A stretch of DNA of 64,000 nt, from assembly GCA_934749845.1 (NCBI GenBank), contig CAKVHQ010000005.1, positions 17,552 through 81,551 of the forward strand, written 5' to 3'. Of the stretch, positions 1 to 64,000 are shown piece after piece (positions within the stretch are counted from its first letter, which is position 1; the number at the start of each line of letters is the position of its first letter). A program made the translations under genes and the position numbers. The notes beneath the pieces are model-generated. The model saw only the letters and a list, made by a program, of their open reading frames with translations, was not told the origin of the DNA and searched no databases. Source of the stretch: an uncultured Clostridia bacterium (GTDB taxonomy: Bacteria; Bacillota; Clostridia; Christensenellales; UBA1242).

Positions 1-1
1 T

Positions 2-580
2 AAACTTCACGAAGTTAAGGAAAAACAACTTCCAAAACTAGATGATGAATTTGCAAAGAATGTTAGTGAATTTGACACTCTTGACGAATACAAAAAAGAT
101 GTTAAAAAAGATTTATTAAAGAAAAAAGAAACAGATGCTCACTATGCTTTTGAAGAAAAACTTTTGAATGCAGTTGTAGATAATGCACAAGTTGAAATTC
201 CAGAAAGCATGGTTAAAGAAAAAGTTGATGCCTTCTTGCACGAATTTGAGCATAGACTTTCACATCAAGGTTTAAATCTTGACATGTATGTTCAATATAT
301 GAATACAACCATCGAAAAACTTAAAGAAGAAAAAATGGACGATGCAAGAAAATCATGCAAGGTTGATTTGGTTGTTGATGCAATAATCAAAAAAGAAAAC
401 TTAATGGCAACCCAAGAAGATTTGGAAAAGGCTATTGAACGCCAAGCACTTAAAATGGGAACAAGTGTAGACGAAGTTAAAAAAGGTTTGGACGACAATG
501 CAAAAAATCGTTTAATGAGTCAACTTTCAATCGAAAAATTCTTTGAATTTCTTGAAAAAAATAACAAAGCAAGTAAATAA
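2..580 (+). CDS. tig: Trigger factor, C-terminal portion (5' end lies upstream of window)
   Basis: Frame 2 is open from the window edge (KLHEVKEKQLPKLDDEFAKNVSEFDTLDEYKK...) to TAA 578-580. The sequence and the tig-clpP-clpX-lon order fit trigger factor. The ORF-track Met at 164 is internal. Confidence 0.85.
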   Translation, partial: KLHEVKEKQLPKLDDEFAKNVSEFDTLDEYKKDVKKDLLKKKETDAHYAFEEKLLNAVVDNAQVEIPESMVKEKVDAFLHEFEHRLSHQGLNLDMYVQYMNTTIEKLKEEKMDDARKSCKVDLVVDAIIKKENLMATQEDLEKAIERQALKMGTSVDEVKKGLDDNAKNRLMSQLSIEKFFEFLEKNNKASK

Positions 581-644
581 TTAAGTAAACTCCAAAGATA
601 AAATTTAGAAGAAGTACCCTAAAATTTATCAAAGGAGTTTTTTT

Positions 645-1226
645 ATGCTAATACCTTATGTTGTTGATAAAAGTCAGTTTGGAGAGAGAACATACGACAT
701 TTTTTCAAGACTTTTAGAAGATAGAATAATTTTTTTAACAGGTGAAATTACAACTGATGTTGCAAACACAATTATTGCACAATTACTATTTTTGGAAGGC
801 AAAGACAGTTCAAAAGACATTTCGCTCTACATTAACAGCCCTGGTGGAATTGTTGATGGGGGACTAGCCATTTTGGATACTATAAACTATATTAAGTGTG
901 ATGTTTCAACAATCTGTGTGGGCATGTCGGCTTCCATGAGTGCAGTGCTTTTAAGTGCAGGGAAAAAAGGAAAGCGCTATGCCTTGCCAAATTCTCGAAT
1001 TATGATTCATCAACCACTAGGTGGCGCGCAAGGTCAGGCAAGTGATATTAAAATTCAAGCCGAAGAAATTTTGAAAATGCGAGAAAAATTAAACAAAATT
1101 TTGGCACATAACACGGGAAAGAATCTAGAGCAAATCGAAAACGATACAAATAGAGATTACTACTTAACAAGCGAAGAAGCATTAAAATACGGTTTAATTG
1201 ATAAAATATTGGATAAGAGAGTTTAG
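645..1226 (+). CDS. clpP: ATP-dependent Clp protease proteolytic subunit ClpP
   Basis: 193 aa with ClpP hallmarks (INSPGG, GMSASM active-site Ser, MIHQPLGG His, NRDYYLT Asp). SD AAAGGAG lies upstream. Confidence 0.97.
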
Positions 1227-1234
1227 GAGATAGC

Positions 1235-2506
1235 ATGTCGGTTAAAGTATCAAATATGATTTGTTCGTTTTGTGGAAAAGAACAAAGTCAAGCATTAAAG
1301 TTTATTGCAAGCCCTAATGGTTCAAGTTTTATATGTGACGAGTGCGTGCAGATTTGTTATAACATTTTAAAAGAGTCTGCATCGTCATCGCTAGGGCTTA
1401 AACTTTTAAAGCCATATGAAATTAAACAGCATTTAGACAACTACATTGTTGGGCAAGACGAAGCCAAACGAGTGCTCAGCGTGGCGGTGTACAATCACTA
1501 TAAGCGCATTAACTACAACGAAACAAACGCTTCATCGTCCAAAGTTGAACTAGACAAAAGTAATGTTTTGCTTATTGGTCCAACGGGCAGTGGAAAAACC
1601 TTACTTGCCAAAACTTTGGCAAAAATATTAAATGTGCCATTTGCTCATGCCGATGCCACAACTTTAACCGAAGCAGGTTATGTTGGCGAAGATGTCGAGA
1701 GCATTCTTGCAAAACTAATTGCAAACGCTGGTGGAGATGTTAAAAAGGCAGAAAAGGGCATAGTTTATATTGACGAAATAGACAAAATTGCCAAGCGTGC
1801 CGAAAACAAGTTGCTACCCAAAGACCCTTCCGGCGAAGGTGTTCAACAAGGTTTGTTAAAAATAATTGAAGGAACTATTGCCAATGTTCCCGAAAAATCA
1901 AACAGAAAAAATCCGTTTCAAGAAAGTGTTAGCATCGACACTAGTAACATTTTGTTTATTTGCGGTGGGGCTTTTGTTGGTCTTAATGATATTGTTTCTC
2001 AAAAAAAGGAGAAAAAAAGTCTTGGCTTTGAAACGCAGTTAAATGAAATTTCAAGTGTAGCAGACCAAATTGAGCCACAAGATTTAATTAAATTTGGTTT
2101 AATACCCGAGTTTGTTGGAAGATTACCTATTGTTGTTTCGCTTAATAAACTAGGTCAAGCCGAACTTATTAGAGTTTTAACCGAACCTAAAAATAGTTTA
2201 GTTAATCAATTTAAAACGATGTTTAAACTTGACGGGGCAGACCTTGAATTTACTTCAACCGCACTTGAAAAAATAGCCGATAAAGCATTAAAACTTGAAA
2301 GCGGTGCAAGGGGACTAAGAACAGTTCTTGAAAATGCGATGTTAAAAAGCATGTTTGACCTGCCAAGTGAGAAAAATGTTTCAAAACTTTTGGTTGATTG
2401 CGACAAGTTAGACAATCTTGCTGTTACTTTAGTAAAACAAGAAAAAAAGCACCCCGCACAAATTTCGCAGTTAAACAAAAATTCAAAAACTTATGTTAGT
2501 GTTTAA
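1235..2506 (+). CDS. clpX: ATP-dependent Clp protease ATP-binding subunit ClpX
   Basis: N-terminal C4 zinc finger (CSFCGK...CDEC), Walker A GPTGSGKT, Walker B VYIDEIDK, SGARGLR sensor motif. Confidence 0.97.
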   Translation: MSVKVSNMICSFCGKEQSQALKFIASPNGSSFICDECVQICYNILKESASSSLGLKLLKPYEIKQHLDNYIVGQDEAKRVLSVAVYNHYKRINYNETNASSSKVELDKSNVLLIGPTGSGKTLLAKTLAKILNVPFAHADATTLTEAGYVGEDVESILAKLIANAGGDVKKAEKGIVYIDEIDKIAKRAENKLLPKDPSGEGVQQGLLKIIEGTIANVPEKSNRKNPFQESVSIDTSNILFICGGAFVGLNDIVSQKKEKKSLGFETQLNEISSVADQIEPQDLIKFGLIPEFVGRLPIVVSLNKLGQAELIRVLTEPKNSLVNQFKTMFKLDGADLEFTSTALEKIADKALKLESGARGLRTVLENAMLKSMFDLPSEKNVSKLLVDCDKLDNLAVTLVKQEKKHPAQISQLNKNSKTYVSV

Positions 2507-2530
2507 AAAGGACGAACAAGTCCTTTTTTA
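2506..2530 (+). terminator. Intrinsic terminator after clpX
   Basis: Hairpin AAAAGGAC-gaacaa-GTCCTTTT followed by a T-run, overlapping the clpX stop. Confidence 0.7.
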
Positions 2531-2534
2531 TTGC

Positions 2535-2563
2535 TTGCCAACTTTTGGAAAAGCGTTTATAAT
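2535..2563 (+). promoter_or_regulatory. Sigma-A-type promoter upstream of lon
   Basis: TTGCCA (2535-2540), 17-nt spacer, TATAAT (2558-2563). Confidence 0.55.
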
Positions 2564-2599
2564 TGTACTATTATACTTTAATTGGAGAAAACTATTATT

Positions 2600-4906
2600 A
2601 TGGCAACAAAAGAATACAAAGCAATATCTATTATGGGCGTGGTTAGTTTTCCTAATATGCCCATTACTTGTGATATAAGAAAGTCGGCAAGCAAGGCAAG
2701 TGTGCTTGAAGCTGCAAAAAACAAAGAAGATATTATTTTGGTAACTCAAATCACAAATTCGGTTAGTGATGATTTTTTGGCATGCGTAAATTCTATAGGA
2801 ACAGTTTGCAAAATTAACAAAGTTGTAAATTCAAAAAATGGAGATGTTATTAAACTTTATGCGGAAGGCAAAAAAAGAGTTGTTCTAAAAAGTTTAGTTT
2901 CAAGCAGTCCTTTTTTAACTGTTGCGGTTGATGATGTTAAGCCAATAGTTTATGATAACGAAGAAGAAAATCTTCTTTTTGAAAGTTTAAAAGCAAAGGT
3001 TTTAGATTTTGGTAGTCAAAATTTTGAGTTTAAAGCAGAACTTATAAATGTGCTAAATGGCGTTAACGATGCCAACACTTTTGTTGATTATTCAACTGTT
3101 TTACTTATTAAAAACGAAAATAAACAACTTGCAATTTTAAATGATTTTGACACAATCTCTAGGCTAACAAAATTGAGTTCATATATTGACGAAGAAATTG
3201 AAATTTTTAAACTAAATAAGCGTCTTAGCGATAGAGTTAAAGAAAATATGGATAAAAGCCAAAGAGAATATTACCTTCGTGAACAAATGAAGGCAATTAG
3301 TGATGAACTTGGCGAAAATTCCAGCATTTTTGATGACTATCAAAACAAAATTAACACCCTTGATATGCCAGCAGAAGTTAAAGAAAAGGCACAAAAAGAG
3401 TTAACAAGATTGAAAAAATTGCCAAGTGCTTCACCTGATTATTCTATTTTGCAAAACTATCTTGAAACTTTGTTTGACTTACCATGGGGAAAATACACAA
3501 TAGATAACAAAGACCTTAAAAAAGCAAGAGAAATTTTAGATAGCGACCATTCAGGACTTGATAAAGTTAAAGAAAGAATAGTTGAAAATTTGGCAGTAAT
3601 GCAACTTACTGGAAAAATTAGTGGACAAATTATATGTTTTGCTGGTCCTCCGGGCGTGGGTAAAACTAGCATTGCAAGAAGCATAGCAAAAGCATTAAAT
3701 CGTAACTTTGTTAAAATGAGTGTTGGTGGCGTTAAAGATGAAAGCGAGATTCGTGGACACAGAAAAACTTATGTTGGCGCTATGCCGGGCAGAATTATTT
3801 ATAACATGGCGATGGCAAAAAGCATGAACCCTGTGTTTTTGATTGACGAAATTGACAAAATGGCAAGTGACTATCGTGGTGACCCAACAAGTGCGCTCTT
3901 GGAAGTTTTAGACCCAGAACAAAACACCAACTTTAGAGACCATTTTCTAGAAGTTCCATTCGATTTAAGTAATGTCTTATTTATTGCAACAGCAAACAAC
4001 ATTCAAGATATTCCTGCACCTCTTTTAGACAGAATGGAAATTATTGAACTTTCGTCTTACACAACAAGCGAAAAATTTGTGATTGCAAAAGAGCATTTAC
4101 TTCCAAAAGAAATTGAAAAAAATGGTTTGAAAAAGGAACAAATTTGCTTAACCGATAATGCAATTAGGTCGATAATAGAAGACTACACCTACGAAGCAGG
4201 CGTTAGAGGACTTGAAAGACAAATTGCCACAGTGTGCAGAAAAGTTGCTGTTAAAGTTATCGCAAACCCACAAAACGATGAATGCTATAAAATTGACAGT
4301 GACAATTTAACCGAATATTTAGGAAGTCACAAAATTATCCGTGATGAAAAACGCCCAAATCCAGAAGTAGGCGTTGTTAGCGGGCTTTCATATTCGTCTG
4401 TTGGTGGTGGAGTGCTTTCCATCGAAGTTAATAAAGTTATGGGCGATGGAAAAGTTGTTCTAACAGGACGACTTGGCGATGTTATGCAAGAAAGTGCCAA
4501 GGCAGCTTTATCAGCAGTAATTGGAATCGCACAAGAATATGGAATAAATCAAGAAGTATTTAGAAAAAGTGACATTCATGTGCATGTGCCAGAAGGTGCA
4601 GTTAAAAAAGATGGTCCAAGTGCCGGTTCTGCACTTGCAACCGCAATTTTCAGTGCCTTTTCGGGTAGAAAAATAGATAATAACCTTGCGATGACAGGCG
4701 AAATTACAATTCGTGGTAATGTGCTTGCTATTGGTGGACTTAAAGAAAAACTTTTTGCTTGCGTAAGAGCAGGTATTCAAAAGGTTCTTGTTCCAGCACA
4801 AAACAAGGAAGATATAATGGAACTTCCAAAAGAAATTACTGATAATTTAAATATTGTTTATGTAAACAACTTACGAGAAGTTTTAAAAGAAGCATTGATA
4901 GATTAA
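2600..4906 (+). CDS. lon: Lon protease (LonA type)
   Basis: Lon N-domain, AAA+ Walker A GPPGVGKT, Walker B FLIDEIDK, protease motif KKDGPSAGSA. ATG 2600 follows GGAG 2584-2587 and is preferred over the ORF-track TTG at 2582. Confidence 0.95.
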   Translation: MATKEYKAISIMGVVSFPNMPITCDIRKSASKASVLEAAKNKEDIILVTQITNSVSDDFLACVNSIGTVCKINKVVNSKNGDVIKLYAEGKKRVVLKSLVSSSPFLTVAVDDVKPIVYDNEEENLLFESLKAKVLDFGSQNFEFKAELINVLNGVNDANTFVDYSTVLLIKNENKQLAILNDFDTISRLTKLSSYIDEEIEIFKLNKRLSDRVKENMDKSQREYYLREQMKAISDELGENSSIFDDYQNKINTLDMPAEVKEKAQKELTRLKKLPSASPDYSILQNYLETLFDLPWGKYTIDNKDLKKAREILDSDHSGLDKVKERIVENLAVMQLTGKISGQIICFAGPPGVGKTSIARSIAKALNRNFVKMSVGGVKDESEIRGHRKTYVGAMPGRIIYNMAMAKSMNPVFLIDEIDKMASDYRGDPTSALLEVLDPEQNTNFRDHFLEVPFDLSNVLFIATANNIQDIPAPLLDRMEIIELSSYTTSEKFVIAKEHLLPKEIEKNGLKKEQICLTDNAIRSIIEDYTYEAGVRGLERQIATVCRKVAVKVIANPQNDECYKIDSDNLTEYLGSHKIIRDEKRPNPEVGVVSGLSYSSVGGGVLSIEVNKVMGDGKVVLTGRLGDVMQESAKAALSAVIGIAQEYGINQEVFRKSDIHVHVPEGAVKKDGPSAGSALATAIFSAFSGRKIDNNLAMTGEITIRGNVLAIGGLKEKLFACVRAGIQKVLVPAQNKEDIMELPKEITDNLNIVYVNNLREVLKEALID

Positions 4907-4918
4907 CAAAGGATAATT

Positions 4919-5953
4919 ATGGATAAATTTTCAACAAAAACTTACTATTATGATCTTCCACAAGAACTTATTGCTCAAACTCCAGTTGAGCCAAGAGACC
5001 ATAGTAGAATGTTGGTGTATGATAGACAAACCGACACGGTAACTCACAAACATTTTTATGATGTTATTGATTACTTAAATAAAGGCGATGTTTTGGTAAT
5101 AAACAGTACCAAAGTTTTGCCATGCAGACTTTTTGGAACAAAAATTTCAACAGGTGCAAAAGCAGAAGTATTTTTGCTTAAAAAGCGTTCGCTTGATGTG
5201 TGGGAGGTGCTTTTAAAACCTCAAAAACGATTAAAAGTCGGCACAATAATTGAATTTGCTCCTAACTTTAGTTGCGAAGTATTAGAAAATTTTGAACATG
5301 GAAATGCAGTTGTTAAATTTTCCTACTTGGGCACTTTTGAAGAAAATTTGCTTAAAGTTGGGAATATGCCACTGCCACCATACATTCACGAAAAATTAAA
5401 AGATAAAGACAGATATCAAACGGTATACGCAAAGCAAGAGGGCAGTAGTGCAGCACCAACCGCTGGACTTCATTTCACGCCAGAATTACTTGAAAAAATC
5501 AAGCAAAAAGGCATAGAAGTTGTTGAAGTTTTGCTTCATGTTGGTCTTGGAACATTTAGACCTGTTAGTGAAGATAATATTTTAAACCATGATATGCACA
5601 CCGAGCATTATGAAATTACAAAAGAAGTTGCTGATAAGATAAACTCGGCAAAAAATAGTGGTCATAAAATTATTGCGGTTGGAACAACAAGCGTAAGAAC
5701 CTTGGAGAGCGTTGCAACAAAGTTTAACGGAACGCTTCAAGCAGATATTGGCGAAACAAACATCTTTATTTATCCGGGTTATGAATGGAAAGTGGTCGAC
5801 CATTTAATTACCAATTTCCATTTGCCAGAAAGCACTTTAATTATGCTTGTTAGCAGTTTTTGCGGTATAGAGCAAACTTTAAATTTCTATAAGCAAGCCG
5901 TTGAAGAAAAGTATAGATTTTTCTCGTTTGGCGATGCTTGTTTATTACTATAA
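4919..5953 (+). CDS. queA: S-adenosylmethionine:tRNA ribosyltransferase-isomerase
   Basis: 344 aa. Typical QueA N-terminus (YDLPQELIAQTPVEPRDHSRML) and C-terminus (TNFHLPESTL...RFFSFGDA). queA-tgt synteny. Confidence 0.95.
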   Translation: MDKFSTKTYYYDLPQELIAQTPVEPRDHSRMLVYDRQTDTVTHKHFYDVIDYLNKGDVLVINSTKVLPCRLFGTKISTGAKAEVFLLKKRSLDVWEVLLKPQKRLKVGTIIEFAPNFSCEVLENFEHGNAVVKFSYLGTFEENLLKVGNMPLPPYIHEKLKDKDRYQTVYAKQEGSSAAPTAGLHFTPELLEKIKQKGIEVVEVLLHVGLGTFRPVSEDNILNHDMHTEHYEITKEVADKINSAKNSGHKIIAVGTTSVRTLESVATKFNGTLQADIGETNIFIYPGYEWKVVDHLITNFHLPESTLIMLVSSFCGIEQTLNFYKQAVEEKYRFFSFGDACLLL

Positions 5954-7114
<1,161 letters not shown>

Positions 7115-7238
7115 TTGTCGATAAATAACTTTTTTTAGTGATAATTCTTTAATTTTTCAAGTAATTGGGCAAAAATATTTGCCACATAAACCGCATCATG
7201 TTAAAATGAACATGATATTAAATTTAGGAGAATAGATT

Positions 7239-7679
7239 ATGAACATGTTATTAGCAAGTTTCTGGGAAAGTTACGGTTTGCTTATTATTTTGGTAGTTGC
7301 ACTTATTGCAATGTTTGCTTGGAATTTTTATAGACAAAAAAAATATCAAAAGCAAGAAGAGCAAATGATGCAAGACCTTAAAGTTGGAACAAAGGTTAAA
7401 ACTTACGCAGGAGTTTATGGCACTTTGGTTGGTTTTTATGAAACAACCGAAGGCAGAGTTGCAATTTTGTCACTAGACGGCAAAAATACAATGGAAGTTG
7501 ATTTTAGGTCAATTTATGGAATAGATACAAAACAAAAAATTGCAGAAGAAACACCAGTTGAAGAACCTAAAACCGAACCAGTTCAAGAACCACAACAAGA
7601 AGAAAAACCACAAGAAGAACACGAAGAAGTTCCAGCAGAAAAAAAGCCAGCAAAAAGAACTTCAAAAAAATCAAAATAA
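7239..7679 (+). CDS. yajC: Preprotein translocase subunit YajC with Glu/Pro/Lys-rich C-terminal extension
   Basis: One N-terminal TM segment followed by the YajC core (LKVGTKVKTYAGVYGTLVGF...). About 45 extra low-complexity residues at the C-terminus. Position after tgt. Confidence 0.85.
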   Translation: MNMLLASFWESYGLLIILVVALIAMFAWNFYRQKKYQKQEEQMMQDLKVGTKVKTYAGVYGTLVGFYETTEGRVAILSLDGKNTMEVDFRSIYGIDTKQKIAEETPVEEPKTEPVQEPQQEEKPQEEHEEVPAEKKPAKRTSKKSK

Positions 7680-7680
7680 A

Positions 7681-7710
7681 AAAAGAACTTGAAAAAGTTC
7701 TTTTTATTTT
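7681..7710. terminator. Bidirectional intrinsic terminator between convergent yajC and the minus-strand membrane gene
   Basis: Hairpin AAAAGAACTT-gaaa-AAGTTCTTTT flanked by A-run and T-run. Confidence 0.75.
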
Positions 7711-8096
7711 TTTGCGTTAACACAAATAACTCCGCAAATCGCTCCAGTAACTACGCCGAATAGAATATCAATTAAAAGTGTCCAATCAAAACTAAACCCG
7801 CCGTTTAAAATAGAGAAGACCACGAATGCTAGTATGCTATAAAGTAGCCCAACCACACAGCCAAGTAAAAGTCCTTTTTCTTTAACTTTTTTTACTATAA
7901 ACATTGTTCCAATTAAAATGCTTACAACTTTAATAACTTGGTTTATTGGCTTAATTAAAGTATCACTCATGCATGTTAATTTAATTACGAATGCAAATAT
8001 CAAAATAAGCACTAAACTAACGCAAACCGACAGCATACTTCCTTTTAAACCATTAAGTAAAATATTGCTTTTTTCGTTGTTTTTAACTTTTTCCAT
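7704..8096 (-). CDS. Small multi-pass membrane protein (YrzE / TIGR04086-like)
   Basis: 130 aa with about 4 hydrophobic segments and Gly-rich helices. Same position and orientation class as B. subtilis yrzE next to yajC. Family assignment is from memory only. Confidence 0.5.
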   Translation of the reverse strand: MEKVKNNEKSNILLNGLKGSMLSVCVSLVLILIFAFVIKLTCMSDTLIKPINQVIKVVSILIGTMFIVKKVKEKGLLLGCVVGLLYSILAFVVFSILNGGFSFDWTLLIDILFGVVTGAICGVICVNAKK

Positions 8097-8202
8097 AAAT
8101 CCTCGCTTGATATTGTAATTTATGAGGAAGTTTGTTTAATTATAACTTATAATTTAATATAAAAATGTCAAACATTATTTGCGTAAAATCAATTCAAAAA
8201 AT

Positions 8203-8231
8203 TTGACTACAAAACATTTATAATATATACT
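8203..8231 (+). promoter_or_regulatory. Sigma-A-type promoter upstream of secD
   Basis: TTGACT (8203-8208), 17 nt, TATACT (8226-8231). Confidence 0.5.
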
Positions 8232-8266
8232 CTAAAGGATAGTTTAAATAAATAGGAGACTAGAAA

Positions 8267-9571
8267 GTGAAAAAGAAAAGAGCAATACTTAATTTTGCTG
8301 GACTAATTTTTTTAGCAATAGTGTTAGTTGTTCTATCAGTTGTAAAATTTACAATTCCCGGTTCAAGCGACAACTACATGGGCTTTTTAAGAGCAATAGA
8401 TTTAGGTTTGGAATATAGGGGCGGAATTAAAGTAACATTAGAAGCAAAAAATAACTCAACAAATAAAGGACTAAAATTCTCGGATGGTGTTAAAGCACAC
8501 ATTTTAAGAATGAAAAGCATTTTGTCCGATAATAACTTTAATGCAAATATCTATTCAGTAGCAAACAACAATATTGCAATCGAAGTTTTAGGTGAATATA
8601 CTTCACAAGAAATTCTTGAATTGGTTAACAACACAACCAAAAATAACCTTTCATTTAAAGCGGAAGATAGCACAGATGCAGAAGCATATTTAACAGCAGA
8701 CGACATTTCATCTTGCTATGCAATGGAATATAATTCAGCTTACTATGTTTACATTGATTTCACAAGTCATGGACAAGAACAAATGAAGGCTTTAAGCAAT
8801 GCTGTTAAAGATGGAAACAAAAAGATTTTCATTTATATTGGCGACACAAAGTTTAAAGAAATAACAGGTGTTTCAAGCGAATGGACTCAAAATTTTTTCA
8901 TGTTCAATGGTGGTAGCACAATGGAAAGTGCAAGCGAAACCGCTGGCAGAATTTTGGCAACCAAATACGATTTCAGTTTTGAAAAATTAACAGAATATGT
9001 TGTAACAGAAAAAACTGCTCAAAAGAATTTGATTTTGTCGTGCGTGGTTGCAGGCGTTGTTGTTTTGGCTTGCTTAATTTGGCTTGTTGCAAGATTTAAA
9101 AAGTTAGGACTTGTGAATGTTCTATCACTCGTGCTAGGACTTTTAGTTCAAATTGTTATGCTTCAAGCAGTGCCTATCATGAAATTAACGGCAACCTCGC
9201 TTGTTGCAAGTGTTCTAACATTTGTGATTGCATTTGCACTTATCTACTATATGCTCAGCGTAATAGCAAAGGAATATGCAGTTGGTAAAAAAGTTCATTC
9301 AAGTTTTAAATTCGGTTATCAAAAAAGTAGCGTAGCCATTTTGGAAATAATGCTTACAATTTTGGTTGCAAGTATTGTGTTCTATATCTTTGGTTCAACA
9401 CTTGTTAGATACTTTGCCTTGGCAATGATTATTGGAACAATAATTTACGGACTTTGCGCATTACTCTTAACAAAATGGTTTAACAGAATGTGCTTTGATT
9501 TGAATTCAAATCATGCAAAGAGTTACGGATTTAGAAGGGAGGAAGGTGTAGATGAACTCGAGGAAATTTAA
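8267..9571 (+). CDS. secD: Protein translocase subunit SecD
   Basis: GTG start after AGGAG. N-terminal TM, LGLEYRGG motif, ~220-aa periplasmic domain, C-terminal bundle of TM helices. Followed by an overlapping secF. Confidence 0.85.
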   Translation: MKKKRAILNFAGLIFLAIVLVVLSVVKFTIPGSSDNYMGFLRAIDLGLEYRGGIKVTLEAKNNSTNKGLKFSDGVKAHILRMKSILSDNNFNANIYSVANNNIAIEVLGEYTSQEILELVNNTTKNNLSFKAEDSTDAEAYLTADDISSCYAMEYNSAYYVYIDFTSHGQEQMKALSNAVKDGNKKIFIYIGDTKFKEITGVSSEWTQNFFMFNGGSTMESASETAGRILATKYDFSFEKLTEYVVTEKTAQKNLILSCVVAGVVVLACLIWLVARFKKLGLVNVLSLVLGLLVQIVMLQAVPIMKLTATSLVASVLTFVIAFALIYYMLSVIAKEYAVGKKVHSSFKFGYQKSSVAILEIMLTILVASIVFYIFGSTLVRYFALAMIIGTIIYGLCALLLTKWFNRMCFDLNSNHAKSYGFRREEGVDELEEI

Positions 9572-10211
9572 CATTTATAAAAACGCAATTTTCTTCTATA
9601 TTGCAAGCGGAGTTTTGTTAGTTGCTGGTTTAGTTGTTGGAATTGTTTTGGGACTTAAAAGCGATATCGCAATTTCAGGCGGAGCAATTTTAAACACAAC
9701 TTTGGCAGTTATGGTGTTCTCGCTAATTGCCTTCATATTCTTGTCGGTAAAATTTGACACATATCTTGGCTTTACGGGTGTGCTTGCTATTGCTCATAAT
9801 GTAACATTAACACTTGCTTTGGTATGCATATTTAGAATGCCAGTGGCTGAAAATTTGGCAATGACAATTTTAATTGTATGTGCTATTTCAGTTATGAACA
9901 TTTTGTTAGTTTTTGAGAACAAAAAAGAAGAGTATAAATCCACAACAAACAGAGAAAACTTGGTTAATAATTTAGTTTCTCAAAAATTAAAAACGGTTTT
10001 AGTGGTAAATTGTATTATATTTTTCACTACAATACTCATGATTTTTAGTTTTGAAGCAGATATTATAGGTTTGGTGCGTTCACTTCTAATTGGAATTGTT
10101 GCTTGTGTTTACAGCACCATATTCATGATTACTCCATTTTGGGGTAGATTTGTTAAAGAAAGAAAAGATAGAAAATCAGTAAAAGATATTGAAGAAGATT
10201 ATATAAAATAA
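9552..10211 (+). CDS. secF: Protein translocase subunit SecF, minimal form
   Basis: 219 aa with 6 predicted TM segments. A SecF-like GGAIL stretch follows directly after TM1. Overlaps the secD 3' end. The periplasmic loop is only ~15 aa (see findings). Confidence 0.7.
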   Translation: MNSRKFNIYKNAIFFYIASGVLLVAGLVVGIVLGLKSDIAISGGAILNTTLAVMVFSLIAFIFLSVKFDTYLGFTGVLAIAHNVTLTLALVCIFRMPVAENLAMTILIVCAISVMNILLVFENKKEEYKSTTNRENLVNNLVSQKLKTVLVVNCIIFFTTILMIFSFEADIIGLVRSLLIGIVACVYSTIFMITPFWGRFVKERKDRKSVKDIEEDYIK

Positions 10212-10215
10212 TTTG

Positions 10216-10243
10216 TAGCCACTTAATTTTAAGTGGCTATTTT
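10216..10243 (+). terminator. Intrinsic terminator after secF
   Basis: TAGCCACTT-aatttt-AAGTGGCTA followed by TTTT. Confidence 0.75.
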
Positions 10244-10270
10244 GAATGTATTTAAGGAAAATTTTGAATA

Positions 10271-12631
10271 ATGATTTTAAGACAGAAAAAGATATTGATT
10301 GATGATGACGAGATAAAAAAACTTAGTGATGAAATTAAACAATCGTTTATATTAACAAAAATATTAGTATCAAGAGGATATGACACATACGAAAAATTAA
10401 ACAAGTTTTTAAATCCTTGTTTAGATGATTTACATGACCCATTTTTATTAAACAATATGAGCGTTTTGGTTGAAAAAATAAAAAAAGCAATTTCGACCAA
10501 ACAAAAAGTTTTAATTTTTGGCGACTATGATGTTGACGGGATTAGTGCAACAGCAATTTTGTACAAATTTTTTAAGCAAAAAGGTCTTATTGTTGACTAT
10601 TTCTTGCCAAATAGATATGAAGATGGCTACGGGCTAACCATGGAAACAGCAAAAAAGGTTATGGACCTTTTTTCGCCAGAACTAATTATAACAGTTGACT
10701 GCGGAATTTCTTGTTATAAAGAAATAGACTATTTGATGCAAAATGGAATTGATGTTGTTGTAACAGACCATCACGAAATTCCAGAAATTGTGCCTTCATG
10801 CCCAGTTATAAATGCAAAAATGTCCAATCAGCCATACCCATTTAAAGATTTGTGTGGGGCAGGTGTGGCATTAAAAATAGTGCAAGCAATGGGCGAAGAA
10901 TTAAAGGAATATTTGCCAATTTGTGCTATTGCAACTATTGCTGATATCGTTAGTTTAACAGACGAAAACCGTGCGATAGTAACATATGGTTTAAAGTATA
11001 TGGACTTTTTGCCACAAGGGCTTAAAATGCTTTTTGAAGATTTGGGAATAAAAAATTATTCAGCTCAAGAAATTGCATTTAAGGTTGCACCAAAAATCAA
11101 CGCTTCTGGAAGAATGGGAGATGCTTCTGTATCTCTTCAACTATACATTAGCGACGACAAACAAAACCTAATTTCCAGCCTTGAAAAATTAACTTTAATG
11201 AATCAGCGAAGGCAGGAACTTTGCAATAGCATTTTTCAAGATTGCTTGGAAAAAATTAAACAAGATAAACAAAACGACAAGCGTGCAATTATAATGTCTA
11301 GTCCTAACTGGGATAGCGGACTGCTGGGAATTGTGTGTGCAAGACTTACAGACGAATTTAACAAGCCAACATTTTTGTTTAGTGAAGTGGACGGGCTTTT
11401 AAAAGGCTCTGTTAGAAGCATTTCAAACATCAATATTCATGAAATTTTGTGCAAAACTAGCACTCTCCTTGAAACATTTGGCGGTCACTCAATGGCTGCT
11501 GGTTTAACCTTGAAAAAAGAAAACTTAACCAAATTTACTTACGAGATTGAAAACTACCTATTTAAGGATTATTCACAAAAAGAGTTTGTAGCATATAAAG
11601 AGTATGACATTTCACTTGAAATGGAAGATATAAACCAAAATTTAATGGCTCAACTAGACAAACTTGAACCTTGTGGCTGTGGAAATCCAAAACCTTTATT
11701 TTACACAAAGTTTTCTGCTTTAAAAGCAAGCATAATGAAAAATTACCCACAACACCTTAATATAACCACGGCAAATAATTTTTCATTTTTATCGTTCAAT
11801 AATGGACATTTAAAAGACTTAATTGAAAATAGTTATGTTGTTGAACTAGTGTACGAACTTCAACAAAACGAGTTTAGAAAGAAACTTTACATTAAAGGTT
11901 TGGTTAAAAACATTAAATGTTCAGGCTTTAAAGACACTTTGCTCGATTATGTTTGCGGAAACTATGTTGAACAACTTGCACTTAATAAAGCTGAACATAA
12001 AAATGCCTTTTCGGGTTACGACAATTTGATAGGCTTGCTATCAAAACTTTCGTATAAATCTAATTACGGGACTTTAATTGTTTGCAATAGTTTGAAAAAA
12101 GCAAAAGATTTAAGCATGTTTTTATACACTCATAATTACGATTTTTACTACAAGCAAATTTCAGGAAATACATCGAATAATTCTATTGTTGTTGGGCTTG
12201 ATAATTTTGAAAATATCGAAAGATTTTCTAATTTTGTTTTCACTGAACCATTACTTTCAATGGATTATCTTAACAATTTTAGTGGCAATTTATATTTGCC
12301 TAAAGACCATGATGTTGATATCAAAATGTTTGGAATCAACCTATCACATGAAGTGTTTGGCTTAATTTATAAAAAATTATCTTATGTTTGCCAAAAACTT
12401 GTATCAAACTCTAAATACAACTACTTTTTACTTTTCAAAAAATTATGTCCAGAAATTGCAAAAACCACATATTCACAATTTGTGGCTTGCGTGGGTTGTT
12501 TTAAAGAACTTGGTTTTATTAGTGAAACGAGAGGCGAAACTTATTCTCTTAATATGATTCCTCAACAAGAGAAAAAAGACTTAACACAATCGGCTTTTTA
12601 CACTAGACTTGTAAAATTGCTTAACGACTAG
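10271..12631 (+). CDS. recJ: Single-stranded-DNA-specific exonuclease RecJ
   Basis: DHH motifs (GDYDVDGISA, VVTDHHE), DHHA1 motif GGHSMAAG, and the long C-terminal extension typical of Firmicute RecJ. Confidence 0.9.
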   Translation: MILRQKKILIDDDEIKKLSDEIKQSFILTKILVSRGYDTYEKLNKFLNPCLDDLHDPFLLNNMSVLVEKIKKAISTKQKVLIFGDYDVDGISATAILYKFFKQKGLIVDYFLPNRYEDGYGLTMETAKKVMDLFSPELIITVDCGISCYKEIDYLMQNGIDVVVTDHHEIPEIVPSCPVINAKMSNQPYPFKDLCGAGVALKIVQAMGEELKEYLPICAIATIADIVSLTDENRAIVTYGLKYMDFLPQGLKMLFEDLGIKNYSAQEIAFKVAPKINASGRMGDASVSLQLYISDDKQNLISSLEKLTLMNQRRQELCNSIFQDCLEKIKQDKQNDKRAIIMSSPNWDSGLLGIVCARLTDEFNKPTFLFSEVDGLLKGSVRSISNINIHEILCKTSTLLETFGGHSMAAGLTLKKENLTKFTYEIENYLFKDYSQKEFVAYKEYDISLEMEDINQNLMAQLDKLEPCGCGNPKPLFYTKFSALKASIMKNYPQHLNITTANNFSFLSFNNGHLKDLIENSYVVELVYELQQNEFRKKLYIKGLVKNIKCSGFKDTLLDYVCGNYVEQLALNKAEHKNAFSGYDNLIGLLSKLSYKSNYGTLIVCNSLKKAKDLSMFLYTHNYDFYYKQISGNTSNNSIVVGLDNFENIERFSNFVFTEPLLSMDYLNNFSGNLYLPKDHDVDIKMFGINLSHEVFGLIYKKLSYVCQKLVSNSKYNYFLLFKKLCPEIAKTTYSQFVACVGCFKELGFISETRGETYSLNMIPQQEKKDLTQSAFYTRLVKLLND

Positions 12632-12639
12632 GAGTTTGT

Positions 12640-14754
12640 ATGGAAAAATTACTAGAATTTTTTAAAAATAACTTTGATAATGATTGCCAAAGTGCAGGCG
12701 AAAGTCTCTTAAACCAACTAAAAAATATTGATACCGAGCAAATTTTATTATCAAAGGGCTGTGAAATTGCAAGCGTTTTAACGCCACTTAAACTAGATTT
12801 TGAAACCTATGTGGCTTGTGTTTTGTTGCCTTTTATTGAAAATGAAAAGTTAAAAAAAGAAGATATTTCGTCGCTTGGGGATAATATTTTAAACGCCTAT
12901 GATTTGGCGGTAATGTCTATTAAAATTTCTAACTTTGACTACACAAGCGGTCAAGCCGAAATGGAAAATATCCGTTCCATGCTATTGGCTATTGGTAAGG
13001 ATATTAGAGTTATGATTGTTCGACTAGCCGAAGTTGTTATTTTGGCAAGAAACACAAAATCTTTAGATAAAAAGCAAGCCGAAGAATTACATTTTGAAAT
13101 TAAAGAAATTTATTCGCCTATTGCTTCTCGTTTGGGCTTGTCTTACATTAAATCGGAACTTTACGACTTAAATCTTTCGTTTTACAAACCTGTAATGTAC
13201 AAAAAAATATTAAAGCAGGTTGCAGATGTAACTCGAAATGGCATGGATAGAATTGATAAGGTTGTTTCCAAAATTAAGCAGATTTTGGATAGACTTGAAA
13301 TTAAAGGCGAGTGCTATGGCAGGGTTAAGCATGTTTCCAGCATATATAACAAGTTGCAGGAAAAAAACAAAGTAATCAACCAAATTTACGATATGTGTGC
13401 GATTCGTGTTATTGTTCCAACAAAAAACGATTGCTACACTATTCTTGCTGAAATTCACACACAATTTGTGTCGATGGACAGCAGGTTTAAAGATTATATT
13501 GCTCGACCAAAAGCAAACGGCTATCAAAGTTTGCATACTGTAATTTTGATAGATGACGAACCACTTGAAGTGCAGATAAGAACTTACGACATGCACAACC
13601 ATGCTGAATATGGTGTGGCGGCTCACTTTTTGTATAAGGAGCATAAAAATAAATTAGATAGTTTTGACGGCAAACTTTTGTGGATAAGAAAATTGCTTGA
13701 AAACCAAGAAAGCACTTCGGCTAGCGAACTAATTGAAGGGCTTAAAACTGATGTTTATAGCGGAGAAATTTTTGTTCAATCGCCAATGGGAAAAGTTGTA
13801 CAATTAACCGAAGGCTCTACGCCGATTGACTTTGCTTATGCAATACATTCTGCAGTTGGTAACAAATGCGTGGGCTCGAGAGTTAACGGGAAAATGGTTC
13901 CACTGTCGTATGTTTTAAGCAATGGCGATGTTGTTGAAATTATCACTAACCAGAATGCAAAAGGTCCGTCAAGAGATTGGCTTAAAATTGCCAAAACTGC
14001 AAACACAAGAAACAAAATCAATCAATTTTTCCGTCACGAAATGAAGGAAGAAAACATCAAAAAAGGCAAATCAATATTAGACCTTGCGTCTAAAACAAAA
14101 GGTTATAATTTAAAAGAACTTTTAGATGATAAGTGGCTTGCTGAAGCCCTTGAAAAATATGCTTTTCATAATGAAGATGAAATGTTTGCTGCGGTGGGTT
14201 ATGGTAGCGTAACAAGCAATCAAATATTAAATAAATTGATTGATTTGTATCAAAAAAATAATGCTACTAAAGCTCAAACTGTTTTAAATAATGCTACTAA
14301 AACTCAAACAAAAAAACAGGACATGGACGGTATTGCAGGCATTATGGTTAAGTATGCAAAATGCTGTAATCCAGTGCCGGGGGACGAAATATTAGGCTTT
14401 GTTTCTCGTGGCAATGGTGTTACTGTTCATAGAGCCGATTGCGTTGCTTTAAAAACCATGGAGCAAGACAGAATTATGCCTATGGAGTGGGGCGAAAAGG
14501 CAAGCGAAAATAAAAACTATGTTGCAAGTTTAAGATTGTATGTGGACAATGCCACTGGTGTTCTTGCTCAAATCTCAAACAAGATTGCCGAAAATAAAAT
14601 GAATATTACAAAAATTATAAGTAAAAATCATTCGCAAGATGAAGCAATTATAGATATCGACTTTTATGTTAATAACAAACAACAACTTGACGATTTCATA
14701 AACAAACTTGAAGCAATGAGTATCGTTCATTCTGTTGTAAGAGGAGGAAAGTAA
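12640..14754 (+). CDS. relA: Long RelA/SpoT-homolog (p)ppGpp synthetase with degenerate HD hydrolase domain
   Basis: Synthetase motifs are intact (GRVKHVSSIYNKL, CAIRVIV, YQSLHT, EVQIRT, EYGVAAH). TGS and ACT regions are present. The N-terminal HD signature residues are replaced (see findings). Confidence 0.9.
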   Translation: MEKLLEFFKNNFDNDCQSAGESLLNQLKNIDTEQILLSKGCEIASVLTPLKLDFETYVACVLLPFIENEKLKKEDISSLGDNILNAYDLAVMSIKISNFDYTSGQAEMENIRSMLLAIGKDIRVMIVRLAEVVILARNTKSLDKKQAEELHFEIKEIYSPIASRLGLSYIKSELYDLNLSFYKPVMYKKILKQVADVTRNGMDRIDKVVSKIKQILDRLEIKGECYGRVKHVSSIYNKLQEKNKVINQIYDMCAIRVIVPTKNDCYTILAEIHTQFVSMDSRFKDYIARPKANGYQSLHTVILIDDEPLEVQIRTYDMHNHAEYGVAAHFLYKEHKNKLDSFDGKLLWIRKLLENQESTSASELIEGLKTDVYSGEIFVQSPMGKVVQLTEGSTPIDFAYAIHSAVGNKCVGSRVNGKMVPLSYVLSNGDVVEIITNQNAKGPSRDWLKIAKTANTRNKINQFFRHEMKEENIKKGKSILDLASKTKGYNLKELLDDKWLAEALEKYAFHNEDEMFAAVGYGSVTSNQILNKLIDLYQKNNATKAQTVLNNATKTQTKKQDMDGIAGIMVKYAKCCNPVPGDEILGFVSRGNGVTVHRADCVALKTMEQDRIMPMEWGEKASENKNYVASLRLYVDNATGVLAQISNKIAENKMNITKIISKNHSQDEAIIDIDFYVNNKQQLDDFINKLEAMSIVHSVVRGGK

Positions 14755-14755
14755 A

Positions 14756-16147
14756 TTGGTTCTTAATTTATCAAATCAAGAGTACGAACCAGATTTTCGT
14801 GAAATTATAAATATGTTTTATCCTTTAAACGAGGATAATAATGTTGTTATTGAGATTGAGTATCATTTTGAAAACGACAGTATTTTTGAAGATGTGAAAA
14901 TAACAAAACAAGATGATACGAAAACTTATAATTTAAGTGCAAAACAAAATGAGATTCAGTCTCAAAAAACAATTTTAAAACACTTATTATACACGGCATT
15001 ATCTAGTTTTGAGCAAAAACAACTTCCTTGGGGTTCGTTAACAGGCATAAGACCAACTCGTTTGTGTTACGACTTAATGCGAAAGGGCGTAAAAAAAATA
15101 AGCCTAGTTAACACCTTGAAAAACTACTATTCTGTTAGCGAAGAAAAAGCAAAGTTGTGCCTAGACATAATTCAAAATCAACAACCAATGGAAACGAACG
15201 ATAATCTCGTTGACTTTTATGTTAACATACCGTTCTGCACAACAAGGTGTTCGTATTGTTCTTTTATCTCGGCGGAAATTGGGAAAAACGAGTGCTTGGT
15301 CAAGCCTTATGTTGACGCCTTAATTAACGAAATTAACTACGCCAAGCAAATTATTAGGGATAAACATTTGGTGGTTAAAAATGTCTATTTTGGCGGAGGA
15401 ACGCCAACTTCTTTGCCACTAGAACAGTTGGAAAGAATATTAGAGATAACATGTTTTGGCACAAAAGAATTTACAGTTGAAGCAGGCAGACCCGACACCA
15501 TAACAAAAGAGAAGTTGGAACTTCTTAAAAAATATGGCGTTTCAAGAATAAGTGTTAATCCACAATCTTTTAACGACAAAGTTTTAAAGGCTATTGGAAG
15601 AAATCACACAGCTTCTCAAACACTTGATGCATTTAATTTGGCTAGAAATTATGGCTTTCAAATTAACATGGACTTAATTGCGGGGCTTCCAAAGGAAACT
15701 TTAAAAAGTTTTAAAGAAAGCATTGATATTTGCATGCATTTAGACCCTGAAAATATTACTGTTCACACTTTGGCATTAAAAAGAGGAAGCACTTTTGCAA
15801 ACGAAAATCAAGATATTTTTAAAAAGCCATTAACCGAAAAAATGGAGGACTATGCTCACAAAGAAATCATCAAGCATGGTTATGAGCCATATTATTTGTA
15901 CCGTCAAAAAAACATGGTTGGAAATTTGCAAAATATTGGTTATTGTAAACCAAAAACAAAATGCGATTTTAACATCGACAGCATGGAAGAAACAGTTTCG
16001 ATTATGGCATGCGGAGCAAATGCAATATCAAAAAGAATTTTTAACTTGGAAAATCGTATTGAACGCTATGCAAATTGCAAAGATATAAAAACATATATCA
16101 ACAAAATTGAAGAAATAAATGAGCAAAAGAAAAAATTATTTAATTAA
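14756..16147 (+). CDS. hemZ: Radical SAM HemN-family protein (HemZ-like coproporphyrinogen dehydrogenase homolog)
   Basis: TTG start after GAGGAGGA. CxxxCxxC radical-SAM motif CTTRCSYCSF at ~aa 161 after an N-terminal extension. GGGTP motif. Position after relA as in Clostridia. Confidence 0.7.
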   Translation: MVLNLSNQEYEPDFREIINMFYPLNEDNNVVIEIEYHFENDSIFEDVKITKQDDTKTYNLSAKQNEIQSQKTILKHLLYTALSSFEQKQLPWGSLTGIRPTRLCYDLMRKGVKKISLVNTLKNYYSVSEEKAKLCLDIIQNQQPMETNDNLVDFYVNIPFCTTRCSYCSFISAEIGKNECLVKPYVDALINEINYAKQIIRDKHLVVKNVYFGGGTPTSLPLEQLERILEITCFGTKEFTVEAGRPDTITKEKLELLKKYGVSRISVNPQSFNDKVLKAIGRNHTASQTLDAFNLARNYGFQINMDLIAGLPKETLKSFKESIDICMHLDPENITVHTLALKRGSTFANENQDIFKKPLTEKMEDYAHKEIIKHGYEPYYLYRQKNMVGNLQNIGYCKPKTKCDFNIDSMEETVSIMACGANAISKRIFNLENRIERYANCKDIKTYINKIEEINEQKKKLFN

Positions 16148-16184
16148 AGGCTTAAAAAAAGTCTTTAATTTTTTTAATAGAGTA

Positions 16185-16213
16185 TTGTACATAATTTCTT
16201 TGTGTGATATAAT
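16185..16213 (+). promoter_or_regulatory. Strong sigma-A-type promoter for the 16231 ORF
   Basis: TTGTAC (16185-16190), 17 nt, TATAAT (16208-16213) with upstream TGTG. Confidence 0.6.
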
Positions 16214-16230
16214 ACTAGCAAGGAGAAATT

Positions 16231-16746
16231 ATGAGTTTTTATAGTAGTATAAATTTTTCAAATTTTAGCAAAACCGATAGTGACAAAATCGATTTTAGAA
16301 CGATTGATTTTTCAAAGCAACAAATGAGTGAAAACTATAAAAAGTTTAGAGATGATTTGCGTGCCATGATAAAGTCACTTGACCTGGATTTGGAAAAAAT
16401 TTTAAGAAGCAAGCCAAAAATGAAAGAAATTTTAACCAGTCCAAGTTCGCTTTTAACTTATTTGTTAATAAAGAATGTAGACAACAAAAGGTTTGATCAG
16501 TTATGCTATTTTTTAGGCTTTTACTCAAACTATGTTTCAATAAGTGAAAACAAAGTTTTTTATCCAAAAAGTGAAGCATACCCTTATGACATAAGAAATT
16601 CTTCCGTGCTTTTTGATATCGACATGGATGAGTCGTTTTACAGCACAAAACATGGCAAAGACTTGGTCGACATGATGTTAATTGAAGTAAAAAACGATAT
16701 TAGAAAAGATAAAGAAAAACAACTTGCTGAAAAAGTAATGGAATAA
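16231..16746 (+). CDS. Hypothetical protein (171 aa), paralog of the next ORF
   Basis: AAGGAG SD, own promoter. Soluble, Lys/Glu-rich tail. Shares conserved blocks with the 16810 ORF. Confidence 0.7.
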   Translation: MSFYSSINFSNFSKTDSDKIDFRTIDFSKQQMSENYKKFRDDLRAMIKSLDLDLEKILRSKPKMKEILTSPSSLLTYLLIKNVDNKRFDQLCYFLGFYSNYVSISENKVFYPKSEAYPYDIRNSSVLFDIDMDESFYSTKHGKDLVDMMLIEVKNDIRKDKEKQLAEKVME

Positions 16747-16759
16747 ATTTAATTTAGTA

Positions 16760-16788
16760 TTGAATTTGTTGTTTTTATGATATATAAT
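16760..16788 (+). promoter_or_regulatory. Sigma-A-type promoter for the 16810 ORF
   Basis: TTGAAT (16760-16765), 17 nt, TATAAT (16783-16788). Confidence 0.55.
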
Positions 16789-16809
16789 TGAAATCGTATA
16801 GGTTAAGAT

Positions 16810-17232
16810 ATGGATAAAAACGATTGTATAATGTTTACAAAAGAAGAGGCACAAAGTTCGCCAAACCAATTTAAAGAAAGATTTTTCTTAGCAATTGAAA
16901 AATTTGGTGTTAAATTAAGCGATGTGGAAGACATATTGGGCTTTTCAAACCCTATTTATGAAATGGACTTGTGCTATTTGATGATTAAGCATAAAGACGA
17001 TAAAAAGGTTATAGACCAACTTTTTGAAATTATGTTTGATGGCTTGGGATTGCTTTTTATTAGGGCAGAGAAAGAAAAAATGGTTTTAGATTTTAATTTA
17101 AGTTTTTATGAAACCGATTCTTTCAAAAAGTTAAGAAAAATGGTTAAAACTGAATGTGCAAAAGATAGCAAGAGATATAAAAAGCATCACAAAACAGAAA
17201 TAGAAATTGATACTAGAGAATTAGAAATGTAA
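16810..17232 (+). CDS. Hypothetical protein (140 aa), paralog of the previous ORF
   Basis: Weak SD (AGGT). Blocks shared with the 16231 ORF (LCYLMIKHKDDKKVIDQL vs LLTYLLIKNVDNKRFDQL). A terminator follows. Confidence 0.65.
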   Translation: MDKNDCIMFTKEEAQSSPNQFKERFFLAIEKFGVKLSDVEDILGFSNPIYEMDLCYLMIKHKDDKKVIDQLFEIMFDGLGLLFIRAEKEKMVLDFNLSFYETDSFKKLRKMVKTECAKDSKRYKKHHKTEIEIDTRELEM

Positions 17233-17235
17233 AAC

Positions 17236-17258
17236 AGCCACTTTATAGTGGTTTTTTT
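17236..17258 (+). terminator. Intrinsic terminator after the 16810 ORF
   Basis: GCCACT-ttat-AGTGGT (one G-U pair) followed by T7. Confidence 0.6.
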
Positions 17259-17274
17259 ATTTATTTTTTATTTT

Positions 17275-17392
17275 TACTTTACAAATATATTTTAATATGT
17301 TAATATTTATCGTTCCATAAACACAGGAGTGCGTTATCTCCAAACGGCTTGCTTTGTTTATTGGTGTAATAATTAAAAAAGGAGAAAAAGAA
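17275..17392 (+). promoter_or_regulatory. rpsO promoter and structured leader (possible S15 autoregulatory element)
   Basis: TTTACA-17-TAATAT, followed by a ~90-nt leader containing the hairpin GGAG-tgcgttat-CTCC. S15 leaders are known in Firmicutes, but I cannot verify the fold here. Confidence 0.35.
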
Positions 17393-17644
17393 ATGACAAA
17401 ACAAGAACTAATCAAAGAATATCAACTTAAAGACGGCGACACAGGTTCTGCAGAAGTTCAAATTGCACTTTTGTCTGCAAGAATTGCTCACTTAACAGAG
17501 CATTTAAAAAGCAACAAGCAAGATGACCATTCTCGTAGAGGTCTTTTCAAAATGGTTGGTAAGAGAGCAAGATTATTAAAGTATCTTGAAAGCGTTGATA
17601 TTGAAAGATATCGTGCAATCAAATCCAAACTTGGAATAAGATAG
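17393..17644 (+). CDS. rpsO: 30S ribosomal protein S15
   Basis: [39 protein letters not shown]... ATG 17393 follows AAAGGAG. The ORF-track start at 17354 is an upstream extension. Confidence 0.95.
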
Positions 17645-17651
17645 TAAAATT

Positions 17652-17681
17652 GGGGGACAATTTTTTGTTTCCCTTTTTTTA
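17652..17681 (+). terminator. Weak rpsO terminator/attenuator
   Basis: Imperfect hairpin GGGGGACA...TGTTTCCC followed by T8. Likely allows partial read-through into pnp. Confidence 0.4.
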
Positions 17682-17692
17682 AGTTAAATAAC

Positions 17693-17751
17693 ATAAAGCA
17701 GTGGAGAAATGCTTTATTAGGACAGCCGTTTTTCGAGCAGGGTAAAAACGG
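17693..17751 (+). promoter_or_regulatory. Structured pnp 5' leader (two hairpins)
   Basis: ATAAAGCA-9nt-TGCTTTAT and CCGTTTTT-10nt-AAAAACGG stems lie immediately upstream of the pnp SD. pnp leaders are RNase III/PNPase autoregulation targets in other bacteria. Confidence 0.4.
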
Positions 17752-17764
17752 GAAAGGAGTAAAA

Positions 17765-19849
17765 ATGGAATTAGGAAGTAAATTTGAAACAGAAATCGGC
17801 GGAAGAAAAGTATCCATCGAAACAGGAAAGTATTGCGGACAAGCAAACGCATCAGTAATCGTTCGCTGTGGCGACACCGTTGTTATGGTTAACACAACAA
17901 TGGCAAAAGAGCCAAGACCAGCAATCGATTTTTTCCCACTTGGCGTGGACTATGAAGAAAAAATGTATTCAGTTGGAAAAATTCCGGGCGGTTTCAAAAG
18001 AAGAGAAGGTCGTGCAAGCGATAAGGCAATTTTAACATCAAGACTTATTGATAGACCTCTTAGACCTTTGTTTGATAAGGGATTTTTCAATGATGTTGCA
18101 GTTGTTGCAACACCACTATCAGTAGACCAAGACATTATGCCAGAAACACTTGCAATGCTTGGCTCATCAGTAGCATTATCAATCAGCGACATACCATTTG
18201 CAGGACCAACAGGTTCAGTAGTAGTTGGCTTAATTGATGGCAAATACATCATCAACCCAACTTTAGAACAAAGAGAAAAATCAAGAATGCACTTAACAGT
18301 TTCTGGAACAAAAGAAGCCGTTTTGATGGTTGAAGCAGGAGCAAAAGAAGTAACCGAAGAAGAAATGCTTAAAGGTATTTTGTTTGCTCATGAAGAAATT
18401 AAAAAACAAGTTGCATTTATTGATGAAATTGTTGCAAAAATTGGCAAACCAAAAATCGTTCCAAACGTATATCGTGTGCCAGACGAAATTCAATCAAAAG
18501 TAGACGAATATGCATTCAGCAAAATGGAAAAAGTTTTTGAATGCTATGATAGACAAGCACGCAATAAACTTGAAGAAGAATTAGAAGCAGAAGTTCAAGA
18601 ACATTTTAAAGACATTTTTGTTGAACAAGAAAAAGATATTTCTAACGCACTTTATAACGAGAAAAAACACATCGTTCGTGACAAAATTATAAACAAGGGT
18701 ATCCGTCCAGACGGCAGAAAGATAGACGAAATTCGTCCAATTTGGTGCGAAGCAGGCGTTCTTCCAAGAGTTCATGGCAGTGGCGTTTTCACTCGTGGTC
18801 AAACACAAGTTTTAACAACATGTACACTTGGCATGCTTGCAGATATGCAAAAACTTGAAGGGCTTGATGAAGAAGATGAAAAGAGATATATGCATCACTA
18901 CAATATGCCACCATATTCAACTGGCGAAGCAAGACCTTTAAAAAGTCCGGGCAGACGTGAAATTGGTCACGGAGCGTTGGCAGAAAGAGCATTAGAACCA
19001 ATGCTTCCAAGCGAAGAAGAATTCCCATATGCAATAAGAACAGTTAGTGAAGTTTTAAGTTCTAATGGTTCAACCAGCCAAGCATCTGTTTGTGGTTCAA
19101 CATTAGCCCTTATGGACGCTGGCGTTCCAATCAAAGCACCAGTTGCAGGTATCGCAATGGGTCTTATGAAAGACAAAGAAAACGGCAAAGTTGTTGTTTT
19201 AAGCGATATTCAAGGACTTGAAGATTTCTTTGGCGATATGGACTTTAAAGTTGCAGGAACAACAAAAGGTATAACAGCAATCCAAATGGATATTAAAATT
19301 CATGGCATAGACGAAGCAATTCTTCGTGAAGCACTTGAAAGAGCAAGAGTTGGTAGATTGCACATTTTGGGCAAAATGATGGAAGCCATCAGCGAACCAA
19401 GAAAATCACTTTCTCCTTATGCTCCAAAAATTATTTCGTTTAATATCGACCCAGAAAAAATTGGCGATGTTATTGGAAAACAAGGTGCTGTTATCAACAA
19501 GATTATCGAGCAAACTGGCGTTAAAATTGATATTGAAGATGACGGAAAAGTTTGCGTTGCTTCAACAAACGAAGAGATGAACCAAAAAGCAAAAGCAATT
19601 ATCCTTTCTATTGCCGAAGACCTTGAAAAAGGCAAGAAATATGAAGGAAAAGTTGTTAGAATTATGCAATTTGGTGCATTTGTTGAAATTGCTCCTGGAA
19701 AAGAAGGAATGATTCACATTTCTAAATTAAGCGACAAGAGAGTTGAAAAGGTTGAAGATGTTGTAAACTTAAACGATACAGTTGAAGTTGAAGTAATCAA
19801 AATTGACGAAAAGGGCAGAGTTGACCTTAAACTTATCAGCAAAAAATAA
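17765..19849 (+). CDS. pnp: Polyribonucleotide nucleotidyltransferase (PNPase)
   Basis: 694 aa with two RNase PH domains, KH (GKQGAVINKI) and S1 (GKVVRIMQFGAFVEI) domains. Confidence 0.98.
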   Translation: MELGSKFETEIGGRKVSIETGKYCGQANASVIVRCGDTVVMVNTTMAKEPRPAIDFFPLGVDYEEKMYSVGKIPGGFKRREGRASDKAILTSRLIDRPLRPLFDKGFFNDVAVVATPLSVDQDIMPETLAMLGSSVALSISDIPFAGPTGSVVVGLIDGKYIINPTLEQREKSRMHLTVSGTKEAVLMVEAGAKEVTEEEMLKGILFAHEEIKKQVAFIDEIVAKIGKPKIVPNVYRVPDEIQSKVDEYAFSKMEKVFECYDRQARNKLEEELEAEVQEHFKDIFVEQEKDISNALYNEKKHIVRDKIINKGIRPDGRKIDEIRPIWCEAGVLPRVHGSGVFTRGQTQVLTTCTLGMLADMQKLEGLDEEDEKRYMHHYNMPPYSTGEARPLKSPGRREIGHGALAERALEPMLPSEEEFPYAIRTVSEVLSSNGSTSQASVCGSTLALMDAGVPIKAPVAGIAMGLMKDKENGKVVVLSDIQGLEDFFGDMDFKVAGTTKGITAIQMDIKIHGIDEAILREALERARVGRLHILGKMMEAISEPRKSLSPYAPKIISFNIDPEKIGDVIGKQGAVINKIIEQTGVKIDIEDDGKVCVASTNEEMNQKAKAIILSIAEDLEKGKKYEGKVVRIMQFGAFVEIAPGKEGMIHISKLSDKRVEKVEDVVNLNDTVEVEVIKIDEKGRVDLKLISKK

Positions 19850-19850
19850 A

Positions 19851-19876
19851 AAAAGCCACCAATGGTGGTTTTTTTA
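19851..19876 (+). terminator. Intrinsic terminator after pnp
   Basis: GCCACC-aat-GGTGGT followed by a T-run. Confidence 0.7.
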
Positions 19877-19896
19877 ATCCATAAACAATTTATTTA

Positions 19897-19927
19897 TGAA
19901 AAAAGGCTTCAAACAAGCCTTTTTTTT
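19897..19927. terminator. Bidirectional terminator serving the minus-strand 100-aa gene
   Basis: GGCTT-caaac-AAGCC flanked by A6 upstream and T8 downstream. Confidence 0.65.
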
Positions 19928-20228
19928 AACTAAATAATAATTCATCGTTGGAAAGCACAACATTTCTTGAAGCAAGTTCGCCTTTGCAAATTTCAATTTG
20001 TTTTCTTGTTTTAGTAATGTTTGAAGAAACTTCGTTTAATGCAAAAGATGATGAAGATTTGCTGTAAGCAGAACCAAAATTTCTAATTGTTTCAGCATTT
20101 TGTGTTTGCAAATTGTTTGCCATTTCAAGATATCCATCCAAATTGCTTTGAAGGTCATTTAAAGTTGATAAAAGTTGTTCTGTTGATTGTGATTTAATTT
20201 CCTTTCTAAACTTTGTTTTAAAAAACAT
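19926..20228 (-). CDS. Hypothetical protein (100 aa), orphan minus-strand gene
   Basis: Consensus promoter, GGAG SD 9 nt upstream of ATG, terminator downstream. Predicted helical, Ser/Asn/Gln-rich, no TM segment. No family recognised. Confidence 0.65.
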   Translation of the reverse strand: MFFKTKFRKEIKSQSTEQLLSTLNDLQSNLDGYLEMANNLQTQNAETIRNFGSAYSKSSSSFALNEVSSNITKTRKQIEICKGELASRNVVLSNDELLFS

Positions 20229-20240
20229 AATATTTTTCTC

Positions 20241-20281
20241 CTTGTCAATATTATATTTCCAAAAAAGTTGCTTGTCAATAT
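20241..20281. repeat. Two 11-bp direct repeats CTTGTCAATAT spaced 30 bp apart (candidate operator)
   Basis: Copies at 20241-20251 and 20271-20281. One covers the -35 box and the other covers the +1/SD region of the minus-strand gene. Confidence 0.8.
20250..20278 (-). promoter_or_regulatory. Perfect consensus sigma-A promoter for the minus-strand 100-aa gene
   Basis: On the minus strand: TTGACA (20278-20273), 17 nt, TATAAT (20255-20250). Confidence 0.7.
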
Positions 20282-20301
20282 CAAAATTAAAAAATTTTTT
20301 G

Positions 20302-20330
20302 TTGACAAAGCATAAAAATTGGTGTAAAAT
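20302..20330 (+). promoter_or_regulatory. Sigma-A-type promoter of the ylxM-ffh operon
   Basis: TTGACA (20302-20307), 17 nt, TAAAAT (20325-20330). Confidence 0.6.
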
Positions 20331-20366
20331 TCATGTGTAAAGTTAAAATACTTTACTGATAGCATT

Positions 20367-20669
20367 ATGAAACTTGAAAAAGCAATTTATTTAAACCAGT
20401 TATTTGATTTATATGGCACATTGTTAACGGACAAGCAACAACAAATTTTTAAGTGCTACTATTTTGATGATATTAGTTTAAGCGAAATTGCACAAATCAA
20501 TCAAGTGTCAAAACAGGCAGTTAAGGATAGTTTAGACAAAACGGAAAAAATTTTGCGTAGTTACGAAGATAAAATAAAACTACTAGACAAACAACAAAAA
20601 ATTGAAATCGTTTTAAAAGACAAACAAAATTTGCTTGAACAAGTAAAAAGAATTTGGAAGGAGAGTTAG
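20367..20669 (+). CDS. ylxM: YlxM/UPF0122 putative HTH protein preceding ffh
   Basis: 100 aa. Sigma-70 region-4-like HTH (ISLSEIAQINQVSKQAVKDSL). Conserved position immediately upstream of ffh. Confidence 0.85.
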   Translation: MKLEKAIYLNQLFDLYGTLLTDKQQQIFKCYYFDDISLSEIAQINQVSKQAVKDSLDKTEKILRSYEDKIKLLDKQQKIEIVLKDKQNLLEQVKRIWKES

Positions 20670-20670
20670 A

Positions 20671-21987
20671 ATGTCAGCATTTAGTTCACTAAGTGAAAGA
20701 ATATCGCATATTTTTTCTAAACTCACCAAAAGAGGAAAATTAACCGAACTTGAAATAAAAGAGGCAATGAGAGAAATTAGAATTGCACTTTTGGAAGCCG
20801 ATGTTAACTTTTTGGTTGTTAAAGATTTGGTTAATAAAATCTCTGCCAAGGCTGTTGGACAAAAGGTTTTGGAAAGTTTAACCCCTGGTCAACAAGTTAC
20901 TAAAATCGTAAACGAAGAACTTATTGAACTTATGGGAGGAGCAAACTCCAAACTTCAAGTTGCAAGCAATCCACCAACTGTAATTTTAATGTGCGGTTTG
21001 CAAGGTGCAGGAAAAACCACCATGTGTGGTAAACTTGGACTAATGTTAAAAAAACAAGGCAAAAAGCCATTGCTTGTTGGTTGCGACATTTATAGACCAG
21101 CCGCAATAAATCAGTTAAAAGTTGTTGGCAAATCGGTTGACATTCCAGTGTTTGAAAAAGGCACTCAAGAGCCTTCTAAAACCAGTTTGGAAGCCATTGA
21201 CTATGCAAAAAAATACGCTTTAGACACTGTTATTATTGATACAGCAGGAAGATTGCAGATTGACGAAAAGTTAATGCAAGAGTTGAAAGACATTAAAACA
21301 GCTGTAAACCCAACTGAAATTTTGCTTGTAGTTGATAGTATGACTGGTCAAGAAGCAGTTAATGTGGCACAAACATTTAACGAAAGTTTGGATATTTCAG
21401 GTGTTATCTTAACAAAACTTGATGGCGATACCCGTGGCGGTGCTGCATTATCAATTAAAGCAGTAACAGGAAAGCCAATAAAACTTTGTGGTATCGGCGA
21501 AAAAATGAACGACCTAGAACCATTTTATCCAGACCGAATGGCAAGCAGAATACTGGGCATGGGCGATGTGCTAACTTTAATTGAGAAAGCACAACAAGCA
21601 GTAGACGAAAAGCAAATGAAAGAATTTGAAAAAAAATTCAAAGAAAATTCTTTCGATTTCAACGATTTCCTAATGCAATATGAAAATGTCAAAAAAATGG
21701 GCGACTTAAAAGGCTTGCTTGGTATGATACCGGGGCTTGGCAGTAAGTTAAAAAATCTTGATATTGACGAAAAACAAATTGCAAAAAACAAAGCAATCAT
21801 TCAAAGTATGACTGAAAAAGAACGCTCTAATCCCGACTTAATTAAAGCGTCGCAAAGACAGCGTATTGCCAAAGGCAGTGGCTCAACAATTCAAGAAGTA
21901 AATCAACTTTTAAAACAATTTGAACAGACCAAAGAAATGATGAAGCAAATGAAAAATGGAAAAGGTCTAAAAAATTTTAAATTTTAG
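20671..21987 (+). CDS. ffh: Signal recognition particle protein Ffh
   Basis: NG domain (GLQGAGKTT, DTAGR, TKLDGD) and a Met-rich M domain. Confidence 0.98.
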   Translation: MSAFSSLSERISHIFSKLTKRGKLTELEIKEAMREIRIALLEADVNFLVVKDLVNKISAKAVGQKVLESLTPGQQVTKIVNEELIELMGGANSKLQVASNPPTVILMCGLQGAGKTTMCGKLGLMLKKQGKKPLLVGCDIYRPAAINQLKVVGKSVDIPVFEKGTQEPSKTSLEAIDYAKKYALDTVIIDTAGRLQIDEKLMQELKDIKTAVNPTEILLVVDSMTGQEAVNVAQTFNESLDISGVILTKLDGDTRGGAALSIKAVTGKPIKLCGIGEKMNDLEPFYPDRMASRILGMGDVLTLIEKAQQAVDEKQMKEFEKKFKENSFDFNDFLMQYENVKKMGDLKGLLGMIPGLGSKLKNLDIDEKQIAKNKAIIQSMTEKERSNPDLIKASQRQRIAKGSGSTIQEVNQLLKQFEQTKEMMKQMKNGKGLKNFKF

Positions 21988-22047
21988 GTAGTCACACATA
22001 GCAACGCTATGTTTGATATATAAACAAAACAAAAAAGGAGAAAAATC

Positions 22048-22293
22048 ATGGTAAAAATCAGAATGACAAGACTTGGCGATAAAAAATCACCATTTTACAG
22101 AGTGGTTGTTGCTGACCAAAGAAGAGCAAGAGATGGCAAGTTCATCGAACAAATTGGAACTTACAATCCACTTACAACACCAGAAGAAATCAAAATTGAT
22201 GTTGAAAGAGCAAACTATTGGATTAAAAATGGCGCACAACCAAGTGACACAGTTAAAGTTTTACTAAAAAAAGCCGCAGAAAAAGCCGAATAG
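22048..22293 (+). CDS. rpsP: 30S ribosomal protein S16
   Basis: [41 protein letters not shown]... Confidence 0.97.
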
Positions 22294-22304
22294 GTGGTGG
22301 CATA

Positions 22305-22541
22305 ATGGAAAAATTAGTAAAATATATTGTAGACAATCTTGTTTCTAACAAAGATGCTGTTTATGTAACCGAAGAACCGGGCGACAAGGAAACTGTTATA
22401 AGAGTTGTTGTTGCCAAGGAAGATTTGGGCAAAGTTATCGGTAAAGGTGGCAAAATTGCTCAAAGCATTCGTTCGATTGTTAAAACAGCAGCCGCTGGCG
22501 AAGAAACAAAGACTCGCTACTTTGTTAAGTTTGAAGAATAA
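22305..22541 (+). CDS. khpA: KH-domain RNA-binding protein (KhpA/YlqC)
   Basis: 78 aa with KH GxxG motif VIGKGGKIAQSIR. Conserved position after rpsP. Confidence 0.85.
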   Translation: MEKLVKYIVDNLVSNKDAVYVTEEPGDKETVIRVVVAKEDLGKVIGKGGKIAQSIRSIVKTAAAGEETKTRYFVKFEE

Positions 22542-22569
22542 AACTTTCACATTTTGTGAAGGTTTTTTT
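22542..22569 (+). terminator. Intrinsic terminator after khpA
   Basis: CTTTCAC-atttt-GTGAAGG followed by T7. Confidence 0.7.
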
Positions 22570-22605
22570 ATTCCCATTTTTTATAATAACCATTTATCTT
22601 TATGT

Positions 22606-22634
22606 TTGCAAAAATGGGCTAAATTTGCTAAAAT
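22606..22634 (+). promoter_or_regulatory. Promoter placed for a leaderless transcript of the histidine phosphatase gene
   Basis: TTGCAA (22606-22611), 17 nt, TGcTAAAAT (extended -10, 22626-22634). The ATG at 22641 lies 6 nt after the -10 box with no SD. Confidence 0.45.
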
Positions 22635-22640
22635 AAAGAC

Positions 22641-23177
22641 ATGAAATTATATGTTATGCGTCACGGCACAAGTGTGTGGAACGAGCAAGGAAAAACTCAA
22701 GGACATTCCCAAAACAGATTGAGTAAAAAAGGCAAAGAACTAGTAGAAAATGTTGCAAAAAAGTGTGAAAAAATCAAATTTGACATTATTTTTTGCTCGC
22801 CACTTATGCGTGCTGTTCAGTCGGCAAACATAATGAACAAAAGCCATAAAGTTAAAATAGTTAAAGATGATAGGCTCATAGAAATTGACCAAGGTGTTTT
22901 TACGGGCAGAATTTATGATGAACTCACTCCAAAAGAGTTAGCACAAAAAGAAAGTCGTAGTAGTGCTTATGGAATGGAAAGTTACGAGCATGGATATAAT
23001 AGAGTTAACGATTTTTTAAACGAACTTAAAGGGCTAGATTATGAAAATGTGTTAATTGTTAGTCATCATTTCGTTACTATTTGCATCGACTATATCCTTA
23101 ACAAGAAAGGGGATTTTTCTTTGTTTGAATACAATGGCGATTTTAAAAATGGCGAAATGAAATTGTTTGAAATTTAA
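22641..23177 (+). CDS. Histidine phosphatase family protein (phosphoglycerate mutase-like)
   Basis: RHG catalytic motif (LYVMRHGTSVWN), CSPLMRAVQSA, and the C-terminal VSHH motif. Confidence 0.8.
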   Translation: MKLYVMRHGTSVWNEQGKTQGHSQNRLSKKGKELVENVAKKCEKIKFDIIFCSPLMRAVQSANIMNKSHKVKIVKDDRLIEIDQGVFTGRIYDELTPKELAQKESRSSAYGMESYEHGYNRVNDFLNELKGLDYENVLIVSHHFVTICIDYILNKKGDFSLFEYNGDFKNGEMKLFEI

Positions 23178-23187
23178 CAGCAACCGA

Positions 23188-23216
23188 TTGTTAAGAGAGC
23201 GTTTTTATGTTATAAT
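23188..23216 (+). promoter_or_regulatory. Promoter-like element abutting the rimM start codon
   Basis: TTGTTA (23188-23193), 17 nt, TATAAT (23211-23216). ATG at 23223 with no SD. Confidence 0.4.
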
Positions 23217-23222
23217 AAAAAT

Positions 23223-23720
23223 ATGGAACAAAAAATTTGTATAGGAAAAATTGTAAAAACGATTGGAATTAAAGGCGAAGTTAAAGTTATTGGCTATACA
23301 GACTCGCTTGAACGCTTTAAAACGCTTAAGAATTTTTTTGTTGAAAATGAACTTTATGAGTGCGAAAAGGCTTCAGTTAGAAACGATTTTGTTGCTTTGA
23401 AAATTGCTGGAGTTAATGACCCAAATAAAGCCGAAAAATTTAAAGACAAACTAATTTACGTTGACCGTGAAAACGCCGTTAAACTGGATAAAAATCACTA
23501 CTTTGTTGTAGACTTAATTGGCTGTAATATCGTTGACGAAAACGGCAAACAAATTGGGCTTGTGACCGATGTTGAAAATTACGGAGCAAGCGATATTTTA
23601 GTGTTTACAAATAATGGAAAAGAAAAGCGTGTTCCTTTCATTTTAGATGGCTTTAAATCTATTGATGTTGAAAATAAAACTTTGGTTGCTTTGCCAAGGC
23701 TAATTGAGGTGATAGTGTGA
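23223..23720 (+). CDS. rimM: Ribosome maturation factor RimM
   Basis: 165 aa. N-terminal GKIVKTIGIKGEVKV and a PRC-barrel C-terminal half. Overlaps trmD. Confidence 0.9.
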   Translation: MEQKICIGKIVKTIGIKGEVKVIGYTDSLERFKTLKNFFVENELYECEKASVRNDFVALKIAGVNDPNKAEKFKDKLIYVDRENAVKLDKNHYFVVDLIGCNIVDENGKQIGLVTDVENYGASDILVFTNNGKEKRVPFILDGFKSIDVENKTLVALPRLIEVIV

Positions 23721-24397
23721 GAGTTGATATTTTAACCACTTTTCCAGAAATGTTTGAACCTTTAAAGTGCAGTATTTTGGGAAGAGCCGAAAAAAATGAA
23801 ATATTAAAAATAAATCTCGTTAATATTCGAGATTTCAGCAAAGATAAACACAAAAAAACAGACGACACACCATTTGGTGGTGGAGCAGGCATGGTCATGA
23901 CATGTCAACCTTTGTATGATGCAATAATGAGTGTTAAAACCGATTCATCGCATCTAATTTATATGTCCCCAAAAGGCGAAACTTTGTGCCAAAAACTTGT
24001 TGTTGACCTTTCTAAAAAAGAACATTTAATAATTATTTGTGGGCATTATGAAGGCATTGACGAGCGAATATTGAACATGTTTAATGTTCACGAAATTAGC
24101 ATTGGCGACTATGTTTTAACTGGCGGAGAAATTCCAGCCATGGCACTCGTGGATTCTGTGTCAAGGTATATCGAAGGCGTTTTGTCGTCTGGAAGCACAG
24201 CAGAAGAAAGTTTTTCAAATGGTTTGCTAGAATACCCTCAATACACAAAACCACAAAACTTTATGGGCTATGCTGTTCCAGGTGTTTTGTTGTCTGGCAA
24301 TCATAAGGAAATTGCTTTATGGCGAGAGAAACAGTCACTTGAAATAACCAAACAACGCCGTCCAGACTTATATGAAAAATTTAAGGAGAAAAAATGA
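23717..24397 (+). CDS. trmD: tRNA (guanine37-N1)-methyltransferase TrmD
   Basis: GTG start overlapping the rimM stop. Motifs DDTPFGGGAGMVM, CGHYEGIDER, IGDYVLTGGE. Confidence 0.97.
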   Translation: MRVDILTTFPEMFEPLKCSILGRAEKNEILKINLVNIRDFSKDKHKKTDDTPFGGGAGMVMTCQPLYDAIMSVKTDSSHLIYMSPKGETLCQKLVVDLSKKEHLIIICGHYEGIDERILNMFNVHEISIGDYVLTGGEIPAMALVDSVSRYIEGVLSSGSTAEESFSNGLLEYPQYTKPQNFMGYAVPGVLLSGNHKEIALWREKQSLEITKQRRPDLYEKFKEKK

Positions 24398-25299
24398 TAA
24401 TAAATTGGTACCCAGGGCATATGGACAAGGCCTTGAGAATGATGGAAACTGAACTTGATTTAATTGATGTTGCAGTGTATGTTCTAGACTCTCGTGCGCC
24501 TTTTTCGTGCGTAAATCCTTGCTTTTCGCAACTTTTAAAATCTAAACCCATCGTTTTCGTGCTTAATAAAGCAGATTTGGTTCAAGAAAAAGATTTGCTT
24601 AAATGGCAAAAGTACTTTTCTGGCGAAAATAAAACTTGCATAGTTTTAAACTCAACCGAAAGCAATTCGTCAAAAAAACTGCTAGACGCTATAAAAAATT
24701 TGCATATAAAAAAATTGGTTAAAAACGAAAAAAGGGGAGTTACAATTCCACTTCGTATGATGATTTTGGGTGTGCCAAATTGCGGAAAAAGCACCTTGAT
24801 TAACAATCTTTGTGGCAAAGGCAAAACCATCACGGGCGACAAAGCAGGCGTCACTCGTGGAAAACAATGGGTTAGCGTTGCAAGTAACTTGGAAGTTTTG
24901 GACACTCCGGGAACACTTTGGCCTAACTTGGATAACACAAAAATTGCACATAACTTGGCTTATATCGGTTCAATTAAAGATGATGTTTTGGATATTAGTT
25001 CGCTTGCACTAGACTTTTTGATAGACCTGCTTTGCCTTGATAAGAGCATTTTGGAAAACAGATATAACTTGAAAATTGATTTGTCACCAGTCTTGCATGT
25101 ACTACAGCAAAAGCAAGAACTTGCTGGCGAAATTTACGAGCAGGACGACTTAAAAATGTTTGCACTTGGGCTTTATGAAGATATTTGCATTAAGCGAGGT
25201 TTTATTTTAAAAAATAAGGAATACGACTACGAACGCTGTGCAAAAGCAATTTTAGACGACTTTAGAAAGGGAAGATTAGGAAAAATAATTTTAGACTAA
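24394..25299 (+). CDS. rbgA: Ribosome biogenesis GTPase A (YlqF/RbgA)
   Basis: Circularly permuted GTPase: NKADL (G4) precedes GVPNCGKST (G1) and DTPG (G3). Confidence 0.9.
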   Translation: MIINWYPGHMDKALRMMETELDLIDVAVYVLDSRAPFSCVNPCFSQLLKSKPIVFVLNKADLVQEKDLLKWQKYFSGENKTCIVLNSTESNSSKKLLDAIKNLHIKKLVKNEKRGVTIPLRMMILGVPNCGKSTLINNLCGKGKTITGDKAGVTRGKQWVSVASNLEVLDTPGTLWPNLDNTKIAHNLAYIGSIKDDVLDISSLALDFLIDLLCLDKSILENRYNLKIDLSPVLHVLQQKQELAGEIYEQDDLKMFALGLYEDICIKRGFILKNKEYDYERCAKAILDDFRKGRLGKIILD

Positions 25300-25637
25300 T
25301 GAATACACATATTTTAGGAACAAAAGGCGAAGTTAAAGCAAAAGACTATTTAATTTCTTTGGGCTACAAAATTTTGGAAACCAACTATTCCAACATTATT
25401 GGCGAAATTGATATTATTGCGCAAGACCAAAAAACCATAGTTTTTGTTGAAGTTAAAACAAGAGAAAATTTAAAATTTGGCTATCCACGGGAAGCAGTTA
25501 CTTTACATAAACAAAACAAAATTCACAAAGTGGCAATGGCATACTTAAAGTTTAAACGAAAGCTAAACAGTCCTTTTCGCTTTGATTGTATTGAAATTTT
25601 AGGCGATGAGATAACGCATTTAAAAAACTGCTTTTAA
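25299..25637 (+). CDS. yraN: YraN family (UPF0102) endonuclease-like protein
   Basis: 112 aa with GEIDIIA...VFVEVKTR core typical of UPF0102. Confidence 0.85.
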   Translation: MNTHILGTKGEVKAKDYLISLGYKILETNYSNIIGEIDIIAQDQKTIVFVEVKTRENLKFGYPREAVTLHKQNKIHKVAMAYLKFKRKLNSPFRFDCIEILGDEITHLKNCF

Positions 25638-25651
25638 AGCAGTTTTATTTT
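25624..25651 (+). terminator. Intrinsic terminator overlapping the yraN stop
   Basis: AAAACTGCTT-tta-AAGCAGTTTT followed by a T-rich tract. Confidence 0.7.
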
Positions 25652-25829
25652 TCATTAACCAACATGATTGTTTGAAAAATTATTATTTTTGCTTGAAGAA
25701 GAAAAAAGCAATTTTAGCAAAAAGGCATTAAAGTTGGGCTAAAGTGTGGCGTTGAAATTGCCCTTGAAACGCTGGGGAATAGTTAAACAAAATAAATTAT
25801 AAAATAAATAAAAATTTTTTAAAAAACAC

Positions 25830-25858
25830 TTGCAGTTTGTGCTTTATTATGTTAAAAT
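25830..25858 (+). promoter_or_regulatory. Sigma-A-type promoter of rplS
   Basis: TTGCAG (25830-25835), 17 nt, TAAAAT (25853-25858). Confidence 0.55.
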
Positions 25859-25935
25859 TTGTCGTGCAGTATGAGTGGTCCTCTGCCAACGGTGCAAGAA
25901 CATTTACTGGCAAAATATTTTAAGGAGGAAAAAAC
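25859..25935 (+). promoter_or_regulatory. rplS 5' leader (possible L19 autoregulatory leader)
   Basis: ~70-nt GC-enriched leader (GTCGTGCAGTATGAGTGGTCCTCTGCCAACGGTGCAAG...) before the AAGGAGG SD. An L19 leader motif is known in low-GC Gram-positives. I cannot verify the fold. Confidence 0.3.
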
Positions 25936-26277
25936 ATGAACTTAATTGAAGTAATTGAGAAAGAAAACCTTAAAAAAGAAGTTCCACAATTTAATGTTGG
26001 TGATACCGTTAAAGTATTCGTAAAAGTTGTTGAAGGCGATAAAGAAAGACTTCAAGCATACGAAGGCATTGTAATTGCAAAGAGAAACGGAAGCATTAGA
26101 GAAACATTTACAGTTCGTAGAATTTCTTATGGTATCGGTGTTGAAAGAACTTTCCCACTTCATAGTCCAAGAATTGACAGAATTGAAGTTGTAAGAAAAG
26201 GTAAAGTTGCAAGAGCAAAACTCTACTATTTAAGAGAACGCACTGGTAAATCTGCTCGTGTTAAAGAAGATAGATAG
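25936..26277 (+). CDS. rplS: 50S ribosomal protein L19
   Basis: [44 protein letters not shown]... Confidence 0.97.
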
Positions 26278-26322
26278 GTTTTAAACTTTTTCAGCGTGAA
26301 AAAGTTACAAAAAGCGCTGGGG

Positions 26323-26439
26323 ATTGCGATTTCCCCAGACCCTTAAAACGCTTTTTAGAAAGCGAATTATGAGAGAAAATAAGTAAAAGAGTGATTTAAC
26401 TATCACTCTTTTTTGATTTTAAACATTTTAAAATGAATT
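26323..26439 (+). repeat. Direct repeat copy 1 (~117 bp) carrying hairpins and a terminator
   Basis: ATTGCGATTTCCCCAGACCCTTAAAACGCTTTTTAGAAAGCGAATTATGAGAG...AAAATGAATT. Near-identical to 26634-26750 (about 4 differences in my manual alignment). Confidence 0.9.
26385..26415 (+). terminator. Intrinsic terminator (likely rplS terminator) inside repeat copy 1
   Basis: AGAGTGAT-ttaact-ATCACTCT followed by T6, preceded by an A-run. Confidence 0.75.
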
Positions 26440-26633
26440 ATTATTTGTCTATTAAAGAATATATAGAATTTTTCTAAGGAGTGCAAAAAAGGCTGGCAAG
26501 GGGCTTTGCTCCGTAGACATTTTTAAGCGAACCCATTTAGTGAAAGGGACTATTTTTTGGGAAAACGAAAGTTTAGCCATTAGCATTTTTGATGCGTGTT
26601 GGCGTTAAAAACTTTTGTTGTCATTCAAATATA

Positions 26634-26750
26634 ATTGCGATTTCCCCAGACCCTTAAAACGCTTTTTAGAAAGCGGATTATGAGAGAAAAATAAGTAAAA
26701 GAGTGATTTAACTATCACTATTTTTGATTTTAAACATTTTAAAATGAATT
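26634..26750 (+). repeat. Direct repeat copy 2 (~117 bp)
   Basis: Same sequence as copy 1 with 2 substitutions and 2 single-base indels. It lacks the CTGGGGA left arm found upstream of copy 1. Confidence 0.9.
26698..26726 (+). terminator. Weakened terminator hairpin inside repeat copy 2
   Basis: AGTGAT-ttaact-ATCACT followed by aTTTTT. The C-to-A change shortens the stem. Confidence 0.5.
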
Positions 26751-26854
26751 CTTGTTATTGCAATATGCTATGTTGCAAGCAAAAAAACAAAAGTTTAAAG
26801 ATAAATGGATGTTTGAACTATCGTAATTTAATTTATTTTAACAAGTATCTTTAT

Positions 26855-26889
26855 AAAACCTATTGCGTGATATTCGTGATAGGTTTTTT
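26855..26889 (+). terminator. Terminator-like hairpin in the non-coding region
   Basis: AAAACCTAT-15nt-ATAGGTTTT followed by TT. It lies inside the doubtful 81-aa ORF. Confidence 0.45.
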
Positions 26890-27113
26890 ATTGCATATTT
26901 TAAAAAGTAAAAGCGTTAAAAATCCTAAAAAGGTGGTTGAAAAAACAATGATTAGCAAAAGTAATGTTTTGTTAAAAATTTCATTTTAAAGTTAATTAAA
27001 TATGTTAATTGTTTTTTTGCATTTGTCGCAAAACACTCAAAGGTTACTTAATTACCGAAATTTATTTTTTTTAATTAAAGTTTTATGATAAAATAACTAG
27101 TTAGGAGAAATTT

Positions 27114-28646
27114 ATGCTTTCAAAAGTTAAAAGTTATGGATTAGTTGGACTAGAAGGTTACTTTGTTGATGTTGAAATTGACATAAATAATGGCTTGCCA
27201 GCATTTGATATTGTTGGACTTCCCGATGCGTCGGTTAAAGAGAGTAAAGAAAGAGTTAGAAGTGCGATAAAAAATAGTGGCTACGAGTATCCTATAAACA
27301 AAATAATTGCAAATTTAGCACCCGCAAACACCAAAAAAGAAGGCTCGATTTACGACCTTGCTTTAGCGCTAGGATTACTTACTGCAACCAGTCAAATTCC
27401 TGTTCATTCAGTTGATAATTTCATTATTTTAGGCGAACTTTCACTTGATGGGGGAATAAGAAGAATTGACGGTATTTTGCCAATGATAATTTCGGCAAGA
27501 ACGCAAGGATTTAAAAGGTTTATTATCCCTTACGATAACCGAATGGAAGCAAGTTTTATTGACGGAATAGATATTTATGCATGCAAGAATTTAACTGAAG
27601 TGGTTGATTTTTTGAAGGGCAACGTAAAAGTTGAAAAATTGCAAACAAGCAGTTATGAATCTATCAAGCAACATTCTGTTATGTCCAACGACTTTTGCTA
27701 TGTTAAAGGTCAAAAACAAGCAAAAAGGGCACTTGAAATTGCAGCGGCTGGTGGACATAATGTGATTATGATTGGACCACCGGGAAGCGGTAAAAGTATG
27801 CTAGCAAAGGCCTTTCCTAGCATTTTGCCAGACATGACTTTTGAAGAAGCCTTGGAAGTTACAAAAATTCACTCTGTGGCTGGAAAGTTAGACCACAACA
27901 CAGGAATTATTGTTAACAGACCTTTTAGGGCGCCACATCACACCACAACTTCTGTTGCATTAACAGGCGGTGGCAGTAAGGCAAAACCGGGGGAAATTAG
28001 TTTGGCTCACAATGGTGTTTTGTTTTTGGACGAATTGCCAGAATATCCACGCCAATCGGTTGAAGTTTTGCGTCAACCACTAGAAGATGGAAAAATTACT
28101 GTTGCTAGACTTGTTCAATCGGTTGAGTATCCTGCGTCGTTTACTTTAATTGCAAGTATGAACCCATGTCCATGCGGATTTTATGGTTCAAAAACACATG
28201 AATGTAAATGTTCGGCACACCAAATTCACTCATATTTGACTAAACTTTCCGGACCTATGATGGACAGAATTGACCTTCATGTTGAAGTTGACAGTGTGGA
28301 GTATAAGGACCTTAGAAGCGACACTTTGGAAGAAAGTTCGGCGTCAATAAAAGAAAGAGTGAATAAGGCTAGACAAATTCAAACAGACCGTTTTAAAGGG
28401 TTGAATGTGCATAACAATGCGGAGATGACTTCTGCATTAGTAAAAAAATATTGCAAAGTAGATGACGATTGCGATAGACTTTTAAAATCGGCTTTTGAAA
28501 AGTTTAATTTAACTGCTCGTGCGCATGACAGAATTTTAAAAGTAGCACGAACTATTGCCGATTTAGACGGAAGTGAAAATATTCAACAAGAACACATAAT
28601 CGAAGCAATAAACTACCGCAGTTTAGACAAAAAATTTTGGATTTAA
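27114..28646 (+). CDS. comM: YifB/ComM family Mg-chelatase-like ATPase
   Basis: Lon-like N-domain, Walker A GPPGSGKS, Walker B VLFLDELPE, zinc-ribbon-like CPCG...C.C insertion. Confidence 0.9.
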   Translation: MLSKVKSYGLVGLEGYFVDVEIDINNGLPAFDIVGLPDASVKESKERVRSAIKNSGYEYPINKIIANLAPANTKKEGSIYDLALALGLLTATSQIPVHSVDNFIILGELSLDGGIRRIDGILPMIISARTQGFKRFIIPYDNRMEASFIDGIDIYACKNLTEVVDFLKGNVKVEKLQTSSYESIKQHSVMSNDFCYVKGQKQAKRALEIAAAGGHNVIMIGPPGSGKSMLAKAFPSILPDMTFEEALEVTKIHSVAGKLDHNTGIIVNRPFRAPHHTTTSVALTGGGSKAKPGEISLAHNGVLFLDELPEYPRQSVEVLRQPLEDGKITVARLVQSVEYPASFTLIASMNPCPCGFYGSKTHECKCSAHQIHSYLTKLSGPMMDRIDLHVEVDSVEYKDLRSDTLEESSASIKERVNKARQIQTDRFKGLNVHNNAEMTSALVKKYCKVDDDCDRLLKSAFEKFNLTARAHDRILKVARTIADLDGSENIQQEHIIEAINYRSLDKKFWI

Positions 28647-28655
28647 AGGATTTTT

Positions 28656-29756
28656 ATGAATTACAATTTAGATGAAAAAGCAATTATTTGGATAAATTTT
28701 TTTGAGTTTTTAACATTAGACAAAAAGCATGCAATTTTAGAGTTTTATGAACAACCTCAAGATATTTTTTCATCTTTTAAAAACGATTACATAAATTTTC
28801 AAAAAATATTAACAAAAGAACAATTTGGCAAGATGTGTGAAGCCCTTGATGAAAAATTTATAGACAGCGAAATTGTTAATTATGACAAAGAAAATATCCA
28901 AGTTGTAACCTATGTTTCGCACTATTATCCAAAAGATTTTTTAAATTACAATGAGTACCCTGTGGCACTATATTGCAAGGGCGATGTTAGTTTAATGGAA
29001 ACATATTCAATCGCCGTTGTTGGAACAAGAAAAATAACAAAATATGGTGCTTTTGTAACCGAAAAAATTTGCCGAGAGTTATCTCAAAACGACATTACGA
29101 TTATTAGTGGAATGGCAAGTGGAGTGGACACAGTTGCTCACACAACAGCCTTGAAAAATAATGGCAAAACAATAGCCGTTTTGGGAAGCGGATTTGACCA
29201 TATTTATCCAAAAACCAATTTTGAATTATACAAACAAATTTGTGAAAATGGCTTGGTTATTAGCGAATATACGCCACAAACTTTGCCTGCAACTTATAAT
29301 TTTCCAGTAAGAAATCGTATAATTGCCATGCTTTCCAAAGGAGTTTTAATAACAGAAGCAGGCTTAAAAAGTGGAGCAATCTACACCGTTAACTATGGGT
29401 TAGATTATGGTAAAGAAATTTTTGCCGTACCGGGCAATATTGATAGTTTTTCTAGCATAGGCTGTAACAATGTGTTAAAAAGTTGTCAGTCCGCTTTAAC
29501 CACTTGTGCAGACGATATTTTTAAGGTTTTGCATATTGATAAAAAGTCTCAAAAAGTCAAGAAACAAGTACAAATTTCGCTGGATGAGCAAGCAATTTTA
29601 AATGCTATTGGAAACGATGAACTTTCGTTTGACGAGATTGTTTCTCAAACAAATTACGATACAAAAACCCTTGTTAGATTGTTGACAACTTTGGAGTTAA
29701 GTGGAATAATTAAAAAATCTGCTGGAAACTTTTACTCGAAAATTTTGCAAGATTAA
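28656..29756 (+). CDS. dprA: DNA processing protein DprA (Smf)
   Basis: Rossmann-like DprA core (VVGTRK.T.YG...SGMASGVDT.AH...GSG.D..YP) and a C-terminal winged-helix region. Confidence 0.9.
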   Translation: MNYNLDEKAIIWINFFEFLTLDKKHAILEFYEQPQDIFSSFKNDYINFQKILTKEQFGKMCEALDEKFIDSEIVNYDKENIQVVTYVSHYYPKDFLNYNEYPVALYCKGDVSLMETYSIAVVGTRKITKYGAFVTEKICRELSQNDITIISGMASGVDTVAHTTALKNNGKTIAVLGSGFDHIYPKTNFELYKQICENGLVISEYTPQTLPATYNFPVRNRIIAMLSKGVLITEAGLKSGAIYTVNYGLDYGKEIFAVPGNIDSFSSIGCNNVLKSCQSALTTCADDIFKVLHIDKKSQKVKKQVQISLDEQAILNAIGNDELSFDEIVSQTNYDTKTLVRLLTTLELSGIIKKSAGNFYSKILQD

Positions 29757-29797
29757 ATTTGCAAAAATATGTTAAATAATTGAAATAGGAAGATACA

Positions 29798-31927
29798 ATG
29801 AATTTATTAGTTATTGAAAGTACAGGTAAGGAAGCAACAATAAAAAAATATCTCGGCAGTGACTGGGAAGTTTTTGCAACAAAAGGGCATGTTAGGGATT
29901 TACCAGAAAAAACAATGGGATTGGACCAAAAAAACAATTTTGCTCCACAATATGTGATTATGCCAGATAAAGAGCAAACGGTTAAAAGATTAAAACAAAA
30001 AGCACAAAAAGCCGACCTTGTTTATCTTGCAACCGACCCGGATAGAGAAGGCGAAGCAATTTCATGGCATTTAGCATATATTTTGGGCTACGATAACGAC
30101 AAAATGTGCCGTGTTGAGTTTAACGAAATTACAAAAGATGTTATTTTAAGAGCATTAACAAAGCCAAGAAAAATAAATTTAGACTTGGTTGATGCACAAC
30201 AAACTCGAAGAGTTTTGGACAGATTGGTTGGTTATAAAATCTCTCCAATTTTGTGCAAAAAACTTGGCAAAAATTTAAGTGCAGGTCGTGTTCAAAGCGT
30301 TGCATTAAAATTGGTTGTGGACAGAGAAAGGGATATTTTAAACTTTAAGCCAGAAGAATATTGGACCATTCAAGCCGAACTTGAAAAAGTAGGGGCTAAA
30401 CCAAAGTTTAAGGCACAACTTGCAACTTTTAAAGGTAAAAAATTAAAGATTAAAAATCAAGCCGAAAAAGACGAAATTGTAAAAAATCTTTCTCAAAACT
30501 TTGTTGTTGACAAAGTGGAAAAGAAGGTTAGTTTATCACATGCACCAGCACCATTCACAACAAGTGGAATGCAACAAGATGCATCAAACAAACTTAATTT
30601 TAGCACAGCAATGACAACTAGAATTGCTCAAGAGTTATACGAAGGTGTGGAACTTGGAAACGAAGGCAAAATTGCGTTAGTAACCTATATTAGAACCGAC
30701 TCGGTTAGAGTTAGTGAAGAAGCACAGGCAAAAGCAAAAGTTTTCATTCAAGAAAAGTATGGAAAAGAATTTTTCCCTTCAAAACCAAACATTTATAAAA
30801 CAAAAGGCAATGCACAAGATGCCCACGAAGCAATTAGACCCACTCATTTAGAACGAACACCAGAAAGCATTAAACAATATGTTAAACCAGAATGCTACAA
30901 ACTTTATAAATTGATTTATGAGAGATTTTTGGCAAGCCAAATGTCGCAAGCAGAATACAACCAAGTTAACTGTGAAATTTCAAATGGCGATTACGGCTTT
31001 AAAGCAAGCGGAAAAACTTTGAAATTTGCTGGATACACTGCGGTTTACCAAAACTATGAAGAAAAAGAAGATAAAGACGAAAAAGATGCAAAATTGCCAG
31101 TTCTAGACAGTGGAGATAATTTAAAACTATTAAATTTAATTCCAGAGCAAAAATTCACAAAACCTACTCCAAGATTTACCGAGGCAACCTTGGTTGACCA
31201 AATGGAGAAAAATGGTATTGGCAGACCAGCAACATATGCTGCAATTATTTCTGTTTTGTATAACAGAAAATATGTTGAAAAAGAAGGTAAAGCCCTAAAA
31301 CCAACCGAACTTGGCTTTAATGTTAATGATATGTTGCAAAAATACTTTGCGGACATTATGAATGTCAAGTTCACATCTAACATGGAAACAAAACTTGACG
31401 AAATTGCAGAAGGCGAAAAAGAATGGACGGGTGTTATAAGCAATTTTTATCAAGAACTTTTGCCAGAACTAAGAAATGCTAATTTAGACAGAGATAAAAC
31501 CGAACAAAAGGTTTATGAAGTTAGTGATGTTCCATGCTCGAAGTGTGGGGCAATGATGGTTATTAAAGAAGGAAAATTTGGCAAGTTCCTTGCTTGTCCA
31601 AACTATCCAAAATGCAAAAATATTCAAAGCATAAATCCAGCAAAAATAGTTGGAATATGCCCAAAATGTGGCAAAAATTTGCTTGAAAGAAAAAGCAAAC
31701 GAGGCACAAATTATTATGCTTGCGAGGACTATAAAGATTGCAAGTTTATGTCGTGGGATTTGCCACTTAACGAGCCATGTCCAAAATGTGGTTGCTACAC
31801 CTTGTTAAAAACAAACAAAAAAGGTGTTTTTAAGGGTTGCTCAAATCCAGATTGCGACTATTTTGAAAAGGTTGCAGATGTAAATAAAAGCAGCGAAAAT
31901 TCAACAAACGATGTTGAACCAGCATAA
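29798..31927 (+). CDS. topA: DNA topoisomerase I
   Basis: Toprim (LVIESTGKE, LATDPDREGEAISWH), catalytic YIRTDS Tyr, and three C-terminal C4 zinc ribbons. Confidence 0.97.
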   Translation: MNLLVIESTGKEATIKKYLGSDWEVFATKGHVRDLPEKTMGLDQKNNFAPQYVIMPDKEQTVKRLKQKAQKADLVYLATDPDREGEAISWHLAYILGYDNDKMCRVEFNEITKDVILRALTKPRKINLDLVDAQQTRRVLDRLVGYKISPILCKKLGKNLSAGRVQSVALKLVVDRERDILNFKPEEYWTIQAELEKVGAKPKFKAQLATFKGKKLKIKNQAEKDEIVKNLSQNFVVDKVEKKVSLSHAPAPFTTSGMQQDASNKLNFSTAMTTRIAQELYEGVELGNEGKIALVTYIRTDSVRVSEEAQAKAKVFIQEKYGKEFFPSKPNIYKTKGNAQDAHEAIRPTHLERTPESIKQYVKPECYKLYKLIYERFLASQMSQAEYNQVNCEISNGDYGFKASGKTLKFAGYTAVYQNYEEKEDKDEKDAKLPVLDSGDNLKLLNLIPEQKFTKPTPRFTEATLVDQMEKNGIGRPATYAAIISVLYNRKYVEKEGKALKPTELGFNVNDMLQKYFADIMNVKFTSNMETKLDEIAEGEKEWTGVISNFYQELLPELRNANLDRDKTEQKVYEVSDVPCSKCGAMMVIKEGKFGKFLACPNYPKCKNIQSINPAKIVGICPKCGKNLLERKSKRGTNYYACEDYKDCKFMSWDLPLNEPCPKCGCYTLLKTNKKGVFKGCSNPDCDYFEKVADVNKSSENSTNDVEPA

Positions 31928-31931
31928 ATTT

Positions 31932-31954
31932 AAACGGCATTTTTGCCGTTTTTT
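31932..31954 (+). terminator. Intrinsic terminator after topA
   Basis: ACGGCA-tttt-TGCCGT followed by T6. Confidence 0.75.
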
Positions 31955-31963
31955 GTTTTACTA

Positions 31964-31991
31964 TTGACAAAATCATTTTTTATGCTAAAAT
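31964..31991 (+). promoter_or_regulatory. Strong sigma-A-type promoter of the 2-gene unknown cassette
   Basis: TTGACA (31964-31969), 16 nt, TGcTAAAAT (extended -10, 31983-31991). Confidence 0.6.
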
Positions 31992-32014
31992 AATAGTAAT
32001 TAAGGAGTGTTTTT

Positions 32015-32464
32015 ATGGAACAAATTTATAAGGGCGAAAATATGATTGGTTATGGAAAGAACTATCGCCGTCGCTACTATAGTTTTAAAAATTTAACCGT
32101 TGGAGATTTGCTTGAATTGCTTTTAAGGTCAAAAGTTTGCTCAAAGGAAGATTTGGCTGATATCGATAACGAAATTAAGCCAAGCAAAACTTTGGAAGAA
32201 AGCGAACAATTTAGAAGAGATTTGGCAACAGTTGTGTTGTACTCAACCGAAAACCCAAAACAAGCCGAAGAGTATATTCCACTTTTCAGCACATATTTTA
32301 GACCATACTATGTTGAAATTGAAGCATTCGATAAGAGTTGGAGACAACAAAGAGATTTGCTTGTTATGGAAAGAAAAGTGCCTTTGCCATTAAGAAAAAA
32401 AATGCACAAACTTGCTGACAAAATGCTTCAAGAAGCAAAAAAAGACGAAGAAGAACTTGCATAG
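32015..32464 (+). CDS. Hypothetical protein (149 aa), paralog of the next ORF
   Basis: AAGGAG SD 8 nt upstream. Soluble. Conserved blocks shared with the 32474 ORF. Confidence 0.7.
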   Translation: MEQIYKGENMIGYGKNYRRRYYSFKNLTVGDLLELLLRSKVCSKEDLADIDNEIKPSKTLEESEQFRRDLATVVLYSTENPKQAEEYIPLFSTYFRPYYVEIEAFDKSWRQQRDLLVMERKVPLPLRKKMHKLADKMLQEAKKDEEELA

Positions 32465-32473
32465 GAGTTAAGC

Positions 32474-32905
32474 ATGAAAACAATAATGGTTTTAGAGCAT
32501 CAAGGCGACAAAGTTTTGCGTAAATTTTATCGAATTGATGATATTGCACCCGAAGAAATCGTTGAAATTTTAAGCAAATCAACTTGTTGCACAAGTTATG
32601 CTCTTTTGGGGCAAAAAGACACATTAGTTTCTCATATAAACACAAATTTGGCTGAACGATTTAAAAAAGATTTACTTACAGTTTTAAAAGCAAATTTAAA
32701 TAACTATAGCGTCGTGCAGTCTGCTATGGAAATATATCAAAAATACTTTGAAGCATATCAAATTCGCCACATAATAGGCGAAGAAGAAACCGTAAAAGAT
32801 TGCCTTGTTATAAACGAAAATGTGCCTTTAAATTTAAGAAAAAAAGTTCATAAATTTGCAAAGCAAATAGTCCTATCGAAAACCGAAGAGGAATTAACAG
32901 AATAA
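32474..32905 (+). CDS. Hypothetical protein (143 aa), paralog of the previous ORF
   Basis: AGGAG SD in the 9-nt gap. Shared C-terminal block VPLNLRKKVHKFAKQIV vs VPLPLRKKMHKLADKML. Confidence 0.7.
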   Translation: MKTIMVLEHQGDKVLRKFYRIDDIAPEEIVEILSKSTCCTSYALLGQKDTLVSHINTNLAERFKKDLLTVLKANLNNYSVVQSAMEIYQKYFEAYQIRHIIGEEETVKDCLVINENVPLNLRKKVHKFAKQIVLSKTEEELTE

Positions 32906-32931
32906 TCCACCCATTTTGGTGGATTTTTTTT
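32905..32931 (+). terminator. Intrinsic terminator after the 2-gene cassette
   Basis: ATCCACC-catttt-GGTGGAT followed by T8. Confidence 0.8.
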
Positions 32932-32954
32932 GTTTTTTTGATATACTCGTTGAT

Positions 32955-34259
32955 ATGGAAAAAGAAGTTAATATTATCGGTGCAGGTTTGGCTGGGTGCG
33001 AGTGTGCTTATCAACTTGCAAAACGAGGAATTAAAGTAAAATTATACGAGCAAAAACCAATAAAGTTTTCAAAAGCACATTTAAGTGCCGATTTTGCGGA
33101 GATTGTTTGTTCAAATTCATTAAAAAGTAACGAACTAACTAACGCTTGTGGACTGTTGAAAGAAGAATTAAGACGACTTGATAGTTTAATTATAAAAGTT
33201 GCAGATAAAACCAAAGTGCCTGCGGGTGCTTCGCTTTCTGTTGACAGAGAACTTTTTTCAAAATTAGTAACGCAGGAAATAAAAAACAACAAGAATATAG
33301 AAGTTGTGTATGAAAGTGTGGAAAGCATCGACTTAAGCAAATTAACAGTTGTTGCAACTGGTCCGTTAACCGATGATAAACTGGCTCAAAACTTAGCACA
33401 GTTGGTTGGCGAAAAAAGTTTATACTTTTTTGATGCTGCTTCGCCAATCGTAACGCTTAATTCACTAGATAGTGAAAGGTATTTTGTTGGTAACAGATAC
33501 GATAAAGGCGAAGATAATTCAAGCGGTGACTATATCAACTGCACAATGACAAAAGAAGAATATGATGTGTTTTATAATGAACTTATAAATGCAAAAACAG
33601 TTGAGTTAAAAGATTTTGAAAACAAAAAGGTTTTTGAAGGTTGCATGCCAGTTGAAGTTATGGCAAAAAGGGGTTATAAAACATTACTGTTTGGAATGTT
33701 AAAGCCGGTTGGACTGTTTGATAAAGTTCACAACATGAAGCCTTATGCGGTTTTACAACTACGAAAAGAGAGTAATTTTAACGATTTATATAATCTTGTT
33801 GGCTTTCAAACAAATTTGCTTTTTGGCGAACAAAAACGAGTATTTTCGCTTATTCCTGCTTTAAAAAATGCCGAGTTTGTTAAGTATGGCGTTATGCACA
33901 AAAACACATACTTAAACGCACCAAAAGTGCTTAATGAATTTTATCAACTTAAAAATCATGAAAACATTTTTATAGCAGGTCAGTTATCTGGTGTGGAAGG
34001 CTACGTTGAAAGCACCGCTAGTGGCTTAAATGTTGCATTAAACATTTATCAAATTTTGCAAAATAAAACGCCAAAAAAGTTTTCGCCAAAAACATCAATA
34101 GGCTCGCTTATAAACTACATCACTCACACAAGTGAAGTTAACTTTCAACCTATGAATTCTAATTGGGGAATAATTGAAAAAGAAAACAACAGGCAAGATA
34201 AAAATTTGCTTGCTCAAATTGCACTTAATGAAATAGACGACTATGTGAAAAATTTGTAG
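32955..34259 (+). CDS. trmFO: Methylenetetrahydrofolate--tRNA-(uracil54-C5)-methyltransferase TrmFO
   Basis: MEKEVNIIGAGLAGCECAYQLA FAD-binding N-terminus and the GQLSGVEGYVES motif. The ORF-track start at 32916 lies inside the upstream terminator, so ATG 32955 is preferred. Confidence 0.93.
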   Translation: MEKEVNIIGAGLAGCECAYQLAKRGIKVKLYEQKPIKFSKAHLSADFAEIVCSNSLKSNELTNACGLLKEELRRLDSLIIKVADKTKVPAGASLSVDRELFSKLVTQEIKNNKNIEVVYESVESIDLSKLTVVATGPLTDDKLAQNLAQLVGEKSLYFFDAASPIVTLNSLDSERYFVGNRYDKGEDNSSGDYINCTMTKEEYDVFYNELINAKTVELKDFENKKVFEGCMPVEVMAKRGYKTLLFGMLKPVGLFDKVHNMKPYAVLQLRKESNFNDLYNLVGFQTNLLFGEQKRVFSLIPALKNAEFVKYGVMHKNTYLNAPKVLNEFYQLKNHENIFIAGQLSGVEGYVESTASGLNVALNIYQILQNKTPKKFSPKTSIGSLINYITHTSEVNFQPMNSNWGIIEKENNRQDKNLLAQIALNEIDDYVKNL

Positions 34260-34343
34260 AAAAAAGTTGCATACTGGTTAGTAAATTTTATTAACTTTTT
34301 AAAATATTATGATATAATTAACACGAAAGGAAAAGGAGAAAAT

Positions 34344-34880
34344 ATGGAACAATTTAGAGGTACAACAATAGTTGCTGTAAAAAGAGATGGTAAAACAGCA
34401 GTTGCTGGCGACGGACAAGTTACGATGGGACAAACTGTCATCATGAAAAATAATGCCGTAAAGGTTAGAAGAATATATAACGATAAAGTTGTTATTGGTT
34501 TTGCAGGTGGTGTTGCAGACGCTTTTTCTCTTTCCAGCCGATTTGAAGAAATGCTAAACAAATTTTCTGGAAATTTAATGCGTAGTGCAGTTGAACTTGC
34601 AGTGCAGTTTAGAACAGATGAAATTATGAGAAAGTTGGAAGCACTCATGATAGTTGCCGACCACGAAAACTTGCTTGTTATTAGTGGTAACGGCGAAGTT
34701 ATAACACCAGACAATGGAGTTGTTGCAATCGGCAGTGGTGGAAACTATGCTTTGGCAGCCGCAAATGCTTTGATTGAAAACACCGATTTTTCAGCAAAAG
34801 AAATTGCATTAAAAGCATTAAAAATTGCAGGTGATATTTGCATTTTCACAAATGGTCATATCACAGTTGAGGAGGTTTAG
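34344..34880 (+). CDS. hslV: ATP-dependent protease subunit HslV (ClpQ)
   Basis: N-terminal [11 protein letters not shown] (Thr nucleophile), [17 protein letters not shown]. Confidence 0.95.
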
Positions 34881-34881
34881 T

Positions 34882-36189
34882 ATGAATTTATCACCAAAAC
34901 AAATTGTTGAAGAACTTGATAAGTATATTATAGGTCAAAATGACGCAAAAAAAGCGGTTGCAGTGGCACTACGAAATCGCTACAGGAGAAGTCAACTTTC
35001 CCCAGAACTAATGGAAGATATAACTCCAAAAAACATCATTATGAAAGGCCCTACAGGTGTTGGTAAAACAGAAATTGCAAGAAGGCTTGCAAAACTTGTT
35101 AAAGCACCTTTCGTTAAGGTTGAAGCCACAAAATTCACTGAAGTTGGTTATGTTGGCAGAGATTGCGAAAGCATGATTAGAGATTTGGTTGAAGTTTCTG
35201 TTAGAATGGTTAAAGAAGAAAAGCGTAAGGAAGTTATAAAAAAAGCAGAGCAAATTGCTTACGACCGAATTTTTAAAGAAATTTACTTGCAAAAAAAACA
35301 AGAGAATGTTGAAAATTTAGACCAAGAAAAAGCAAGAATTATGGAAGCCCTAAAAAACGGCGAATACGATAATGAACTTATCGAAATTGATGTTTTAGAT
35401 GCTCCAAAAAGCGTTGAAATGGTTGCTGGCGTTGGAACAGATATAAATCTTGGAAGCATTTTTGAAGGTATTTTCCCTCAAAAGAAAAAACGCCGTAAAA
35501 TTTCCGTTAAAGAAGCAAAGCAACTTATCGTTAATGAAGAAAGCGACAAACTTATTGATAACGACTCCGTTAACAGTGAAGCAATCAAGAGAGCAGAAAA
35601 CGAAGGTATCATTTTTATTGATGAGATTGATAAAATTGCAGCAAAAGGCAATTCAAGCAGTCAAGATGTGTCCCGCGAAGGCGTTCAAAGGGATATTTTG
35701 CCATTTGTTGAAGGAACACAAGTTCAAACCAAGTATGGCATGATTAAAACAGATTATATTTTGTTTATTGCAGCAGGTGCATTTCATGTCGCAAAATTAG
35801 AAGATTTAATTCCAGAATTGCAAGGAAGATTCCCAATAATTGTGGAATTGACAAACTTAACACATGAAGACTTTTTTAGAATTTTAAAAGAGCCAAAAAA
35901 TGCGATAATTAAACAATACAAAAATTTGTTAAAGGTAGATAACATCGACCTTGATTTTAGCGATGATGCGTTAGAAGAAATTGCAAAAATTGCAGAGCAA
36001 GAAAACGAAACAAGTGAAAATATTGGAGCAAGAAGGCTTCACACCATTATGGAGAAGATTTTGCAAGATTTATCCTTTAATGCTAGTGGCGACTATCCAG
36101 AAACAAAAGTGGTTGTTGATAAGGCTTATATTGATAAAATTCTTAATGTTGAAACCAAAAAATATGACCTTAAAAAATATATTTTGTAG
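34882..36189 (+). CDS. hslU: ATP-dependent protease ATPase subunit HslU (ClpY)
   Basis: ATG 34882 follows GAGGAGG. LSPKQIVEELDKYIIGQ, Walker A GPTGVGKTE, Walker B IIFIDEIDK. The ORF-track start at 34825 overlaps hslV. Confidence 0.95.
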   Translation: MNLSPKQIVEELDKYIIGQNDAKKAVAVALRNRYRRSQLSPELMEDITPKNIIMKGPTGVGKTEIARRLAKLVKAPFVKVEATKFTEVGYVGRDCESMIRDLVEVSVRMVKEEKRKEVIKKAEQIAYDRIFKEIYLQKKQENVENLDQEKARIMEALKNGEYDNELIEIDVLDAPKSVEMVAGVGTDINLGSIFEGIFPQKKKRRKISVKEAKQLIVNEESDKLIDNDSVNSEAIKRAENEGIIFIDEIDKIAAKGNSSSQDVSREGVQRDILPFVEGTQVQTKYGMIKTDYILFIAAGAFHVAKLEDLIPELQGRFPIIVELTNLTHEDFFRILKEPKNAIIKQYKNLLKVDNIDLDFSDDALEEIAKIAEQENETSENIGARRLHTIMEKILQDLSFNASGDYPETKVVVDKAYIDKILNVETKKYDLKKYIL

Positions 36190-36224
36190 TTCAACATAGT
36201 TTAAAACTTTTTTGGAGGCGGAAT

Positions 36225-36899
36225 ATGGGAATGAAAGATAGAACAAAATTGATTTTAAAACAAGAAGGAATAGATAAACTTGCTAGTTCCAGCGTAATAA
36301 TTTTTGGCGTTGGTGGTGTTGGCGGTTATGTGTGCGAAATGCTTGCTAGAACAGGCGTAGGCAATATTACTATGGTTGATTTTGACGTTGTTAGCGACAG
36401 CAATTTAAACAGACAAATTGTTGCTTTAAATTCAACTATCGGCGTTGAAAAAGTACTAGTTATGAAAAACAGAATAATGGATATTAACCCAGAGTGTAAT
36501 GTTACAATTAAAATTGAAAAATTAACACCTGAAAATATCGAATCTTTTAATCTTAAAAATTACGATTATGTTGTTGATTGCATCGACATGGTAAAAAGCA
36601 AAATTGCACTAATTGACTATTGCTTCAAACATAACATAAAAATCATCTCTAGCATGGGAACAGGAAACAAAAATGGTATTCCAAATTTCCAAGTTTGTGA
36701 TGTTTTTGAAACTAAATATGACGGGCTTGCAAGAGTGCTTAGAAGAGAACTTAAAAAACTTGGCGTTACACATAGTAATGTTGTTTGCACAAATGAGCAA
36801 TCAATAGGCGGTTTGGAGGCAGTTGGAAGCCTTGTGTACTATCCTGCTATGTGTGGCTGTGTTTTGTCGGCTTATGTTATCAAAAATTTATGTCAATAA
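36225..36899 (+). CDS. tcdA: ThiF/MoeB-family tRNA threonylcarbamoyladenosine dehydratase (TcdA/CsdL-like)
   Basis: Rossmann motif GVGGVGGY, DFDVVSDSNLNRQ, C-terminal SMGTGNK. Collinear by eye with E. coli TcdA. Confidence 0.8.
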   Translation: MGMKDRTKLILKQEGIDKLASSSVIIFGVGGVGGYVCEMLARTGVGNITMVDFDVVSDSNLNRQIVALNSTIGVEKVLVMKNRIMDINPECNVTIKIEKLTPENIESFNLKNYDYVVDCIDMVKSKIALIDYCFKHNIKIISSMGTGNKNGIPNFQVCDVFETKYDGLARVLRRELKKLGVTHSNVVCTNEQSIGGLEAVGSLVYYPAMCGCVLSAYVIKNLCQ

Positions 36900-36946
36900 A
36901 TTTGATAAAAACAAAAAAATAAGGTAAAATAAACCTAGGAGAGATT

Positions 36947-37255
36947 ATGGAAATTTTACAATTTAACGAAAATTCCTTCAAGGAAGCACTCAATTCAAAC
37001 AAAACCGTTTTGGTAGATTTTTTTGCAACTTGGTGTGGACCATGCAAAATGATAGCCCCAATTTTGCAAGAAGTTAGAGATGAAATGGGCGATGACATAA
37101 TTATTGGAAAAGTTGATGTTGATGATAATTTTGATATTGCAAGAAGTTATGGAATAATGAGTGTTCCAACCTTGTTAGTGTTCAAAAATGGAGAGGAAAC
37201 TTTAAGAAGCATAGGTTTCCAACCAAAACAGGCAATTTTAGATATGTTAAAATAG
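36947..37255 (+). CDS. trxA: Thioredoxin
   Basis: 102 aa with the WCGPC active site. Confidence 0.95.
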   Translation: MEILQFNENSFKEALNSNKTVLVDFFATWCGPCKMIAPILQEVRDEMGDDIIIGKVDVDDNFDIARSYGIMSVPTLLVFKNGEETLRSIGFQPKQAILDMLK

Positions 37256-37278
37256 AGCATTTTGGCTCTATTTTTTTT
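37253..37278 (+). terminator. Intrinsic terminator after trxA
   Basis: TAGAGC-attttg-GCTCTA followed by T8. Confidence 0.75.
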
Positions 37279-37312
37279 GCCAAAAAACCGACTATTTTTT
37301 GTTTTTTAGGTA

Positions 37313-37341
37313 TTGACTTATTTTTAATAAAGTGTTAATAT
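37313..37341 (+). promoter_or_regulatory. Sigma-A-type promoter of the nifS/nifU-like pair
   Basis: TTGACT (37313-37318), 17 nt, TAATAT (37336-37341). Confidence 0.55.
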
Positions 37342-37364
37342 TTATGCGAAAATAAGGAGCAGAT

Positions 37365-38543
37365 ATGGATAGAAAAGTTTATTTAGATGGTGCTAGTGCA
37401 ACATATATCAATAATCAGGTGCTAGCAGAAATGATGCCTGTGCTAACAAACAACTATGCAAGCACTTCAAGTTTGCACAGCATGGGAAACGAAAGCAAAG
37501 AGTTGCTTGAAAAAGCAAGAAGAAGAGTTGCTAAAGGTATTCATGCAAGTTCTCGAGAAATATATTTCACAAGTGGTGAAGATGAAGCAAACACATGGGC
37601 TATTTTGGGACTTTGCAGAGCAAATAGAGATAAAGGTAATCATGTTATTGTTTCAAAAATTGAAAAACCATCAATTTTGAAAGCATGCAAACAACTTGAA
37701 AAAGAAGGCTTTAAAGTTACATACATTCCAGTTGATGAATTTGGCTTTATTAGACTTTCATCTTTAATGCATGAAATAAGAAAAGACACAATTTTGGTTA
37801 GTGTTGGAATTATCAACTATCAAGTTGGAACAATTCAAAACCTTAATGCTATTGCAAGAACTGTTAAGGAAAAGGATATAATCTTCCACTGTGATGCAAC
37901 TTATGCTGTTGGTAATGTTTCAATCAATGTTAAAGAACTAAACATCGATGCTATGACAATTTCTTCAAACAAAATTTATGGCCCAGCAGGTGTTGGTGCA
38001 TTATATGTTAAAGAAAACATCGCTATTGAAAGTTTAATTTATGCAGACGAAGACTTAAAAGAAAAAGCAAATATAGACAATTTGGCAAATATTGTTGGCT
38101 TTGGTAAAGCAGTTGAACTAATAACACAAGATGTAACTTTAAATGCACAAAAATTGCGTCAAATTAGAGAATATCTAACAAAACAAGTTATGGAAAAAAT
38201 CGAAAATGTAACTTTGCTTGGTCACACACATCAAAGAACCGCAAATATTGTTACATTATCATTCCAAAATGTTGACGGAGAAGCACTTTTGTCACTTCTA
38301 GACAGAAAAGGTATTGAAGTTTCAACTTTAAGTATGAACGCAAATTCAAACCACGAAACTCCTCATGTTTTAAAGGCTATGGGAGTTGAAAATATGCTGG
38401 TTAAAAGTGCAATAAGATTTTCAATGGTAAAAAGCACAACAAAAGAAGATATTGACTATGTTGTTGAAAATCTTGCAAAAATTGTTAAACAATTAAGAGA
38501 GTTGTCGCCAGTTAAAATGAACAAACAAGAGAAGGAGGATTAA
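37365..38543 (+). CDS. Class-V aminotransferase-fold NifS/IscS-like protein lacking the catalytic cysteine
   Basis: Collinear with NifS (YLDGASAT, FTSGEDEAN, HCDATYAVG, SSNKIYGPAGVGALY, PHVLKAMG). The SSGSACTS loop reads STLSMNAN, and several PLP contacts are changed. Confidence 0.8.
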   Translation: MDRKVYLDGASATYINNQVLAEMMPVLTNNYASTSSLHSMGNESKELLEKARRRVAKGIHASSREIYFTSGEDEANTWAILGLCRANRDKGNHVIVSKIEKPSILKACKQLEKEGFKVTYIPVDEFGFIRLSSLMHEIRKDTILVSVGIINYQVGTIQNLNAIARTVKEKDIIFHCDATYAVGNVSINVKELNIDAMTISSNKIYGPAGVGALYVKENIAIESLIYADEDLKEKANIDNLANIVGFGKAVELITQDVTLNAQKLRQIREYLTKQVMEKIENVTLLGHTHQRTANIVTLSFQNVDGEALLSLLDRKGIEVSTLSMNANSNHETPHVLKAMGVENMLVKSAIRFSMVKSTTKEDIDYVVENLAKIVKQLRELSPVKMNKQEKED

Positions 38544-38548
38544 GGTCT

Positions 38549-38977
38549 ATGTATAGCGAAAAAGTTTATGAATTATTTGATAATTTAAAAAACAGTGGTC
38601 GTGTTAAAGGTGCAGAAGCAGTAGGTCAAGCTGAAGACAATAATTCTCATGATGTTGTTAAAATTTTTATGCAAATTCAAAATGAAACAGTTGTTGATGC
38701 TAAATTTAAAATTTGCGGAAGTATTGCTTCAATGATTATTGCAGACTATGCAATGGATTTGATAAAAAATTGCACATTAACCGAAGTAAAAGCACTTACA
38801 CTTGATAAGTTAACCGAAAACTTTGTTAATGTTAAAGATTTCGACATCTATAGTGCACGCGTTATTCTAACTGCAATTAAACAAGCTGTTGAAAATTACG
38901 AAGAAAAACAACGAAAAGCACTAATTAAACAATTAAAGGAAGAAGGAAAACCAATTCCAGAAGAATTAAAAAAATAA
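38549..38977 (+). CDS. NifU/IscU N-terminal-domain-like protein with 2 of 3 cluster cysteines replaced
   Basis: MYSEKV start and overall collinearity with IscU/NifU. CGD becomes SHD and HCS becomes YSA. Only the middle Cys (KICGS) is retained. Lys/Glu-rich tail. Confidence 0.7.
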   Translation: MYSEKVYELFDNLKNSGRVKGAEAVGQAEDNNSHDVVKIFMQIQNETVVDAKFKICGSIASMIIADYAMDLIKNCTLTEVKALTLDKLTENFVNVKDFDIYSARVILTAIKQAVENYEEKQRKALIKQLKEEGKPIPEELKK

Positions 38978-38980
38978 ATT

Positions 38981-39003
38981 TCGCACGCTTGTGCGATTTT
39001 TTT
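38981..39003 (+). terminator. Intrinsic terminator after the nifU-like gene
   Basis: TCGCAC-gctt-GTGCGA followed by T7. Confidence 0.8.
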
Positions 39004-39084
39004 GCCAATTTTTAGCAATATAAAAACCGATATTTTTCCTTTGCCTGCACAAAATATATTTGAGCAAAAAGGGAGGAAAAGTTT

Positions 39085-39222
39085 ATGTTAGACGATAAAT
39101 TGATTATTGGAATGGCTTTGGGCTTTATTGTGGGTGCGATTGTTGCTCATAGTAGTAAAAAAGTTCAACAAGTTATGGACGATGGAAAAGAAATGATTAA
39201 AGAAAAAATTGAACAAATGTAA
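39085..39222 (+). CDS. Small membrane-anchored protein (45 aa, YtxH-like), below the ORF-track size cutoff
   Basis: GGGAGG SD 8 nt upstream of ATG. MLDDKLIIGMALGFIVGAIVAHSSKKVQQVMDDGKEMIKEKIEQM: one TM segment plus an amphipathic tail. Own terminator. Confidence 0.55.
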   Translation: MLDDKLIIGMALGFIVGAIVAHSSKKVQQVMDDGKEMIKEKIEQM

Positions 39223-39230
39223 ACTACATA

Positions 39231-39257
39231 AAAGGTGCAAATTATTGCACTTTTTTT
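39231..39257 (+). terminator. Intrinsic terminator after the 45-aa ORF
   Basis: GTGCAA-atta-TTGCAC followed by T7. Confidence 0.7.
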
Positions 39258-39267
39258 ATTTTTGGTA

Positions 39268-39296
39268 TTGCATTCAACTTTTGCCTATGTTATAAT
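39268..39296 (+). promoter_or_regulatory. Sigma-A-type promoter of the DUF4116 gene
   Basis: TTGCAT (39268-39273), 17 nt, TATAAT (39291-39296). Confidence 0.55.
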
Positions 39297-39324
39297 TTAT
39301 CTAGAAATTTTTGGGGGCAAAATA

Positions 39325-40242
39325 ATGGAATTTGAAGACAGACTAAAACTAATTGAAGAACTAAAAATGGGCGTAGTAAAACTTTCAACTTTGCCACTAG
39401 ACCTTCGTGATGATGAAGAAATAGTGCTAGCGGGAATTTATCACGACCCAGATGAATTAAAATCTGCTAGCGACAGGCTAAAAGCAAACGAAGATATTGC
39501 TTTATACGCTATTTCAAGAAATATTGAATGCATAGAATATCTTTCGCCAGAACTATTTAGTAATAAATCTTTTGCGATGAAAGCCGTTTCAATTTCAAGA
39601 ATCGTTTTTCCTCATTTAACCGACCATTTAAAAGACGACTACGATGTTGCACTAAAAGCCGTTGAACATTATGGCGACCTATTAGAGCATGTTTCGACAA
39701 GATTACAATCAAACAGAAATATCGTGCTTAATGCGGTTAAAAATTGTCCTTATGCTTTGGAGTTTGCTCCAAGCGAATTTAGAAGCGACAAAGTTTTAAT
39801 TTTGGACGCTTTAAAAGCATCTCATTGGAAAAATATTATCTTTTTGCAACTTATTGCCGATAGTTTGAAAAATGATAAGAAATTTGCTTCAAAAATAGTT
39901 AGAAAAAATGGTCTAGCTATAAAATATTTCTCTTTTGAAATTAGAAGCGATAAAGATTTGGTAACTCAAGCAGTAATAAACGATGCTAGAGCTTATGAAT
40001 ATGCTTCTAGAGAAGTAAGAAACATTCCAGAACTAGTTGCGATTGTTTTATTAAATAATTGCTCAATGGAAAATAAATCAAGATATAACAATTTAGGCAA
40101 AATTGAGTACATTATTCCAAGAGAAGCATTAAAACAAGCAAAAGAAATTGTTAAAAACACACAACTAGAAATGCAACTTAAAAAGGCTAAAAAGTTAAAA
40201 AAAGCTGAAACAAATCAAGATGAAGAATATTTGTCATATTAA
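39325..40242 (+). CDS. DUF4116 repeat-containing protein
   Basis: Repeated ~25-50-aa units of the form L(K/R)xD(K/E)(E/D)(I/V/L)xLxA(V/I)xxxxxxxxYxSxE(L/I)(K/R), at least 8 by eye. ATG 39325 is preferred because the ORF-track start at 39235 overlaps the upstream terminator and promoter. Confidence 0.75.
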   Translation: MEFEDRLKLIEELKMGVVKLSTLPLDLRDDEEIVLAGIYHDPDELKSASDRLKANEDIALYAISRNIECIEYLSPELFSNKSFAMKAVSISRIVFPHLTDHLKDDYDVALKAVEHYGDLLEHVSTRLQSNRNIVLNAVKNCPYALEFAPSEFRSDKVLILDALKASHWKNIIFLQLIADSLKNDKKFASKIVRKNGLAIKYFSFEIRSDKDLVTQAVINDARAYEYASREVRNIPELVAIVLLNNCSMENKSRYNNLGKIEYIIPREALKQAKEIVKNTQLEMQLKKAKKLKKAETNQDEEYLSY

Positions 40243-40246
40243 AACT

Positions 40247-40276
40247 AACTTGTCTATTTTTGTAGGCAAGTTTTTT
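40247..40276 (+). terminator. Intrinsic terminator after the DUF4116 gene
   Basis: AACTTGTCT-8nt-AGGCAAGTT (one G-U pair) followed by T6. Confidence 0.7.
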
Positions 40277-40303
40277 AAAAATTTAATTTTATTAAAAAAT
40301 AAC

Positions 40304-40331
40304 TTGCAAATTTGGAAAAATATGCTAAAAT
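40304..40331 (+). promoter_or_regulatory. Sigma-A-type promoter of ruvX
   Basis: TTGCAA (40304-40309), 16 nt, TGcTAAAAT (40323-40331). Confidence 0.55.
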
Positions 40332-40348
40332 GACAATGGAGACTATGC

Positions 40349-40753
40349 ATGAAGAAGATAGGGCTAGATTTAGGTAAGGCAAGAGTTGGAATTGCTATGA
40401 GTGACATTCTTGGAATTTTAGCAAGTCCATACGAAACTTGGCAATCGAAAGGAATTGACCGAGATGTTGAACATGTTGCCGAACTTGCTCAAAAATTTAG
40501 TGTAGACACGGTTGTGTGTGGGTTTCCGCTTAACATGGACGGCACAGAAAGTGAAATGAGCCAGTATGCAAAAGATTTTTGTGAAAGATTAAAACAAAAA
40601 ATTTCGGCAAAAATAGTTTTGCAAGATGAAAGACTTTCTTCGGTTGAAGCGGAGGAATACTTAAACGACTGCAATAAACGAGGAAAAAAAAGAAAAGCAG
40701 TTTTAGACCAAGTTTCTGCATGTATAATTTTGCAATCTTATCTTGATGCTTAA
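40349..40753 (+). CDS. ruvX: Putative pre-16S rRNA nuclease / Holliday junction resolvase-like YqgF (RuvX)
   Basis: 134 aa with IGLDLGKARVGIAMSD N-terminus, DERLSS, and ILQSYLD C-terminus. Confidence 0.9.
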   Translation: MKKIGLDLGKARVGIAMSDILGILASPYETWQSKGIDRDVEHVAELAQKFSVDTVVCGFPLNMDGTESEMSQYAKDFCERLKQKISAKIVLQDERLSSVEAEEYLNDCNKRGKKRKAVLDQVSACIILQSYLDA

Positions 40754-40773
40754 AAATATGGAGGTATTTTGAA

Positions 40774-41091
40774 ATGGAAGAAAAAGATCCAATCGAGGCA
40801 TTGTTAGACCCTCAAAACACAGAAAATATCAAGTTGTATGATGAAAACGACAAAGAAATTGAATTTGAACAAATTGCGTTAATTCCGCTTAACAATTCTG
40901 TATATGTTTTGCTTAGACCAATCGACAAAATGGAAGGTGTAGGTGAAGACGAAGCAGTTGTTTTTGAACTTGTTGATGATGCAGAAAATGGCGACACTCT
41001 TCACATTGTTATGGAAGACGAGACCATTGATTTAGTATTTAACGAATACAAGAAAATGATTGAAGCAGAAGACGGCAAAAATTCAAAGTAG
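40774..41091 (+). CDS. DUF1292 (UPF0473/YrzB-like) protein
   Basis: 105 aa, acidic. DENDKEIEFEQIALIPLNNSVYVLLRP core. Conserved position after ruvX. Confidence 0.8.
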   Translation: MEEKDPIEALLDPQNTENIKLYDENDKEIEFEQIALIPLNNSVYVLLRPIDKMEGVGEDEAVVFELVDDAENGDTLHIVMEDETIDLVFNEYKKMIEAEDGKNSK

Positions 41092-41107
41092 TTTTTTGAT
41101 TGAACAT

Positions 41108-41137
41108 AAAATCCACAACTTGATTGTGGATTTTTTT
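41108..41137 (+). terminator. Intrinsic terminator after the DUF1292 gene
   Basis: ATCCACAA-cttga-TTGTGGAT followed by T7. Confidence 0.8.
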
Positions 41138-41158
41138 ATTGCATAAGGAGTTGAAATT

Positions 41159-41176
41159 ATGTGGATAGAACTTTAA
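41159..41176 (+). promoter_or_regulatory. Candidate 5-codon leader peptide uORF (MWIEL)
   Basis: AAGGAG (41145-41150) 8 nt upstream of ATG 41159. The stop TAA 41174-41176 lies inside the left arm of the downstream hairpin. Confidence 0.4.
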
Positions 41177-41192
41177 ATAGATTTATTTAAAG
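41171..41192 (+). promoter_or_regulatory. Hairpin sequestering the 5' half of the ABC-F Shine-Dalgarno
   Basis: Perfect 9-bp stem CTTTAAATA (41171-41179) / TATTTAAAG (41184-41192) with a 4-nt loop. The SD AAGGAG is at 41190-41195. Confidence 0.5.
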
Positions 41193-41200
41193 GAGTGTTT

Positions 41201-42709
41201 ATGATAGAAATAAATAAAATTACAAAAGAATATGCAGATAAAGTCTTGTTTAAAGATTTTAGCACCACGATTTATGATGGAGAAAAAGTGGGAATTGTTG
41301 GCGCTAACGGCAGTGGAAAAACCACTTTAATGAACATAATTGCATGCCAAGAATTTGTTGATAAAGGCAATGTTCACACTTTTAATTCTAAATTTGGATA
41401 CTTAAAACAAGTTTCATCTTATCAAAGTCAGAATTTTTATGAATTATGCGAGCAGTTGCCAAAGTTAAAAGAATTTTTAAAAATCAAAAGCCAACTTGGG
41501 CTTAAAACCGACATTGATTTTTCAAAACAAAGATTAAAAAACCTTTCGTTTGGAGAAAAAGTTAAACTTATGCTTGCAAAAGTGCTGTGCGAAGAGCCTA
41601 ATGTTTTGCTTCTTGATGAGCCAACCAATCATTTAGACCAAGAAGGGATTGAATGGCTTATAAAAACAATAAAAAATTTAGAAATTACTGTAATTGTAAT
41701 CTCGCATGATAGGTATTTTTTAAATCAGGTGGTTAACAAAATTTACGAAATTGAAAATGGTCAAATAAATGAATTTTATGGCGACTATGATGCTTACGAA
41801 CTACAAAAAAATGAGAAATTAGAACATGAAAAAAAAGAGTATTACGAAAAAGTTGAGCAAAATAAAAAACTAGAAAAACAAGTTGCTCAATTAAAGCAAA
41901 ATACCGCTCAACTAGTAAGAGCCACAAGACGAGATGGCTCGGCAGACAGAAGAAGCAAGGGCTATAAAGATTCTGTTCAAAAAAAAGTTAAAAAGTTGGC
42001 AAATCAAGTTGGCGCAAAAACTAATAGGCTTGAAAAAATGAAGCAAGAATTGGGCGAAAAGCCTTTTGAACAAAAAGAAATTTACTACTCGCTAAAAAGT
42101 GGCGAGTTTGGCAGTAAAACACTTTTAACTGTTGAAAATTTAAAAAAATGTTTTGATAGTCGAGTTATTTTTGAAAATACATCTTTCACTTTAAATTTTG
42201 GCGATAAACTTGCTGTTTGCGGTCCGAATGGTTGCGGAAAAACTACTTTACTAAAAATACTTTTGGGTAAAGATAAGGATTATGAAGGAGAAGTTTGGAA
42301 GTCGCCTTCGGTTAAAATTGCCTATCTATCGCAAGATGTTTTAGACCTTGATGAAAATTTAACAGTTATGCAAATGGCAAGGCAAAATGGCAAAGAGATG
42401 ACAACTCAATTTTTATCCAATCTTGCAAACATGGGGTTAACCAAACAGGTTTTTGAAAGAAAAATCTCTTCACTTTCGCTTGGCGAGAGAACGAGATTAA
42501 AACTTTGCGAACTTATTTTAAGCGATTATAACTTGCTTGTTTTAGATGAACCTACCAATCATTTAGACTTGCCAAACAGAGTGTTTTTAGAGCGAGTTTT
42601 AAAAGATTATAATGGAACACTGCTTGTAGTTAGTCACGACAGGCTTTTGCTGTCAAAAGTATGTAATAAATTTTTAGTTTTTAAAGACCAAAAGTTTGAA
42701 ATAGTATAA
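41201..42709 (+). CDS. ABC-F family ATPase (two NBDs, short inter-domain linker; ARE-like architecture)
   Basis: Two Walker A motifs (GANGSGKTT, GPNGCGKTT), two signature motifs (LSFGEK, LSLGER), two Walker B motifs (LLLDEPTNHLD, LVLDEPTNHLD). No TM domain. ~80-aa charged linker. ATG 41201 is preferred over the GTG at 41195. Confidence 0.9.
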   Translation: MIEINKITKEYADKVLFKDFSTTIYDGEKVGIVGANGSGKTTLMNIIACQEFVDKGNVHTFNSKFGYLKQVSSYQSQNFYELCEQLPKLKEFLKIKSQLGLKTDIDFSKQRLKNLSFGEKVKLMLAKVLCEEPNVLLLDEPTNHLDQEGIEWLIKTIKNLEITVIVISHDRYFLNQVVNKIYEIENGQINEFYGDYDAYELQKNEKLEHEKKEYYEKVEQNKKLEKQVAQLKQNTAQLVRATRRDGSADRRSKGYKDSVQKKVKKLANQVGAKTNRLEKMKQELGEKPFEQKEIYYSLKSGEFGSKTLLTVENLKKCFDSRVIFENTSFTLNFGDKLAVCGPNGCGKTTLLKILLGKDKDYEGEVWKSPSVKIAYLSQDVLDLDENLTVMQMARQNGKEMTTQFLSNLANMGLTKQVFERKISSLSLGERTRLKLCELILSDYNLLVLDEPTNHLDLPNRVFLERVLKDYNGTLLVVSHDRLLLSKVCNKFLVFKDQKFEIV

Positions 42710-42711
42710 TA

Positions 42712-42742
42712 AAAAGTCACAGCCTTTTGCTGTGATTTTTTT
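42712..42742 (+). terminator. Intrinsic terminator after the ABC-F gene
   Basis: TCACAGC-ctttt-GCTGTGA followed by T7. Confidence 0.8.
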
Positions 42743-42765
42743 GTTAAAAAAGTTTGCAAAATTTA

Positions 42766-42794
42766 TTGCAATAATATTTATTATATGCTAATAT
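42766..42794 (+). promoter_or_regulatory. Sigma-A-type promoter of rpsB-tsf, followed by a ~115-nt structured leader
   Basis: TTGCAA (42766-42771), 17 nt, TGcTAATAT (42786-42794). The leader contains nested stems (TGCTA...CCTTA-aaac-TAAGG...TAGCA). Confidence 0.5.
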
Positions 42795-42911
42795 AGATTG
42801 TTTCAAAATACACACCAAGAGTAGATTTGCTAGCCGTTGCCTTAAAACTAAGGTTGTTAGCAGAGTTTTAAAACACTTGGGAGGCTTAAAAACAAGGAGG
42901 AAAAAAATTTT

Positions 42912-43820
42912 ATGTCAGTTATTTCGATGAAACAATTACTAGAAGCAGGTGTTCACTTTGGACATCAAACAAGAAAATGGAACCCAAAAATGGCTAAGTA
43001 CATTTTCACAGCAAGAAATGATATTCATGTTATCAATCTTGAACAAACTGTTGAACTTATCGACAGTGCCTATGCTTATGTTAAAGAACAAGCAGCACAA
43101 GGCAAAACATTCTTGTTCGTAGGAACAAAAAAACAAGCACAAGATGCAATTAAAGAAGAAGCAGAAAGATGCGGTATGTACTACATTAACTCTCGTTGGC
43201 TTGGTGGTACACTCACAAACTTCAAAACAATTCGTTCAAGAATTGAAAGATTGAACAAATTAACACAAATGGAAAAAACAGGTGAGTTCGACCTTCTTCC
43301 TAAAAAAGAAGTTGCAGAACTTAAGAAAGAACAAGAAAAACTTAACAAGTTCTTGGGCGGAATTAAGGATATGACAAAATTGCCAAATGTAATTATTGTT
43401 GTTGACTCTAAAAAAGAACACATTTGCGTTAAAGAAGCAAAAGCACTTAACATTCCAGTTGTTGGCTTAATCGACACAAACTGTGACCCAGATTACATTG
43501 ATGTTGTTATTCCAGCAAACGACGATGCAATTCGTTCAGTAAAATTGATTGTTGGCGCACTTGCAGATGCTATTATCGAAGCAAGAGAAGGCGAAGAAGC
43601 AGTTAAGGCAACAAAAGCAGAAGACGAAGAAACTGTTGACATGAACACAGTTATGGAAGAAATCAAGGCAGAAGAAAAACTTGAACCAGTAGTTGAAGAA
43701 AAGAAACCTGCAAAAAAACCTGCAAAAAAAGCAGTTAAAGCAGAAAAAACAGAAGAACCAGCAGTTGTTGCAGAAGAACCTGTAAAAAAGACAACAAGAA
43801 AATCAAAAAAAGCTGAATAA
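42912..43820 (+). CDS. rpsB: 30S ribosomal protein S2 with Lys/Glu/Ala/Pro-rich C-terminal extension
   Basis: [27 protein letters not shown]... ~70 extra low-complexity residues ([15 protein letters not shown]...). Confidence 0.97.
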
Positions 43821-43831
43821 GGAGATATTTT

Positions 43832-44479
43832 ATGTTTACAGCACAAGATATTGTTAAATTAAGAGAAAAAACCGGTGCAGGAATGATGGATTGCAAAAAT
43901 GCATTAAAAGAATGTGACGGAAATATGGACAAAGCGATTGACTATTTGAGAGAAAAGGGAATCGCAAAGGCTGCTAAAAAAGCAGACAGAATCGCAGCAG
44001 AAGGTTTAGTTGAAAGTTATATTCACATGGGCGGAAAAATCGGTGTTCTTGTTGAAGTTAACTGTGAAACAGATTTCGTTGCTCGTTCAGATGCGTTCAA
44101 AACACTTGTAAAAGATATTGCAATGCAAATTGCAGCACAAAGCCCAAAATGCGTTCGTAGAGAAGAAGCAGACATGGCTGATGTTGAAAAAGAAAGAGAA
44201 ATTATGCGTGCTGAAGTGCTTAACGAAGGCAAACCAGCAGCAGTTGTAGACAGAATTGTTGATGGCAAAATTAACAAATACTACAGTGAAATTTGCTTGA
44301 TGGAACAACCATTCATCAAAGACCCATCAAAAACAATTACAGAAATTGTTAACGAAGCAATTTTGTCTATTGGCGAAAAAATTACTGTTAGAAGATTCGT
44401 TCGTTACGAAATGGGCGAAGGTCTTGAAAAAAGACATGATAACTTTGCAGAAGAAGTTATGAGCCAAATGAAAAAGTAA
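43832..44479 (+). CDS. tsf: Elongation factor Ts (short form)
   Basis: VKLREKTGAGMMDCKNALKECDGNMDKAIDYLREKG UBA-like N-terminus. 215 aa. Confidence 0.95.
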   Translation: MFTAQDIVKLREKTGAGMMDCKNALKECDGNMDKAIDYLREKGIAKAAKKADRIAAEGLVESYIHMGGKIGVLVEVNCETDFVARSDAFKTLVKDIAMQIAAQSPKCVRREEADMADVEKEREIMRAEVLNEGKPAAVVDRIVDGKINKYYSEICLMEQPFIKDPSKTITEIVNEAILSIGEKITVRRFVRYEMGEGLEKRHDNFAEEVMSQMKK

Positions 44480-44502
44480 TTTTAGTTATCATTCTACAAA
44501 TT

Positions 44503-44536
44503 AAGCAAACAAGTTATTATATTTGTTTGCTTTTTT
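44503..44536 (+). terminator. Intrinsic terminator after tsf
   Basis: AAGCAAACAA-10nt-TTGTTTGCTT followed by T-rich sequence. Confidence 0.75.
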
Positions 44537-44585
44537 CTTGTTAAAACTATAAACTATAAATAGTATATAAATAGGGAGAAATTTT

Positions 44586-45155
44586 ATGAAATACAGTACA
44601 AAACAAGAAGCCTTTGATGCTTATAAACTTGGTCTTGAAAAGGCAATAGAGCATTTTAAAGGGGAACTTTCTGTTGTTAGAGCAGGCAGAGCAAATCCAA
44701 AGATTTTGGATAGAGTTATGGTGGACTACTATGGCTCACAAACACCATTAAATCAAATGAGCAACATCACCGTTCCAGAACCAAGAACATTGCTTATAAA
44801 TGTTTGGGATATGAGTGCGTTTAAAGAAGTTATTAAATCATTAAACGAAGCAAATTTGGGCGTAAATGTTAGTGATGACGGCAAAAGCATTCGTTTAACA
44901 TTCCCTCAATTAACACAAGACAGAAGACTTGAACTTGTTAAAGGAATTAAAAAAACTGCCGAAGAAAACAGAATTTCACTTCGTAACGAAAGAAGAGAAA
45001 TTATGGACGAATTAAAAGAACAAAAGAAGAATAATATTATAACCGAAGATGAACAATCAGGTGCAGAAAAAGAAGTTCAAAAAATTCTTGACTCTTATAA
45101 CGCAAAGATTGATGAATTACTTGCACAAAAAGAAAAAGAAATTATGGAAGTTTAA
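44586..45155 (+). CDS. frr: Ribosome recycling factor
   Basis: 189 aa with LSVVRAGRANPKILD, ITVPEPRTL, LTQDRR. Confidence 0.97.
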   Translation: MKYSTKQEAFDAYKLGLEKAIEHFKGELSVVRAGRANPKILDRVMVDYYGSQTPLNQMSNITVPEPRTLLINVWDMSAFKEVIKSLNEANLGVNVSDDGKSIRLTFPQLTQDRRLELVKGIKKTAEENRISLRNERREIMDELKEQKKNNIITEDEQSGAEKEVQKILDSYNAKIDELLAQKEKEIMEV

Positions 45156-45232
45156 TTGCTAAAAACTTATAACAAAAGAAATATTATTTTCATAAGTATT
45201 TAGTAAGCATTTTAATTGTTATAAGGAGTTTT

Positions 45233-45958
45233 ATGAAATTATTTAAGAAAAGAACTGCTGGCGTTGATTTAAACAAATTGCCTAACCATATTGCATTCAT
45301 TATAGATGGAAATGGCAGATGGGCAAAAAAGAGAGGACTTCCTCGCACGGCAGGACATAGACAAGGTGTTTTTGCAGTTAAAGATACCATACAAAATTGC
45401 TATAATTATGGCATAAAACAAGTTTCATTCTTTTGCTTTTCAACTGAAAATTGGAATAGGCCACAAGATGAAATTGACGCACTTTTTGGCATGTTAAGAG
45501 ATTTTATTCATGACGACATTGTGCCATATAAAGAGCAAGGAATTAGGTTTTTAATTAGTGGCGACATAACTAAACTTCCACAAGACTTGCAACAAGCAAT
45601 ACAAAATGCGGTTAATGAAACGCAAGATTGCAACAAAATGCTTGTTAATTTGTGCATAAACTATGGTGGAAGATTAGATATTTTAAGAGCAGTTAATTCG
45701 CTTTTAAAGCAAGGAAAAACCGAAGTTAATTATTTAGATTTTGAAAAGGAATTGTACACTAAGAACTTAAGCGAATTGGATTTAGTTGTTAGAACAAGCG
45801 GTGAGCAAAGAATAAGCAATTTTATGCTTTATCAAATGGCTTACGCAGAACTTTATTTTACCAAAACATATTGGCCAGATTTTGACAAAAAGGCTCTTGA
45901 CGAAGCCTTGCTTGATTTCCAGTCAAGAAACAGACGCTTTGGTGCAATAAAGGAGTAA
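45233..45958 (+). CDS. uppS: Isoprenyl transferase (undecaprenyl pyrophosphate synthase)
   Basis: HIAFIIDGNGRWAKKRGLPR, FSTENWNRP, RTSGEQRISNF. Confidence 0.95.
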   Translation: MKLFKKRTAGVDLNKLPNHIAFIIDGNGRWAKKRGLPRTAGHRQGVFAVKDTIQNCYNYGIKQVSFFCFSTENWNRPQDEIDALFGMLRDFIHDDIVPYKEQGIRFLISGDITKLPQDLQQAIQNAVNETQDCNKMLVNLCINYGGRLDILRAVNSLLKQGKTEVNYLDFEKELYTKNLSELDLVVRTSGEQRISNFMLYQMAYAELYFTKTYWPDFDKKALDEALLDFQSRNRRFGAIKE

Positions 45959-45971
45959 TTAGGAGAAAAAA

Positions 45972-46898
45972 ATGAAAACAAGAATTATCACAGGAAGTTT
46001 AATTGGACTAGCTGTTGCTGGTTTCTTTGGACTCAGATTTATTAGTCCTTACTTTTTTGATGCTATGATTGCTATAATCATGGTGTGCGGAGCGGGTGAA
46101 GTTTCAAAAGTTTTTAATCGTAGTGAAAAATACAACAACATGACTCTTGCCACAGTTTTTCCAGTAATGGTAATGACAGGCTTGCTCTTATGTTCACTTT
46201 ATGAACTATCATTCCTTTATGCATTGCTTGTTGAAGGCTCGCTTTTTGTGTTGTTTATTTTAATAACACTTTTATGGACAGCCTGTGATAACAAATCTTT
46301 TAATGCTGAAAAAACAGAAGAACAAACAAAAGCAAAGTATGTTGGCAGGAAATTTGGTTATACACTTATAACTTTTGCTTATCCAACATTGATTTTAAGT
46401 ACGCTTTATTATATCAACCATTTGGCAGACCTTGGAATGACAAAACAGGAAAGTTTGCTTATTGGTTTTATCGCTTTAATTATGCTTTTTGTAACAACAA
46501 TGCTAACAGATGTTTGCGCATACTTTTTTGGCTCTTTAATTAAAGGTCCAAAACTTTGCCCATACATTAGCCCAAACAAAACAATATCTGGTGCATTTGG
46601 CGGAATTTTTGGAGCAGTTGTTGGTGCAATTTGCACATACTTTGTTTTCACGAGCATAGCACCACTTGCAACAATAATAAATGAGTCGAACTTATTCCTT
46701 TGGGTTGTTATTGCTTATTCTGTTGTTGCTTCTATTATTTCACAAGCGGGAGATATTTTCGCTTCGTGGTTAAAAAGAAGAGCAAGAACTAAAGATTTTA
46801 GTACAATTTTCCCTGGACATGGCGGATTTATGGATAGATGTGACGGACTTGCATTTAATGCTGTGTTAACTTTAATTGTCTTTGCTTTGATTTTTTAA
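45972..46898 (+). CDS. cdsA: Phosphatidate cytidylyltransferase
   Basis: Multi-pass membrane protein with the CdsA C-terminal signature SWLKRRARTKDFSTIFPGHGGFMDRCD. Confidence 0.9.
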   Translation: MKTRIITGSLIGLAVAGFFGLRFISPYFFDAMIAIIMVCGAGEVSKVFNRSEKYNNMTLATVFPVMVMTGLLLCSLYELSFLYALLVEGSLFVLFILITLLWTACDNKSFNAEKTEEQTKAKYVGRKFGYTLITFAYPTLILSTLYYINHLADLGMTKQESLLIGFIALIMLFVTTMLTDVCAYFFGSLIKGPKLCPYISPNKTISGAFGGIFGAVVGAICTYFVFTSIAPLATIINESNLFLWVVIAYSVVASIISQAGDIFASWLKRRARTKDFSTIFPGHGGFMDRCDGLAFNAVLTLIVFALIF

Positions 46899-46947
46899 TT
46901 ATAAAAATTCTCAACTTGAATATAATTAGTTATTGGAGTAGCAAAAA

Positions 46948-48270
46948 TTGATAGTTTTATATATATTGTTAGCACTTTTAGTTTTACTTATGATGGTTAC
47001 CATTCATGAGTTTGGACATTATGTTGCTGGCAAAATTTTAGGATTTAAAATAAATGAATTTGCGATAGGCTTTGGACCAAGCCTTTATTCGCATAAATGC
47101 AAAAGTGGAGAAATTTTTTCAATACGACTTTTCCCATTAGGCGGATATTGTGCATTTGAAGGCGAAGAAGGTGGCAGTGATAACAAAGGTGCGTTTTTAA
47201 AACAAAAACCATGGAAAAGGCTAATCGTGCTTTTTAATGGTGCGTTTTTCAACTTTATTTCTGCAATAATTTTCTGTTTTATAATGCTTGTTAGCGTTGG
47301 CTATGACATTCCAAAAGTCTATTCGGTGGATAGCGTTGTTAGAATTGACAGCGTGGTTTATGATATAAGCGAAGGTGGGCATTCAACCGCAATTTTTGAA
47401 TTTAAAGAAAACGATAAAATTATAAAAATAAACGGAGAAGAAGTTTCAAAATATATCAATCAAGACAGCGTTACAAAAGAACAACTTGCTTCTTTGATTT
47501 CGATTGTAACAAAAGAAAGCACTTCAACAAACGGAACTTTAACATTAACTGTTGAAAGAAAAGATGAATCACTTCCAAATCCGGTTGTTTACTATACTAA
47601 ACAAACAAATAAAGGCGAAGGCGATAATTACCTTCAAAAAGGCGATGTAATTTTAAAGGTTAATGGAACGAACATTGACTTTATAAAAGATAACTATTTT
47701 AATAAATTAGTTCAAAATGCAACAAAAAATGGCGATACTGTTGAACTTACTGTTAAGCGAAATGGAAAGCAAGTTCCATTAACACTAAACTTGTATGAAA
47801 CAGGCTTTGCCGATAGCGATGGAAATTATTCAAAGGCTATTGGGGTAAGTAGCACAGCATATAAATTTACTTTTGGCGAGTCACTGGCACGATGTGTGCC
47901 ATACACTTTTGGCTTTTCATGGAAAGTTTTAGGGGCTCTTGGCTCGATAATCACTGGAAAAGTTGGTTTAAGTGATGTTGGCGGACCAATTTATACTATT
48001 GGCACGATTGCTAATTTGTCAGCACAAAGTTGGACATATTTCTTAACACTTTTACCTTTGATTGCTGCAAACTTGGCAATTTTCAACTGGTTGCCATTCC
48101 CAGCACTTGACGGAAGCAAAATGGTTTTAACAACAATAGAATGGATAAAGGGCAAGCCATTGTTCAGCCAAAAAACTGAAAATTTAATTCACACAATAGG
48201 ATTTATCTTGTTGCTTGGACTTGTGTTTATTGCCGATTTTTATCATATAATTGTTGGCATATTTAAGTAG
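46948..48270 (+). CDS. rseP: RIP metalloprotease RseP/RasP (site-2 protease, M50)
   Basis: TTG start. HEFGHY zinc motif in TM1, PDZ-like middle region, NWLPFPALDG motif. Confidence 0.9.
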   Translation: MIVLYILLALLVLLMMVTIHEFGHYVAGKILGFKINEFAIGFGPSLYSHKCKSGEIFSIRLFPLGGYCAFEGEEGGSDNKGAFLKQKPWKRLIVLFNGAFFNFISAIIFCFIMLVSVGYDIPKVYSVDSVVRIDSVVYDISEGGHSTAIFEFKENDKIIKINGEEVSKYINQDSVTKEQLASLISIVTKESTSTNGTLTLTVERKDESLPNPVVYYTKQTNKGEGDNYLQKGDVILKVNGTNIDFIKDNYFNKLVQNATKNGDTVELTVKRNGKQVPLTLNLYETGFADSDGNYSKAIGVSSTAYKFTFGESLARCVPYTFGFSWKVLGALGSIITGKVGLSDVGGPIYTIGTIANLSAQSWTYFLTLLPLIAANLAIFNWLPFPALDGSKMVLTTIEWIKGKPLFSQKTENLIHTIGFILLLGLVFIADFYHIIVGIFK

Positions 48271-48297
48271 AAAGCGTGTTTAAACAAAGGAGAAAAT

Positions 48298-49812
48298 TTG
48301 GAAAAGATTATTGATTATTTATCTTCACAAGGTTGCAAAATTGACTGTTTGCAACTTTTTAGTGTTAAATATAGCCCAGCATTAAATACGCTTAATGTCG
48401 TTTTTTCCTCGCCTGTTGAGTATTCGCAAGAGGATTGTGAAAAAATTAACAATAGCGTAATAAAGTTTGTTGAAAACAGATGTGAAGTGCAAGTTAAAAT
48501 AAAAAAACAAACTATATCTGCCGATAGTTGCGAAATGCTAATTAAAAAACTATTAACAAACAATGCAATTTACTCCACGATTTTTGACTTAAATAACATT
48601 AGCGTAAAACTTTCTCAAAATTTATCTGCTCAAATTGCTTTATGCGTGGATAGCTCGGGTTTTGGCGAGCAAGAAAAGGAAAGATTTGAACATCAATGCG
48701 AGTCGCTTTTAACACCTTATGGTGTTAATTCGCTTGAATTTACCTATGGAAATTTCTCAAAAAATTACGAGCAAATTTTGTCTAGCAGAAGAGAAGTCTT
48801 TAATGAAGAAACTGTTGAAACTCCAAAGACGATTTCCGTTTCTTTCGTCAAGGAATATTTAGGAAAAATGGATAGTCCATGCGATACTATCTTGCCTGAA
48901 AATGTTCAAAGTGGTCAAAAGAACATTTTTGTTGCGGGTCAGTTTGCTGGCTTACAAGAGTTTACAAAGAAAAAAGAAGAAACAGGCAAAGAAACTAAAT
49001 ATTATAAGTTCAATTTGGTAAGTGAAGAATCTAAAATTGAATGTGTGTGCTTTTTGAAAAACGGTGAGGACCTTAAAAATCTCGAACAAAACCAAAAAGT
49101 TGTTGTTTTGGCAGATAGCGATGAGTTTAGGGGAGCGGTAAGTTTGCGTGTTCGTGGACTATCGCTTTGCAAATTTGATTTTCCTAAAAAGCAAGTTAAA
49201 ACAGCAAGCAAAACATACAAGTTAATCAAGCCCGAGCCTTTTGTTTCAAAAGAGCAAATAAGTTTTTTGGAACAAGCAGAGCAAATACATAGCAAGTATT
49301 TATTAAACAATAAATTTGTGGTATTCGACCTTGAAACAACCGGACTTAATTTTAACACCTGCAAAATTATTGAAATTGGTGCTGCAAAAATAGAAAATGG
49401 AAAAATCACAGAAGTTTTTTCAACTTTTGTTAATCCAGAATGTCATATTCCCGAAGAAGCAACGAAAACAAATAATATTACAGACGACATGGTTAAAGAC
49501 GCACCAACATTCGAGCAAGCCTTTCCTGATTTTTATAAATTTATTGAAGGAACAACTTTGGTTGCGCACAACATAAATTTCGATTTTCCTTTTATTTCGT
49601 ATTATGCAAAACCGCTGGGTTATATCTTAAACAACCCCACTCAAGATACTATGTTAATTGCTCAAAAACACCTTGGTCAACTCAAGCACTTTAAATTATC
49701 CACGGTGTGTGATTTCTTGGGTGTGAGCCTTATTGGCGCGCACAGAGCCGTTAATGATACTGTCGCAACTGCAAAAGTTTTCATTAAACTTATAGAAAAG
49801 TACGGAATTTAA
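48298..49812 (+). CDS. PolC-like N-terminal/OB-fold/3'-5' exonuclease protein lacking PHP and polymerase domains
   Basis: TTG start 5 nt after AAAGGAG. DEDDh motifs FVVFDLETTGL, VAHNINFDFPFI, HRAVNDTVATAKVF. An OB-like segment lies upstream. Sits in the polC position of the rseP...nusA block. Confidence 0.75.
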   Translation: MEKIIDYLSSQGCKIDCLQLFSVKYSPALNTLNVVFSSPVEYSQEDCEKINNSVIKFVENRCEVQVKIKKQTISADSCEMLIKKLLTNNAIYSTIFDLNNISVKLSQNLSAQIALCVDSSGFGEQEKERFEHQCESLLTPYGVNSLEFTYGNFSKNYEQILSSRREVFNEETVETPKTISVSFVKEYLGKMDSPCDTILPENVQSGQKNIFVAGQFAGLQEFTKKKEETGKETKYYKFNLVSEESKIECVCFLKNGEDLKNLEQNQKVVVLADSDEFRGAVSLRVRGLSLCKFDFPKKQVKTASKTYKLIKPEPFVSKEQISFLEQAEQIHSKYLLNNKFVVFDLETTGLNFNTCKIIEIGAAKIENGKITEVFSTFVNPECHIPEEATKTNNITDDMVKDAPTFEQAFPDFYKFIEGTTLVAHNINFDFPFISYYAKPLGYILNNPTQDTMLIAQKHLGQLKHFKLSTVCDFLGVSLIGAHRAVNDTVATAKVFIKLIEKYGI

Positions 49813-49822
49813 GAAAAAATGC

Positions 49823-49851
49823 TTGCATAGATATAATATCTATGGTAAAAT
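49823..49851 (+). promoter_or_regulatory. Sigma-A-type promoter of the nusA-infB operon
   Basis: TTGCAT (49823-49828), 17 nt, TAAAAT (49846-49851). Confidence 0.55.
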
Positions 49852-49868
49852 TTTTAAGACTAGTTATT

Positions 49869-49893
49869 TGAGCACGGGCAAAACCCGTGCTCA
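49869..49893 (+). promoter_or_regulatory. Strong GC-rich hairpin in the nusA leader (possible NusA-dependent attenuator)
   Basis: 10-bp stem TGAGCACGGG-caaaa-CCCGTGCTCA followed by AAAGTTTGATT (interrupted U-tract). Confidence 0.45.
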
Positions 49894-49930
49894 AAGTTTG
49901 ATTAGCAAACTTTTGTTAAGGAGAAAGAAT

Positions 49931-51049
49931 ATGATTAGTAAAGATTTCTTTGAAGCATTAAATGATTTTGAAGCTGAAAGAAAGATTAAAAAAGAAGTGT
50001 TTTTGGAAGCACTTGAAACAGCACTCACAAGTGCCTATAAAAAGAATTATGGAGAAGCAAAAAGTGCTGTTGTAAAATTAAATCCAGAAAAACACACAAT
50101 CAAAATTTATAGTTATAAAACAGTGGTTGAAAATGTTGAAGACCCAGACAAAGAAATTTCACTTGAAGATGCAAAACAAATAAAATCATCTTACAAAATT
50201 GGTTCAGTGGTGGAAACAGAAGAAACTCCAAAAGACTTTGGAAGAATTGCTGCCCAAACTGCAAAGCAAGTTGTTATGCAAAAAATTCGTGAAGCAGAAA
50301 AAATGATAACTTTAAGCGAAATTGCAGAGAAGCAAGACACATTAACCACTGGTGTTGTTAAAAAAATTGACGGAACAAATGTTTTTGTTGAGATTGGTTC
50401 AACCGAAGCATTGATGAGCGAAAAAGACCAAATTCCTGGAGAAAGATATCATATTGGAGATAGAATTAAAGTTTATGTTAAGAAAATTCCAGACGATTTC
50501 CAAGGCTCTTTAGTTCAAGTTTCAAGGTCTCATGTTAACTTTGTTAAAAAGTTGTTTGAACTTGAAGTTCCAGAAATTGAAAATGGCGAAATTGTTATTG
50601 AGTCAATTTCAAGAGAGGCTGGTTCAAGAACAAAACTTGCAGTTTCATCAAGCAATCCAAACCTTGATGTTATCGGTGCCTGTGTTGGCAATAAGGGTAT
50701 GAGAATTAACAGTATTGTTGAGGAACTTAATGGCGAAAAAATCGACCTTGTTGAATATAGTGACGACACACTTGTGTTTGTTGAAAGAGCATTAAGCCCA
50801 GCAAAAGTAATTAAGGTTGAAATGATTGGCGAAGGTCAAGCAAGAGCCATTGTTCCAGATGATGTGCTTTCACTTGCTATTGGTCGTCAAGGACAAAACG
50901 TTAAACTTGCTGCAAGACTTGCTCACTGCAAGATTGATGTTAAACCAGAATCCGAAATGAAAAAACTAGAAAGCCAAAAAGCACATACTGACGAGTTTAA
51001 ATTTGACGAAAATTTAAGCCTTGATGATATGTTTAAAGATGAGGAATAG
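49931..51049 (+). CDS. nusA: Transcription termination/antitermination factor NusA
   Basis: ATG 49931 follows AAGGAG. N-domain, S1 (TGVVKKIDGTNVFVEIG) and two KH domains. The ORF-track start at 49823 coincides with the predicted promoter -35 box, so that extension would span the promoter and leader. Confidence 0.95.
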   Translation: MISKDFFEALNDFEAERKIKKEVFLEALETALTSAYKKNYGEAKSAVVKLNPEKHTIKIYSYKTVVENVEDPDKEISLEDAKQIKSSYKIGSVVETEETPKDFGRIAAQTAKQVVMQKIREAEKMITLSEIAEKQDTLTTGVVKKIDGTNVFVEIGSTEALMSEKDQIPGERYHIGDRIKVYVKKIPDDFQGSLVQVSRSHVNFVKKLFELEVPEIENGEIVIESISREAGSRTKLAVSSSNPNLDVIGACVGNKGMRINSIVEELNGEKIDLVEYSDDTLVFVERALSPAKVIKVEMIGEGQARAIVPDDVLSLAIGRQGQNVKLAARLAHCKIDVKPESEMKKLESQKAHTDEFKFDENLSLDDMFKDEE

Positions 51050-51052
51050 TTA

Positions 51053-51307
51053 GTGACGACTGAAAGAACATGCATAGTTTGCAGAAATAAAAAAGATAAA
51101 AGTGAATTAACTAGAATTGTTTTGGATAAAACAGGTCAAATTAAAGTTGAAAAAAATAAAAAATTAGATGGCCGAGGTGCATATATATGTAAGGAAGATA
51201 TATGCCTTGACAAACTATTAAAAACTCACGCACTAAATCGAACTTTCAAACGAAATTTCAATGATAAAGTTTATTTAGACTTAATTGATGAAATAAAAAA
51301 AGCGTAA
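51053..51307 (+). CDS. ylxR: YlxR/RnpM (DUF448) RNA-binding protein
   Basis: GTG start. RTCIVCR...GRGAYIC motif. Position between nusA and infB. Confidence 0.85.
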   Translation: MTTERTCIVCRNKKDKSELTRIVLDKTGQIKVEKNKKLDGRGAYICKEDICLDKLLKTHALNRTFKRNFNDKVYLDLIDEIKKA

Positions 51308-51323
51308 GCAAAAGGAGAAATTT

Positions 51324-53798
51324 GTGGCAGAATACACACAACAACATGAAGTTAAGCAAAATTCAGGCAGTTTGGATAATTTAAAAAGGCTGGCTGGTCT
51401 TTGCAATTCAAACAAAATTGGCACATTGGTTGCAGAAATAAAGAAAGTTGGGCAAGTTTTAGGAAACTTGCAATCTCAAATTGACGATAAATTGTCATCT
51501 TTGGGCGAAAAGAAAATTGAAGCACCAAAAACTGAAAAAGTAGAGGTTAATGAAAAAGCACAAGCAAGAAATTTTGTTGAAAGACGAGAAACTAATCAAC
51601 AAAGTCGCCCTGTGACCAATAATTTTTCATCAACTAGACAAAATGGTTTTGTGCCTAGGGATAATAAGGGCGGATTTAACAAGAATGGCTTTAACAAACC
51701 AAATGGTTTTAATAAAGACGGCCGTCCATTTTCGCAACAAAAACCATTTAATAAAAATGGTCAACAAGGTGCGTTTAATAAGCCTTTTGCTAAACCTAAT
51801 TTTAGAAAAGCCCAAGAGCCACAAATTGATTTAAACTCAATTTTGAAAGAACAGCAAAACAGAAATTTTGGTAATAAAAAGAAAACTCACGATAACCCTC
51901 AAGAGCACAAATCCATGAGCAAGAAGGCACAAATGAGATTTAATGTTGCCGAAATGGATGAAGATGATGAAGACAAACTTGCAAGGCGTTATAAATCAAG
52001 AAGAAAAGCCGAAGTTAAAGTGGAACAACAAATTGCAGTAATCGACCACGCAGTAATAACAAGCGAGAACATGACAGTTAAAGATTTTAGTGAAAAAATT
52101 GGAAAACCAGTTGCAGAAATTGTTAAAAAGTTGTTCATTCTTGGAATTATGGCAACGATAAACAGCAAAATTGATTTTGACACTGCAGAACTTGTTGCAA
52201 ACGATTTTGGTATTACTCTTGAAAACAACATTCAAGCGTCACAAGAAGAGTTGCTTGAACAAGTTATGAAAGCAAACGAGCAAGAAGATGAAAAATACCT
52301 TGAAAACAGACCTCCAGTTGTAACTGTTATGGGTCACGTTGACCATGGTAAAACCTCTCTTCTTGATGCAATAAGAAAAACCAATGTTGTTAGTGGTGAA
52401 GCAGGTGGTATTACTCAAAGTATCGGTGCTTACACTGTAAACTATAAAGGTCAAAAAATCACATTTATTGATACTCCTGGTCACGCTGCCTTCACAGCAA
52501 TGCGTGCTAGAGGTGCACAATTAACCGACATTGCAATTTTGGTTGTTGCAGCAGACGACGGCGTTATGCCACAAACTGTTGAAGCAATAAATCATATCAA
52601 AGCAGCAAATGTTCCTATGATTGTTGCTATTAACAAAATGGATAAACCAGAAGCAAATCCAGACAGAGTTAAACAAGAACTTGCCAACGAGAATGTTCTT
52701 TGCGAAGAATGGGGTGGAGATACAATCTGCGTTCCAATAGCAGCAAAGAAAGGCGAAGGAATTGACAAATTGCTTGAAATGGTAACATTAGTTGCCGAAG
52801 TTCAAGACTTAAAGGCAAACCCACATCGTGATGCAGTGGGTGCGGTTATTGAGGCTAAACTTGATAAGGGTAAAGGTCCAGTTGCATCAGTTTTAATTCA
52901 AAATGGAACATTAAAAGTGGGCGACACTGTTGTTTCAGGCACAGCGTTTGGTAGAATTAGAGCAATGCTTGACGAAAATGGAAAAAATGTTCAAAAAGCA
53001 ACTCCTTCAATGCCTGTTTCCATTTTGGGCTTAGACCAAGTCCCAAGTGCTGGCGACAAACTTATGGTTATTGACGAAAAAACATCAAAACTTTTGATTG
53101 CCGAAAGAAAAAATAAAATTAAGCAAGAAAAAGTTAACTCAACAAGTGCTGTAAGTCTTGAAGAATTTATGAACAAGGCAAAAGAAGGCACTTTGAAAAA
53201 TCTTAATGTTATTATTAAAGCCGATGTTCAAGGCTCTGCCGAAGCACTTAAACAAAGCATTAGCAAAATTAAAAACGAAGAAGTTAAAATTTCATGTGTA
53301 CATGTGGGTGTTGGTGCAATTAACGAAAGTGATATCGTGCTTGCAAAGGCATCTAATGCTGTGGTTATTGGCTTTAATGTTAGACCAGAAGCAAAGGCAA
53401 AAGCGGTTGCTGAACATGAAAAAATTGAAATTAAAACATATAGCGTTATTTACGAATGTATTGAAGATTTGGAAGCAACAATTCATGGAATGATGGCACC
53501 TAAATATAAGGAAGTTATCAATGGTCATGCCGAAGTTAGAAAAGTGTTTAACTTGTCTTCTCAAGGCAAAATTGCTGGTTCATATGTTACCGATGGTAGA
53601 ATTGGTAGAAATAACTATGCTCGTGTTATTAGAAACGGAGAAACTGTTTTGGAAACACAAATTATTGGCTTGAAAATACAAAAAGATGAAGCAAAAGAAG
53701 TTAATAAAACCTTTGAATGTGGTATTAAACTTGCCGACGACTTTGACATTAAAGAACTTGATGTTATTGAGGCATACACAAAAGAAAGAATTAACTAA
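51324..53798 (+). CDS. infB: Translation initiation factor IF-2
   Basis: GTG start after AAAGGAG. G-domain ([18 protein letters not shown]). Low-complexity FNK-repeat N-terminal region. Confidence 0.97.
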
Positions 53799-53800
53799 AC

Positions 53801-53828
53801 ACATTCTCGCTTAATGCGAGAATGTTTA
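53801..53828 (+). terminator. Hairpin after infB (partial terminator or processing site)
   Basis: 10-bp stem ACATTCTCGC-ttaat-GCGAGAATGT with only a short T-tract. Confidence 0.45.
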
Positions 53829-53843
53829 ATATTGGAGGAATTT

Positions 53844-54188
53844 ATGTCTAAAAATAGAATGGATTTAATTAACAGTGAAATTCAAAAAGCACTTTCACAC
53901 ACTTTAACTTATGACATGCACAACGAGGCTTTAAAGGGAGTTATTGTTTCTGTAACAAAAGTTGACACGACGCCAGATTTAAAATATGCAAAAGTTTATT
54001 TAAGCATTTTTCCAGACAATAATAAAGAAGAAATTTTTAACACTATTAAGTCAAGCGTAACTTTTTTAAGAAGAGAAGTTGCAAGAAATGTTAAATTAAG
54101 AATCACACCAGAACTTCACATTTTGCTTGATGATTCGTTAGAATACTCTCAAAAAATTGATGAGTTGTTTTCTAAAATTAAAAAGTAG
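53844..54188 (+). CDS. rbfA: Ribosome-binding factor A
   Basis: ATG 53844 follows GGAGG. MSKNRMDLINSEIQKALSHTL...VSVTKVDTTPDLKYAKVYLS. Confidence 0.9.
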   Translation: MSKNRMDLINSEIQKALSHTLTYDMHNEALKGVIVSVTKVDTTPDLKYAKVYLSIFPDNNKEEIFNTIKSSVTFLRREVARNVKLRITPELHILLDDSLEYSQKIDELFSKIKK

Positions 54189-54198
54189 TAGGTGAAAA

Positions 54199-55164
54199 GT
54201 GAAGTTTGAAAATATTGTTAAAGAAATTTTAAAGCATAGTACTATTGCGCTCTTTTCGCACCAAAAAAGTGACGGAGATGCTATTGGAAGTTGTATTGCG
54301 CTTAAATTAGCCCTTGAAAAAGTTGGCAAAAAAGTTGAAATTTTTATCCAAAAGCCAATACATCGAAACTTTGAGTTTTTAGGTGCAAAAAAGTATATAG
54401 ATAATGGTGGCAGTAAAAAGTTTGACCTTGCAATTTCACTTGATTGTCCAAACAGCAAGCGTATGGGCATATACGAGAAAAAGTTTTTATCAATAAAAAA
54501 TAGCATCGCTATCGACCATCACGCAGACTTTGAAAATTTTGCTAATTTAAACTATGCTGATTCTAGTAGTTCAAGCACTTGCTTGATTATTTATCAATTA
54601 CTTTTATACATGCAAATCGAGATTGACAGTCAAATTGCTTTATGTTTGTATGCTGGAATGGCAACCGACACAGGCAGATTTAATCATGGAAACATGAATA
54701 GTGAACTTTTTATGGCTGTTGCACAACTATATAAAACAGGATTTGATTTTGAACTTGCGAATTATACTTTGTTTAAAAGACAGAGCAAAAACGAATTTGA
54801 ATTATATAAAACTGCACTTAATAAACTAAAACTATTTGAAAATGACAAAATTGGAATAATAATGCTTGTTAAAGAAGACTTTGAAAAGACAGGAACTACT
54901 CCACTTGACACCTTCAGGATAATTGACACAATAACGAGTATTGAAACAATTAAACTAGCATGCGTAATTTCACAAGATGACGAAAAAGAATTTTTAGTTT
55001 CAATTAGGTCGCGAGAAAACTATAACGCACAAAATGTTGCAAAAGAGTTTGGCGGTGGTGGACATATTAAAGCGTCAGGTTGCAAAATCTTGGAAAATCA
55101 AGATGTGGCATTTAGTCAATTACTAAAAGCATGTAAAAAAGAGATAAAAAGGGTAGAAAACTAA
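54199..55164 (+). CDS. nrnA: DHH-family phosphoesterase (NrnA-like oligoribonuclease/pAp phosphatase)
   Basis: GTG start. DHH motifs (HQKSDGDAIGS, SLDC, IDHH) and DHHA1 (GGGGHIKASG). Confidence 0.8.
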   Translation: MKFENIVKEILKHSTIALFSHQKSDGDAIGSCIALKLALEKVGKKVEIFIQKPIHRNFEFLGAKKYIDNGGSKKFDLAISLDCPNSKRMGIYEKKFLSIKNSIAIDHHADFENFANLNYADSSSSSTCLIIYQLLLYMQIEIDSQIALCLYAGMATDTGRFNHGNMNSELFMAVAQLYKTGFDFELANYTLFKRQSKNEFELYKTALNKLKLFENDKIGIIMLVKEDFEKTGTTPLDTFRIIDTITSIETIKLACVISQDDEKEFLVSIRSRENYNAQNVAKEFGGGGHIKASGCKILENQDVAFSQLLKACKKEIKRVEN

Positions 55165-56012
55165 TGAATGGAATAATTGTTTTGGACAAACCCAAAGGAA
55201 AATCTTCCAATCAAGTTGTTGGAATGGTTAAGTGTTTTTTTAATCAAAAAAAAGTTGGTCACTTAGGCACTCTTGACCCTATGGCAACGGGAGTTTTGCC
55301 TGTTTGTATTGGAAAAGCGACCAAACTGTTTGACATGTTTTTGTCAAAAACTAAAACATATATTGCCCAATTTACTTTTGGAAAAACAACTGACACCTTG
55401 GATGCTGAAGGAGTAGTGACAGGAGAATGCAACTATGTTCCAACAGAAAAGGAAATTGGGAAAGTTTTAAAAAGTTTTGTTGGCAAACTAGAACAAATGC
55501 CACCAAAATATTCAGCAAAAAGTGTTAATGGCGTTCGTGCTTACGAATTGTCTAGAAAAGGCATTGAGTTTGAATTAAAACCTAAACAGATTGAAATTTT
55601 TAGGTTTGAATTAACTAAAGCAATTTCAAGCAATGTTTTTGAATTCTTGATTGATTGCTCGAGTGGAACTTATATCAGGGCTTTAGCACGAGATTTGGGC
55701 TTGAAATGTGGTAGTCTTGCATACATGAGTGAACTACGACGAATAAGAGCCGGTCAGTTTGATATTGAAATGTCCGTTAGCCCAGAAAATATGAGTGCAT
55801 CAAATGTTATTGGACTTGAACAAGTTTTAAGCGATTTTGAAAAAATAAGCGTTGATGATAAATTTTATGATAAACTTAAAAATGGGAATAGTATAAAAGT
55901 GTCTATTGGCAACAAAACTAATTTATTAGTTTATTGCAAATCAAAACTTTTTGGAATAGGTCAGTGCTGCGATAATGTTTTGAAAGTAACAACAAATTTG
56001 TTTGAAGATTAG
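55164..56012 (+). CDS. truB: tRNA pseudouridine55 synthase TruB
   Basis: GIIVLDKPKGKSSNQVV, GHLGTLDPMATGVLPV (catalytic Asp), GTYIRALARD. Confidence 0.95.
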   Translation: MNGIIVLDKPKGKSSNQVVGMVKCFFNQKKVGHLGTLDPMATGVLPVCIGKATKLFDMFLSKTKTYIAQFTFGKTTDTLDAEGVVTGECNYVPTEKEIGKVLKSFVGKLEQMPPKYSAKSVNGVRAYELSRKGIEFELKPKQIEIFRFELTKAISSNVFEFLIDCSSGTYIRALARDLGLKCGSLAYMSELRRIRAGQFDIEMSVSPENMSASNVIGLEQVLSDFEKISVDDKFYDKLKNGNSIKVSIGNKTNLLVYCKSKLFGIGQCCDNVLKVTTNLFED

Positions 56013-56020
56013 GAGGAAAA

Positions 56021-56881
56021 ATGGTTAAGTTTGGACCATCAGGAAATAGTCAAATTTTTTATGATGCTGGAAATAAATCGTCAATTCAAGCACCAAAATT
56101 TTTGAAAGAGCACGGATTAACTTGCTACGAATATTCGTTTGGAAGGGGCTTTACTATAGGGGAAGAAAAAGCCAAAATTCTTGGAGATGAAGCACTAAAA
56201 AATGATATATTGGTTAGTGTGCATTCTCCTTACTACATTAACTTGGCAAACGGCAATGACGAAACCATACCTAAAAACATAAATTACATTTTTAAAAGTT
56301 TGGATTATTTGAAAATGTTTAATGGAAAAAAGTGTGTTGTCCACACGGGTAGCCAAAATAAATTAACTAGAGCCGAAGCACTTAATAATTGTTTTAGGCA
56401 AATGGATAAAGTTCTTGAGCACTATTATCTTAACAACTATGATGGCTTATTTATCTGCCCAGAAACCATGGGAAAATCTCAACAAATTGGCTCCGTTGAC
56501 GAAGTTTTGGAGTTATGCTCGAAAGATAAATGCTTAATTCCAACTTTCGATTTTGGACACATAAATGCCGTAACTCAAGGCACCTTAAAAACCAAAGACG
56601 ATTATAGAAAAATTTTGGATAAATGCTTTGATAAACTTGGAGAATATAAAACAAAGAACATTCACATACATTTTTCAAAAATTGAATATTCAAACAAAGG
56701 CGAAATTAGACATTTAACGCTTGAAGATACGCAATATGGTCCAGAATTCGAGCCACTTGCAGAACTGATTTGTGAGTATGATTTAACACCTACGATAATT
56801 AGCGAAAGCAAAGGAACGATGATGGAAGACGCTATGAAACTTAAACAAATTTATGATAGCGTCAAAAGCAGTAAAATCTAG
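56021..56881 (+). CDS. Endonuclease IV (Nfo)-like TIM-barrel protein, divergent
   Basis: Nfo metal-ligand pattern recognisable by eye (VHSPYYINL, VVHTG, PETMG, FDFGH, HIHFS, IRH, ISES). Family-level call only. Confidence 0.6.
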   Translation: MVKFGPSGNSQIFYDAGNKSSIQAPKFLKEHGLTCYEYSFGRGFTIGEEKAKILGDEALKNDILVSVHSPYYINLANGNDETIPKNINYIFKSLDYLKMFNGKKCVVHTGSQNKLTRAEALNNCFRQMDKVLEHYYLNNYDGLFICPETMGKSQQIGSVDEVLELCSKDKCLIPTFDFGHINAVTQGTLKTKDDYRKILDKCFDKLGEYKTKNIHIHFSKIEYSNKGEIRHLTLEDTQYGPEFEPLAELICEYDLTPTIISESKGTMMEDAMKLKQIYDSVKSSKI

Positions 56882-56911
56882 TTGACAAACTGCCACTAAA
56901 ATAGTTATACT
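56882..56911 (+). promoter_or_regulatory. Sigma-A-type promoter of efp
   Basis: TTGACA (56882-56887), 18 nt, TATACT (56906-56911). Confidence 0.5.
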
Positions 56912-56953
56912 TTAATGTATTAGAAAATTAAAATACTAAGGGAGATATATCTA

Positions 56954-57508
56954 ATGACAACAGGAGATTTAAAAATTGGAAGCACATTTATAATGGATAA
57001 CAACATTTATGTTGTTGTTGAATGGCAACATGTTTGTCAACCAAGACTTGCAGCATTTATTCGTGGTAGAATTAAAAATGTTGAAACAGGTCAAGTGCTT
57101 GAAAGAAACTTTAAAACAAACGAAAAAGTTGATGAAGCCGTTATTGAAAAAAGAGAAATGCAATACCTTTATAACGATGGCGAACTTTACTACTTTATGG
57201 ACAAGGAAAATTTTGAACAAATTCCTTTGAATAAAGCAGATTGCCAAGACGCTTTAAGATTTATTGTTGAGAATATGGATGTAACAATTAACTCATGCAA
57301 TGGCAGAGTAATTTCAGTAACACCACCACTTTTTGTTGAACTTAACATCACAGAATGTGAACCAGCAGTTCAAGGCGACACAAGCAAATCCGCAATGAAA
57401 CCTGCTAAACTTGAAACAGGTCTTGAAATTAAAGTTCCACTTTTCGTTAACCAAGGCGATAGAGTTCGAATCGACACAAGAACAGCAGAATATATGGAAA
57501 GAGTATAA
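56954..57508 (+). CDS. efp: Elongation factor P
   Basis: 184 aa with the typical three-domain EF-P sequence (...ETGLEIKVPLFVNQGDRVRIDTRTAEY). Confidence 0.97.
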   Translation: MTTGDLKIGSTFIMDNNIYVVVEWQHVCQPRLAAFIRGRIKNVETGQVLERNFKTNEKVDEAVIEKREMQYLYNDGELYYFMDKENFEQIPLNKADCQDALRFIVENMDVTINSCNGRVISVTPPLFVELNITECEPAVQGDTSKSAMKPAKLETGLEIKVPLFVNQGDRVRIDTRTAEYMERV

Positions 57509-57532
57509 AGAAAGAGCAGTTGCTCTTTTTTT
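57509..57532 (+). terminator. Intrinsic terminator 1 after efp
   Basis: AAAGAGC-agtt-GCTCTTT followed by a T-run. Confidence 0.75.
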
Positions 57533-57544
57533 GTTTAATGGTTG

Positions 57545-57574
57545 GGCAATTCCTAATAGGGATTGCCTTTTTTT
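57545..57574 (+). terminator. Intrinsic terminator 2 after efp
   Basis: GGCAATTCC-taata-GGGATTGCC (one G-U pair) followed by T7. Confidence 0.7.
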
Positions 57575-57609
57575 ATGCAAATTAACCATCAGGATTTTTG
57601 TACCATTTT

Positions 57610-57639
57610 TAGACTTTTTTCGCTAGTCTAGATTTTTTT
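57610..57639 (+). terminator. Terminator-like hairpin 3 upstream of spoIIIAA
   Basis: TAGACT-9nt-AGTCTA followed by gaT7. Confidence 0.4.
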
Positions 57640-57673
57640 GTTAACTCATAGATATATGTAAGGAGAATGGGGG

Positions 57674-58585
57674 ATGCTTGAAAAAATTGTTCCGCCACAA
57701 CTAGTTGATGCGATTGAACGATTAAACTATTCTAGTTTGCAGGAAATACGCTTAAGAGTTAACAAGCCAACAGTTGTGATGATGAATGGTAAAAGTTATT
57801 ATTTGGGCATAAGTGGTTTAGTGAATGAAAGAAAAAAAGCATATTTTTGCGATGCAGATGACTTGCAGAATATTTTGCTTCAAGCATCAAACCACTCTTT
57901 GTACGCAATAAACGAGCAATTAAAGCAGGGATTTGTTGGACTTAACGATGGAATTAGGCTTGGTGTTACTGGACAAGTTGTAAGTGAAAACGGAAAACTT
58001 GTTACCATGAAAAATTTTAGCGGGATAAATGTTAGAATACCGCACGAAATTAAGGGGTTCGGCGAAAAAATAATAGATTTGCTGTTTGAAAATGACCGAT
58101 TTTTAAACACACTGATAATTTCTCCGCCGGCAGTTGGCAAAACAACGCTTTTAAGAGATTTAATTAGAATAATTTCAGGACAATTCTATGCAAAAAAAGT
58201 TCTTGTTGTTGACGAAAGAAATGAGTTGTCGGCAACTATAAACGCAAAATCACAAATGGATTTAGGCGATTTTAGCGATGTTGTTGTGGATAGCACTAAA
58301 GAATTTGGCTTTTATAATGGTATTCGCTCAATGAACCCAGATATTATCGCTACAGATGAAATTGGAAGCCAAGCAGATTGTAATGTTTTGGAGTATGCTG
58401 GAACTTGTGGAGTGAAAATTTTAGCCACTATTCATGCAGAAAATTTGGAGCAATTAAAGAACAAAATTCAACTTGAAAAAATTTTGAAATTAAAAATATT
58501 TGAACGATTTGTATTTTTAAAAAAAGTGGCTGGAATGCCCGAAATTGCTGAAGTTTTAGATAGAAATTTTGAAAAAATTTTTTGA
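57674..58585 (+). CDS. spoIIIAA: Stage III sporulation protein AA (ATPase)
   Basis: Walker A SPPAVGKTT, Walker B-like VVDE. First gene of an 8-gene spoIIIA-ordered operon. Confidence 0.9.
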   Translation: MLEKIVPPQLVDAIERLNYSSLQEIRLRVNKPTVVMMNGKSYYLGISGLVNERKKAYFCDADDLQNILLQASNHSLYAINEQLKQGFVGLNDGIRLGVTGQVVSENGKLVTMKNFSGINVRIPHEIKGFGEKIIDLLFENDRFLNTLIISPPAVGKTTLLRDLIRIISGQFYAKKVLVVDERNELSATINAKSQMDLGDFSDVVVDSTKEFGFYNGIRSMNPDIIATDEIGSQADCNVLEYAGTCGVKILATIHAENLEQLKNKIQLEKILKLKIFERFVFLKKVAGMPEIAEVLDRNFEKIF

Positions 58586-59097
58586 TAAAGGTGTTTATGA
58601 TAAAGTTAATTTTAATCTTAATTTTATGTTCTTTAATTTTGTTTGTAGCCTACAAAATTTTTATTTACTACAAATCAAGAAAAAATTTTTATGAAAATTG
58701 CTGTGATTTTTGTACAAATTTGCAAGCAAAAATTTCCTATCTAAAAAAGGATATTTTGGGCGTTTTAAATGAAAAAAATAGTTATGGTAAGGATTTTAAT
58801 AAACTACTAGACTCATATAAAAAATGCTTGAATGATTTGTCAAATTTTGACGAAAATTTGAAAAGTGATATTGATAAGTTGGTAATTTTAAAACAGGATG
58901 AAAAAGATAAAATTTTTACATTTTTATCCATACTTGGCAAAAGTAGTGAACAGGAGCAAATAACTCAAATTTTGAATTTTAAGCAAAATTTTATTCAAAA
59001 TTTAGACCAAGCAAAAATAGATAATTCAAAATATGGGGGATTATCTATGAAAATGGGGCTTTTAATTGCCTTAACCATTGTTGTTATATTTATATAA
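58582..59097 (+). CDS. spoIIIAB: Stage III sporulation protein AB
   Basis: 171 aa with N- and C-terminal TM segments flanking a soluble helical domain. Start uncertain (TTG 58582, GTG 58591 or ATG 58597). Confidence 0.8.
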   Translation: MIKVFMIKLILILILCSLILFVAYKIFIYYKSRKNFYENCCDFCTNLQAKISYLKKDILGVLNEKNSYGKDFNKLLDSYKKCLNDLSNFDENLKSDIDKLVILKQDEKDKIFTFLSILGKSSEQEQITQILNFKQNFIQNLDQAKIDNSKYGGLSMKMGLLIALTIVVIFI

Positions 59098-59120
59098 CTT
59101 TAAACAGACGAAAAAAGTGG

Positions 59121-59161
59121 AGTACTATGCAATTTGCATAATACTTTGCGTAGTACTATGC
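59121..59161 (+). promoter_or_regulatory. Three-segment A/B/A' element forming mutually exclusive hairpins upstream of the spoIIIAC SD
   Basis: AGTACTATGC (59121-59130), GCATAATACT (59136-59145), AGTACTATGC (59152-59161). The middle arm pairs 9/10 with either flank. Confidence 0.5.
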
Positions 59162-59177
59162 AAAACAGGAGGGAAAC

Positions 59178-59381
59178 ATGGGGGTTGAAATAATATTTAA
59201 AATCGCGGGAATTGGAATTTTAACTGCTGTTGTTAATCAAGTTTTAAAGTATGCAGGCAAGGACGAAATTGCCACTTTAACTACACTTGCTGGTGTTATA
59301 GTTGTCCTGCTTATGATAGTCAACCTAATAAGCGATTTATTTACTACTGTTAAAGGACTATTTTCGCTGGTTATTATCTAG
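59178..59381 (+). CDS. spoIIIAC: Stage III sporulation protein AC
   Basis: 67 aa, two TM segments. IFKIAGIGILTAVVNQVLK typical of SpoIIIAC. Confidence 0.9.
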   Translation: MGVEIIFKIAGIGILTAVVNQVLKYAGKDEIATLTTLAGVIVVLLMIVNLISDLFTTVKGLFSLVII

Positions 59382-59387
59382 TTTTAT

Positions 59388-59774
59388 ATGGAAATTTTCA
59401 AAATTATTTTAGTTGCTTTAATAACCGTGGTGGCAAGCGTAATTTTAAAGCAGCTTAAGCCAGAAATGACCATTTTTGTGTCTATTGCGGGTGGCATTGT
59501 TATTATTTTGATGCTTGTTAACAGTGTTTCAAATGTTTTTGATGGCTTTAGAAGTTTAATGACAAAAACTGGAGTTAATTCATCACTTTTTAAAAGTGTT
59601 TTAAAGGTGGTTGGAATAGGCTACATAACCGAGTTTGGAGCAAGTATTTGTAAAGATGCAGGGGTGGCTTCGATTGCGGATAAAGTCATGTTTGCGGGCA
59701 AGATTTGTATTTTGCTTTTGTGCATGCCAATCGTAAATAATTTGCTTGAAATTATAATAGGAATTATGCCATGA
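59388..59774 (+). CDS. spoIIIAD: Stage III sporulation protein AD
   Basis: 128 aa, multi-TM, operon position. Confidence 0.88.
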   Translation: MEIFKIILVALITVVASVILKQLKPEMTIFVSIAGGIVIILMLVNSVSNVFDGFRSLMTKTGVNSSLFKSVLKVVGIGYITEFGASICKDAGVASIADKVMFAGKICILLLCMPIVNNLLEIIIGIMP

Positions 59775-60979
59775 AATATAGTTGTAAAAGGCTAAAAACC
59801 AAGCGGATTTTGATTGTTCTAATCATATTATTTATGATTAGTTCTTTTGTTTTGCCTCCGTTTTTTTCTAAAAATGTAACCGCACTTGATACGGATAACA
59901 ATAAAATAGAAGACTATGTTGACGACCAAATAAAAGATATTGATTTTGGCGACTTTGAAAAAATTTTAAACCAACTGGATGATCAACAAAAAAATGCTTT
60001 TGGTGAAAGTTTTGCGGTTAAAATTAAAAAAATTTTATCTGGCGAAACACAGGTGAATTTTGCTTCACTTGGAAGTGCACTTTTAAGCGTGTTTTCTAAA
60101 GATATTGCTGCAATTTTGCCAGTCTTATGCAGTTTGATTGGTATAGGGATTTTGTCAAGCATAATTACGCAGTCAAGTTACTCAACAGATAAAAGTGTTG
60201 CCGAAATTGTGCATTTTGTGTGCTTTGGAATAATAGTAACGATAGTTTTTGCTTCTGTGGCTAACATAATTAAATTAACATCTAACACGCTGTCGGTAAT
60301 TAAAGCCCAAATGGAAGTCGGCTTCCCGATTTTGCTAACGCTTATGACGGCTTTAGGCTCTGTTGTGTCGGTTAGTGTTTATCAACCAGTTGTGGCAATT
60401 TTATCTGGCTCAATCATGACCATTTTCAGTAATTTTGTTATGCCTTTATTTATATTTTGCTTGGTTTTTACAGTTGCTGGGAATTTATCAAACAATGTTA
60501 AATTAAATAAGTTTTCGCAACTATTTATGAACATTTTTAAATGGACGATAGGTATTGTTTTTACGCTATTTTCTTCGCTTTTAGTTGTTCAGGGAATAAC
60601 CGCCGGAAGTTATGACGGACTTTCTATTAGAACTACGAAATACGCTATGAAAAGTTACATTCCTTTTGTTGGTTCGTATTTGTCGGACGGACTTAATTTG
60701 ATACTTACAAGCAGTATGTTAATAAAAAACTCAATCGGGCTTGGATGCTTGATTTTGCTTGCTATTACTGTGCTTGCTCCAATAATTAAAATTTTAGTTC
60801 TTAAACTTGCACTAGCGCTAGCGTCTAGCATACTAGAGCCAATATGCGATAAAAAGATATGCGACTTTTTGTCTGGCGTTTCAAAATGTCTTTCTATGCT
60901 TGTTGCAACAATATGTTCAATAGCGTTTGCTTATTTAATTACAACTGGGCTTATTATGTGCAGTGGAAATTTGGTTTAG
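59771..60979 (+). CDS. spoIIIAE: Stage III sporulation protein AE
   Basis: 402 aa with a signal/TM N-terminus and a polytopic C-terminal region. Operon position. Confidence 0.88.
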   Translation: MKYSCKRLKTKRILIVLIILFMISSFVLPPFFSKNVTALDTDNNKIEDYVDDQIKDIDFGDFEKILNQLDDQQKNAFGESFAVKIKKILSGETQVNFASLGSALLSVFSKDIAAILPVLCSLIGIGILSSIITQSSYSTDKSVAEIVHFVCFGIIVTIVFASVANIIKLTSNTLSVIKAQMEVGFPILLTLMTALGSVVSVSVYQPVVAILSGSIMTIFSNFVMPLFIFCLVFTVAGNLSNNVKLNKFSQLFMNIFKWTIGIVFTLFSSLLVVQGITAGSYDGLSIRTTKYAMKSYIPFVGSYLSDGLNLILTSSMLIKNSIGLGCLILLAITVLAPIIKILVLKLALALASSILEPICDKKICDFLSGVSKCLSMLVATICSIAFAYLITTGLIMCSGNLV

Positions 60980-60987
60980 GAGGGAAT

Positions 60988-61470
60988 ATGAGTGGCTATT
61001 TGCTATCTATTATAGGTGTTGTGGTGCTTGGGGTTTTGGTGGATTTAGTCCTTCCAAGCGGGCAAATGAACAAATATGTTAAGTCTATGTTTGGCATTTT
61101 TACGATACTTGTTATTATTTCTCCCGTGCCAAAACTATTAAACCAAAATTTCGATTTTTCTAAACTTTTTTACAACGAGGCAAGCACGACTATAGACCAA
61201 GATTTTTTAACGGTTACTAACAAAAAAATAGTTGAACAACTGGAAATAAGTGTTGAGAAAAGTTGCGAAAATTCGGGATATAAGCAAGTAAAGTGCGAAA
61301 TTGAAAGTATTTTGGAAAACAACAAAATTGTTATTAAAAAAGTTTCTTTAAATTTGAAAAATATGGTTATTAGCCAAGATCAGCCGCATATAAATAAGTA
61401 TACCGAAATTGTACAGGCTGTTAAGCAAGTGGTGAATGTTGAAAAGGAGCAGATTATTTTCAATGAGTGA
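60988..61470 (+). CDS. spoIIIAF: Stage III sporulation protein AF
   Basis: ATG 60988 follows AGGAGGG. Two N-terminal TM segments (MSGYLLSIIGVVVLGVLVDLVLP...). The ORF-track start at 60859 overlaps spoIIIAE. Confidence 0.85.
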   Translation: MSGYLLSIIGVVVLGVLVDLVLPSGQMNKYVKSMFGIFTILVIISPVPKLLNQNFDFSKLFYNEASTTIDQDFLTVTNKKIVEQLEISVEKSCENSGYKQVKCEIESILENNKIVIKKVSLNLKNMVISQDQPHINKYTEIVQAVKQVVNVEKEQIIFNE

Positions 61471-62038
61471 AGACAAAAAACAGAAAGGTTTATTGAAATC
61501 CATAAGCGAATTGTCTTTTGTGAAAAAGTTGAAAAGCATTAAGCATATTGAAATAATAATAGTTGTTATCTTTATTTTAATTTTGCTTTTAATTTGCTTC
61601 AGCGGGAATGGTGTTTTTGGGTTTTTAAAAACTTCTAAAACAACAAGCGAAACACAAACTTCAACCACTTATATTAACACAACCGAATATGTTTCGAGCA
61701 TAGAAACTAAACTTGAAAATTTACTCTCTGGAATTAAAGGGGCAGGTAATGTTAAAGTTATGGTTTCAATAGACAGTTCGGTTGAACTAAAATTTGCAAC
61801 AGATGAAGTTATTACAACAAACGGTCAAAAAACAGAAACCGAAACGAAAATAATTTTGGTTGAAGTTAACGGCAAAAATGAGCCAATTATAATCAGTGAA
61901 AAATTGCCAAGTGTGACGGGCGTGGTTGTTGTAAGTTCGGGAGCATCGAATACAAAAGTCAAACTGGATATAATTAACGCAATTCAAATCTTGCTTAATA
62001 TTGATTCCAGTCAAATTCAAGTATTTATAGGAAATTAA
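61463..62038 (+). CDS. spoIIIAG: Stage III sporulation protein AG
   Basis: ATG 61463 follows AAGGAG. One TM segment, then the ring-building motif region (VKVMVSIDSS...VTGVVVVSSGA). Confidence 0.85.
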   Translation: MSEDKKQKGLLKSISELSFVKKLKSIKHIEIIIVVIFILILLLICFSGNGVFGFLKTSKTTSETQTSTTYINTTEYVSSIETKLENLLSGIKGAGNVKVMVSIDSSVELKFATDEVITTNGQKTETETKIILVEVNGKNEPIIISEKLPSVTGVVVVSSGASNTKVKLDIINAIQILLNIDSSQIQVFIGN

Positions 62039-62051
62039 AGGAGAATTTATC

Positions 62052-62522
62052 ATGTTAACAAAAAAGAAAAAGATTATAATCTTGTCTGTAATGGCTGTTT
62101 TATTGGTAGTGACTGGATACTTAAATATTGCTTTGAATCGTGGCGTTGTTGAAACTGGCGGAAATGTTACAACTGCAAACTTCTTTTCAACCTACAGAAG
62201 CGACAGGGAGTCGGTTCGTAGCGAAGAAATTAAATACTACGATGCAATAATTGCAAGTGCCGAATCAAGTGCAGAAGCAAAGGCAAGTGCAGAAACAAAA
62301 AAAGCAGATTTAATTAAGGCTATGGAAACCGAACTTGTAACCGAAGGTTTAATTAAAGCAAAAGGCTTTGAAGATGTTATCGTAACCAGCACAACATCAA
62401 ACGTTAAAGTTGTTGTTAAATCGGCAGAATTAACAAAATCTCAAGTGGCTCAAATAGTGGATATTGTTAAGGAACAAACAGGTCTTGCCATAGATTACAT
62501 TAAAATTATTCCAGTTGAATAG
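62052..62522 (+). CDS. spoIIIAH: Stage III sporulation protein AH
   Basis: 156 aa with an N-terminal TM segment and a YscJ/FliF-like C-terminal domain pattern. Last gene of the operon. Confidence 0.8.
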   Translation: MLTKKKKIIILSVMAVLLVVTGYLNIALNRGVVETGGNVTTANFFSTYRSDRESVRSEEIKYYDAIIASAESSAEAKASAETKKADLIKAMETELVTEGLIKAKGFEDVIVTSTTSNVKVVVKSAELTKSQVAQIVDIVKEQTGLAIDYIKIIPVE

Positions 62523-62527
62523 CATAA

Positions 62528-62553
62528 AGAACTCGATTTATTCGAGTTTTTTT
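62528..62553 (+). terminator. Intrinsic terminator after spoIIIAH
   Basis: AACTCGA-tttat-TCGAGTT followed by T7. Confidence 0.8.
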
Positions 62554-62636
62554 GTGCTCTTAAATTATAAATTGATTAAATTTATTGCTTAATTTTTTCT
62601 TGTTATGATATAATCATAAAGTTTAGGAGAATAAAT

Positions 62637-63020
62637 ATGGCATTAGAGTTTAATCAAATGGCTTCAAAAAACAATAAAGGAAAAGTGTCTTGCAACAGAG
62701 ACATTCTTTTGTCTATTGTAAGTTTGGCAACAAAAGAAATTAACGGAGTTTCTTGCCTTTGCGTTAATTTTGGAAATGGAATTAAAAAACTATTTTCTAA
62801 TAACTACACCGAAGGCGTGAAGATAAGTGAAGTGGGCGACGCCATAATGGTTGATATTTACATTAACATTTTGTTTGGCTACTCTGTTTCGGACGTGGCA
62901 TTTAGAGTTCAAGAAAATGTTAAAAACGGATTATCTGCTATGGTAGATATAAAAATTGAAAGTATAAATGTTCATGTTTTGGGCGTTGATTTTAAACAAG
63001 AAGGTGAAAAGGTAATTTAA
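62637..63020 (+). CDS. Asp23/Gls24 family envelope stress protein (YqhY-like)
   Basis: 127 aa with an Asp23 pattern (ILLSIVSLATKEINGV...VDIYINILFGYSVSDVAFRVQENV). Conserved position before nusB. Confidence 0.85.
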   Translation: MALEFNQMASKNNKGKVSCNRDILLSIVSLATKEINGVSCLCVNFGNGIKKLFSNNYTEGVKISEVGDAIMVDIYINILFGYSVSDVAFRVQENVKNGLSAMVDIKIESINVHVLGVDFKQEGEKVI

Positions 63021-63021
63021 C

Positions 63022-63417
63022 ATGAGCAGGATAAAAGCAAGAGAAGCATGCTTCAAACTTATATTTGAATTTGAGTTTTTAAAGCAAAAAAATGAAATAA
63101 CATTGGAAGAATTTTTGTCATCAAAGGAAATAAGTGAAGATGACACTGATTACATTAAATCTATGTATCAAGGAATAATCGACAACGAAGATTATTTAAA
63201 CAAAACTATTTCCAGCCACTTAAAAGGCTATACTTTGGAAAGAGTGTTTAAAATAGACTTAGCAATTCTAAAACTTGCCATTTACGAAATAGAGTTTTTA
63301 AAAGAATCGCCGTCGGTTGTTATAAACGAAGCGGTTGAATTATCAAAAAAATATTCAACAGATAATAACTATAAATTTGTAAACGGAGTTTTAGCACAAA
63401 TTGTAAAAGGAGAATAA
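63022..63417 (+). CDS. nusB: Transcription antitermination factor NusB
   Basis: 131 aa. SRIKAREACFKLIFEFEF, INEAVELSKKYS...FVNGVL. Confidence 0.9.
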   Translation: MSRIKAREACFKLIFEFEFLKQKNEITLEEFLSSKEISEDDTDYIKSMYQGIIDNEDYLNKTISSHLKGYTLERVFKIDLAILKLAIYEIEFLKESPSVVINEAVELSKKYSTDNNYKFVNGVLAQIVKGE

Positions 63418-64000
63418 ATGGAACAGGCATTATCAGTAACAACATTAAGTTCTTATTTAAAGCAAATACTTGATAATGATGGCCTATTATATAGAGTAAA
63501 AGTGCTTGGGGAAATTTCCTCAATCAACTTTTCAAACAATATTGCTTATTTTGGTCTTAAAGACGAGAATGCACTATTAAATTGTGTTGCGTTTGAAGGG
63601 CGAATATTAAGAGATTTTAAAATAGGCGATAAGGTAATTGTACAAGGCTCTCCAAACTATTACATTAAAGCGGGAAGGCTTTCGTTTAGCGTAGAGAATG
63701 TGACGCTATTTGGTGAAGGCGAAAACTATAAACAATTTTTACTATTAAAACAGAAGTTGGAAAGAGAAGGGCTTTTTGACTTGGACAGAAAGAAACCTTT
63801 TCCAAAACACATCAATAAAATTGGGGTTGTTACAAGCGAAACCGGTGCAGTTATTCAAGACATAATCAATATAACCAGAAGGCGAAACGGTCAAGTTGAT
63901 TTAGTTTTGTTTCCTGTTAAAGTTCAAGGTTTGCTTGCTGAAAATTCGATTGTGCGTGGAATTAACTACTTTAGCAACTCAAATGTCGATGCAATTATTG
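63418..64000 (+). CDS. xseA: Exodeoxyribonuclease VII large subunit, N-terminal part (runs off window)
   Basis: ATG 63418 abuts the nusB stop. MEQALSVTTLSSYLKQILDNDGLLYRVKVLGEISS... (OB fold), then IGVVTSETGAVIQDI. The frame is open to the window end. Confidence 0.85.
   Translation, partial: MEQALSVTTLSSYLKQILDNDGLLYRVKVLGEISSINFSNNIAYFGLKDENALLNCVAFEGRILRDFKIGDKVIVQGSPNYYIKAGRLSFSVENVTLFGEGENYKQFLLLKQKLEREGLFDLDRKKPFPKHINKIGVVTSETGAVIQDIINITRRRNGQVDLVLFPVKVQGLLAENSIVRGINYFSNSNVDAII

Follow-up and report, generated by a model that had tools for sequence, protein, structure and literature searches.

A NifS-NifU-type gene pair without its catalytic cysteine and cluster ligands, probably kept for a non-catalytic role in uncultured gut Clostridia

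Few biological machines are as conserved as the pairs of a cysteine desulfurase and its scaffold, which automatic annotation labels as Fe-S assembly systems. We report here on two adjacent genes in the window (the whole stretch of 64,000 nucleotides analysed, from an uncultured Clostridia bacterium) that encode a NifS-like and a NifU-like protein. The order of the genes at the locus, hslVU-thiF-trx-pair-orf45-ruvX-DUF1292-rpsB, is fixed across a lineage of uncultured gut Clostridia, and the neighbours of the pair are housekeeping genes. Both open reading frames lie where the first-pass annotation had placed them, and the features referred to below are:

37253..37280, + strand: hairpin and T-run after trx, splitting the pair from the upstream thiF-trx (-9.8 kcal/mol, z -3.2)
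37313..37341, + strand: promoter candidate, sigma-70-like, TTGACT-17-TAATAT, TG-extended (9/12 consensus match)
37354..37359, + strand: Shine-Dalgarno sequence AAGGAG, 5 nt before the ATG of the NifS-like gene (read from the sequence)
37365..38543, + strand: NifS/IscS-fold pseudo-desulfurase gene, 392 aa (ORF list, profiles, AF2, dN/dS)
37665..37667, + strand: codon 101, Lys replacing the PLP-stacking His (E. coli IscS His104; alignments)
37971..37973, + strand: codon 203, the Schiff-base Lys, kept (E. coli Lys206), with Asn202 replacing the His before Lys203 (alignments)
38040..38081, + strand: residues 226-239, degenerate GGxQE..RxGTxN block (alignments; pLDDT <50 at 226-235)
38319..38369, + strand: residues 319-335, what is left of the mobile persulfide loop, with Asn325 for the catalytic Cys (alignments; pLDDT ~65 at 321-330)
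38534..38539, + strand: Shine-Dalgarno sequence GGAGGA of the NifU-like gene, within the 3' end of the NifS-like gene (read from the sequence)
38549..38977, + strand: IscU/NifU-fold pseudo-scaffold gene, 142 aa (profiles, alignments, AF2)
38885..38974, + strand: residues 113-142, conserved C-terminal helix and tail ..AVENYEEKQRKALIKQLKEEGKPIPEELKK (alignment of relatives)
38981..39003, + strand: intrinsic terminator, 6-bp GC-rich stem and T-run (hairpin detection, fold)

Strong Shine-Dalgarno sequences precede both genes, the stop of the NifS-like gene is separated from the start of the NifU-like gene by a gap of 5 nt, and the orthologous gene pairs overlap or abut. The terminator proposed to follow the pair was detected (38981-38996 plus the T-run; fold -9.6 kcal/mol, z -1.96). 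The promoter that had been assigned to the pair at 37313-37341 is no more than a candidate, since 9/12 matches are no commoner in the region (19) than expected from shuffled sequence (17.7). Scanning the window with Rfam models and for tRNAs gave no matches, so the locus has neither a riboswitch nor a T-box, and the window carries no rRNA.

The class-V aminotransferase (fold type I) domain is full-length in the NifS-like protein, with residues 5-366 matching positions 1-371 of 371 in the Pfam profile Aminotran_5 (PF00266; 4.7e-66), and the protein is of the type I desulfurase fold (NifS 391 bits vs SufS 149 bits). The scores fall below the cutoffs of both the NCBIfam NifS model TIGR03402 (391.2 bits, equivalog cutoff 530.75) and the IscS model TIGR02006 (320 bits, cutoff 643). 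The AF2 model has a pLDDT of 84.9 and a TM of 0.91 to NFS1/IscS structures, and its sole low-confidence stretches are the former active-site loops.

Substitutions in the NifS-like protein were placed using HMMER alignments to solved IscS structures and a MAFFT alignment with 87 canonical relatives, and these bear out both the collinearity with NifS and the active-site replacements noted in the first-pass annotation. Specifically, the phosphate-site motif GGTEAN reads GEDEAN (Gly72 to Glu and Thr73 to Asp), NNE reads NYQ, IEH reads IEK (Lys101), DAxQ reads DATY (Gln180 to Tyr180) and SxHK reads SSNK, with Lys203 kept and the His lost. The GGxQE..RAGTxN block, the PLP-phosphate contact from the partner subunit, is replaced by ADEDLKEKANIDN, and SGSAC by LSMN (Cys to Asn325). 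The nucleophilic loop cysteine (E. coli Cys328) is found in 87/87 canonical relatives; residues 319-335 of the NifS-like protein hold no Cys, and the profile alignment does not restore one. Position 101 is likewise His in all 87 canonical relatives and D22/K5/S1 among 28 dead forms, of which 12 keep the Schiff-base Lys and 16 have lost it. The other PLP contacts in IscS structures are the stacking His104, Thr76, Gln183, His205 and Thr243' (E. coli IscS numbering), and they align with Lys101, Asp73, Tyr180, Asn202 and Ile237, respectively; Asp177 (E. coli Asp180) is kept. Five of seven PLP-contacting residues are thus lost, and two residues at the phosphate site are now acidic. Because its loop has no cysteine the protein, judged from its sequence, cannot form a persulfide.

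The NifU-like protein matches the Pfam NifU_N profile (PF01592; 1.8e-15) over positions 1-126 of 127, scores below the cutoffs of NifU_clost TIGR03419 (67.1 bits, cutoff 187.9) and TIGR01999 (42.9 bits, cutoff 192.4), and gives an AF2 model (pLDDT 84.9) whose top PDB matches are the IscU chains 4eb5_C and 3lvl_A. As had been proposed, the profile alignment places SHD at CGD and YSA at HCS, and it restores none of the three IscU cysteines. The middle ligand motif FGC reads CGS, so that the ligand positions are Ser33, Ser58 and Ser102 (0/3 cluster cysteines), with Tyr101 replacing the His. Two other claims were not upheld. A central Cys was said to be retained, but Cys56 of FKICGS lies two residues before the canonical Cys2 position (Ser58) and is not conserved, being shifted (FKCDGS) or gone (FKAFGS) in relatives. 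A Lys/Glu-rich tail was said to have been gained, but the closest canonical NifU (L095) carries the tail too, and it was therefore not gained with degeneration. Residues 113-142 are 63-73% identical in relatives in which the core is ~30% identical. The core evolves fast, with omega values up to 0.25 and a top-residue frequency of 0.53 vs 0.76 in canonical NifU, which could mean partial relaxation.

Both genes are unbroken, syntenic and present in every relative examined, from 99% to ~52% identity, and no frameshifts or stops were found in >15 independent orthologous loci. The dN/dS values of orthologue pairs show purifying selection on both genes. For the NifS-like gene, comparison with L090, an orthologue of 95% identity, gave a ratio of 0.045 (88 synonymous vs 20 non-synonymous changes), and other pairs with 82-85% orthologues gave 0.07-0.115; for the NifU-like gene the ratio is 0.053 against L090 and 0.17-0.25 in other comparisons. 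These values are near those of the neighbouring housekeeping genes (0.03 to 0.15, save one Trx pair at 0.26). Moreover, 26 positions that are >=90% conserved in the 87 canonical relatives vary in the 28 dead NifS-like forms, and they include every PLP and catalytic residue, while a further 72 have stayed conserved in dead and canonical forms alike, and the mean top-residue frequency of the two sets hardly differs (0.70 vs 0.71). On this site pattern, loss of constraint is confined to the old catalytic and PLP positions. The intact orthologues, the dN/dS values and the site pattern support the earlier suggestion that the pair is retained for a function other than desulfuration and cluster assembly.

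In the canonical relatives nearest to the pair (P0011/L095; 63% identity), both the chromosomal position and the NifU tail are shared with it. An intermediate (P0010/L005) keeps the Thr, Lys and Cys, has lost His101 and His202, and is paired with a NifU having Cys2 only; in a further set of loci (L096, L010-L015, L021, L022 and L042) a canonical NifS accompanies a dead or partly dead NifU. In NJ bootstrap analysis with the active-site columns masked, dead clade A grouped with canonical P0011 (84%) and dead clade B with the canonical P0016 group (100%), and an exclusive A+B grouping received 0%. In the sister group of dead clade B the scaffold cysteines are already lost and the desulfurase is still canonical. 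These alignments and trees show that degeneration occurred at least twice, independently and stepwise, with graded intermediates.

Among known systems, the clostridial NifS-NifU module shares with the window pair the two folds, the gene order and the tight coupling, and the window pair descends directly from it; it corresponds to MisS-MisU ('MIS') in the classification of Garcia et al., as given in PMC13066941. It differs in that the window pair is without the catalytic Cys, the PLP-stacking His, most PLP contacts and the three scaffold cysteines, scores far under the NifS/NifU equivalog cutoffs, and has no adjacent mnmA, which adjoins the pair in ordinary Clostridia. The Christensenellales-like MAGs (L010-L015, L021, L022, L042, L096) have the same synteny, hslU-(thiF)-trx-nifS-nifU-orf45-ruvX, and, as in the window, an IscU-like partner short of ligand cysteines, one to three of them being absent in these MAGs. 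Their NifS, unlike that of the window, is fully canonical, and the loci therefore look like the preceding evolutionary stage. Our literature search found neither a description of such a combination of canonical NifS and cysteine-poor partner nor any dead bacterial desulfurase pairs. In SufS-SufU and CsdA-CsdE a desulfurase-fold gene also lies beside a small IscU-/SufE-type partner, but these have a type II desulfurase and a conserved acceptor cysteine, whereas the window pair is of type I and has no conserved acceptor cysteine.

The closest precedent for an inactive IscS-fold protein kept with an IscU partner is IscS of Archaeoglobus fulgidus (PDB 4hvk, 4eb5), which is also among the best structural matches of the NifS-like protein (TMq 0.91, TMt 0.94; HMMER 260 bits). 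The archaeal protein has lost the Lys (Asp199), keeps the loop Cys and still binds PMP, and its loop Cys together with three IscU cysteines ligates a [2Fe-2S] cluster (PMC8918507). The window pair shows the opposite pattern: it retains the Lys but neither the loop Cys nor the His nor any of the IscU ligand cysteines, so that the scaffold mechanism of A. fulgidus is unavailable to it.

Taken together, our data suggest with reasonable likelihood that the pair forms a catalytically dead complex of the NifS2-NifU2 type retained for a sulfur-independent binding, adaptor or structural role. The two proteins would derive from the clostridial NifS-NifU module of two genes (IscS/IscU-like, 'MIS'-type) and have lost its catalysis, the NifS-like protein keeping the full type-I desulfurase fold and the NifU-like protein the scaffold fold without cluster ligands. 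The predicted complex may still form, because the NifU N-terminus, the LRELSP region at the NifS C-terminus and the 72 core/surface positions are conserved and the genes show translational coupling. Chemistry residues have been lost almost totally in genes that are intact and under selection, which argues that the pair probably has another, non-catalytic job, a role reached by exclusion. This role may be one that the ancestral complex already had, and it probably involves the C-terminal helix of the NifU-like protein and its PIPEELKK tail, both strongly conserved. The window also encodes a HemZ radical SAM protein with CTTRCSYC intact (475 bits vs cutoff 321), which implies another source of Fe-S clusters; clusters for HemZ and similar enzymes would come from a predicted assembly system elsewhere in the genome.

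A broader proposal, for and against which we see about equal weight, is that, in Firmicutes, the ancient NifS-NifU (MIS-type) complex also serves a structural or adaptor function that does not depend on sulfur and is exerted via the preserved heterotetramer and the conserved C-terminal helix and tail of NifU. If so, that function would matter enough to have held both proteins under strong selection, twice independently, after all catalytic and cluster residues were lost. The locus offers a natural series, replicated in two clades, from a canonical pair via a dead scaffold with a live enzyme to both dead, which isolates the role of the complex from sulfur chemistry; once identified, this role would show that the NifS/IscS-IscU complex moonlights. 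The pair would add a bacterial case of a co-evolving pseudoenzyme pair, and annotation as an Fe-S assembly system would be wrong for it in this lineage. Metabolic reconstructions of abundant uncultured gut Clostridia would be affected, since the Fe-S and thiolation pathways assumed in them would change.

We also considered that the NifS-like protein of the window's subclade has become a new PLP enzyme, binding PLP via Lys203 and Asp177 and carrying out a cysteine-independent reaction (a lyase, a transaminase or another without a persulfide Cys). The window protein and every relative at >=81% identity to it keep Lys203, Asp177 and Arg351, so that residual PLP binding or new PLP chemistry is possible there, and the replaced active-site residues are identical throughout this subclade. 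However, the changes Thr73 to Asp and Gly72 to Glu make the phosphate site negatively charged, none of His101, Gln180, His202 and Thr237 is left, and the low confidence of the AF2 model is limited to the former active-site loops. Moreover, sister-lineage orthologues have Q/V/L/N/I/T/R in place of the Lys, and the pocket residues vary by lineage, so there is no common new chemistry, and we regard this explanation as unlikely.

Quite unlikely, too, is unconventional Fe-S assembly, in which the pair might still help to make or hold clusters with non-canonical ligands and with free sulfide, of which the gut has plenty. The organism has a need for [4Fe-4S] clusters, the dead NifS-like proteins all have Cys176 and nearly all have Cys108, and an inactive IscS acting as scaffold partner has its precedent in A. 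fulgidus (PMC8918507). The four cysteines kept there are, however, all gone here, no Cys/His/Asp set is conserved across the dead IscU-like proteins, and canonical enzymes conserve Cys108 just as well and have Cys176 in 14/87 cases. A new metal site, at Cys176/Cys108 or the SHD motif, was rejected, as the residues are also found in canonical enzymes or are unconserved among dead forms.

That the genes are decaying relics, useless and being lost from a shrinking genome, would agree with the fast-evolving NifU-like core and with a genome that looks reduced (the locus is on an 888-kb contig; pyrH, dxr and proS are not at their usual places in the window). We hold decay to be very improbable given orthologues free of frameshifts and stops, NifS-like omega values (0.05-0.11) like those of neighbouring housekeeping genes, conservation beyond the active site equal to that of working enzymes, and retention in two independently degenerated clades.

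In E. coli, CsdA-CsdE show genetic linkage to TcdA and stimulate the formation of ct6A, a product that gains no sulfur. By analogy the pair could be an accessory module of the TcdA-like ThiF enzyme, whose gene lies with trx directly upstream in the window and most related loci, but this would be a very slim prospect: the linkage to thiF does not hold at every locus, for which the reading was downgraded (the pair is present and thiF absent at that place in L005/L006 and L010-L016), a terminator-like hairpin stands between trx and the pair, the ThiF protein reaches 147 bits vs the TcdA cutoff of 304, and the partner is IscU-like and not SufE/CsdE-like. A defence role (DndA/SspA, DNA phosphorothioation) was rejected, as the PADLOC matches are at family level only, dndBCDE/sspBCD partners are missing and the Cys is absent. 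Finally, in one scan of genome contigs the matches were all canonical NifS loci, the best being in a Christensenellales MAG at 55% identity.

We report that catalytic and cluster-ligand residues have been lost in both members of an adjacent NifS-like/NifU-like gene pair, that both folds are kept and both genes are under purifying selection, and that the relaxation is restricted to the active site and has recurred independently. The pair is arranged as follows:

37365..38543 (+), NifS-like ORF, 392 aa
38549..38977 (+), NifU-like ORF, 142 aa
38981-38996 plus T-run, intrinsic terminator after the NifU-like gene

The ORFs are tightly coupled (5 nt gap) and preceded by the Shine-Dalgarno sequences AAGGAG (NifS-like) and GGAGGA (NifU-like). 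The first-pass annotation had placed a terminator after the pair, which was detected, and since a hairpin and T-run are also present downstream of the upstream trx gene our data suggest that the pair is a separate transcription unit. The promoter proposed at 37313-37341 is only a candidate: its -35/-10 elements match only 9 of 12 consensus positions, and such matches are regionally not above shuffle expectation.

The NifS-like protein is matched end to end by Pfam Aminotran_5 (4.7e-66), and its top NCBIfam match is NifS at 391 bits, well under the 531-bit equivalog cutoff. The NifU-like protein matches NifU_N (1.8e-15) and scores 67 bits against the clostridial NifU model (cutoff 188). AlphaFold models of both were confident (pLDDT 84.9 for each); NFS1 and the IscS proteins of E. 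coli and A. fulgidus superpose on the NifS-like model (TM ~0.9), and the best matches of the NifU-like model are IscU chains (4eb5_C, 3lvl_A). The only low-confidence internal segments of the NifS-like model, residues 226-235 and ~321-330, are the two loops that bear active-site residues in working enzymes.

Substitutions were mapped using HMMER against solved IscS/IscU structures and MAFFT with 87 canonical relatives, i.e. those with intact residues; the two concur that the catalytic substitutions first read by eye in the NifS-like protein are real. Specifically, the Gly-Thr of GGTEAN is Glu72-Asp73, the PLP-stacking His is Lys101, NNE is NYQ, the Gln of DAxQ is Tyr180, SxHK is SSNK (Asn202 for His, Lys203 kept), GGxQE..RAGTxN is ADEDLKEKANIDN, and SGSAC is LSMN with Asn325 replacing Cys; in neither alignment does the loop contain a Cys. 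Asp177 and Arg351 are kept. In the NifU-like protein, CGD is S33-H-D, GC is G57-S58 and HCS is Y101-S102-A. The central Cys earlier taken as retained, Cys56 of FKICGS, lies two residues upstream of the ligand position and its equivalent is shifted (FKCDGS) or absent (FKAFGS) among relatives; hence all three ligand positions are without their Cys.

Comparing 28 "dead" forms, in which these residues are replaced, with the 87 canonical relatives gave 26 positions that are at least 90% conserved in working enzymes and variable in dead forms. These cover every PLP/catalytic residue (Thr73, His101, Asn152, Glu153, Gln180, His202, Lys203, Gly227, Gln229, Glu230, Gly236, Thr237, Gly322-Cys325). Another 72 positions are conserved in both sets, which do not differ in mean top-residue frequency (0.70 vs 0.71), and newly conserved positions are almost absent: Cys176 is invariant in dead forms, yet also present in 14 of the 87 canonical proteins. 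This pattern characterises a pseudoenzyme maintained for its structure or surfaces. We give lower weight to PLP chemistry, residual or new, in the subclade that retains the Lys: Lys203 is kept in 12 of the 28 dead forms (otherwise Q/V/N/L/R/I/T), but the replacements are lineage-specific, e.g. His101 is D, K or S in the dead forms and Q in the intermediate P0010, which together with the near lack of new conservation argues against a shared new chemistry. Dead IscU-like proteins are looser overall (0.53 vs 0.76 in canonical ones); they keep the N-terminal MYSxK..F.N..N.G segment, and in the clade of the window the C-terminal helix and tail (YEEKQRKxLIKQLKEEGKPIPEELKK) are strikingly conserved, and in relatives with a core identity of ~30% the tail reaches 63-73%.

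A search of 5.8 billion proteins returned a smooth identity series of NifS-like relatives; the substitutions recur in those of 81-100% identity, and at 52-68% other degenerate forms are mixed with fully canonical NifS. All degenerate forms with a readable contig share the gene order trmFO-hslV-hslU-(hisS)-thiF-trx-NifS-NifU-orf45-ruvX-DUF1292-rpsB-tsf-frr-uppS-cdsA-rseP, and all their copies have unbroken reading frames, as had been noted for the pair itself. The dN/dS ratios (Nei-Gojobori) for NifS-like and NifU-like, respectively, were 0.045 (88 synonymous, 20 non-synonymous) and 0.053 against the 95%-identical orthologue, and 0.07-0.115 and 0.17-0.25 for other pairs with 82-85% orthologues; among these, the more divergent pairs have a high dS, which makes their ratios approximate. 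Neighbours gave 0.03-0.06 (ThiF), 0.08-0.15 with one pair at 0.26 (Trx), 0.05-0.06 (RuvX), 0.03 (HslU) and 0.08 (TrmFO). Both genes are under purifying selection, which bears out the proposed retention and weighs against the pair being decaying relics.

Two further ORFs follow the pair:

39085..39222 (+), 45-aa ORF, MLDDKLIIGMALGFIVGAIVAHSSKKVQQVMDDGKEMIKEKIEQM
39235..40242 (+), DUF4116-repeat protein (5 repeats), inserted between orf45 and ruvX

The former is conserved: most related loci that are long enough have it downstream of the NifU-like gene. It combines a single hydrophobic helix with a charged helix, its dN/dS is 0.02-0.04, and neither Pfam nor NCBIfam gives a match; it is probably a genuine gene for a small membrane protein. 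The latter is limited to the closest relatives (window, L001, L090) and absent from loci L003, L005, L007 and L089.

In ordinary Clostridia the arrangement is NifS-NifU-MnmA, and every one of the residues is intact. The closest canonical NifS (P0011, locus L095, 63% identity) has the same synteny as the window and a fully canonical NifU partner (CGD, FGC, HCS); the latter bears the same tail, so this is not, as previously suggested, a gain of the dead form. In P0010 (locus L005, 68% identity), Thr, Lys and the loop Cys are still present and both histidines are lost; in its NifU partner, Cys2 is the only ligand kept. In a second dead clade (B), which shares the synteny, 4 residues of the Cys loop are deleted and the Lys is mostly gone too; the canonical sister of this clade, P0023 (locus L096), has an already cysteine-free NifU, and in this lineage loss of the scaffold cysteines preceded that of the desulfurase. 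Canonical NifS next to an IscU-like protein without one, two or all three cluster cysteines was found, with the same synteny, in L010-L015, L021, L022 and L042 (Christensenellales-like MAGs) and L096 (among Christensenellales-like/uncultured Clostridia MAGs); this combination of a putatively active desulfurase and a ligand-less "scaffold" appears undescribed. In a bootstrapped NJ tree with active-site columns masked, the clade of the window (A) grouped with P0011 (84%) and clade B with its canonical sister group (100%), and A and B never formed an exclusive group (0%); the desulfurase thus degenerated independently on at least two occasions.

The data fit best with a NifS2-NifU2-type complex that is catalytically dead and has been kept for a role, in binding or structure, that does not involve sulfur. 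The two proteins would form a complex, and the conserved NifU-like tail may take part in the retained role. If the ancestral complex already had this role, the chemistry could be lost repeatedly and the genes not. A TcdA-accessory role is given lower weight. The ancestor is the clostridial NifS-NifU ("MIS") system, whose defining catalytic features the pair lacks. The nearest precedent is the inactive A. fulgidus IscS, which has lost the Lys and kept the loop Cys; this Cys together with an IscU having all three cysteines holds a [2Fe-2S] cluster (PMC8918507). The pattern in the window is the opposite, with Lys kept and the loop and IscU cysteines gone. Our literature search found no description of a pair with both partners dead. 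In a search of 1.84 billion representative proteins, a single 50%-identity cluster holds the entire dead family. About 15 of the 149 best NifS/IscS-like representatives (about 10%) appear to lack His, Lys or Cys at aligned sites (among them P0140, P0163, P0165, P0168, P0171, P0183, P0184, P0208, P0215, P0241, P0255 and P0260), some with Lys replaced by Asp/Asn as known from A. fulgidus; hence partial degeneration is sporadic elsewhere, and would seem commoner in the NifS/IscS family than the literature suggests.

The window (33% GC) has all large ORFs on one strand in a Firmicute gene order, including:

14756..16147 (+), HemZ-type radical-SAM gene after relA
48298..49812 (+), 504-515-aa protein at the polC site
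57674..62522 (+), spoIIIAA-AH operon (AA, AB, AE, AF and AH recognised)

The HemZ-type protein (475 bits, equivalog cutoff 321) has an intact CxxxCxxC motif (CTTRCSYC), indicating that the cell needs [4Fe-4S] clusters. Judged from its residues the dead pair could not plausibly supply them; another Fe-S system presumably exists in the genome, and an unconventional sulfide-based assembly is given lower weight. The host looks like a spore-former, though its genome seems reduced; the locus is on an 888-kb contig in one assembly. Its closest relatives with a name are MAGs labelled "Clostridiales/Clostridia bacterium". Compared with the usual Firmicute order, 43832..48298 is without pyrH (tsf/frr), dxr (cdsA/rseP) and proS (before the polC-like gene). 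The protein at the polC site, after rseP and before nusA/infB, is also present in L001, L003, L005, L007, L092, L095 and L096. A polymerase domain is lacking and the N-terminal 330 residues match nothing; all that can be recognised is a PolC-type 3'-5' exonuclease domain (residues ~332-501, PolC positions 417-587), and the protein may represent a split or truncated PolC.
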